Shown here: positions 1-36,026 of the stretch, piece by piece
Layout of the letters: each line of letters starts with the position of its first letter
How positions within the stretch are numbered: position 1 is the first letter of the stretch
NCBI GenBank assembly: GCA_049599475.1
Contig: JBMYOQ010000042.1
Location: 1 to 36,026 of the forward strand
Reading direction: 5' to 3'
Source: Opitutales bacterium
GTDB lineage: Bacteria; Verrucomicrobiota; Verrucomicrobiia; Opitutales; JABSRG01
Length of the DNA: 36,026 nucleotides
Made by a program: the position numbers and the translations under genes
Notes under the pieces: generated by a model
What the model was told of the DNA's origin: nothing
The model's database searches: none
What the model saw: the letters and a program-made list of their open reading frames with translations, nothing else

Positions 1-297
1 ATGGTGCACTTTCACCCGCAAATTACTGGTGCATTTTAACCGCAAACCGACACACGGCATCAAAGTTAAACCAAAACTGGACTGAAACCCCATTATATCA
101 TAACAAGCTTAAAAACAGCTGCTTCAGTATGAGCTAACTCCACTACATTTGTACACCTATAAATTCGTTGGTATTGAAGGTTTGGTCTACTTCACGGCAG
201 GTAAAATACTCCTTTTCCATATAGTGACCTACACACATCCATCAAAATAACCAATACGTGCTTGATTGTCACTTGGGCTACAGACCATATTGTTGAT

Positions 298-1023
298 ATG
301 AATGCATTAAAGCTACGCCGTGAGATCAGTGCTAAATTTATGAAAGAATTTAAAGGCACCGTAAAATACGGTCCTATTAGCGGTTTTCAGTTCAGCGAAC
401 TTGCTACGAAAGATAAGCCTGATCGAACCTCAATCTTATTCGGACTATACGAGGACGAGGTTGTTTCTAGAATTGTAGAGTCATCAAAGAACTTCTCGAC
501 CTTCGCTGATATAGGAGCTGCTGAAGGTATATATGCAGTCGGACTGGTATTTAAAAAATATTTCGATAAGTCTATCTGCTTCGAAATAGAAGAGAGACTT
601 CGGAAGATCTTGGTAGAAAACAGCAAAGTAAATGAATGCACTGAGAAGGTTCAAGTAAACAGTGAGTTCAAAACTAACACCGCGAGCGATTTCGGCATTT
701 CAAAAACCGAAGACTATTTCGTTCTAGTAGACATTGAAGGAGCTGAATTTGAACTCATAGATGAAGCTTTCCTAGATCTGTTTAAGAGCAGTCAAATTCT
801 GATCGAGTTACACGACTGGATGTTTAAAGATGGTGAACAAAAAAAAGAGCGATTAATCAAAAGGCTCACGGAGTACATGGACATTGAAGTATTCACAAGC
901 CACGGGAGAAATCCGAATCAATACCCAGAGCTCAGCAAACTTAAAGACGACTACAAATGGATCGCGTGTTCAGAAGGCAGAAGACAAGCAATGGAGTGGA
1001 TTCACGCTAAGCCAAAAAGTTAG
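298..1023 (+). CDS. FkbM-like class I SAM-dependent methyltransferase (capsule modification candidate)
   Basis: Motifs LFGLYEDEV, FADIGAAEGIY (SAM-binding motif I), VLVDIEGAE and IELHD are typical of FkbM-like methyltransferases. ATG 298 preferred over TTG 262. Confidence 0.7.
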   Translation: MNALKLRREISAKFMKEFKGTVKYGPISGFQFSELATKDKPDRTSILFGLYEDEVVSRIVESSKNFSTFADIGAAEGIYAVGLVFKKYFDKSICFEIEERLRKILVENSKVNECTEKVQVNSEFKTNTASDFGISKTEDYFVLVDIEGAEFELIDEAFLDLFKSSQILIELHDWMFKDGEQKKERLIKRLTEYMDIEVFTSHGRNPNQYPELSKLKDDYKWIACSEGRRQAMEWIHAKPKS

Positions 1024-2333
1024 AGGCAGAAGATTCTTAAAACTCTTTCTGCCACAAGGCTAGGAGCCGAAAACTGACAACTCCAATCACGGCTAATAAC
1101 AGGCACTGAATATTGTTCAAGCCCCAAGACTTTCCGCTCTAGTCCACAATAATCATCAAACAACTCACACGCAGGAGTTTCTCGAGTTATCTGAGAAGCC
1201 CCGATACCACTCGAACACAAAACCGGCGTTCCTGCATCAAGCGAATCCGCCACTGTCATGGGTCCAGCATCGTCATTCGAGAATACAATACATAGATCCG
1301 CTGAATGAATTTTCTCAAAAAGCTCCTTCCCAAAAGAAGGGCCGCTAAAGTATCTAAGGATTTCATTATCCCCCCCCCACGCTCGAATCTGATTTCTCCT
1401 GGAATTATTCAATTGCCCAACCCATTCCCAGTCTAAAGAAACTCCGGATTCTTTCACTGCTCTAACTAGTCTTATAAATTCTGGAACCCCTTTTCTCTCC
1501 TGAATACTACCGATGGAAATTATCTTTCTGACCCTTGAAACCCGTTTTTCAGGGCATTTTCGCCTCCACTGAGGAAAGAATACGTTGTTAGGATTACAAT
1601 TACCAATAACATGAGCTCGCCTAATACTATATTGGCTTTCCCAAATATCCTTTTGTTTCTCTGAAACAAATGCGACGGGGACTTTCGAAAAAATTGCCTG
1701 AAATACCCGACTACGCTTAGAGCCAACCATTTTCTCGACCTGATGCGATGATTCATGGACATAGAAAAGAGATTTCTCCGGGTGACTGCTCAGGATCTTT
1801 GTCGCGGGCGAATTGACTCCGACCAAAGACGAGCCATTCACGATTATGTAATCACTTTCGTTCGAAATCAAATCGGCTTCTCGCTCAGACAAAGTGTTCA
1901 AATTATAAATACAAAACCTGTATCCGAGTTCCTCGATAAACCTCTTCAGCGTAACTATCGGGAGATTTAAACCGACAAACCCCCAAGGAGGGCCGTCAAT
2001 CATAGCTGATACAACCGGGCCCTCAACCGAAGAAGTATTCTGAAACCTACCTCGCTCTTCGCTATATAAACCTTGAAATGCAAGACACTGCTTATGCCAC
2101 GTGAGCATTTCAATTATTCCCAATAAATCATGTTTCGCCGTAAGCGAATATTGCTTACGCAATGCATAAACCGCGGAATCTACCAAGCCCTTTTCTTGCA
2201 GCAAACGAGACAGCTCACCAAAATGATCTGCATCCGTACTGGCCTTAGAATATTCTTCTATTTGTGCGATCTGATCTTCCACAAGGCCTGATTGATCAGA
2301 AAGGCTTACCAACTCTTCCGTAAATTTTAGCAT
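1020..2333 (-). CDS. Glycosyltransferase, GT-B fold (GT4-like)
   Basis: Motifs FYVHES, IISIGSIQERKG and SNDDAGPMTVADSLDAGTPVL (variant of the GT4 E-x7-E region). Last gene of the minus-strand nonulosonate operon. Confidence 0.75.
   Translation of the reverse strand: MLKFTEELVSLSDQSGLVEDQIAQIEEYSKASTDADHFGELSRLLQEKGLVDSAVYALRKQYSLTAKHDLLGIIEMLTWHKQCLAFQGLYSEERGRFQNTSSVEGPVVSAMIDGPPWGFVGLNLPIVTLKRFIEELGYRFCIYNLNTLSEREADLISNESDYIIVNGSSLVGVNSPATKILSSHPEKSLFYVHESSHQVEKMVGSKRSRVFQAIFSKVPVAFVSEKQKDIWESQYSIRRAHVIGNCNPNNVFFPQWRRKCPEKRVSRVRKIISIGSIQERKGVPEFIRLVRAVKESGVSLDWEWVGQLNNSRRNQIRAWGGDNEILRYFSGPSFGKELFEKIHSADLCIVFSNDDAGPMTVADSLDAGTPVLCSSGIGASQITRETPACELFDDYCGLERKVLGLEQYSVPVISRDWSCQFSAPSLVAERVLRIFCL
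1370..1378 (-). repeat. G9 homopolymer inside the GT4 coding strand (TGG GGG GGG GAT = W-G-G-D)
   Basis: Nine consecutive C on the + strand at 1370-1378; currently in frame. Confidence 0.9.
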
Positions 2334-2375
2334 ATCAAAATCCTAAGCTCGCCCAACAAACAGCTCGTATAACAT

Positions 2376-3566
2376 TTAGTCAGCACTATTCAACAACCAA
2401 CCCAAATTAGCTCTTGCGAAGAAAATACTACGCCCACTCTCTTTATCTCGAACATTCTCATTGTATTCATAAAGAATTCCAATTTTCCGGCCCGCAGTCT
2501 TCACGAGCGAGCTATAACCTCCATGGTTTCTGTATGCGACTTCGGACTCGCTAACACCTGAAACCAGAGGACGTGAAACAGGCCAAGTAATCCCATTATC
2601 ATAACTCATTCGAAGAGTCATATTACTCCGAGCATTCGACTTCGCAGCATTAAGGAAAATTATGCGGTGAGGCGAGCCGGAGTATTTCAAGATACTCGCC
2701 TGTGAGACCGGATCGACAAGACTTCGATGAGCATCAAAACGACTCCAATTACCTTCGAAGTCTTGTATGCTAACCATCCTCGATTTTCTAATTTTATGGC
2801 TCCCAGTAGCTCGGTCATTTCTCATAAGTCTACCATCTGAGAGCTCAACTATAGATGATTCGCTTGTCCCAGATGGCAGTTTCTCATAACTCCACGTTTT
2901 TCCACGATCATCACTAATCAAATTGCGCCCAATCGCAGGAATCACCAAGCGTCCGGCGTGCTTCCCAAGATCGAGTTGAATACCATTTCCAGGACCAACG
3001 GCATCCCAAACATAGCTATTCGGAACTAGTTTTTCGGTCAGATCTCGGGGTTTTGTCCAACCAATTCCGTTATTGTCTGACCACGCATAATATAGTCTTC
3101 GCTCGCCCCATTCGTCAATTTTTGCGTAACCGTCGTCTTCTTCAATATCGTCACGATCACCAAACTGGGCCATTTTTTCCGCGTTGCCAGACAAGAATAA
3201 AAAGAGAACTCCTGTTGATCGCTCGAGCACAACAGTAGGGTTGCCCCACGTTCCTTTTCCAGTAGAGACAACCCTCTCGACCTCTCCCCATGTGACTCCA
3301 TTATCGAATGAACGCTTCATAACGATATCAATGTCTCCAAAATCATGATGCGATTTCACTCGACCCTCACAGAGCGCAATGAGCGTTCCATCACCAGCCG
3401 TCACTAAGGCGGGAATCCGAAATGAATGATAATTTGCTTCACCTGCCGTGAACAGCTTATGAGATTTATAAAAAGGTTTTTGCTCTTTCGCCGGGTCTTC
3501 AAAACACCAACCAAACTTCGCAAACAGCGCGAAAAGCAATAATGACTTTATTACAAACCGACTCAC
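2376..3566 (-). CDS. Secreted GH33 sialidase, KDNase-like
   Basis: FRIP motif (SFRIPAL), Asp-boxes (SFDNGVTW, SDNNGIGW, SDDRGKTW, SYDNGITW), GGYSS nucleophile-Tyr motif and a hydrophobic N-terminal signal segment. GTG 3566 follows an AGGGGGA RBS-like motif; the ORF extends to TTG 3593. Confidence 0.9.
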   Translation of the reverse strand: MSRFVIKSLLLFALFAKFGWCFEDPAKEQKPFYKSHKLFTAGEANYHSFRIPALVTAGDGTLIALCEGRVKSHHDFGDIDIVMKRSFDNGVTWGEVERVVSTGKGTWGNPTVVLERSTGVLFLFLSGNAEKMAQFGDRDDIEEDDGYAKIDEWGERRLYYAWSDNNGIGWTKPRDLTEKLVPNSYVWDAVGPGNGIQLDLGKHAGRLVIPAIGRNLISDDRGKTWSYEKLPSGTSESSIVELSDGRLMRNDRATGSHKIRKSRMVSIQDFEGNWSRFDAHRSLVDPVSQASILKYSGSPHRIIFLNAAKSNARSNMTLRMSYDNGITWPVSRPLVSGVSESEVAYRNHGGYSSLVKTAGRKIGILYEYNENVRDKESGRSIFFARANLGWLLNSAD

Positions 3567-3593
3567 CCTATCCCCCTGCAGTTTGGATCTCAA

Positions 3594-4781
3594 TCATGCG
3601 TGCCAAGGCGCAAAGCTTTTATTCTGAGCCCGGAGTAGGCTATCGCAAAAATACCTAACTGCACCACGGCCTCCTTTACGAGGCACTCTAAATGCATCCA
3701 AATCATCTAGGGACTCATGAGCATCGCTCACAATCACAGGGAATCCCACGACTTTCAATACAGGCAAGTCGTTTATATCGTTTCCCATGAAAGCAATGTT
3801 CTCGATATTTATTCCTTGCTCCTTGGCCCAACGGCTTAGGGCAGACACTTTATCATCCACGCCCTGTAAACAGTCGATTTTCAGCTTTTTGGCCCGTGCA
3901 CTAACAACTGGATTGCGTTCCGTTGAGATCACCGCCATCGCCAAGTCGGTATGTTTTTTGAGTAAGCCGATGCCCATCCCGTCCCCGCGATCGCAGGTGA
4001 CGCTCTCTACTCCTTTTTCGTCTAGATGCACTTTATTATCTGTAAACACCCCATCAAAATCAAAGACAACTGCTCTAACACCATTCAAATCGAACGTTTT
4101 GGAAGTCCCTCTCTTTCGGAATAATTGCTCAACAATCGCAAAATCAGATTCGTCATCGATCTCTACAGCAGTTTCACGTGGCATTTGATAAATTGCCGTT
4201 TTCCCGAAGAAACGATGCTTATATTCTACAAAATCTTTCGTTTTAAAACAATAAACAGCGCCATTTTCGGCATACTCCGGCTCCAACTCCTGACGGCGCT
4301 TTCGAATCGCTTTGTCATGATTTACCCCGAATGCGCCCGCCCCTTCATCATATTTCCAAATGAAGGCATGACTAGAGGTAACCGACAAAGCTGAGTCAGC
4401 TTGGGTTCGTTTCATCTCTGATAAAAGCCCGTCGATATCAGACGCTGATGTCAGCGGAGATGTACATTGGAGAAAAACTACAAATTCCGGCACAACACCA
4501 TCACCACCTAAGACCTCCAATGCATGTAATATTGCAGATTCCGAGCTCGCGGTATCTGAGGCCAATTCTGACGGCCGTTCGATAACCTCGGCGCCATACT
4601 CCTCGGATACAATGCGAATCTCTTGATCATCCGTGGATACGTAAACAGCATCAACACCTTCTGCCTCTTTCGCAGCACTGATAGTATGAGCTATCATGGG
4701 ACGTCCACCGACCTCGCGGACATTCTTACGCGGTATTCCTTTGGATCCTCCTCGAGCAGGGATAATGGCTACAGTTTTCAT
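3594..4781 (-). CDS. neuA: CMP-nonulosonic acid synthetase (acylneuraminate cytidylyltransferase) fused to a KdsC/YrbI-type HAD phosphatase
   Basis: N-domain: IIPARGGSKGIPRKN, VSTDD, LQCTSP, RRQ, ENGAVY, EIDDESD. C-domain HAD: FDFDGVFTD, ISTE, QGVDDK, MGNDINDL, GGRGAVR. Confidence 0.9.
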   Translation of the reverse strand: MKTVAIIPARGGSKGIPRKNVREVGGRPMIAHTISAAKEAEGVDAVYVSTDDQEIRIVSEEYGAEVIERPSELASDTASSESAILHALEVLGGDGVVPEFVVFLQCTSPLTSASDIDGLLSEMKRTQADSALSVTSSHAFIWKYDEGAGAFGVNHDKAIRKRRQELEPEYAENGAVYCFKTKDFVEYKHRFFGKTAIYQMPRETAVEIDDESDFAIVEQLFRKRGTSKTFDLNGVRAVVFDFDGVFTDNKVHLDEKGVESVTCDRGDGMGIGLLKKHTDLAMAVISTERNPVVSARAKKLKIDCLQGVDDKVSALSRWAKEQGINIENIAFMGNDINDLPVLKVVGFPVIVSDAHESLDDLDAFRVPRKGGRGAVRYFCDSLLRAQNKSFAPWHA

Positions 4782-4799
4782 TCTCTATTCAAAATAGGT

Positions 4800-6335
4800 T
4801 CAATCCTTTAGCAAGTTTTGGAGGAGTCTCGCTGTCTTTTCCACCGGATCCGAGGCAAAATACGGGATCTCTGGAACTATCAAACTCTCGGATTCCAAAA
4901 ATTCGCTCAATGTTTCAGAATCTACGCAAGGGTAAAACCACCCTCTCTCCACATAGGTTTTGAATATATCCTCACCGACATCATCAATAATTCCGACCGG
5001 AATTCCTTGAGCATTCGCTTCAAAGGCCACGGTAGACCAAGAGGTTAAAAGTTTTGAAGTACGAGCCAACACGATTTCGAGATCGTCAAGGCTCGCGTTT
5101 CGTACATCGAATGCGTCTAGTCCCAACTCCACCAACTGCGCCTCAACATCGTCCACTAGATGCAATGAGCGGGGATGCATCCGAATCATAAACTCGACAT
5201 CTTTCGGAAGGTTCTTCACCGCTTCGACCAAATGCTCGGGTAACAATCCTCCATCACGATGCTGAGCCACCAAATCTGGTTGGTGAATAAAAAGAATACC
5301 CTTTTCTTTATTTTCCACGACTTCTGGAAACTCCCTAGCATAGATCTCGTCCCACAAATAACCTCCAACATTAAAATCAGGCCCGCTGCCCGCAGGATAC
5401 TGAGCCCTCAACGTCTCAGTAGTAAGATCTCCCCAGCACCATATTTTGCAGGGCATCAAATCAAAACGATCCGGCTTCAATTCAAGATAGTCATTGTATA
5501 TCTGGCTGGAGTCGAGATAGCCATGTTGCACGTCAATTGACGGGACCCCAACCCTCTTACATGCAAGCGTCAAAGGCATCTTCTCTACATTGGGAAAAGA
5601 CTGAAAGAAAACAGCTTTAGGAGAATAATGCTCGATCAAAGGCTGCAATAGTCGGGCTCGATTCAATATTTTGCGAACGCGCTCAATGATAAAAAACGGA
5701 TCCAAAAACAGTTTGGGGTCATACCTAAGCACAACGTCGTTGAAATCTAAAATAGTTTTCAGAAAAGCATCCTGATCCTTGTAAACCGGCCCAGTGATCA
5801 TCGCACTCTCCTGAAGTGCATAAAAGGTAGGGCTAAAAGTATAGTTTTTGAATACAGCCTCAGGAGTCATTCGACAAAGTTTCTGAAATCGATATCGATC
5901 ACCAAAAAGCGAAACCATAGGATCCAAATACTTGTCATAGATACCCCCACCTACTTCGGCACGATAATCCTGAAACAATTGAAAAATCAAAAAATCTGGC
6001 GACTGTTCAGGGGCTTTTTGCGTATTGAACAAGAGCACATCAGGAACCGTCTCGTCACGTATCAAAGATAACTCTTCCTCGCTCCTGTCCCTCTGTTCTC
6101 GCGTCAACGATTTCACACCCGGTTGCTCCGTATCGGCTTGCTCAGCGGCAAATACAGACGAATGAGATTTCTTTTGGTATAAATACATATACCTCCGTTG
6201 GCGTGAATCAGCAACTTTGGTGTAAAAATAGAAACGAACAGCTGGCCAGACACCGACTCCGTCCAAAACGAAACGACCCACATCAAATCTCTCCTGAACA
6301 CTTCGACACAGCTTATGAATTTCTGAAGAATTCAC
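4800..6335 (-). CDS. Putative CMP-sugar-dependent GT-B glycosyltransferase (candidate sialyl/KDN transferase)
   Basis: DVQHG, P-x-KIWCWG, IRMHPR (HP motif) and TSWSTVAFEA resemble TagF-like/sialyltransferase-like capsule proteins, and the gene lies between neuB and neuA. GTG 6335 overlaps the upstream TGA (GTGA); the ORF track start is 6380. Confidence 0.55.
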   Translation of the reverse strand: MNSSEIHKLCRSVQERFDVGRFVLDGVGVWPAVRFYFYTKVADSRQRRYMYLYQKKSHSSVFAAEQADTEQPGVKSLTREQRDRSEEELSLIRDETVPDVLLFNTQKAPEQSPDFLIFQLFQDYRAEVGGGIYDKYLDPMVSLFGDRYRFQKLCRMTPEAVFKNYTFSPTFYALQESAMITGPVYKDQDAFLKTILDFNDVVLRYDPKLFLDPFFIIERVRKILNRARLLQPLIEHYSPKAVFFQSFPNVEKMPLTLACKRVGVPSIDVQHGYLDSSQIYNDYLELKPDRFDLMPCKIWCWGDLTTETLRAQYPAGSGPDFNVGGYLWDEIYAREFPEVVENKEKGILFIHQPDLVAQHRDGGLLPEHLVEAVKNLPKDVEFMIRMHPRSLHLVDDVEAQLVELGLDAFDVRNASLDDLEIVLARTSKLLTSWSTVAFEANAQGIPVGIIDDVGEDIFKTYVERGWFYPCVDSETLSEFLESESLIVPEIPYFASDPVEKTARLLQNLLKD

Positions 6336-7444
6336 TTTTCGCCCTTCATTTTGTTTCGCTTCACAAAAGCCTTCAGACAATAAACAATCTCTTCGTCAGT
6401 CAGAAATTCAGAAAGTTGCGCAACTGTGGAAACGCAGCCGGAGTCGCTACCCATTGACCTGAACTTACTTCCTAACATCTCAGTCCGCATCGGCTCGGGC
6501 AATTGCAGCACGCCCACAGCATCCATAATCGCGCGATTAGCGGGATACGCATCTCGCGAAAGCACGATTTGCTCAAGTTCTCTGCGCCCCTTAGATTCAG
6601 GCCACTTGAGGGCCTCTTTGGCCAGGCAGTATGCCTCTTCGAAACGACCAAGCGCGTTCAAGCGCTTTGTCCCCATTCTCAATACAAAAGAATCTGAAAT
6701 CTCGCCAGCTTCGGGATGAGAGGATTTGATTTCATCTATATAATCCGCGATCGCTTTGCTATTTTTAAGAGCCAGATTCTCGCAAGCAAAGAATCTATTG
6801 AGGGCAAAGAATACCGCTTCATCAGCATTCAAAAAATAGGGAGATCCAGGGAGTATATGCCACTGGTCACCGAGCAAAGCTTCAACAGTGAAGGCTGAAT
6901 CATAACTCAATCCATCCAATTTGGTAGGAATAGGAATCGTGAAACCACTAAAACCATTGCCAAACCCCGCCTCATATACATCGACTCGGAACTGATCAGC
7001 ACGAGTCGCCGCCAGAACACGATCATCAATCTTTAGCCGCACATCTAAAGGCTCTGCGGAAGTTAGATCGAGAACACTGACCCACCCTCGAAAACTACCG
7101 CGCACAATGCGCTCCAACTTGCCCTTAAAACGCAAATCTGTCGCAGACGTGCTCATTAAAACTGGCTCAACGTTCCTTTCTCCGAAAGGGCAAATATGTT
7201 TCGCACCGACTTTTGAAGAAGCTGGCCAGCCTGAAGGCAGCTCCAGCCTAAACTTCACTTTCTTGATTCCAAAACCAAGCCCCTTTTCTCGGAAAGAACC
7301 ATCTTGTTCTAGGGACAAACTACGGTCGGGAGTCCCTTCGACACATATATCCAACCTCCCTCGTCCATTAAACGTAAGAAACCAACCGGCAATCTCTCTA
7401 TACCCAGATTGCCGAATATTACCAAAGGCTGGTAAAATACTCAT
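6332..7444 (-). CDS. Hypothetical protein with a beta-rich module of the kind seen on polysaccharide glycosyltransferases
   Basis: 370-aa ORF inside the operon. The segment FRGWV...VRLKIDDRVLAATRADQFRVDVYEAGFGNGFSGFTIPIP resembles accessory domains of capsule GTs. Confidence 0.55.
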   Translation of the reverse strand: MSILPAFGNIRQSGYREIAGWFLTFNGRGRLDICVEGTPDRSLSLEQDGSFREKGLGFGIKKVKFRLELPSGWPASSKVGAKHICPFGERNVEPVLMSTSATDLRFKGKLERIVRGSFRGWVSVLDLTSAEPLDVRLKIDDRVLAATRADQFRVDVYEAGFGNGFSGFTIPIPTKLDGLSYDSAFTVEALLGDQWHILPGSPYFLNADEAVFFALNRFFACENLALKNSKAIADYIDEIKSSHPEAGEISDSFVLRMGTKRLNALGRFEEAYCLAKEALKWPESKGRRELEQIVLSRDAYPANRAIMDAVGVLQLPEPMRTEMLGSKFRSMGSDSGCVSTVAQLSEFLTDEEIVYCLKAFVKRNKMKGEK

Positions 7445-7467
7445 TAAGGGGAGATGAGAAACAGATC

Positions 7468-8346
7468 TTACGCCAATTGACTGGAGTCTAACCTTTTGAG
7501 CTTTTTGCGCTGAACATCCTCTACATCCAAAATCTCTTTAGCTTTGTAGTTGAGAGACTTATGCACATTTCGTAGGTCGCGAGCTAATCGGCGCAACCCA
7601 TCGGGCTCCAAGCTAGCAGAGTGATCCGTGCCTTTCCAGGTCCGATCCAAAGTGAAGTGGCGCTCATTCCATATCGCCCCCAGAGCAAGTGCTCCGATAT
7701 CTGCAGCAATACCAAGATGGTGACCTGAGAAACCAATCGACTTTACTCGCGATTCGAAAGACTTCCGGAGACGCGTGATTTCATACAAACAAATGTCTTC
7801 AAATGCCACAGGATAACCCGAGGTGCACGCGTAGATGACCAAATTCTTAGCCTTTCCTCGGCTCTCAAAGAAAGAAACTATCTGCTCTTCCTCCGCCTGG
7901 CTAGTCATCCCGAAACTCAAATGAATTTCCCCTTCATAGCTATCGGCGAGCCATCCAAGCATAGTGAAATTCAAATTACAGGCACTCGGAATCTTAATCA
8001 ATTCGGGGTTCAGTGAAGCAATTTCCTTGGCTGATGTGAGATCCCAAACCGAAGTGCTGTAGATCACACCCCACTCCTCACATGCCTCTTTCAGGCGCCT
8101 GTGTTGCTCTACATTGAATTCGAGAAACTCTCGGTGTGCACCATAGGTATCACCATATGAATTAGCAGGATTGGGATGAGGGGCATTGTACTCTTCTTCT
8201 GTCAAAAGCTCGCGCGAGTTGCGCTTTTGAAATTTCACAACGTCCACTTTGCAGAACTGCGCAGCAACTTTGATCATTTCTATAGCCGTATCGAGATCTC
8301 CCCGGTGATTACAGCCTACTTCAGCAATAAGTTTCGGTTTTTCCAT
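7468..8346 (-). CDS. neuB: NeuB-family nonulosonate (sialic acid/KDN-9-phosphate) synthase, short form
   Basis: IAEVGCNHRGD, VKFQKR, STSVWD, IKIPSA, CTSGYP, GFSGH, ERHFTLDR, KGTDHSASLEP. About 292 aa from ATG 8346, with no C-terminal antifreeze-like (SAF) domain. Confidence 0.9.
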   Translation of the reverse strand: MEKPKLIAEVGCNHRGDLDTAIEMIKVAAQFCKVDVVKFQKRNSRELLTEEEYNAPHPNPANSYGDTYGAHREFLEFNVEQHRRLKEACEEWGVIYSTSVWDLTSAKEIASLNPELIKIPSACNLNFTMLGWLADSYEGEIHLSFGMTSQAEEEQIVSFFESRGKAKNLVIYACTSGYPVAFEDICLYEITRLRKSFESRVKSIGFSGHHLGIAADIGALALGAIWNERHFTLDRTWKGTDHSASLEPDGLRRLARDLRNVHKSLNYKAKEILDVEDVQRKKLKRLDSSQLA

Positions 8347-8396
8347 AAGCAATAGACAATGCCTCACCAACTCTCTGTAAAGGGCAAACCGAAATA

Positions 8397-8424
8397 TTGA
8401 CCCAAAGCCGCAGAGCTCTACTTT
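8397..8424 (+). promoter_or_regulatory. Putative sigma70-type promoter for the GT2/GT4-sulfotransferase pair
   Basis: TTGACC-N16-TACTTT in the divergent intergenic gap, ending 12 nt before ATG 8437. Confidence 0.4.
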
Positions 8425-8436
8425 AACGGGTTTTTC

Positions 8437-10548
8437 ATGTTTCTTCGCAAACTCATAGGATATTCTAAAAAGGCAAAATCTCTCCCTCCTGCAGTGGAAA
8501 GAGTCAGCATCATTGTCCCCGTCTACAATGCCCTAGAAGAAACCGAAAAGTGCATAGAATCGTTGATCAAACACACTGATCCTCGCGTCAAAATTGTTAT
8601 CGCGAACGACGCGAGCCCAGACCCCCGAGTATGCCGCCGGCTGCAGGAGATAAAGGAACACTCACCCAATATTCATCTTATACAGCGCACACGTAACTTA
8701 GGCTACACTCGAAATGTAAACGCGGCAATTGAATCCGTAGACGAGGACTTCGTTCTCCTCAACAGCGACACTCAAGTGTTCTCCGGTTGGCTTGAAAACC
8801 TCCTAGCCCCTCTCCTCTCATCAAAACATAACAGTCTCGATATAGGCACGATCACAGCCCTATCAAATGCGGCAGGGGCGTTCTCAATCCCTATCAACAA
8901 TCAAGTAAACGAACGGCTACACGAGACCGACTGGGACGATTGGGCATACTTGCTAGCGTCCGCTCAAATCGCAGCGTCCCCGCCAGTACCCACAGGAAAT
9001 GGATTCTGCCTATACATCAGCCGGAAGTGCTGGAATACCGTCGGACAATTCGATGAAGAATTGTTTCCACGAGGATATGGGGAGGAAAACGACTTTTGCC
9101 AAAGAGCCGTAAAAGCAGGGTTCTCAAATTTTATCGCTCAGAAGTGTTTCGTCTTCCACGCACGCTCAAAGTCTTTCGGAGACACCAAAGCACCTCTCCT
9201 CGAGCAAGGGTCTCAGGCGGTAAGAAAACGCCATCCAAACTATAAGAAGGATATTACCCATTGGCTCGGTGATGATCCAGTCGACGAAACACGCGATCGA
9301 TTTAAGAAAAACCTGAAGCTACTCACAGACATCAGAAGCAAAGATAAGAAACTCAAAATCTTATTAATCATCCATTCAGGCGGAGGAGGTACCAAACATA
9401 CAAATGAAGATTTGGTGGAAATGCTCAACAAACGACACAACGCTTCTGTGTTAGTGACTGATAAATCTAAATGGATTCTTCATAGCCCTAATCACGAAAC
9501 CGAAGAATTTTCTTTTAACATTGAGTGGAAAATTCATAGAAAGCCCAACGGAGAGCGACTCAGGGCCCTTCGGAACATTATTGCAAAATTCCGTCCAGAC
9601 TTAGTCCACTTCAGGCACTTTTTCGGGAACACACCAGAATTCATCCGAGAGATAAAGAAATCACGCATCCCTGTTATTTTCTCATTCCACGACTTTGCCA
9701 CCGTATGCCCGACGATCCAGCTAGTTAATGAATCAGGCAAGCCATGCAGGGGAGAATGTAATACACAGGCTGGGGACTGCCTCACATCCATAACCTGGAT
9801 TGATCAAGGCTTAAGAATAAAACATGACTTCGTAAATCGATGGCGAGAACGTGTCCGTAAGAACCTCATTCTTTGTGATGCTTTCGTAGTTACATCGCCC
9901 AGCACTCGAAACATCGTAACACGCAACTTTCCGGAACTTCCAACGTGGAAATTTACAGTCATTCCTCATGGCCGAAAAATTTCTCCCCCACGAGAGCTTC
10001 CAATTAAGATTACATCTGGAAGCAGTAAACCTCGCATACTTTTTTTCGGAGCCTTAGGTCACAATAAAGGCCTTCAGGTTTTCTTGGAGATAGCCAACCT
10101 AAATCGTCTCAACGATTTCCCTTTCGAGCTACACACCCTAGGAGCCTCCAATTTCACACAGGACCTGACACCCCTAAAGATAACGCAACACGGCGCATAC
10201 AAACGCGATGAATGCATAGACAAGATCACAGAAATAGGGCCTATCCTCACACTAATTCCATCAAATTGGCACGAGACATATTGCCATACTCTCACTGAAT
10301 CTTGGGCTGCAGGAGTGCCTGCACTTGTCTCCGACTTAGGAGCTCTAGGTGAACGCATGCGTCGCTACAATGCGGGGCTTGCACTCCCCTACGATCAGGC
10401 TTCCAAATGGTATGAGAGCATAATCTACTGCATAGACAATCCATCTCACCTACAGCAAATCACAAAGAATATTCAACGAACGCCCAGTATTTCCGTATTA
10501 GACATGTGTACCGAGTACGAAAAAGTCTACACGCGGTGCATTCTATAA
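8437..10548 (+). CDS. Bifunctional glycosyltransferase (GT2 N-domain + GT4-like C-domain)
   Basis: N-domain: VSIIVPVYN, NDASPD, NLGYT, LLNSD, FPRGYGEENDFC. C-domain: GGGT, SFHDF, PHG, GHNKG, ETYCHTLTESW. Confidence 0.88.
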   Translation: MFLRKLIGYSKKAKSLPPAVERVSIIVPVYNALEETEKCIESLIKHTDPRVKIVIANDASPDPRVCRRLQEIKEHSPNIHLIQRTRNLGYTRNVNAAIESVDEDFVLLNSDTQVFSGWLENLLAPLLSSKHNSLDIGTITALSNAAGAFSIPINNQVNERLHETDWDDWAYLLASAQIAASPPVPTGNGFCLYISRKCWNTVGQFDEELFPRGYGEENDFCQRAVKAGFSNFIAQKCFVFHARSKSFGDTKAPLLEQGSQAVRKRHPNYKKDITHWLGDDPVDETRDRFKKNLKLLTDIRSKDKKLKILLIIHSGGGGTKHTNEDLVEMLNKRHNASVLVTDKSKWILHSPNHETEEFSFNIEWKIHRKPNGERLRALRNIIAKFRPDLVHFRHFFGNTPEFIREIKKSRIPVIFSFHDFATVCPTIQLVNESGKPCRGECNTQAGDCLTSITWIDQGLRIKHDFVNRWRERVRKNLILCDAFVVTSPSTRNIVTRNFPELPTWKFTVIPHGRKISPPRELPIKITSGSSKPRILFFGALGHNKGLQVFLEIANLNRLNDFPFELHTLGASNFTQDLTPLKITQHGAYKRDECIDKITEIGPILTLIPSNWHETYCHTLTESWAAGVPALVSDLGALGERMRRYNAGLALPYDQASKWYESIIYCIDNPSHLQQITKNIQRTPSISVLDMCTEYEKVYTRCIL

Positions 10549-10561
10549 ATCTTAACCATTG

Positions 10562-11383
10562 ATGACCAAACTCCCTGACTTTCTTTGTATAGGCGCCCAA
10601 AAATCCGGGACTACCTGGCTGCACAACATGCTAAAGCAGCACCCTCAGATTTTCCTCCCAAAAACCAAGGAGTTAATGTTCTTCGACGTAAAAAGAAACT
10701 TTGAATCCGAGGGTCTAGATGGGTATTCAAGAAATTTCGCCGAAGCCGCTCCTGGCCAATTGATTGGAGAAATTACCCCAGGCTATCTTTGGACCGCAAC
10801 ACAGAGAAACGTACGGTCAAAAAACGAGAACGCTCTCTTTAGACGCAGAACACCTGAACGTGTTGCTGAGACTCTTGGCATGGGCACTAAATTACTCATC
10901 ATTCTCAGAGACCCTGTAGACCGAGCAATCTCAGCGTTCTTTCATCATTTTCGAAAAGGAAGGTTCACTGAAATCGATTACCAACTTCTAAAGAAAGACC
11001 CAAATGGGATCGTCGACATGGGCCGATATGTTCGCCATATTAACCGCTGGGCAAAGCACTTTCCAAAAGAGAATTTTTACATCACGACTTACGACGAACT
11101 CTTCACCGATCCAAGCTCAGGCCTGAATCATGTTTACAAATTCCTGGGCCTCCAAGAACACTCCAAGCACAAGCGAATTCGAAGCAAGTATAACAACCCT
11201 TCGGACTATGAACTCAGAGAAGACGGCTATTGGCTGGTGTCTTGCAATGGTCTGACCGACATACCCACCGATCGTCCCGTGATACCAAACGAAGTCATCG
11301 ATTTTCTGAAAGAGAGCTACCAGCTAGACAATCATCGTCTTGCGAAGAGGTGGAAAGTAGACGTAAGCGGTTGGGCCGCTTAG
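10562..11383 (+). CDS. PAPS-dependent sulfotransferase
   Basis: 5'-PSB loop PDFLCIGAQKSGTTWL, KELMFFD, GEITPGY, and 3'-PB motif LRDPVDRAIS. Confidence 0.9.
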   Translation: MTKLPDFLCIGAQKSGTTWLHNMLKQHPQIFLPKTKELMFFDVKRNFESEGLDGYSRNFAEAAPGQLIGEITPGYLWTATQRNVRSKNENALFRRRTPERVAETLGMGTKLLIILRDPVDRAISAFFHHFRKGRFTEIDYQLLKKDPNGIVDMGRYVRHINRWAKHFPKENFYITTYDELFTDPSSGLNHVYKFLGLQEHSKHKRIRSKYNNPSDYELREDGYWLVSCNGLTDIPTDRPVIPNEVIDFLKESYQLDNHRLAKRWKVDVSGWAA

Positions 11384-11387
11384 GCCT

Positions 11388-13394
11388 TTATCCGTTAGAT
11401 CGCTTCAACAAACCCAAAATACTCTCAGCAGAGGCCTCCAAATCAAAGCCCTCGCTAACTGCTTTTGCTCTTCGCTTCAACGTCGCGAGCAACGCGTCAT
11501 TCGCTACCGTATCACAAATCGAGCGGACGATCGTATCTTCATCCTCAACATTAACACACACTGCGCTCACACCTTTTTCGAAAAACTCGATGCAGCCAGA
11601 ATTTTCGCTAACTAAGACAGCGCATCCGCAGGCAGCGGCCTCCAGAGCAGCACGCCCAAAAGCCTGAAAATAAGATAGGTCAATAAATAGGTCTGAACTC
11701 CGAAAAAGATCGGCAACTTCAACCGATCGCAAACGCCCAAGGTGTCGCCAATTCGCATAGCGACGTATTTCCCATTTGGCAATCTCATGCTCATCACAAC
11801 CGAACGTTCGAATTTCAAAATCCGAATAACTCTCGGCGAGGACCTTCAATACACGCATCGTCCCTTCCGGGTTTCGCCGAGGCGTTGAAGGCCTAATCAT
11901 AGCCACAAGAACATTTCGCTCCCCGAGTCTAATACTATCGGTATTAAAGAAAACATCTTTATCCAAACTAGGCCTCACAGTCATTGCTGTAAGGTTTACT
12001 TTCTCTTGTAGCTGTCCCTTTAGCCACCTTGTTTTCACAAAGACCAACCAGTCTCGCCCAGTATTATATGTTTCCATTGCCAAAGAATGACGCGGGTCAT
12101 TCTTTTCATAGAAATCAGGCTCGAAATCTTGAACGTAGTAGGCGCCCCGCACACTACTTGACTCAACGGCCTGATTCACAAGATCAACCGAAGTCCAAAT
12201 CGTTGCAACGACATAGTCAAAAGTACTCGCGAGTGCCAAAAACTCTTCTTCAGTCCTGTAAAAGATCAAATGATCAATTTCTTCTCCATGAAAATGCTTT
12301 TGATATAGAGGACGCTCAACTAGAGGAATCGCGACGCGCGCCATCGCGCCTAATTCATTTAATTTGCGACTTTCCTGAACGACCGACAAGACTCCCCCGC
12401 TACCGGGATGCGCCTGTAATAAATATAATACCCGAACACTCGACTTCGCTTCAAACTCCCCAGAGACAACCCCTTCGGGAAACGATCCATAAATAGATGA
12501 GACAACATCACGGGCACTAGCCAGGTGCTTATTGGACCGTAAGCGCTTCACCATTCCGGAGATCTTTTGCTTACCATGTAGCTCCTCTAGTCGTTTGCCA
12601 TTTTTATCCACCAAACGTTTTCTCCTTTCCGAGCCGAAAGACTTTGATTTGTGATGGAATAAATATGCGCGCAAAGACACGCCCAATCGATAACCACGCT
12701 TACCCGCTCGGATGCACCAATCATTTTCCTCCCCATAGCCTGATGGGAAATTGTCTTCATCCAAATAACCAATAGACTCGAAAACCTGTCGACGAAAACA
12801 AGTCATTACGCCATTTAGCAAGGGCACTCGCACAGGCTTAGTCCTCCCATATGTCTCTGTCAGTTTTTTACCAATAAATTCCGAATTCAAATCCTCAGGA
12901 TATTCATTTATACTCCAAGAACCGTCCTCATCACACAGCACGGGAACGTTCTGCCAAGATGCGGCATTAGACAAGGGACCTAGAGCGGAATACTTCTGAT
13001 TATCTTCCAAGCCCATGACAAGCGCCTGCAATGTATGCCTTACAACCACCGCATCAGAGTTCATAAGAATAACATAATCAGATCGCGATGCTCTTAGTCC
13101 TCGGTTCGCCGAAGCCGTATACCCTTGAGCTACTTCGTGCCTCAGCAGGTTAATGTATGCCCTGCCTTTAACCAGCTCAAAGAGTTTCTCAGATTCCTCC
13201 AGAATAGAGCCATCATCAACGATGATAAGTTGCCCTGCATAGTCCCAGTATTTTAGAAGCGCACCGAGACATTCCGCAAAGATATCAACCTGATTATGCA
13301 CACATACGACCACATCAACACTAGGCCTCTTCCGTGTAACTGCCTTGAGGTATAAACGGCGGCCCCTTCGCTTCCAACGATTCGGAATTAGCAT
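11388..13394 (-). CDS. Bifunctional glycosyltransferase (GT2 N-domain + WsaF-like GT4 C-domain)
   Basis: N-domain: VDVVVCVHN, VDDGS, GYTASAN, MNSD, FPSGYGEENDWC. C-domain: SGG, VATIWTS, YYVQDFEPDFY, RPSTPRR, QAFGRAALEAAACG. Confidence 0.85.
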   Translation of the reverse strand: MLIPNRWKRRGRRLYLKAVTRKRPSVDVVVCVHNQVDIFAECLGALLKYWDYAGQLIIVDDGSILEESEKLFELVKGRAYINLLRHEVAQGYTASANRGLRASRSDYVILMNSDAVVVRHTLQALVMGLEDNQKYSALGPLSNAASWQNVPVLCDEDGSWSINEYPEDLNSEFIGKKLTETYGRTKPVRVPLLNGVMTCFRRQVFESIGYLDEDNFPSGYGEENDWCIRAGKRGYRLGVSLRAYLFHHKSKSFGSERRKRLVDKNGKRLEELHGKQKISGMVKRLRSNKHLASARDVVSSIYGSFPEGVVSGEFEAKSSVRVLYLLQAHPGSGGVLSVVQESRKLNELGAMARVAIPLVERPLYQKHFHGEEIDHLIFYRTEEEFLALASTFDYVVATIWTSVDLVNQAVESSSVRGAYYVQDFEPDFYEKNDPRHSLAMETYNTGRDWLVFVKTRWLKGQLQEKVNLTAMTVRPSLDKDVFFNTDSIRLGERNVLVAMIRPSTPRRNPEGTMRVLKVLAESYSDFEIRTFGCDEHEIAKWEIRRYANWRHLGRLRSVEVADLFRSSDLFIDLSYFQAFGRAALEAAACGCAVLVSENSGCIEFFEKGVSAVCVNVEDEDTIVRSICDTVANDALLATLKRRAKAVSEGFDLEASAESILGLLKRSNG

Positions 13395-13399
13395 AGAGC

Positions 13400-14512
13400 C
13401 TAGACCATGTGATCGCGGATAGTGTCGCGCACTAATTTAATCAAGAAGAACATCAAAACCAACACAACAAATACCTGCACCGTTGCCCTTAAAGACTTCG
13501 GACTAGACGCTGCATCTGGAATATAGGGTTTGGAAATAACAGTTACAAATTTGCCTTGTTTCGCGGCTTCCAAATTCGCGGTATTCAATGAGGCAATGGC
13601 GGCGGCAAATGTATTACGGGCAATTTCTTGGTTAAGCTGCACCAGCTCGTATTCGCCATTTAGCGTGTTTACCCCTTCACCCTCTATTCCAACAAGAGCC
13701 CTGTTTTGCTCTTCTATAGAAACTTCCAAAGTAGAAATAGAATCATTCAACATTTGAATTTGTTGAGATTTAGGGTCCACAGATTCCAATAGCGTGGCTC
13801 GTTCAACTCTAAGCGATAACAGCTCCGAACGAAGCCTAGCTATCTGTTGATAAACCTGAGAAACCTCTGTACCCAAATCAAACACTCCTCGCTTCTCACG
13901 AAAAGTAACCAACTCCTCGTTGACCCGATGCAAGGCTTCTCGAGCTTTCTCGAATTCTTCCCGCGCCACACGGGTCTGTTCATTAAGTGCACGCTGACTT
14001 AGCTCATTCATCACCTCTTCAGCTTTCGTAACGGTAAAGAGCATCACTTGGTGGGAGAGCTCTGGATCAAAAGTCTCCATACTCGCCTTTAGCACACCAC
14101 TCTCCGAAGAAATTCTCGCGGCAAACAACTCATTGAAGAATTCGAAAAAATCATAATTTGATGCATCTGCCGGCAGACGCTGCAAACCTCGAAAGCCATT
14201 GCTAGAAAAGTGCTGCTTAAGGCCAAAGGCTTCCTCGGCCTGCTGCGCGAACTCGTAACTAGTAAGATATGCTGAGAGAATCCTGCCGTCTTCTGTGGAT
14301 GGCCTCTCGCCCAGTCCGAATAAGCCACTTGCGCCTCCCATCTCAGCCATCGCGCTCTGCTGATTTTTTGTTACAATCAAGGAGGCTTCGGAAGTAAACA
14401 TTTCCTGAGCTAGAAAATACTGATAAACAATTGTAATTAGTATTGGAATCGCCACGACAAATAAAAATAGCCGTGCGTTAATAAATTCAAAGATTCTAAT
14501 AAACAGGTTCAT
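13400..14512 (-). CDS. kpsE: Capsule export inner-membrane adaptor (KpsE/polysaccharide co-polymerase family)
   Basis: N- and C-terminal TM helices with a long coiled-coil periplasmic region and the VISKPYIPD motif; directly downstream of kpsT. ATG 14512 preferred. Confidence 0.85.
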   Translation of the reverse strand: MNLFIRIFEFINARLFLFVVAIPILITIVYQYFLAQEMFTSEASLIVTKNQQSAMAEMGGASGLFGLGERPSTEDGRILSAYLTSYEFAQQAEEAFGLKQHFSSNGFRGLQRLPADASNYDFFEFFNELFAARISSESGVLKASMETFDPELSHQVMLFTVTKAEEVMNELSQRALNEQTRVAREEFEKAREALHRVNEELVTFREKRGVFDLGTEVSQVYQQIARLRSELLSLRVERATLLESVDPKSQQIQMLNDSISTLEVSIEEQNRALVGIEGEGVNTLNGEYELVQLNQEIARNTFAAAIASLNTANLEAAKQGKFVTVISKPYIPDAASSPKSLRATVQVFVVLVLMFFLIKLVRDTIRDHMV

Positions 14513-14519
14513 AATAAAA

Positions 14520-15914
14520 TCATATCCGAGCTTCAATCACCTCTATATCTGCCAACGCTCGTTCAGCCATAGAAATTGCCTCTTTATCGTTCAACAAACT
14601 AAACAAGTAATCTAAAGATTTCTCATCGCTTTCTGTATTGCTAAGAAAATGGACCAACCAAAGTTTGTAATCTCGATTCTTCGGCCACCCATCAATCAAC
14701 ACAGCTGCGGCCTCCACTGCATCACTCCACCGCTGCAGAGCTCCTAGCGTCCTAACCCGCAATGCATGAAGCTCCTCAGAATCTCGTTCCAATGATATAG
14801 CATTTTCGCAACACTTGAGTGCAGAATCGTATTCTCCAACTCGAAAATAATAAAACGCAGCCTTGGTATTCAAACCTTTCTGCATCGGATCCAATTTCAA
14901 ACCCGTCTCAAGCGCTTCTTTCAGCGCTCCGAGATCCTCCAACCTCTCAGCGATCGCTGCCTTACGCAAATACAGACCACGCGCATCCGGGTTCATCTCA
15001 ATTGCCGTGTTGACGGCTTCAATGGCCATATGCCATTGCCCTAAGACCATATGCGCATGCGCCAAGCGAGCGTAATTTCGAGCTATAACAATCGGATTTT
15101 TCTCTTCGCGGGCAATATTCAGGTCTCGAGAAATTTCATTCAATTTTTGCTTCAGAATGCCCAGAGAGTTCTCTTTTTTACTTTGCTCTTCTTGCTTGTC
15201 TATCGATCCCACGACTTTCGATACATCGACAACCTTCTTCTCCTCAATTTTTGCCTGCGTCTTTGGTAAATATTCCCGAATGCAATCTTCTATATCATCA
15301 TAGATAGTTACCTTGCCATTTTTGACCAAGACCCCGACATCACAAAAACGTCGAATATCCCCCATCGAGTGTGAAACCATTATAAGATTAGACTTCTTAC
15401 TTTTTTCCTCAAAAAGCTGCTTCGCAATCCGTTTGAATTCACCGTCCCCAACCGCAGTCAACTCGTCAATCAAGTAGCACTCAAATTCGAACACCATACT
15501 CAATGCAAAACCAAGCCGAGCACCCATGCCCGAAGAATAGTAAGCGACTGGTTCGAAAAAATATTTGCCTAAACCTGCTATTTCATTGATGCGGTCCAAC
15601 TGCGTTCGAGATTGTGACGAATCTATCCCATAAAGGTTAAAGATCATTTTGCAGTTTTCATATCCCGACATACTCGCAATGAAGCCCCCTTTGAGCCCCA
15701 ATGGCCAAGATACTGAAACAGACGACTTAACTGTTCCCGAATCTGGAAAATCGATTTTCCCTAGTATCCTTAGAAGTGTTGATTTTCCGGCGCCGTTCGG
15801 CCCAAGAATTCCGATATTGGTTCTCTCTGGAAACTCGAAGGATACATTTTTAAAAACGTAGTGACGAGACTCTGCGAGCAGATAGGACTTGGTAAGGTTT
15901 TCGACCGAAATCAT
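14520..15914 (-). CDS. kpsT: Capsule ABC transporter ATPase KpsT with a C-terminal TPR-like extension
   Basis: Walker A GPNGAGKST, SWPLG, YSSGM signature, Walker B YLIDE, AVGD and MVSH in the first ~220 aa, then ~240 aa of helical TPR-like repeats. Confidence 0.9.
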   Translation of the reverse strand: MISVENLTKSYLLAESRHYVFKNVSFEFPERTNIGILGPNGAGKSTLLRILGKIDFPDSGTVKSSVSVSWPLGLKGGFIASMSGYENCKMIFNLYGIDSSQSRTQLDRINEIAGLGKYFFEPVAYYSSGMGARLGFALSMVFEFECYLIDELTAVGDGEFKRIAKQLFEEKSKKSNLIMVSHSMGDIRRFCDVGVLVKNGKVTIYDDIEDCIREYLPKTQAKIEEKKVVDVSKVVGSIDKQEEQSKKENSLGILKQKLNEISRDLNIAREEKNPIVIARNYARLAHAHMVLGQWHMAIEAVNTAIEMNPDARGLYLRKAAIAERLEDLGALKEALETGLKLDPMQKGLNTKAAFYYFRVGEYDSALKCCENAISLERDSEELHALRVRTLGALQRWSDAVEAAAVLIDGWPKNRDYKLWLVHFLSNTESDEKSLDYLFSLLNDKEAISMAERALADIEVIEARI

Positions 15915-16711
15915 GTCTGCTTTATGGTTCCCGTAGTTACAACCTTTATGCGATACCTGCGGTAAATCGTGAGCCCTAAGACCAAGCTCCCAAGAGCAAG
16001 CACAGACAACCTTACCAAAGATCCATTCAATAATTCATAATCTTCGAAGAGGTAATAACGGACTTGCTCAATAGCGATCGTGATAGGATTCCACAGCATG
16101 TATTTTTGAACAGACTCTGGCATACTAGACACCGAGAAAAAAATACCAGATGCAAAAAACAGAGGCCGCAATAGCATTGGAAACACTTTTTTAAACTCAT
16201 TTATTTGAGGAGAAATCATTGCGGCTCCGATGCCAATTCCTGTCGAAAAAAGGGTTAACAGAATGATTGGCAAAATTACGAAAGAAATAGATTTCATCGT
16301 AAAATGATAACCCACCCAATGCATGACTGTCAGAATAATCACGAGAGTCATCAATCCGATTATCGAATTCAAAATAATTCTGCTTAATATCGGATCAATA
16401 GGTTTCACTCTTTGGTACCCCATCAAAGACATCGAACTCTCAACCGCGCCAAGACCACCCCGGATAGTTCCAGAAAAGAAACTGTACGTAATAATCCCCG
16501 AAGCAAAAAACAACGGGAACGGAATTCCCTCGATAGGCCCACTACCGCGCAACAAGCGGATCGCTGACAAGATACCAATCATAGCAACCGGTTCCAAGAT
16601 AGCCCAAAGGTACCCCAGTTTGAAGCGACTATAATTCCCCCTCAGTTCTCGCATCATCAACGCGAAAATCACGGACTTTTGGATCTCAAATGGTCTTTGC
16701 CTCGCGTTCAT
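15911..16711 (-). CDS. kpsM: Capsule ABC transporter permease KpsM
   Basis: VIFALMMREL, LGYLWAILEP, RVKPID, SGIFF and WNPI motifs; about 6 TM helices; ATGA overlap with kpsT. Confidence 0.92.
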   Translation of the reverse strand: MNARQRPFEIQKSVIFALMMRELRGNYSRFKLGYLWAILEPVAMIGILSAIRLLRGSGPIEGIPFPLFFASGIITYSFFSGTIRGGLGAVESSMSLMGYQRVKPIDPILSRIILNSIIGLMTLVIILTVMHWVGYHFTMKSISFVILPIILLTLFSTGIGIGAAMISPQINEFKKVFPMLLRPLFFASGIFFSVSSMPESVQKYMLWNPITIAIEQVRYYLFEDYELLNGSLVRLSVLALGSLVLGLTIYRRYRIKVVTTGTIKQT

Positions 16712-16732
16712 CCCTCAGGTATAAACCGACAA

Positions 16733-16783
16733 AATTCCCCCACAAAAATAGGTCTTGTCAATGATTTTGAGTGGTCTCACGTT
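16733..16783. promoter_or_regulatory. Possible divergent promoters for kpsM and kpsD with overlapping -35 boxes
   Basis: TTGTCAA at 16755-16761 reads TTGTCA on + and TTGACA on -. The -10 boxes at 17-nt spacing are weak (CACGTT on +, GAATTT on -). Confidence 0.25.
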
Positions 16784-16818
16784 TGCGGGGTTTATCCGTG
16801 AACCGACGCAACTCAACC

Positions 16819-18486
16819 ATGGCACGCCCAAATTTCTCAAAAAGTTTCCTGTTCCTTATCTTCACACCACTTCTAATAGTGGGTGCGAAAGCTCAGACAT
16901 TAACCCTACAAAGAGCTGCAGAAACGGGATCCGAAAGACAGCAACTCGAAAAGATCCCGCAAGCGAACACGAATGCAGCGAGCGACTCGCGCGTATTCGG
17001 TTCCTCAATTTTTTCCGCTCCAGAGATAGACGCCTCTTCGTTTTCAACTTTCAATCCAGACTACAGAATCCAAGTAGGTGATTTGATAAGAGTGCAGATT
17101 TGGGGAGCGCTCGCATTCCAGGGAGTGTTAGCGGTGGACGCACAAGGCCATATTTTTATCCCTGAAGTCGGCCCAGTCCAAGTCTTAGGGCTTCCAAACG
17201 GTGAACTCACCGCCCGTGTCAAAGAAGCCGTATCAGAAGTCTATACTCGCAATATACAGATCTACGCTAATTTGGAGACTTCTCAGGAAGTAAGAGTGTA
17301 TGTTGCTGGTTACGTGAATACCCCTGGGTTATATGGTGGGCCCACGAGCGAAAACCTAATCAACTATTTAAAGCTCGCCGGAGGCATAGACCTTGATCGC
17401 GGGAGCTTCATAGAAATTGATGTGAAACGGGGAAACGAAACACTTCAAAGCGTGAATCTCTACGATTTCCTCACTGAGGGGTCCGTTCCACTTGTTCAAT
17501 TTGCTGATGGCGATGTAATATTCGTCCATCCCATAAAACACACGCTAAGCATAGAAGGGCTCGCCAAAAATGCCTTTCAGTTTGAATTTGAGGGAGAATT
17601 CATTGTAGGGACAGAAATCCTAAGGCTTGCACGTGTCGATCCAATCGCCACTACGGCCGTTGTAAAGCGCTCTCTGGGACCGAAGGCGTCCGTTATAAAC
17701 TTAGATATGGGCGAGGTTGAGTCCTTCGATTTTCTTCCAGGGGACCGCGTAATCTTTTCCGCAGACCGCCAAAAAGACACAGTACTCGTAAAGGTCGATG
17801 GTGAACACGACGGAGACGGCTACATTGTAATGCCCTATGGGACTACCATTGGCGATCTTTTCGAGCGCCTTGAATTCTCAACTTACTCCAATGTAGACGC
17901 CATTCAGCTTTTCCGAAAGAGTGTTCAAAAGCGCCAGAAGGATGCCATTCTGGCCTCTCTCCAGCGTTTAGAGAACAATGTCCTCTCGGCGCGCTCTAGC
18001 ACGGCGGATGAAGCGAGGTTGCGGGCGGCTGAGGCTGAGTTGCTGCTGCAGTTTGTCGATCGAGCGCGCAACGTGGAGCCCCTTGGGCAAGTCGTCTTGA
18101 ATGGAGAAAATTGGCGCAATGTGCGACTGGAAGAGGATGATCACATTGTGATTCCTGGGCTTTCCAACTTAGTCATGGTACAGGGCGAAGTGAATTTTCC
18201 CAACACCCAAGTCTTCCGCGAGGAGTCCAAACTCGAGAATTATATCGAATTTGCGGGTGGCTTCACCGAGAATGCCGAGAAGGATAAGATCATTCTCTTG
18301 CGCTCCAATGGCGAGATCAACCTAGTGAAGGAACGCTTGATAGGCTCATCTAAATATGAGCTGAATCCAGGAGACGAAGTCATTGTGCTCCCGGAAGTGG
18401 ATAAGAAATACTTCCCGCTGATCCGCGATCTATCCCAGATTATTTATAATCTGGCAATTGCGACAAAGGTCGTTCTTGACGTATAA
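16819..18486 (+). CDS. kpsD: Polysaccharide export OPX protein (KpsD-like, SLBB domains)
   Basis: FNPDYRIQVGD...IWGA...VDAQGHIFIPEVGPV (Poly_export motif), repeated SLBB motifs (GYVNTPG, LAGG, GEVNFP, FAGG), signal peptide after ATG 16819, and a KpsD-like length. Confidence 0.88.
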   Translation: MARPNFSKSFLFLIFTPLLIVGAKAQTLTLQRAAETGSERQQLEKIPQANTNAASDSRVFGSSIFSAPEIDASSFSTFNPDYRIQVGDLIRVQIWGALAFQGVLAVDAQGHIFIPEVGPVQVLGLPNGELTARVKEAVSEVYTRNIQIYANLETSQEVRVYVAGYVNTPGLYGGPTSENLINYLKLAGGIDLDRGSFIEIDVKRGNETLQSVNLYDFLTEGSVPLVQFADGDVIFVHPIKHTLSIEGLAKNAFQFEFEGEFIVGTEILRLARVDPIATTAVVKRSLGPKASVINLDMGEVESFDFLPGDRVIFSADRQKDTVLVKVDGEHDGDGYIVMPYGTTIGDLFERLEFSTYSNVDAIQLFRKSVQKRQKDAILASLQRLENNVLSARSSTADEARLRAAEAELLLQFVDRARNVEPLGQVVLNGENWRNVRLEEDDHIVIPGLSNLVMVQGEVNFPNTQVFREESKLENYIEFAGGFTENAEKDKIILLRSNGEINLVKERLIGSSKYELNPGDEVIVLPEVDKKYFPLIRDLSQIIYNLAIATKVVLDV

Positions 18487-18504
18487 CCTCCGCACCTCTA
18501 CCAG

Positions 18505-19827
18505 ATGCGAACATCCGTCTTGAGCGTTTTCAGAACCGGCCTTTTGTGCATCACTTCCGTATGCCTCTTTGCCGACGATACGCTATCGGTGCTGCCCGAA
18601 GACCATTTCCCGGCCCTGAAAAATCTCCTTGGAGCCGCCGCAAATCGTAAACTGAGCAGAGAAATCCGAGAATCTGAAGCCCGCGCTCGCGAGAAGGCTT
18701 CAGACGCCTATGGTCGCACCCGAGCTCACACCGCGATCTATGGCGCTTACATCTTAGAAGATCGCGAGAATGAATCCCTGGAAACCCGTGCCCGCCTCAC
18801 CTGGGAAGTCGGCGCCGAGCGCACGCTTTACGAATTTCACGACGCCATCGAAGCCCGGCGCAGTCTGGGTAGACACCAGTCCAAGCAGATCGACTGGTCC
18901 GAGCGACAAGAAGAGTCCGCCTGGCTGCAGAAATTGCGTGCACTATTCCTGGAGCAACTCGCCGCAGAACAAACACTGAGGACGCGCCAAGCAGCCTTGA
19001 CTCAAGCTGAAGACGAGCTTCAAGCCCTCAAAGCTCTAAGAGCCGAAGGACGGTTAGCTGAACTAGATCTCCTAGAAGCCGAACTTAGCCTCGTCCAACT
19101 TCGTGAAGATGTAAACCTGAGCGAACGCCACATTTCCCTGCTAGAAACAAGCCTTCAGCGATATACCGGGCTTAGCGAAATCCCATCCACGAGCGAGGCC
19201 AGTCTCAACCGGCTGGAAAGTTCTTCCTTCAACACTTTGGACGATAATCAGGCAGAGATTCCATTACTGCGTGCTCCGGCGATTGAGCAACTTGAGAACA
19301 ATATAGCGGTCGCCGACGCTCAAGCGCGCATCGCAGCCTCAAGCGGCCTCCCACGTGTCTCTTCATGGGTTCGGGTTTTCCAGGACGAACTACAGGGGCC
19401 AGAATTCTCTGGAACGGTCACTCGAACAAACTACGAGGCCATTGTAGGTGTGCGCTGGAATTTTTGGGACAGCGGCCAAAGCCGCAACCTTGCACGCGCT
19501 GAGCGCCTTAAAGGGCAAAGGCTTGAGCGAGCTCGAGACCGTGTCTACGCCAGCTTTCAGAGTGAAGCCCGCAAGCTCCAGTTTGCCTATGAAAGTGCAG
19601 TTTCCGATGTGAGAGTGACAGAAGCCACCGTCGATTTGCACCGCAGACTGCTCGAAGCCCAGGAAAAAGCCTCGGCTACCGATGCCCAACTTCTTCCGCA
19701 AGCACTTCAAGCGCGTGTAAACCTGGCTGCCTCAGAAAGCAGCCTTTGGACTGCTTATGCCACTGCCTGGGAAGCCCGATCGGCCTGGCAACTTTTCCTT
19801 CATGGCGATCCATTCGTGGAGCGCTAA
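18505..19827 (+). CDS. TolC-family outer membrane efflux protein
   Basis: Signal peptide and two repeats of a beta-hairpin plus long helices (GRLAELDLLEAE; GLPRVS...GVRWNFWDSG). Confidence 0.7.
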   Translation: MRTSVLSVFRTGLLCITSVCLFADDTLSVLPEDHFPALKNLLGAAANRKLSREIRESEARAREKASDAYGRTRAHTAIYGAYILEDRENESLETRARLTWEVGAERTLYEFHDAIEARRSLGRHQSKQIDWSERQEESAWLQKLRALFLEQLAAEQTLRTRQAALTQAEDELQALKALRAEGRLAELDLLEAELSLVQLREDVNLSERHISLLETSLQRYTGLSEIPSTSEASLNRLESSSFNTLDDNQAEIPLLRAPAIEQLENNIAVADAQARIAASSGLPRVSSWVRVFQDELQGPEFSGTVTRTNYEAIVGVRWNFWDSGQSRNLARAERLKGQRLERARDRVYASFQSEARKLQFAYESAVSDVRVTEATVDLHRRLLEAQEKASATDAQLLPQALQARVNLAASESSLWTAYATAWEARSAWQLFLHGDPFVER

Positions 19828-19856
19828 GGAACTGTCGGTAGGAAGCAGCGTCCCAA
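19828..19856 (+). promoter_or_regulatory. Putative ECF (sigmaE-type) autoregulatory promoter
   Basis: GGAACT-N16-GTCCCAA upstream of the ECF sigma gene matches the GGAAC-N17-GTC ECF consensus. Confidence 0.55.
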
Positions 19857-19988
19857 TTAGTAAGGAAATCCCCGAAATTATCGTGTTTGCGGTAAAATTC
19901 TTCCCAGAAATCACGACTTTCGGCCCAATATCCGCTAAAACTTTAGCCTTTCCAGCACACCGACCACCCTACATAGTCCTCCGAAACG

Positions 19989-20621
19989 ATGGCAGACGTC
20001 CTCACAGGCAAGCTTTCCCATACGGGCAACTCCGCAGTTGCTGATGGGTCCGTTGATGCCGATGCAGCCCTCGTGACTCGGGTCCAAAGCGGAGATGTTT
20101 CCGCGTTTGATATCCTCGTTGCCCGGCACCGTGAGCGTCTTTTCTCCATCATCTACAACCTTACCTCCAATCGCGAGGATGCGTCCGACCTCACTCAGGA
20201 TGCTTTTATTAAGGCCTTCCGCTCTATTCAGCGTTTCAAAGGAAAATCCTCTTTCTACACCTGGCTCTACAGGATCGCAATCAACACGACCTACACCTAT
20301 CTGAAGCGCAATCGCCTGAGACGCTTTTTCTCGCTAGAGAATGCCCAGGACGAGATGAGCAATTCGGAGATCGTTGAGACTTTGACCGCCAAATCGAAAT
20401 CGGACAAACCCACTTTGGTCGCAGAACTTCAAGAAAAATTGAACGAAGCGATGCAAACTCTGTCTCTTAACCATCGCACTGTAGTCACACTCTTTGAGAT
20501 AGAAGGAATGAGCCATAACGAAATAGCTGAAGTCATGAACTGCTCCGTAGGAACAGTGCGCTCTCGACTACACTATGCGAAACAAGAGCTTCAAAGCGTC
20601 TTAAAAGAATATTTGCGATAA
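19989..20621 (+). CDS. rpoE: ECF RNA polymerase sigma factor (RpoE-like)
   Basis: Region 2: DASDLTQDAFIKAF...FKGKSSFYTWLYRIAIN. Region 4: EGMSHNEIAEVMNCSVGTVRSRLHYAK. Confidence 0.93.
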   Translation: MADVLTGKLSHTGNSAVADGSVDADAALVTRVQSGDVSAFDILVARHRERLFSIIYNLTSNREDASDLTQDAFIKAFRSIQRFKGKSSFYTWLYRIAINTTYTYLKRNRLRRFFSLENAQDEMSNSEIVETLTAKSKSDKPTLVAELQEKLNEAMQTLSLNHRTVVTLFEIEGMSHNEIAEVMNCSVGTVRSRLHYAKQELQSVLKEYLR

Positions 20622-20629
20622 TCTCTCTT

Positions 20630-21229
20630 ATGGACCGAAAAGACATCAAAGCAGATTCATCCCCGGTAGCCCTGGAGGATCTACTCAGATTAAAACGGCA
20701 CGAACGTCCAGATGCTCAATTCTGGACGAAATTCGAAGGCGATTTCAAGAAACGTACTCTCCAAGAGCTGGTGTCCAAGCCCAGCCTACGCGAAATTGTC
20801 GGCCAATGGTTTCTTCAATCTGGCTCTCGCTGGATCCCTGCTGGCGCCGCTGCAGCTGCAGCTGTTTACTTCGCAAACGGCATGATGCACGTGGGCCCGG
20901 CCACCGTCCAAAACGCTCCCGAAGTGGTTCCATCAAGTGCTGCGCCTGAGAGCTACGCCTCTCTAGACGTCTCATCGGAACGCGCGGTATCCACATCCAC
21001 TCCCATCCGTGCCCAAGACACTCTCACATCCGAAACTATTTGGACTGAGGCCCAGGCAGATTTGACGATGGATGTAATCGTTGCAGAAAACAGCTCTGAA
21101 AAGTTCCTCACAGACAGCACGATAGACACCCTCGCAGCTAGCTTCGCCGAACCCACTAGCTATGCAGAGGACGTTTTCACCTCAAATATTGCTACCCTTT
21201 CCCCGAGCGCTTTCCGCCTCGGGATGTGA
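20630..21229 (+). CDS. Probable membrane-anchored anti-sigma factor
   Basis: Starts 8 bp after the ECF sigma gene. Short helical N-domain (LEDLLRLKRHERPDAQFW), a single hydrophobic segment and a Ser/Thr/acidic C-region. Confidence 0.6.
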   Translation: MDRKDIKADSSPVALEDLLRLKRHERPDAQFWTKFEGDFKKRTLQELVSKPSLREIVGQWFLQSGSRWIPAGAAAAAAVYFANGMMHVGPATVQNAPEVVPSSAAPESYASLDVSSERAVSTSTPIRAQDTLTSETIWTEAQADLTMDVIVAENSSEKFLTDSTIDTLAASFAEPTSYAEDVFTSNIATLSPSAFRLGM

Positions 21230-21282
21230 CGCTCCTCGCTTTTCGAGCCTCTTCTAAGAGGGATCAATAAGGCTCTCTTGCC

Positions 21283-22473
21283 GTGCGCCAAGTTTTCTGT
21301 TCCATCATTTCGTTTCTGTTTTGCTTTGGCTCCCTATCCGGACAAAGCGATTTTTTGAACCTGCAGAGACGCGTCCAGGAACTGTTTCAACAATATCAGG
21401 GCGCGATCGTTCGCCTAGAGTCGATGCATATCGAGCCTGGGGAGTCCGATACGGACCAACCGCGAGTCAGAGTCAAAGACGGCACTGGGTTTTTCATAAG
21501 CCGAGAGGGCCTAATTCTCGCAGGGGCCAGCCGAGTTAAGGGATCCAGGCGCGTCACTGTATACCACCAAGGCAGCCAATACCTGGCAGAGGTGATCGCG
21601 ACAGACGAACAAACGAATGTCGCCCTTCTGAAAGCCCTTTATCTTCCCGATTCTTTCGATTTTTTAAGAATGAACGAATCTCCGGCCCTGCCGGACCCCG
21701 GGACCTTTGGCTTAACAATCACGTGTCCACTGAAGCTGTCTCCAACTCCTCGAATGACAATGATCGCGGGGCACGAAACGAAATTTGATACCAAGCTTTT
21801 CCCCACCACCTTTATCCGACTAGACACCCCGTCCTTTCAGGGCGAAGTCGGTGGGCCGATTATCGATCTTCAGGGGCGCCTCATAGGAATGTTATTCGCG
21901 GGCGTTCCTCAAATACAGTCCTCATATGCTCTACCCGCGGGAGCGATCAACAAGATTAAAGACGATTTGCTTTTAGAGGGACGTGCATCCTATGCCAGCG
22001 TCGGAATCGAAATCGGTCAGGATTTTATTCGAGGAAACAAAACCAGAGTGAAGATCTTGGATGTAGCCTCAGGCTCTCCTGCGGCGGTAGCCGGTATTAT
22101 GACGGGAGACTTCGTCAAGAAAGTAGGTGACTACACAATCTCTGATTTCAGCGATTTCCCCAACGCGATGTTCTTCATCCGCGTAGGCGAATACGTGGAT
22201 ATGGAGATCGAACGAGACTCCAAAACGATTGCCTTCAACCTTCCAACAATCAGGCGCCCTGACGAAGACAGATTAGTCAAAATTCGCCCGATGACCCCGG
22301 AAGAGGTATTCGAAGCGATGGAGGAACAGCAAGCGGAGCTTGCCCCTCAAACAGATATCTCGCCCGAGCCGGAGACCTCGGAAGTAGAGGCACCATCCAA
22401 GGATGAGACGACTCCTCTCAGCATCCCTCTCAGCCCCGAGAAAGAAACTGAAGGCCCCACGCCTCAAAACTAA
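21283..22473 (+). CDS. HtrA/Deg-like trypsin + PDZ protein, apparently catalytically inactive
   Basis: Signal peptide, GTGFFIS, GGPIIDLQGRLIGM and PDZ motif GSPAAVAGIMTGD. The triad motifs are substituted (AGASRV, TNVALLK, GEVGGP). Confidence 0.85.
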   Translation: MRQVFCSIISFLFCFGSLSGQSDFLNLQRRVQELFQQYQGAIVRLESMHIEPGESDTDQPRVRVKDGTGFFISREGLILAGASRVKGSRRVTVYHQGSQYLAEVIATDEQTNVALLKALYLPDSFDFLRMNESPALPDPGTFGLTITCPLKLSPTPRMTMIAGHETKFDTKLFPTTFIRLDTPSFQGEVGGPIIDLQGRLIGMLFAGVPQIQSSYALPAGAINKIKDDLLLEGRASYASVGIEIGQDFIRGNKTRVKILDVASGSPAAVAGIMTGDFVKKVGDYTISDFSDFPNAMFFIRVGEYVDMEIERDSKTIAFNLPTIRRPDEDRLVKIRPMTPEEVFEAMEEQQAELAPQTDISPEPETSEVEAPSKDETTPLSIPLSPEKETEGPTPQN

Positions 22474-22546
22474 GTAGGAAACGCATCGCTCGATTTGCTG
22501 AAATTTTGGTTTAACATTCCGCGCAATTCTCTAAATCTGACTCTTT

Positions 22547-23401
22547 ATGGCCTTATTCAAGAAACCACAGTACTCGACGGTAGCCGTCAAAAAGAAGGAC
22601 ATTCCCAAGGGTCTCTGGACCAAGTGTCCCAAGAGCGGTGAAATCGTATACAATAAGGAACTTGAGGAGAATTGCTACGTCGTCCCCAAGAGCGGCTACC
22701 ACTTCCAAATGGATGCGCCCAAGCGTATTGAAATGCTTTTGGATGCGGACACATTTACTGAGCACGATGCAGGGCTTAGCTCAGTCGACCCTCTCACATT
22801 TGTCGATAAAGTTCCCTACCCAGCGCGAATCAGCAAATACCAAAAAGCGACAGGTATGCCTGACGCACTCGTCTCCGGCACAGGCACCATCGACGGTATC
22901 CCGGTTTCAATCGCAGTGATGGATTTCCGATTCTCTGCCGCGAGTATGGGCTCTGTAGTCGGAGAAAAGATCACCCGTGCGATCGAACGTGCAACTGAAG
23001 AAAAACGCGCTCTGATCATTGTATCAGCCTCAGGCGGTGCACGCATGCAAGAAGGCGTATTTAGCCTCATGCAGATGGCTAAAACAAGCGCGGCACTTGT
23101 TAAACATTCAGACGCTGGCCTACCTTTTATCTCAATTCTGACTCACCCCACCACGGGTGGAGTCACAGCCAGTTTCGCTACTCTGGGAGACCTCAACATT
23201 GCCGAGCCAGGCGCCCAAATATGCTTTGCTGGCCCCCGCGTAATTAAAGATACCACGAAACAGGACCTTCCTGAAGGTTTCCAAACTGCCGAATTTTTGC
23301 TCGAGCATGGACTGATCGATCAAATCGTCGATCGGCGGAAAATGCGCGATAGGATTAGCAGCTTTCTAAAGGCGCTTTATCCTGAACAAGCTTCCGCATA
23401 G
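22547..23401 (+). CDS. accD: Acetyl-CoA carboxylase carboxyltransferase beta subunit
   Basis: [61 protein letters not shown]. Confidence 0.97.
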
Positions 23402-23442
23402 GGAGCACGCGTCTCAGGTATCCTTCGAGCGAAGGCATAGGC

Positions 23443-24759
23443 ATGAATGCAAACCCGGATGATCTGCGCACATATTCGGATGTGCGCGATTTTCTGTTCG
23501 GGCTCCGCAATACCGGAATGAAGTATGGGATCGACCGGATGCGTCGACTTGTCGAAGCCCTTGGCCACCCGGAGCGATGTTTTCCAATCATTCACGTAGC
23601 AGGGACAAATGGCAAAGGCTCCACCTGTGCATCCATCGAGTCTATCTACCGTGAAGCGGGTTACAAAACGGGCATGTATACATCTCCGCACCTCGTTCGC
23701 CTAAACGAGCGCGTGCAAGTTAATCGGACTCCGATTCCTGACACAAAGGTCATTGAAATGACCCGCACACTGACTCGAGTAGGCAACTGCCTTGAAAAGG
23801 AAGAAGAGGGCCTGTTCCCGTCGTTCTTCGAATTCATGACCGGAATGGCTTTTTTGCATTTCAAAGAGGAAACCGTAGACATCGGGATTATCGAAGTAGG
23901 CCTAGGTGGTCGCCTGGACGCTACAAACGTTGTCGATCCCGACGTCACAGCGATCACCTCAATAGCACTCGACCATACCCACATCCTAGGAGATACCCTC
24001 GAGGCAATCGCCCGAGAGAAAGCAGGTATTCTCAAATCGAAGAAACCGGTCGTTCTTGGAAGGATCGAACCAGGCCCTCTCTCAGAAATCGAGGGTATCG
24101 CGGAAAAATTAGAGTGCCCGATCCATAAAGCCGCGGATTCCGACGATAAACTTCTGCCCACCAGTAATCTGAGCGGCAGCTATCAACGCATCAATGCTGC
24201 TACAGCCAAGAAATGCGTCGAGCTATTGAGCTCCAGGCTGCCTGTTAGCCCGGAATCTATAAAGCAAGGGCTATCAAAAATCCAATGGGCAGGCCGATGG
24301 GAAGCACGCACGCTAGCCAATGGGCAGGAAATCATACTCGATTCCACCCACAACCTTGAAGGGACCCGAGGCCTCGCCGAAAACCTTCAAAGACTGCAAA
24401 CGCTGCATGGGGAAGCAGCACGATTTACCATAATTGCGGGAGCCCTTGGCCGAGATCGCGCCGAGTCTCTCTTAAAAATTCTAGCCCCGTTCGCAAAAAG
24501 GCTAATCTGGGTCCGCCCCAATCAACCACGCGCTAGCGAATGGGCTGAAGTATCCGAGTTGTGGCCCGATTCGGTCCCGGCGGAAGAGATCGCAATCAGA
24601 GAGCTTTTCCCCGAGAAAGACTCCATCAACATTGAAAAGCAGGAGCTCCCATTCATCGCGACGGGCTCAATTTACTTAATTGGAGAGATCTCAAGCCGTC
24701 TGGAAGGAGTCCAAGATTCAGGAGATGATGACTTACAGGATGATGTCAGGCCCCGCTGA
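23443..24759 (+). CDS. folC: Folylpolyglutamate synthase/dihydrofolate synthase
   Basis: IHVAGTNGKGST, YTSPHL, EVGLGGRLDATN, DHTHILG, EKAGI, WAGRWE, TGSIYLIG; conserved accD-folC order. Confidence 0.95.
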   Translation: MNANPDDLRTYSDVRDFLFGLRNTGMKYGIDRMRRLVEALGHPERCFPIIHVAGTNGKGSTCASIESIYREAGYKTGMYTSPHLVRLNERVQVNRTPIPDTKVIEMTRTLTRVGNCLEKEEEGLFPSFFEFMTGMAFLHFKEETVDIGIIEVGLGGRLDATNVVDPDVTAITSIALDHTHILGDTLEAIAREKAGILKSKKPVVLGRIEPGPLSEIEGIAEKLECPIHKAADSDDKLLPTSNLSGSYQRINAATAKKCVELLSSRLPVSPESIKQGLSKIQWAGRWEARTLANGQEIILDSTHNLEGTRGLAENLQRLQTLHGEAARFTIIAGALGRDRAESLLKILAPFAKRLIWVRPNQPRASEWAEVSELWPDSVPAEEIAIRELFPEKDSINIEKQELPFIATGSIYLIGEISSRLEGVQDSGDDDLQDDVRPR

Positions 24760-25015
24760 TAATTCACAAAAATATGGTTAAAAAGTGAAAATCAAAAATT
24801 TGGGCCAGTCTAATGCTAAAGAAGATAATACATTATCGCAGTCCGGATCACCTAAAAAACATCGCATAATTTCTAATTTCAAATAGAACGGATCGTCCAT
24901 CCCGGGTTTATTCCCAGTTCAGGCTCACGCAGGATTCTTAAAATATTTCTCTCATTTCCATTTAGATCTATCTCGATCATTTACGGATTTTCCACTCTCT
25001 CAGCTTCTCAGAACT

Positions 25016-25495
25016 ATGCACCTTAAAATCGTTTTCTATTTCTTACATATCGTGCTAAGCGGCATGATATCAGGCCTTTCTTTAGCCATAATGGGCACCC
25101 TGTTCTTCGAGAACGTTCGAGAGCCTCTTCCATTATTCGCATGTGCATTTGCTGTCTCGACTGCATGGTTCATTTGGAGAATACGCGTCCAAAGAAAGTT
25201 CAAGTTCTCCATCACTCAAAAGGCGTTCAAATTGTTCTTCCCGATCTCCCTGATCATGGTCGCAGCTTTGACCTTAGGCGCGAAAGAGCTCCTTGAGGTG
25301 ATGATGGTGAATCCTCCTAAGATCAAATATCTCCTCTACATCACGGGGGCCATGGCAGGAATGGCTATCAGTGCCCAGATCCTCGATTTCGAACGTATGC
25401 CTCGCCGTGAAAAAATCACATACAAGCGCGGAGGCGAACGCAAAGACAGCACCAGCTGGAAGAGATCATCGGGTAGCCGTCTGTTCCAAGGATGA
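25016..25495 (+). CDS. Hypothetical membrane protein (about 4 TM helices)
   Basis: 159-aa ORF with four hydrophobic segments and a basic tail; stop overlaps the guaD start (ATGA). Confidence 0.6.
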   Translation: MHLKIVFYFLHIVLSGMISGLSLAIMGTLFFENVREPLPLFACAFAVSTAWFIWRIRVQRKFKFSITQKAFKLFFPISLIMVAALTLGAKELLEVMMVNPPKIKYLLYITGAMAGMAISAQILDFERMPRREKITYKRGGERKDSTSWKRSSGSRLFQG

Positions 25496-26721
25496 TTCTA
25501 ACGGGTTATCTCGTTTTACCAGACCTCGCCGGAGAAGATGCAGTTACCATTCAGCAGGGCTGGGTGGAAGTAGACGGGCCTTTCATTGTCCGGATCGAAC
25601 TCGGAGAGCTACACGCCAAGCCAGATTATGGTGGCGAACACGCATTGATTTCCCCCGGATTCATCGATGTCCACGCACATCTACCACAAATCGATGCACT
25701 CGGCGCATATGGTATGCAGCTCCTTGATTGGCTGGATACCGTTGTGTTTCCATCCGAGACAAAGTGGGCAGATTCAGACTTTGCCCGCGTTCGGAGTGAA
25801 AAAGCATTTAGGCAATTTCTCGCAAGCGGCACCACAGGCGTATTCGCATTTTCTGCCAATTTTCGAGAAGCGACCATAGCTGCCCTAGAGACCGCACAAG
25901 ATATCGGAATTCGAGCCAAGATTGGACAGCCTCTCGCGGACATGCATATCCATGAGGACCTGTGTAAACCTACCCAGGTGAATCTCGACGATGTTCAAGC
26001 GACCCTCGAGCAATTTCCTGAATCGAATAACAAGCGAGTCGCCGCCGCAGTTGCTCCCCGCTTCGCACTTACCTGCAGTGAAGAACTTTTAAGTGGGGCC
26101 GCGCAAATCGCTCGAGATACCGGAGCATTTGTCGAAACTCACTTGGCCGAGATGATTCCAGAGTGTGAGCGTGCGTGCGAACTTCACGGCGCTGCCGACT
26201 ACACTTCGATCTACGAAAAAGCAGGCCTCCTGACCGAGCGCACTTTTCTCGGACACGGAATTTATCTCTCAGAAGACGAGTGTAAACAGATCGCAGACGC
26301 TAAAGCAGTCATCGCTCACTGCCCGACATCCAATACATTTCTGCGCTCAGGAACCATGCACCGCGAGCGGTATTTAAAGCGCCACATTCCGATAGGGTTA
26401 GCGAGCGACATAGCAGGTGGCCCTGACCGATCGATGATCCGCGTCGCCCGGGCAATGATCGAAGCAAGCTTCCATGCGGATAACAGCACTCCCGCATCAA
26501 CCGCTGAAGCATGGTGGCAGATTACCCAAGGCAATGCCGAGCGAATGGGTTGGCGAGATGCCGGAATTCTCCACGAAGGTGCATCGGCGGATATAGTAGT
26601 CATCGAGCCAGATCCTGACTGGGTACAAGCTAAGGACCCTCTAGGCTACTTGCTATTCACTTGGAACGATCACTGGCTTAAGCAGACATTCCTTCGGGGC
26701 CGATCTGTTTTTGAACAATAA
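25492..26721 (+). CDS. guaD: Guanine deaminase (amidohydrolase family)
   Basis: PGFIDVHAHLPQ, LLDWL...FPSE, PRFA, THLAE, GHGIYL, HCPTSN, SDIAGG. Confidence 0.88.
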   Translation: MILTGYLVLPDLAGEDAVTIQQGWVEVDGPFIVRIELGELHAKPDYGGEHALISPGFIDVHAHLPQIDALGAYGMQLLDWLDTVVFPSETKWADSDFARVRSEKAFRQFLASGTTGVFAFSANFREATIAALETAQDIGIRAKIGQPLADMHIHEDLCKPTQVNLDDVQATLEQFPESNNKRVAAAVAPRFALTCSEELLSGAAQIARDTGAFVETHLAEMIPECERACELHGAADYTSIYEKAGLLTERTFLGHGIYLSEDECKQIADAKAVIAHCPTSNTFLRSGTMHRERYLKRHIPIGLASDIAGGPDRSMIRVARAMIEASFHADNSTPASTAEAWWQITQGNAERMGWRDAGILHEGASADIVVIEPDPDWVQAKDPLGYLLFTWNDHWLKQTFLRGRSVFEQ

Positions 26722-26800
26722 CCTCCCTTAAAAAATTTCCCCTTCGGTAGATACCTCCTTGAAAGCTGCTGACGCTTAGCAAAAGCTGGTGGGCTCGCAG

Positions 26801-27949
26801 ATGTTCAAGCGCTTCGACAGATACCTCCTTATTGAGTGGCTCAAAGCCCTCGTTCTCTGCGCAACGGTAATCGTAACGATCCTGCTCTTTGAACGCTTTT
26901 ATGACGACCTCGGAGATCTGCTCGAATTCAACGCGTCCATCGCAGAAATAGCGCGCTACTTCGCCTGGAGAGTCGTCGGATATATACCAACCATACTCCC
27001 TGCCATCCTGCTGCTTTCTTCGCTGCTCACGCTCATCCAGCTTCAGAGCAGGCGAGAACTTGTCTCCCTTCGATCGGCTGGCCTGGGCACATTTCGTATC
27101 ACTCGCGTATTCTGGCTCGGTTCAGTCATCGCTTCGGCTAGCATTGTTGGCCTCAACGGATGGTTCATTCCCTGGAGTGTCGAATCGGCTAATTTACTCT
27201 ACGAGAATCTAAAACATCGCCAGTCAGCGAATTCTGATTCTGAGGCCCGAGATGCCGCCATTATCCAGCAACTCACTTTCTATAATCTGGCCAAGGACCG
27301 CTTGTGGTATTTCGACACCTTCAATTTGCGTTCGTTCACCGGTCATCGCGTGCATCTATACACATTTCACGAAGACCAATCCATGGCCTCTCATCTCAGC
27401 GCAGCCGAGGCACATTTTGATGATGTAAGCCAGACATGGACCTTCCAAAGCGGCACCATTCTTCACAACGCCGCTCAAGCTGATGACAGCGCATCGACCC
27501 GCGGGAACACCGCGGATCTTTATGTGGAAAAATTTGAAACATGGTCTGAGCCCTCCTTCCAGGAACAACCTAGACTTATGCTCTCTCTCGGAGAGCGACC
27601 GAAAGATCTTTCAATTAGCGCGCTTCGCAATCTTCTCAAAAGCGATGACCTACAAGGCAGCCCAGCTCTAGCCCCCTTCTATGCGCAGTATCATCAGTTG
27701 CTGGCGTCACCTGCGATGTGCCTAGTAATCACGGCCATAGCGATTCCCTTCGCGACCCGCGGAGTTCGCGTCAACCCCATGGTCGGAGCATCCCAAGCTA
27801 TCTTCATTTTCTTCGTCTATTATATGCTCATCAACACCTTTACGGTCCTCGGAGGACGCGAAGTCATCAGTGCCCCGTCCGCGGCATGGGCTCCTCACGG
27901 AATCATGGCTGTTTTCGCTATGGCCAATAACCTTTTCCGCACCCGATGA
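26801..27949 (+). CDS. lptG: LPS export ABC permease, LptF/LptG family
   Basis: FDRYLL N-terminus, ELVSLRSAGLG, 3 TM + periplasmic beta region + 3 TM, and AAWAPH. Confidence 0.8.
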   Translation: MFKRFDRYLLIEWLKALVLCATVIVTILLFERFYDDLGDLLEFNASIAEIARYFAWRVVGYIPTILPAILLLSSLLTLIQLQSRRELVSLRSAGLGTFRITRVFWLGSVIASASIVGLNGWFIPWSVESANLLYENLKHRQSANSDSEARDAAIIQQLTFYNLAKDRLWYFDTFNLRSFTGHRVHLYTFHEDQSMASHLSAAEAHFDDVSQTWTFQSGTILHNAAQADDSASTRGNTADLYVEKFETWSEPSFQEQPRLMLSLGERPKDLSISALRNLLKSDDLQGSPALAPFYAQYHQLLASPAMCLVITAIAIPFATRGVRVNPMVGASQAIFIFFVYYMLINTFTVLGGREVISAPSAAWAPHGIMAVFAMANNLFRTR

Positions 27950-29139
27950 TCGAAGCTAATGCAAAAACACTTGGGCTCTTGGATCCTGGACCCGCCCTCA
28001 CACTCACCCGAGGTAAAGCACACGCCGTCACGAAAGGACACCCATGGGTGTATAGCAATCAGGTAAATGAAATCCCCAAAGACCTTCGGGCCGGCCAAAC
28101 GTGTCCACTCCAGGATACTCGAGGGCGCTTTCTAGGACACGGAATCACAAATCCAGAATCGAATATCCTTTGGCGTCGGTTCACGAGCGATATGAGCCAG
28201 ACACTCATGGATGAGACCTGGTTGGCTGGGCAAATAAAACGAGCTGTGATCAAGCGCCAATCGAACCCATTTTGCCGCATAATATGGTCTGACGCTGACA
28301 GCATTCCCGGCCTAATTGTGGATCGATTTGGCGACGTTTTGGTCGTCCAATCAGTGACTGCGGCAATCGACCTTCGCCTAGACTGGATAGCAAAATCCTT
28401 AAACGAGCTACTCCAACCTAGAGAAATCGTGTTCCGCTGCGATGCCCCGATCCGCAGCCACGAAGGTTTAGAGTCCATGGTGCGGACTCATTCGGGAAAC
28501 CCGCTTCCACCCGATTGGTATACTATCGACGGCCTCGATTATTACCTCGATTTGGAAGCCGGCCAAAAGACCGGATTTTATCTCGACCAGCGCAGTCAGC
28601 ATTCCGCTGTCGCCAAATATTCTGCAGGAAAAACAGTCCTCGACGTATGCTGCAACCAGGGAGCCTTTGCCCTCCACTGCGCCCGAGCCGGAGCCAAATC
28701 TGTGGAAGCTATCGATATCTCAGAAAGCTGTATTGAAGCTACAGAATCCAATACAGAGCGTAACCAGCTTGATATCACCACTCTTAAGGCCAATGCCTTC
28801 GACTTTTTCAAAAACCAGAACCGGAAATGGGATCTGATCATCTTGGACCCTCCCAGCTTCGCCCGAAACAGAAAATCAGTCCCGGGCGCGATGCGCGGCT
28901 ACAAAGAGCTTAATCTGAGGGCGCTCCAATCGCTAAATCCAGGCGGCATCCTGGCAACCTATTCGTGCTCTCATCACGTGCACGAACACGAGTTCTTCAA
29001 AATAGTCTCTGAAGCCGCAGCCGACGCTCGTAAGAATATGCAAATCCTGGAATGGGCGCACCAGCCACTAGATCACCCGGTTTTGCTGAATTTCCCAGAA
29101 AGCCAGTATTTAAAAGGCCTCATACTGCAACTTCCCTAA
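27946..29139 (+). CDS. rlmI: RlmI-like class I SAM-dependent rRNA methyltransferase (PUA domain)
   Basis: GHPWVYSN, DSIPGLIVDRFG, GQKTGFYLDQR, LDPPSFAR, YSCSHH, DHP...PESQYLKG. Confidence 0.85.
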   Translation: MIEANAKTLGLLDPGPALTLTRGKAHAVTKGHPWVYSNQVNEIPKDLRAGQTCPLQDTRGRFLGHGITNPESNILWRRFTSDMSQTLMDETWLAGQIKRAVIKRQSNPFCRIIWSDADSIPGLIVDRFGDVLVVQSVTAAIDLRLDWIAKSLNELLQPREIVFRCDAPIRSHEGLESMVRTHSGNPLPPDWYTIDGLDYYLDLEAGQKTGFYLDQRSQHSAVAKYSAGKTVLDVCCNQGAFALHCARAGAKSVEAIDISESCIEATESNTERNQLDITTLKANAFDFFKNQNRKWDLIILDPPSFARNRKSVPGAMRGYKELNLRALQSLNPGGILATYSCSHHVHEHEFFKIVSEAAADARKNMQILEWAHQPLDHPVLLNFPESQYLKGLILQLP

Positions 29140-29178
29140 TCACCTGATCATTACTAAAAGTTCACACCCCTCCGGAAT

Positions 29179-29814
29179 ATGCCTAATTCTCGTATCCTCT
29201 TTTTCCTGAAATACCCAGAAGCCGGACGCGTAAAGACACGCCTCGCACGATCCGTTGGCAACACCAGCGCGGAGACTGCCTTTCGCTGGATGGTAAAAAC
29301 ATGCTGGGACCGCGCCACCTCGCCCCTTTGGGATAAGCAGGTAATCGGCACACCTGACTCAAAACTCGAAGCATTCAGCGAATGGCTAAGGGGTACGATC
29401 ACTCCCCACGCCCAGCCAAGCGGAAGCCTCGGAGATCGCCTGCTAGACGGCACTCAGCATGCATTTGACGCAAAGGCCTCAAAAGTTCTCTGCGTCGGCG
29501 GCGATTGCCCCACGCTAAATACCGATCATTACAAACGCGCCTTTGAGGCCCTCGAAAACCACGATCTTGTCCTATTTCCAGCTCTCGATGGCGGATATGT
29601 ACTCATCGGATTCAAACAACCTCAGCCACAACTTTTCAGCGAAATCGCCTGGTCCACTCACCTTGTATTCAACCAGACTCTCGAAATAGCTGAGGCCGCC
29701 GGACTCTCTGTCTGGGTCGGCGAAACCCTTCCAGATATCGATACTATTGAGGACTGGGAAGAGTCCGTCGCCCCCCATTTTCCAGATGCCCCCTCCTTAA
29801 ACGCCCATGCATGA
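29179..29814 (+). CDS. DUF2064/TIGR04282-type glycosyltransferase A (nucleotide-diphospho-sugar transferase fold)
   Basis: KYPEAGRVKTRLA, Q..GSLGDRL, GGDCP, PALDGGYVLIG, IAWST, DIDTIED. Confidence 0.85.
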   Translation: MPNSRILFFLKYPEAGRVKTRLARSVGNTSAETAFRWMVKTCWDRATSPLWDKQVIGTPDSKLEAFSEWLRGTITPHAQPSGSLGDRLLDGTQHAFDAKASKVLCVGGDCPTLNTDHYKRAFEALENHDLVLFPALDGGYVLIGFKQPQPQLFSEIAWSTHLVFNQTLEIAEAAGLSVWVGETLPDIDTIEDWEESVAPHFPDAPSLNAHA

Positions 29815-30805
29815 CCTGCTCCCCACCCTCTGCAGCTGGGTCGAACGCTGCGAACCCCTGGCACTCGCCACAGTTATAAAAACAAGCGGATCTTCACCGC
29901 GCCCCGTCGGATCGATATTAGCGGTAGACAGCCGAGGCAACAGCATCGGAAGCGTCAGCGCTGGATGCGTAGAAGCTCACGTGATCGAGCGTTGTGAGGC
30001 CGCCCTTGAGACCGGAAAATCCGAGCTGTGCACCTTTGGTTCCGCCCTTCCCGATGAACCAAGCATTTGGGATATCGGCCTATCCTGCCACGGTCAAATG
30101 GAGATCCTCATTACCCGGGTGAACCCAGACGACGCAGCCTTCAAGTCCTGGCTTACGGGAGCCACAGAGGATACCGAGGCCATATACTGGCAACCACGCA
30201 AGGATACAGATCTCCCCGTTTTCGACACAAAATTGGACGCAGCTCTCCACAAGACTCACTTTCCAGTCCAAAACCCAAGCCCTGACAAACTACTTATATT
30301 TGGAGCAAACCACATAGCTGCTCCACTCATAAGCTTCGCTAAAACACTCGGAATGAGCACATACCTCATCGATCCTCGCGATGCGTTCACTCACGACGAG
30401 CGTTTCCCGGATCGGCCCCACTTTTTAATGAAGAAATGGCCCTCCGACTGCAAAGATGAGCTCCCCCTGACTCCCAGGACCTACACCGTCCTCCTGAGTC
30501 ACGACCCAAAACTCGACGACGATGCTCTGGCCTTTCTCCTAGAGTCACCAGTGGCCTATATCGGTGCCCTGGGCAGTCGCAGCACGCAGGCCCAACGCCG
30601 CGAAAGCCTCGAGGCAAATGGTTTTTCCGACGAGCAAATTAAGAGAATTTACGGTCCCGTCGGACTCGATATAGGAGCTCAAACCCCTGCGGAAATCGCC
30701 ACAAGCATCATCGCTCAAATCGTATCTGCAAAACGCGGAGGGGCTCGCTGGAATGATTCTACGCCTTCGCCCAAATCCTCATGCGCATCGCCCTCATCGT
30801 CCTAG
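29807..30805 (+). CDS. xdhC: XdhC/CoxI-family molybdenum hydroxylase accessory protein
   Basis: LATVIKTSGSSPRPVGS, GSVSAGCVE, GLSCHG, IDPR, SHDPKLDD, YIGALGSR, GPVGLDIGAQTPAEIA. Confidence 0.92.
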   Translation: MHDLLPTLCSWVERCEPLALATVIKTSGSSPRPVGSILAVDSRGNSIGSVSAGCVEAHVIERCEAALETGKSELCTFGSALPDEPSIWDIGLSCHGQMEILITRVNPDDAAFKSWLTGATEDTEAIYWQPRKDTDLPVFDTKLDAALHKTHFPVQNPSPDKLLIFGANHIAAPLISFAKTLGMSTYLIDPRDAFTHDERFPDRPHFLMKKWPSDCKDELPLTPRTYTVLLSHDPKLDDDALAFLLESPVAYIGALGSRSTQAQRRESLEANGFSDEQIKRIYGPVGLDIGAQTPAEIATSIIAQIVSAKRGGARWNDSTPSPKSSCASPSSS

Positions 30806-31422
30806 CGGCAGGCAAGAGTTCGCGAACGGGCTCACTCGGACGCAAGCCCCTCCTTCCCTGGCCAAACGGGCCGGGTTCATTACTCGGAGCTGTCCTAGAA
30901 AACTACAAAGACGCACATCATTGGCACGATGCGGTAGTCGTCCACCGTGACGACACCCCCATCTATCAACGCATAGTTAAGGATGCAGGCTCCCTTTATC
31001 GCAGCATCACAAACTCAAATGAAAACGCAGCCCTCAGCGATAGCCTAAGACTAGGCCTGAATTCGATAAGTAAAGCGAGTGAAGGAGCCCTCGTCGCCCT
31101 CGGAGATATGCCCTTCGTGAACCAATCCACGATCCAAAAAATACTCGAATCCGCCGATCCCGAAAAAATAGTCCAACCCCGGGTCTTTGATAAACCAGCC
31201 AACCCCGTATTTTTCCCAAGTAAATTCTTCGAAGCCCTCAGAACAAGCACCGGAGACAAAGGCGGTCGAGAGATCATAAAAAACAACCCGCAGCACGTCA
31301 CAACGATCGAATTCACCGAGCCTCAAATCTTCCAAGACATCGACACCCCCGAAGATTACTCAAAGGCAATCGCTCAACTGACCCAGCTGCCCAAGCTTTC
31401 ATCCTTCATCCCTCATCCTTAA
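30781..31422 (+). CDS. mocA: MobA/MocA-like nucleotidyltransferase (molybdenum cofactor cytidylyltransferase-like)
   Basis: [11 protein letters not shown]-x-LL, SLRLGL, LGDMP, NPVFF, GDKGGR, DIDTPED; overlaps xdhC. Confidence 0.8.
31398..31418 (+). repeat. Three tandem heptamers (TTCATCC TTCATCC CTCATCC) at the 3' end of mocA
   Basis: Read directly from the sequence; they encode most of the SSFIPHP tail. Confidence 0.7.
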
Positions 31423-31427
31423 CAGAT

Positions 31428-31493
<66 letters not shown>

Positions 31494-31539
31494 AACCGGA
31501 ACACCCACGGGTGAAAGTGCCGCGTCGGGCTCAACGCAG

Positions 31540-31625
31540 TGGTGCCCAGGGCGGGACTTGAACCCGCACGGCCTTGCGGCCAAGGGATTTTAAATCCCCA
31601 GTGTCTACCATTCCACCACCTGGGC
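31540..31625 (-). tRNA. tRNA-Leu(TAA)
   Basis: Reverse complement GCCCAGGTGGTGGAATGGTAGACACTGGGGATTTAAAATCCCTTGGCCGCAAGGCCGTGCGGGTTCAAGTCCCGCCCTGGGCACCA has a 7-bp acceptor stem, anticodon TAA, a long variable arm, GGTTCAA T-loop and encoded CCA. Confidence 0.97.
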
Positions 31626-31761
31626 CGGTGAGAAAGATCCTCGACTCAATGAACGAGTGAGCGACAGAGCAAGTTTCTTTTACACCTGCCCAGCTTTGAG
31701 CCCACAACTATAGGATGTCTTTTCGGAGTGATCTGTGCTAGATGCTCTCTTGGGTTTATCT

Positions 31762-34700
31762 ATGAATAAAAAGCAGCTCTCTCTCTGCCTGCTGTTTCTC
31801 TTTGCGGGCGTACTCTTTCTGAACCTTTTTCAGATCTCACTAAATTTCTCATCTGAGGACGACACATCCTCGGACAAGGGAGATGTTGCGACATCTTTAA
31901 CGGGTGCCGTTTCTGAGGCTCAGGATGCCCTTGCCACAAACCGCGTAGATCTCCATCAGGCATTGAATGAAGCGCGCCGCCGCATTCGCCCACTCACCGA
32001 ATATCAAGCGACTCTAGAGGAGAATCAAGGGGCTGCGTTTGCGGCGTCGACCCTAGACCAAAGACTCCGCGCACGTTTTTTGGAAAACGGCGGCCTCGCA
32101 CTGCTTTCTGGGTTTTCGGACCACAATTGGCGCGCCGAAATGAATCTCGATATTGAGACACTCGGTGTCTACGGCATGCAAGCAAACGGCTCGGAGCTCG
32201 TAGTCGATCACGGTAATTTGGAAGCCTTTTATAAGAATCGAAATGACGGCCTGGAACATGGATTCACCATCAAAGAAAAAGTTGAAGCTTTGATCGAAGC
32301 AGACACTGGAGACCTGGTAATCCCCATGAGTCTCGATGGAGTACAAGCGGAGTATTTGCCCAACTCAGAAGGCGCTGCAGATCTACAATTCGTGAATGGA
32401 GACGGTAATGCAGTCGTCGCATACACAGGCCTCAAGGTATGGGATTCCGCCGATAACGTTCTTGCAGCCTCGATGCACCCCACACCTGCCGGGTTTGCGA
32501 TTCACGTAGATGATTCCAGAGCCCAGTATCCGATACACATCGACCCCTTGATTGCCTCTTTAGAAACGAAACTCGGACCGAACATCACAGGCAGCGGTAA
32601 CCGCAGCGATACCTTTGGCCTCGCCGTGAGCATCCTCGGAAACGTCGCGGCCGTGGGTGCACCCAGCGATGACGACTTGGGCAGCGAAAGCGGCAGCGTA
32701 TATGTATTTCGCAACACCGGAAATCAATGGGTGGAGGAGCAAAAGCTGATCGCCAGCGACGGAGCGGCTCAAGGCCTCTTTGGTGCCTCAGTTGGCGTCC
32801 TCAATGGCAGTATACTGATCGGAGCACCCGGATCCAGTGATTCAAACGACCGCATCGGTAAGGTTTACGCCTTCGACTTCGATGGCAACAACTGGATCGA
32901 GTCAGCAAAAGTTGCTCCGTCCTTCTGGGAAACATATAGCGGTTTGGGTCGAACAATGAGCCTTCTAGGCGACAAAGCCTTGATCGGTGCGCCCGATGGC
33001 GACGAAGGGGGGCTTGCGTTCCTGTTCGAGCGTTCCGATGGGCAGTGGAAACAAGCTGAAAAACTCTCAGGAGATACCGAAAGCGGAGATCTTTTTGCAC
33101 AATCAGTCAGCCTGAGCGCCTCTACCATCTTGATCGGAGCCCCTAATGACGACGATGAAGGCAGCAACGCGGGCGCAGTCTATGTCTTTAGCTTAGATAA
33201 CGATGTCTGGGGCTTTACTCAGAAGCTGACTGCGAGTGATGCCGCACTCGGAGATAATTTTGGGCAGTCGGTAAGCGTTTCAGGAAATTTGGCTATCATC
33301 GGGGCACTCGATGCGGGAATCGAATTGGGCGGACGCACCTACGCATTTTCCTTAGACCAAGGAACCTGGTCTGAAGATCAGATTTTATCCGTGGCGGGCA
33401 TCACAGACCTTTCATTTTTTGGCCGTTCCGTCGCACTATCGAGTGGTTATGCATTCGTGGGTGCCTATGGTGACGATTCGGTTTACGTCTTCGAACGTAC
33501 GGGAAATAGCTGGAACGAAGCCCAGACCCTGAGCGGTCCAGAAGGCAGTAGCTTCGGATTCTCTCTCGGATTCGACGGGACAAGTCTAATCATCGGCGCA
33601 GATCGGGAGGATACTGTTTGGACCGATAGTGGACGCAGTTACATCTACACATTCGATGGTTCCGACTGGTCTGAGGACGCGGCGATTGATGCCGGTGAAG
33701 GAGGAAACTCCACCGTCTTTGGTTCTTCAATTAGCCTCCAGGGGGACCTCGCAGCCATCGGCGCCAAAGACGACCACGACAACGGCCTCTCGAGTGGAGC
33801 CGTCTATATATTTCGACAATCTGGAGGCACGTGGTCAGAGGAAGCGAAACTTCTCGCGAGCGATGGTGCAGCATCCCATGAGTTTGGCTTCGCAGTAGCG
33901 CTCGATACAGACACCGTTTTAATCGGAGACCCCTATGATAGTGTAATCGATACACGCAACGGGAGTGCATTCGTGTTCGTCTACGACAATGGCATCTGGA
34001 CAGAACAACAGAAACTGGTTGCCAGCGACGGAGCTCCCAACGACTTCTTCGGAAACTCAGTGGCAATTGAAGACGATTATGCCCTAGTCGGCGCACGGGC
34101 AGATGACCCCGCGGGCATCAACAGTGGTAGCATTTATGCCTTTACGCGAAACGTGGATACGTGGAGTCAGTCACAGAATTTTGCCCCGATCGACGTCGCC
34201 GCTTACGATGAGTTTGGATTTTCACTAGCAATCGATGGAGTCTACGCTGTCATCGGTTCCTATCGTGACGATCCCAGCGAAACAAACAGCGGTAGCGCCT
34301 ATGTTTATGAAAACATCGCCGGTACCTGGACAGGTCGCCGAAAACTCACGGCCAGTGACGGAAGCGAATCCGACGAGTTTGGATATGCCGTCGCCATCGA
34401 CGGTGACACCCTGGCCATCGGGGCACCTAAATATAATTTCGATTCGGACAGCAGCCCATCAACCGGCGCCGTATATGTCTTCGAAAGGAGCGGAGACAAT
34501 TGGAATCAGCAACAGATATTGACCGACTCGACAGGCGAAAACTTAGACTATCTGGGCAATAGTGTGAGCATCTCCGGGGACACCATAGCGGCGGGAGCTC
34601 CGCGCTCAGATTCAGAATTTTCAAACTCCGGAAGCTTCATTATTTTCGAATTCGATCAGAACACTTGGAACGAACGCTACAAAGTATCAGCCGAGGATCC

Positions 34701-35421
34701 CGACGAAGAGGGTAGATTTGGCGAGACCCTAGCGCTAGACGGTTCAAACTTGCTCGTGGGCTCACCAAAATCATCAGGCACGGATCTCTATGGTGCAGAA
34801 ACCCTGTCTCAGGGCGCGGTGTATGCCTACACCTTGGGGGATGGCTACACCCTCATCGTAGCGACTGTGGGCCAGGGGAATACAGACCCATCGGGCAGTG
34901 GCGGACAGATCTCTGGAGCCCTCGTGAGCGTGACAGCAACGCCCGAGAATGGCTATCGATTTGAAGCATGGTCGGGAGATTTCAGCGGAAATACCAACCC
35001 ACTCGAATTCAATATGACCCAAGACTATACGATCGTCGCGACCTTTGTAGAAGATACGAATGACGAAGATGGAGACGGTCTTACCAATTTCCGCGAGGCA
35101 GTTATCTTCAATACAAATCCAAATCTTCGAGATAGTAATGGTGACGGCTTCGAAGATGGACTGCTCGTAGAAGCGAATTTCGACCCAAATGTCGACTACG
35201 GAGCGCTTCGAGAAATCATTGAATCACAGCTGGAAGACGCGCGGGTCGGATCAGTCACCATCGATGTTGTGGATGATAAAGTGGTCCTCCAACTACAGAT
35301 TGAGCGAAGCAGCGACTTATTGCAGAGCTGGACTGCGGCCCCCGAAGATATTGTCGAGATTGAGCTACCGATCAGCGCAGGCCGCGAGTTTTTCCGATTC
35401 GGTATTCCACCTCAAAACTAA
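31762..35421 (+). CDS. Large secreted/surface FG-GAP (integrin-alpha-like beta-propeller) repeat protein
   Basis: N-terminal hydrophobic anchor, a beta-rich N-domain ending YPIHIDP, 14 FG...GA[P] repeats, an InlB B-repeat-like segment (TATPENGYRFEAWSGD), DxDGDG calcium-binding-type motifs and a C-terminal SSDL..W...FFRF tail. ATG 31762 preferred over GTG 31735. Confidence 0.88.
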   Translation: MNKKQLSLCLLFLFAGVLFLNLFQISLNFSSEDDTSSDKGDVATSLTGAVSEAQDALATNRVDLHQALNEARRRIRPLTEYQATLEENQGAAFAASTLDQRLRARFLENGGLALLSGFSDHNWRAEMNLDIETLGVYGMQANGSELVVDHGNLEAFYKNRNDGLEHGFTIKEKVEALIEADTGDLVIPMSLDGVQAEYLPNSEGAADLQFVNGDGNAVVAYTGLKVWDSADNVLAASMHPTPAGFAIHVDDSRAQYPIHIDPLIASLETKLGPNITGSGNRSDTFGLAVSILGNVAAVGAPSDDDLGSESGSVYVFRNTGNQWVEEQKLIASDGAAQGLFGASVGVLNGSILIGAPGSSDSNDRIGKVYAFDFDGNNWIESAKVAPSFWETYSGLGRTMSLLGDKALIGAPDGDEGGLAFLFERSDGQWKQAEKLSGDTESGDLFAQSVSLSASTILIGAPNDDDEGSNAGAVYVFSLDNDVWGFTQKLTASDAALGDNFGQSVSVSGNLAIIGALDAGIELGGRTYAFSLDQGTWSEDQILSVAGITDLSFFGRSVALSSGYAFVGAYGDDSVYVFERTGNSWNEAQTLSGPEGSSFGFSLGFDGTSLIIGADREDTVWTDSGRSYIYTFDGSDWSEDAAIDAGEGGNSTVFGSSISLQGDLAAIGAKDDHDNGLSSGAVYIFRQSGGTWSEEAKLLASDGAASHEFGFAVALDTDTVLIGDPYDSVIDTRNGSAFVFVYDNGIWTEQQKLVASDGAPNDFFGNSVAIEDDYALVGARADDPAGINSGSIYAFTRNVDTWSQSQNFAPIDVAAYDEFGFSLAIDGVYAVIGSYRDDPSETNSGSAYVYENIAGTWTGRRKLTASDGSESDEFGYAVAIDGDTLAIGAPKYNFDSDSSPSTGAVYVFERSGDNWNQQQILTDSTGENLDYLGNSVSISGDTIAAGAPRSDSEFSNSGSFIIFEFDQNTWNERYKVSAEDPDEEGRFGETLALDGSNLLVGSPKSSGTDLYGAETLSQGAVYAYTLGDGYTLIVATVGQGNTDPSGSGGQISGALVSVTATPENGYRFEAWSGDFSGNTNPLEFNMTQDYTIVATFVEDTNDEDGDGLTNFREAVIFNTNPNLRDSNGDGFEDGLLVEANFDPNVDYGALREIIESQLEDARVGSVTIDVVDDKVVLQLQIERSSDLLQSWTAAPEDIVEIELPISAGREFFRFGIPPQN

Positions 35422-35562
35422 GACAAAGAGATCGTTCAGAAATAACGACAAATCCTCTGAGAACGCTTTTGTAGATGACCACGGATGGGGGCTCGCCGCC
35501 AAGTTGCACCATAGATCTATCCGCTTGCGTATTCCAAGGGTCCTGGTAATCAGCTTAACACA

Positions 35563-35932
35563 GGTCAGCCTGAGGCGAAGGCATTCGCTGGCGGAATTCG
35601 TTCTGCTAGAGGAAAGTCCGGACACCATAGGGCAGCATTCCCTACGAAAGTGGGGGCTCTCTTTCGGGAGAGACGGCTAGTGTCACAGAAAACAAACCGC
35701 CCTGAGCTTGTCGAAGGGTAAGGGTGAAAAGGTGAGGTAAGAGCTCACCGCGCGTCTGGGTAACCAGCGTGGCAGGATAAACCCATTGCGGTGCAAGGCT
35801 AAATAGGGGATCCGGCGGCCCGTCGTATGATCCCGGGTAAGTCGCACCTCGCTCATGCGAGGATCTCGTTCCGGCGAGATAGATAAATGAATGCCCTCGA
35901 CATAATCCGGCTTACACCGCCTCAGGCTGACC
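35563..35932 (+). ncRNA. rnpB: RNase P RNA (bacterial type A)
   Basis: GAGGAAAGTCCGG (P4 5'), ACAGAAAACAAACCGCC, GGGTGAAAAGGTGAGGTAAGAGCTCACC, GCAAGGCTAAATAGG, GGGTAAG and ATCCGGCTTA (P4 3'). Perfect 15-bp P1 between 35563-35577 and 35918-35932. Confidence 0.97.
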
Positions 35933-36026
35933 GTTTACTTTGAATAAGCCCTAAAAATTCGAATCCATTGCATTAGGGGCTGTCTTCAAATAAATCGATA
36001 AAAGCCTTGTACTATTATGGCATGGG

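Follow-up and report, generated by a model that had tools for sequence, protein, structure and literature searches.

Gene organization of the locus

The window analysed here, 36,026 nucleotides from an Opitutales bacterium, is one entire contig (C42 of genome G000), and the locus may therefore extend past position 1. Six minus-strand genes form a compact run in the order originally described: a short NeuB-family synthase, an orphan open reading frame (ORF), a GT-B-type protein, a fusion of a CMP-nonulosonate synthetase with a HAD phosphatase (NeuA-HAD), a GH33 protein with a predicted signal peptide and a GT4-like glycosyltransferase (Table 1). From neuB to GT4 the intergenic gaps are 23, -4, 18, 27 and 42 bp, with a GTGA overlap between the GT-B start and the stop of the orphan ORF, and this operon-like spacing suggests that the six genes are co-transcribed. 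The GH33 gene probably begins with GTG, preceded by a ribosome-binding-like GGGGGA. Its GC content is similar to that of the flanking NeuA-HAD and GT4 genes, and positions 1-18 kb as a whole form a low-GC block (40-48%, compared with 48-55% beyond). Promoter and terminator scans were at chance level (28 vs 23.7 and 22 vs 17.9, respectively), repeats were chance-like and no mobile-element traces were seen. Domain searches of its ORFs confirmed that the window lacks neuC, Leg/Pse genes, nanA and any transporter gene.

The metagenome runs that best cover the locus are from seawater. In three RNA libraries almost no contig falls within 8.6-19.9 kb (the kps and plus-strand glycosyltransferase genes); since the runs had been picked with positions 1000-8400 and a lack of contigs is no proof of absence, this distribution is left uninterpreted.

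Table 1. Genes of the six-gene run and its neighbourhood, with likely starts for the run
Feature	Position	Strand	Likely start	Domain evidence and remarks
FkbM-like methyltransferase, possible glycan modifier	262..1023	+		TIGR01444 (3e-6, below cut-off); convergent on GT4
GT4-like glycosyltransferase, final gene of run	1020..2333	-	2333	PF00534 (4.8e-6); 42 bp past GH33 stop
GH33, 396 aa (P0001), predicted exported exo-KDNase	2376..3566	-	3566	BNR_2; fungal-Kdnase clade; predicted N-terminal Sec-type signal peptide
NeuA-HAD, CMP-nonulosonate synthetase fused to KdsC/KDN-9-P-type HAD phosphatase	3594..4781	-	4781	PF02348 (CTP_transf_3) and Hydrolase_3
GT-B-type protein, 511 aa	4800..6335	-	6335	weak DUF6716 match
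Orphan ORF, 370 aa	6332..7444	-	7444	without Pfam or NCBIfam match
Short NeuB-family synthase, 292 aa	7468..8346	-	8346	PF03102 (6e-67), without SAF domain
GT2/GT4 fusion	8437-10548	+		divergent from neuB across 90-bp gap
Sulfotransferase	10559-11383	+		after divergent GT2/GT4 fusion
GT2/GT4 fusion	11388-13394	-		downstream of kpsE
kpsE	13400-14536	-		NF050053, TIGR01010, ABC_tran and TPR matches (set for kpsMTE)
kpsT with TPR tail	14520-15914	-		ABC_tran and TPR
kpsM	15911-16711	-		
kpsD-like outer-membrane polysaccharide export protein	16771..18486	+		Poly_export and SLBB; divergent from kpsM

The GH33 enzyme

The best PDB matches of the GH33 protein are the Kdnases of Aspergillus and Trichophyton (E about 1e-69), with bit scores of 217-238 against 120 for the next sialidase and 37-40% identity over the whole domain; no other protein of the genome matches BNR_2. 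Its predicted model (pLDDT 88.7) gives TM scores of 0.83-0.84 to Kdnases compared with 0.77 to 1EUR, and from model and sequence together the six-bladed BNR propeller is closest to Kdnases. R50, R69, D75, R156, E236, R249, R252, R313, Y351 and E367 are invariant in 121/121 relatives; we take them to provide the arginine triad, the Asp acid/base and the Tyr nucleophile with its partner Glu. Alignment to the mutant chains equates D75 with A. fumigatus D84 and Y351 with Y358, and the residues altered in the D84A, R171L and Y358H structures are all kept. R156 aligns, by sequence only, with the position mutated in 4M4V (R171L), presumably an arginine of the C5 pocket that disfavours an N-acetyl group. 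At the N-terminus, hydrophobicity and alignment indicate that residues 8-16 are hydrophobic and that a putative cleavage site, GWC|FEDPAK, corresponds to AWA|INDPAK of the A. fumigatus enzyme. The identification as a KDNase is thus supported by the Kdnase-closest scores, the kept residues and the model fold, and we regard KDNase activity as highly probable.

Identity of the nonulosonate

The synthase scores below the NeuB_NnaB and PseI cut-offs and belongs to a very large SAF-less clade, in which the 120 closest proteins are 71-81% identical to it. Where N. meningitidis NeuB has E134 this clade has a Cys, within a PSACN motif found in 116/120; the best PDB match reaches 98 bits, and the PDB holds no close characterised relative. 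We predict a KDN-9-phosphate synthase using mannose-6-phosphate (Man-6-P) and phosphoenolpyruvate (PEP), a substrate assignment that derives from the neighbouring genes and not from the synthase itself.

Among these neighbours, NeuA-HAD scores 101 bits against NF058599 (KDN-9-P phosphatase), under the cut-off of 180, and its PDB matches include PpNeuA 9t4z (120 bits, CMP-synthetase domain) and 3e81. E288 and K299 of the fused HAD domain align with E56 and K67 of the B. thetaiotaomicron KDN-9-P phosphatase, positions that hold Arg in two KdsC-type structures and Ser/Thr in the stand-alone KdsC of this genome; all 12 HAD domains identified at related NeuB loci share the pair. This Glu/Lys pair presumably sets the C9 specificity of the phosphatase and would mark nine-carbon substrates rather than KDN alone. 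A NeuB, a C0 HAD 9-phosphatase and a CMP-synthetase co-occur at the locus.

Searches of the genome, which is 96.6% complete, found neither NeuC nor NanE nor AGE. Its only Epimerase_2 protein is the non-hydrolysing WecB, no route to ManNAc-6-P was found, and 127 ORFs from nine related loci yielded no Epimerase_2 match. The dehydratase, aminotransferase and PseI/LegI of Leg/Pse synthesis are absent from the window, and contig C1 carries a Pse cluster that includes PseI. A role in Kdo synthesis was considered and rejected, since KdsC is encoded separately in the genome, which also contains three DAHP_synth_1 matches (not individually typed). The Glu/Lys signature, together with the failure to find NeuC, NanE or AGE in the genome, supports the KDN-9-phosphate route that had been proposed, and KDN is probably the product of the run, judging from the encoded enzymes.

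Candidate transferase and export genes

The GT-B-type protein carries the conserved motifs HG, QPD, RxHPRS and TSxSTVAFEA. An Atlas model (pTM 0.81) resembles clusters of the Glyphos_transf, Capsule_synth and Epimerase_2 types, which serves as a lead only; the single-sequence fold was of low confidence (pLDDT 33). Its profile gave no match in the PDB and no detectable relationship to the transferase at locus L100 (see below). A search of 300 other genomes of the phylum returned no match, although genome G598 has a homologue of 28% identity (L119), whose gene immediately precedes NeuA-HAD and NeuB. We propose the protein as a candidate CMP-KDN-dependent transferase. For the preceding orphan ORF no usable Atlas match and no paralogue in the genome were found; parts of it are covered by RNA-library contigs.

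The run had been described as adjacent to kpsMTED. Both do share the low-GC block, but kpsMTE lies 5 kb off in another transcription unit: kpsM-T-E (16711-13400) and one GT2/GT4 gene converge head-on with the plus-strand pair of GT2/GT4 and sulfotransferase (8437-11383). All four export components KpsM, KpsT, KpsE and KpsD are present, by family matches under the equivalog cut-offs, and are the likeliest candidate exporter of a KDN glycan, although other Wzm/Wzt-like and Wzy loci exist elsewhere in the genome. PF05159, the family of the Kdo-linker enzymes KpsC and KpsS, was not found in the genome, and either the capsule anchor is of another kind or these genes lie off the assembly.

Distribution of the pairing and putative salvage genes

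Neighbourhood counts were obtained from both sides of the pairing. Among the 80 closest GH33 loci of named genomes, an intact NeuB/NeuA pair never occurs and a NanA-like gene is present at 25, so the usual role of the clade looks catabolic. Conversely, GH33 occurs in 0/15 related NeuB loci and is therefore dispensable to them. The pairing of synthesis genes with a KDNase is rare, and the arrangement is not a conserved system. These counts, and the failure to find NanA in the genome, do bear out the unusual, non-catabolic setting of the window GH33.

A quick tree places this GH33 in a five-protein subclade (SH-aLRT 99), whose specific residues include H74 adjoining the acid/base D75 and H348 near the nucleophile Y351. 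The sole other member with visible neighbours, L100, is 55% identical; downstream of its gene, in the same orientation, come one for a sulfotransferase and one resembling polysialyltransferases (PF07388). This case is a single 2.5-kb contig on which the transferase gene is cut off (24.4 bits, Pfam cut-off 23.3) and no NeuB is visible, and L098 counts as the same case, being 100% identical over 857 bp. A one-protein scan of named genomes gave 56 pattern matches, none confirmed, and was redone with an alignment; a metagenome scan with the subclade alignment left 4 loci out of 349 matches, among them L099 and L101, which fall outside the subclade (L099 has unrelated neighbours; L101 was checked by tblastn only). 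GH33 was not found in six other genomes of the family, a degenerate pattern found no match in viral contigs, and a plasmid collection contained six distant matches (30-36%). A putative second case, L078 of Puia sp. P3, was not counted as a synthesis pairing: a frame-broken NeuB and a HAD-like stretch, only 28-31% identical, lie 4-5 kb from a GH33 gene that heads a GntR-SusCD-NanA-NanM-SSF locus.

The window GH33 is without linked NanA or transporter, as a nan catabolic locus would have, and the only DHDPS-family gene of the genome is DapA. The original statement that no sialic acid transporter is present holds for the window, but elsewhere in the genome contig C4 encodes a SiaF-like NanM-SSS fusion, a putative transporter of this kind that is only 33% identical to a nan-locus SiaF; the architecture has been described previously (PMC8461474). 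It sits among oxidoreductases, the first of which has only glucose-fructose oxidoreductase matches in the PDB at E < 1e-8.

Proposed role of the hydrolase

The best reading, to which we assign a probability of roughly 0.45, is that of an accessory exo-KDNase acting on KDN of the cell itself, to edit or recycle it. NeuB would join Man-6-P and PEP to KDN-9-P, the fused HAD domain would strip the phosphate, and the NeuA domain would form CMP-KDN. GT-B would then attach KDN to a surface polysaccharide, most likely the one that the adjacent GT2/GT4 enzymes assemble, with KpsMTED as exporter. GH33, as an active Sec-exported exo-KDNase recruited out of a mostly catabolic clade, would take terminal KDN off this self-glycan in the periplasm or at the surface, either editing KDN caps or cleaning up mis-exported glycan. 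Action on the self-glycan is the step towards which we incline. The SiaF-like transporter on C4 may bring the released KDN back into the cell, where the CMP-synthetase could activate it again without the need for an aldolase. Shedding or chain-length control, also suggested originally, is a poor fit for an exo-acting enzyme (its relative is called an exo-sialidase in PMC5778107) and was set aside; as only terminal residues are removed, either role would need a KDN homopolymer.

The exported KDNase could instead serve foreign glycans, algal or of other bacteria, from which it would free KDN for import by the C4 NanM-SSS protein and surface display via the CMP-synthetase, topping up de novo synthesis and sparing the cell's own coat. 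The mostly catabolic clade and a SiaF-like transporter without NanA agree with such a supply, as do the seawater runs that best cover the locus and the production of KDN by haptophyte algae (PMC6200933); it is nevertheless unlikely, since synthesis is already encoded in the same run, the transporter lies on another contig among oxidoreductases, and the enzyme would meet the cell's own KDN too. We consider it quite unlikely that the KDNase gene merely landed in a variable polysaccharide island without functional tie to the KDN genes. The low-GC block, the lack of GH33 in 15/15 related NeuB loci and the failure to find it in the six other family genomes point that way, but hydrolase and synthesis genes fit the same rare sugar, the spacing is operon-like with catalytic residues intact, no mobile-element traces were seen, and the 55%-identical relative at L100 is also among glycan-building genes.

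Another premise that can be questioned is the sugar, which might be Neu5Ac-9-P-derived or another 9-phosphorylated nonulosonate (e.g., a KDN epimer), with a GH33 specificity that is shifted or lost. The Glu/Lys pair would cover nine-carbon substrates generally, the synthase clade is uncharacterised with Cys at the E134 position, and an epimerase could be missing from a genome 96.6% complete. Even so, this is improbable: neither the genome (NeuC, NanE, AGE) nor the 127 ORFs of nine related loci (Epimerase_2) provided an epimerase for it, GH33 keeps the equivalent of A. fumigatus R171, and Leg and Pse are 9-deoxy sugars that require no 9-phosphatase. Trans-sialidases belong to GH33, and the enzyme might likewise act in the periplasm, a compartment without available CMP-KDN, by moving KDN from the exported polymer to further acceptors of the envelope. 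GH33 stands among transferases in two organisms and has the subclade-specific H74 and H348 by D75 and Y351, yet all characterised close relatives are hydrolases and we hold transfer to be very improbable.

Beyond editing or recycling by the window enzyme itself, it can be speculated, with some doubt, that a small marine Kdnase subclade has moved from scavenging into glycan assembly and remodels the cell's own KDN coat after export. This may take the form of a trim-and-recycle loop (release, mutarotation, SSS import and re-activation without aldolase) or of a periplasmic trans-KDNase. In genomes, sialidases are usually read as feeding or virulence genes and nonulosonate synthesis genes as genes for building a coat. 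Should the window enzyme edit the KDN glycan of its own cell, an exo-acting single-sugar editor would join the few degrading enzymes known from ABC-capsule loci, and bacteria would gain a dynamic KDN coat. The locus offers bacterial enzymes of the Kdnase clade that can be tested, proposes GT-B as a candidate family of KDN transferases and gives a way to approach what the very large SAF-less NeuB clade makes.

Comparison with known systems

The KDN-9-phosphate pathway of B. thetaiotaomicron and Prymnesium parvum consists of synthase, 9-phosphatase and CMP-synthetase without an epimerase (PMC6200933). The window has the same enzyme set, again without epimerase and with E56/K67 kept, but differs in the fusion of phosphatase to CMP-synthetase, the SAF-less synthase and the co-encoded hydrolase. 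In the KDN capsules of Serratia marcescens KL1/KL2, neuA and neuB likewise lie within the capsule locus, and the NeuB carries an additional isomerase-like domain (PMC9000132); the words sialidase, hydrolase and kpsM are absent from the main text of that paper, which also cites KDN capsules of Klebsiella ozaenae K4 and Sinorhizobium fredii.

It had been supposed that no such arrangement was described for ABC-exported capsules. For a degrading enzyme as such there is a precedent in VexL of Burkholderiales Vi-antigen loci, a periplasmic, endo-acting PL1 lyase that degrades the ABC-exported Vi antigen, was demonstrated to cut its capsule and was called in 2018 the sole degrading enzyme in an ABC-capsule locus (PMC6003464). 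Like VexL, the window GH33, with its putative signal peptide, is an accessory and patchily distributed enzyme predicted to degrade glycan and encoded at such a locus; unlike it, GH33 is an exo-type hydrolase that could remove only terminal KDN and is not co-transcribed with the export genes. Literature searches found no bacterial enzyme of the sialidase family whose dedicated task is to edit a nonulosonate glycan built by the same operon.

The fungal Kdnases (A. fumigatus 2XCY/2XZI, A. terreus 7P1B and Trichophyton rubrum 7P1Q) share the catalytic set with the window enzyme, whose putative N-terminal signal aligns with theirs. The A. fumigatus enzyme is described in PMC5778107 as an exo-sialidase preferring Kdn, which the fungus needs both to grow on Kdn and to maintain the integrity of its cell wall, and the same paper states that fungi have no known pathway for making sialic acid. 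The window GH33, in contrast, is bacterial and encoded within a KDN-synthesis run. Its counterparts at the 80 named-genome loci are 42-49% identical to it, and in nan-type loci of Bacteroidota and of the same order GH33 lies beside SusC/D, NanA, NanM and SSS transporters, whereas the window GH33 lies beside synthesis genes.

Gene organization and genome setting

The six open reading frames of the original prediction are all present as one minus-strand run (8346 to 1020), and the intergenic gaps obtained with the likely starts (23, -4, 18, 27 and 42 bp) give the run a spacing as in an operon. Contigs with at least 99% identity, from three RNA libraries that belong to a single study, touch all six genes in part, with 3130-3359 covered inside GH33, and some span the neuB/orphan and orphan/GT-B junctions, DNA carry-over being possible. 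The genome (G000, 4.68 Mb, 146 contigs, 96.6% complete, with the window as all of contig C42) is best matched at this locus by source runs from seawater or marine metagenomes. GC content is 40-48% in the polysaccharide block (1-18 kb) and 48-55% beyond it.

The kpsMTED genes, noted originally as lying beside the run, are indeed in the same block, but stand outside the run itself. The kpsM-T-E/GT2-GT4 unit converges on a plus-strand pair of GT2/GT4 and sulfotransferase genes, which is divergent from neuB with 90 bp between, and kpsD and kpsM are also divergently oriented. PF05159 (KpsC/KpsS) had no match anywhere in the 96.6% complete genome.

Features of the window and of other loci
Feature	Location	Strand	Remarks
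NeuB, SAF-less	window 7468-8346	minus	
Orphan	window 6332-7444	minus	
GT-B-like	window 4800-6335	minus	
NeuA-HAD fusion	window 3594-4781	minus	
GH33	window 2376-3566	minus	396 aa
GT4	window 1020-2333	minus	At 1969, one base of a three-base run absent from the contigs of two RNA runs, both from the same study; loss would frameshift the gene; a DNA run is without the loss; strain variant or error
kpsM-T-E + GT2/GT4	window 16711-11388	minus	Outside the neuB-GH33 run
KpsT	window 14520-15914		C-terminal TPR region of ~250 aa, unusual in a capsule ABC ATPase
TIGR04282/DUF2064 gene	window 29179-29814		Arsenosugar-associated glycosyltransferase family; within xdhC/mocA run
FG-GAP protein	window 31735-35421		1228 aa; 11 FG-GAP repeats, InlB B-repeat-like domain
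Fusion locus (L112)	G000:C4:361-7720	one strand	GFO oxidoreductase, NanM-like/SSS fusion, second GFO, 643-aa protein, third GFO
Second NeuB locus (L093, L094)	G000:C10 ~65,500-89,200		SAF-less NeuB (36% to window NeuB), two cytidylyltransferases (one cupin-fused), SDRs, GFO oxidoreductases, inositol-monophosphatase-like gene, sulfotransferases
Wzy-linked locus (L097)	G000:C2 ~34,500-46,300		HAD, HMGL-like aldolase, cytidylyltransferase, then Wzy locus with sulfotransferases
GT4-GT29 fusion (G598:C1)	L119:10412-12403		Eukaryote-type sialyltransferase, right after NeuB; GT-B homologue in same locus
Broken HAD-like and NeuB-like genes (Puia sp. P3)	L078:4373-5790		Frame-broken; a nan-type locus of the Kdnase clade lies 4-5 kb downstream

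Identity of the nonulosonate

The predicted epimerase-free synthesis of KDN-9-P is supported by the phosphatase and by the genome-wide searches. In an alignment with 3e81, the KDN-9-P phosphatase of B. thetaiotaomicron, E288 and K299 of the HAD domain fall on E56 and K67, a Glu/Lys pair that we take to determine nine-carbon specificity; the Glu position is Arg in two KdsC-type structures, and the stand-alone KdsC of this genome has Ser and Thr at the two positions. Since a 9-phosphatase implies a product with a 9-hydroxyl, Leg and Pse are excluded, and a separate Pse cluster, with PseI above cut-off, lies on contig C1. The Neu5Ac-9-P route requires ManNAc-6-P, for which no supplying enzyme was found in the genome: its sole Epimerase_2 scores 311 bits as the non-hydrolysing WecB and 61 as NeuC, and the searches found neither NanE nor AGE. 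NeuB is uninformative on the sugar because its best PDB match scores 98 bits and its large clade is uncharacterised. The nonulosonate made by the run is probably KDN.

Rariglobus, Opitutales and Puniceicoccaceae proteins are among the named close relatives of this NeuB, which makes an Opitutales bacterium the probable host. PMC8208679 describes SAF-less NeuBs as an environmental group. KIPSACN stands at the position of N. meningitidis NeuB E134 in 116 of 120 SAF-less clade proteins (the closest relatives of the window NeuB, P0121-P0240), and Methanosarcina proteins occur in the clade at 73-75% identity.

The GT-B-like protein has two database relatives only (40% and 31%), a weak match to DUF6716, and an Atlas model resembling, as a lead only, GT-B clusters of glycerophosphotransferase and capsule-synthesis type. 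A third homologue, in genome G598 (28%, E 5e-54), lies immediately upstream of NeuA-HAD and NeuB. The protein fits a candidate CMP-KDN-dependent transferase.

The hydrolase

In the PDB, the top seven sequences for GH33 all belong to Kdnases of Aspergillus and Trichophyton (217-238 bits), ahead of a sialidase at 120, and its predicted model (pLDDT 88.7) superposes on the Kdnases with TM 0.83-0.84 and rmsd 2.6-2.8, compared with 0.77 and 5.0 for a Micromonospora sialidase. D75, R156 and Y351 match the positions mutated in three A. fumigatus structures (D84A, R171L and Y358H), R171 presumably contributing to Kdn preference; together with R50, R69, E236, R249, R252, R313 and E367 they are invariant in 121 of 121 aligned GH33 relatives. 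All full-length members of the subclade carry what looks like a cleavable Sec signal at the N-terminus. A. fumigatus secretes its enzyme, an exo-sialidase whose efficiency is higher on Kdn by about five orders of magnitude (PMC5778107). The window GH33 is the only BNR_2 match in the genome.

Both NanA and a sialic acid transporter had been noted as missing from the window. NanA was indeed not found in the genome, whose DHDPS family consists of DapA alone, so that no standard KDN catabolism was found, but contig C4 encodes a putative SiaF-like transporter. This NanM-like/SSS fusion sits amid three GFO oxidoreductases, shares 33% identity with the fusion that genome G658 carries in a nan-type locus, and has as best PDB match the symporter 5nv9, which we take to be SiaT. 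Its architecture is that of SiaF (PMC8461474). The C4 run is possibly an aldolase-free locus for nonulosonate uptake or oxidation.

Conservation of the NeuB-GH33 pairing

A conserved 'make it and cut it' system did not emerge from the neighbourhood search. Of 400 genomes of the phylum, 9 have a close NeuB, and of 400 genomes of the order, 10 have one, which makes 15 distinct cases; the stretches fetched around these 15 loci (7.5-19.9 kb) contain NeuA in all 15, HAD with Glu/Lys in 12, a Wzm/Wzt- or KpsM/T-like ABC gene in six and GH33 in none; a genome-wide BNR_2 search placed the closest match 43 kb off. From the GH33 side, 280 stretches of named genomes were related, and we surveyed the best 80 (59 with a length of 19 kb or more), among which an intact NeuB/NeuA pair occurs in none, a NanA-like gene in 25, and at least one of SusC (a weak marker), SusD, NanA, NanM and SSF in 56. 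In six genomes of the same order that carry a related GH33, no NeuB lies nearby, and four show a NanA-like gene.

Together with four metagenomic proteins at 51-62% identity, the window GH33 makes up a separate branch, with SH-aLRT 99 in a quick tree of 55 rows. Neighbours are visible for one of these four only, on the metagenomic stretch L100, where the genes after GH33, in its own orientation, are a Sulfotransfer_2 gene and an incomplete one just above the PF07388 polysialyltransferase cut-off. Both readable contexts of the subclade (window and L100) lie amid glycan-building genes, and these two cases are no more than suggestive of a tie to such loci. Neither the window biosynthesis genes nor those of L100 had a match in the best 80 of 280 outside loci, except for the broken NeuB/HAD of L078. 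The NeuB-GH33 pairing is real and unusual, but rare and mostly not a system.

Proposed mechanism and alternatives

In the most likely reading, to which we give a probability of about 0.45, KDN would be made and transferred onto a glycan in the cytoplasm, the glycan would be exported, probably via KpsMTED, and its terminal KDN would be clipped by the Sec-exported KDNase; the freed KDN might be re-imported and re-activated. Periplasmic exposure of an ABC-exported capsule during transit was shown by VexL (PMC6003464). The predicted exo-KDNase could serve in cap editing or in clearing strays. Capsule shedding, also proposed originally, is unlikely, since an exo-acting enzyme could not shed a heteropolymer.

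The nan-type company of many related hydrolases and the C4 fusion, along with the lack of a standard catabolic route in the searches, speak for an alternative in which KDN is supplied from foreign KDN glycans, which we consider rather unlikely. The rarity of the pairing speaks for GH33 as a passenger, and the close spacing and L100 context speak against this unlikely case. A sugar other than KDN is improbable, and a trans-KDNase is very improbable.

The components of the locus are known already, as is a degrading enzyme within a polysaccharide locus. Earlier work covers KDN pathways (PMC6200933), KDN capsules (PMC9000132) and, as degrading enzymes, VexL, AlgL, PslG, PelA and PgaB (PMC6003464). 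The original prediction knew of no account of this arrangement in ABC-exported capsules. Searches of the openly available literature likewise turned up no report that places a Kdnase or sialidase within a nonulosonate-synthesis operon, but for the degrading enzyme itself VexL is a precedent.

Other putative ulosonate-type loci in the genome

Neither HAD nor NeuC was seen in the C10 locus with the second NeuB. The C2 locus is a possible ulosonic-acid pathway with a non-NeuB synthase.
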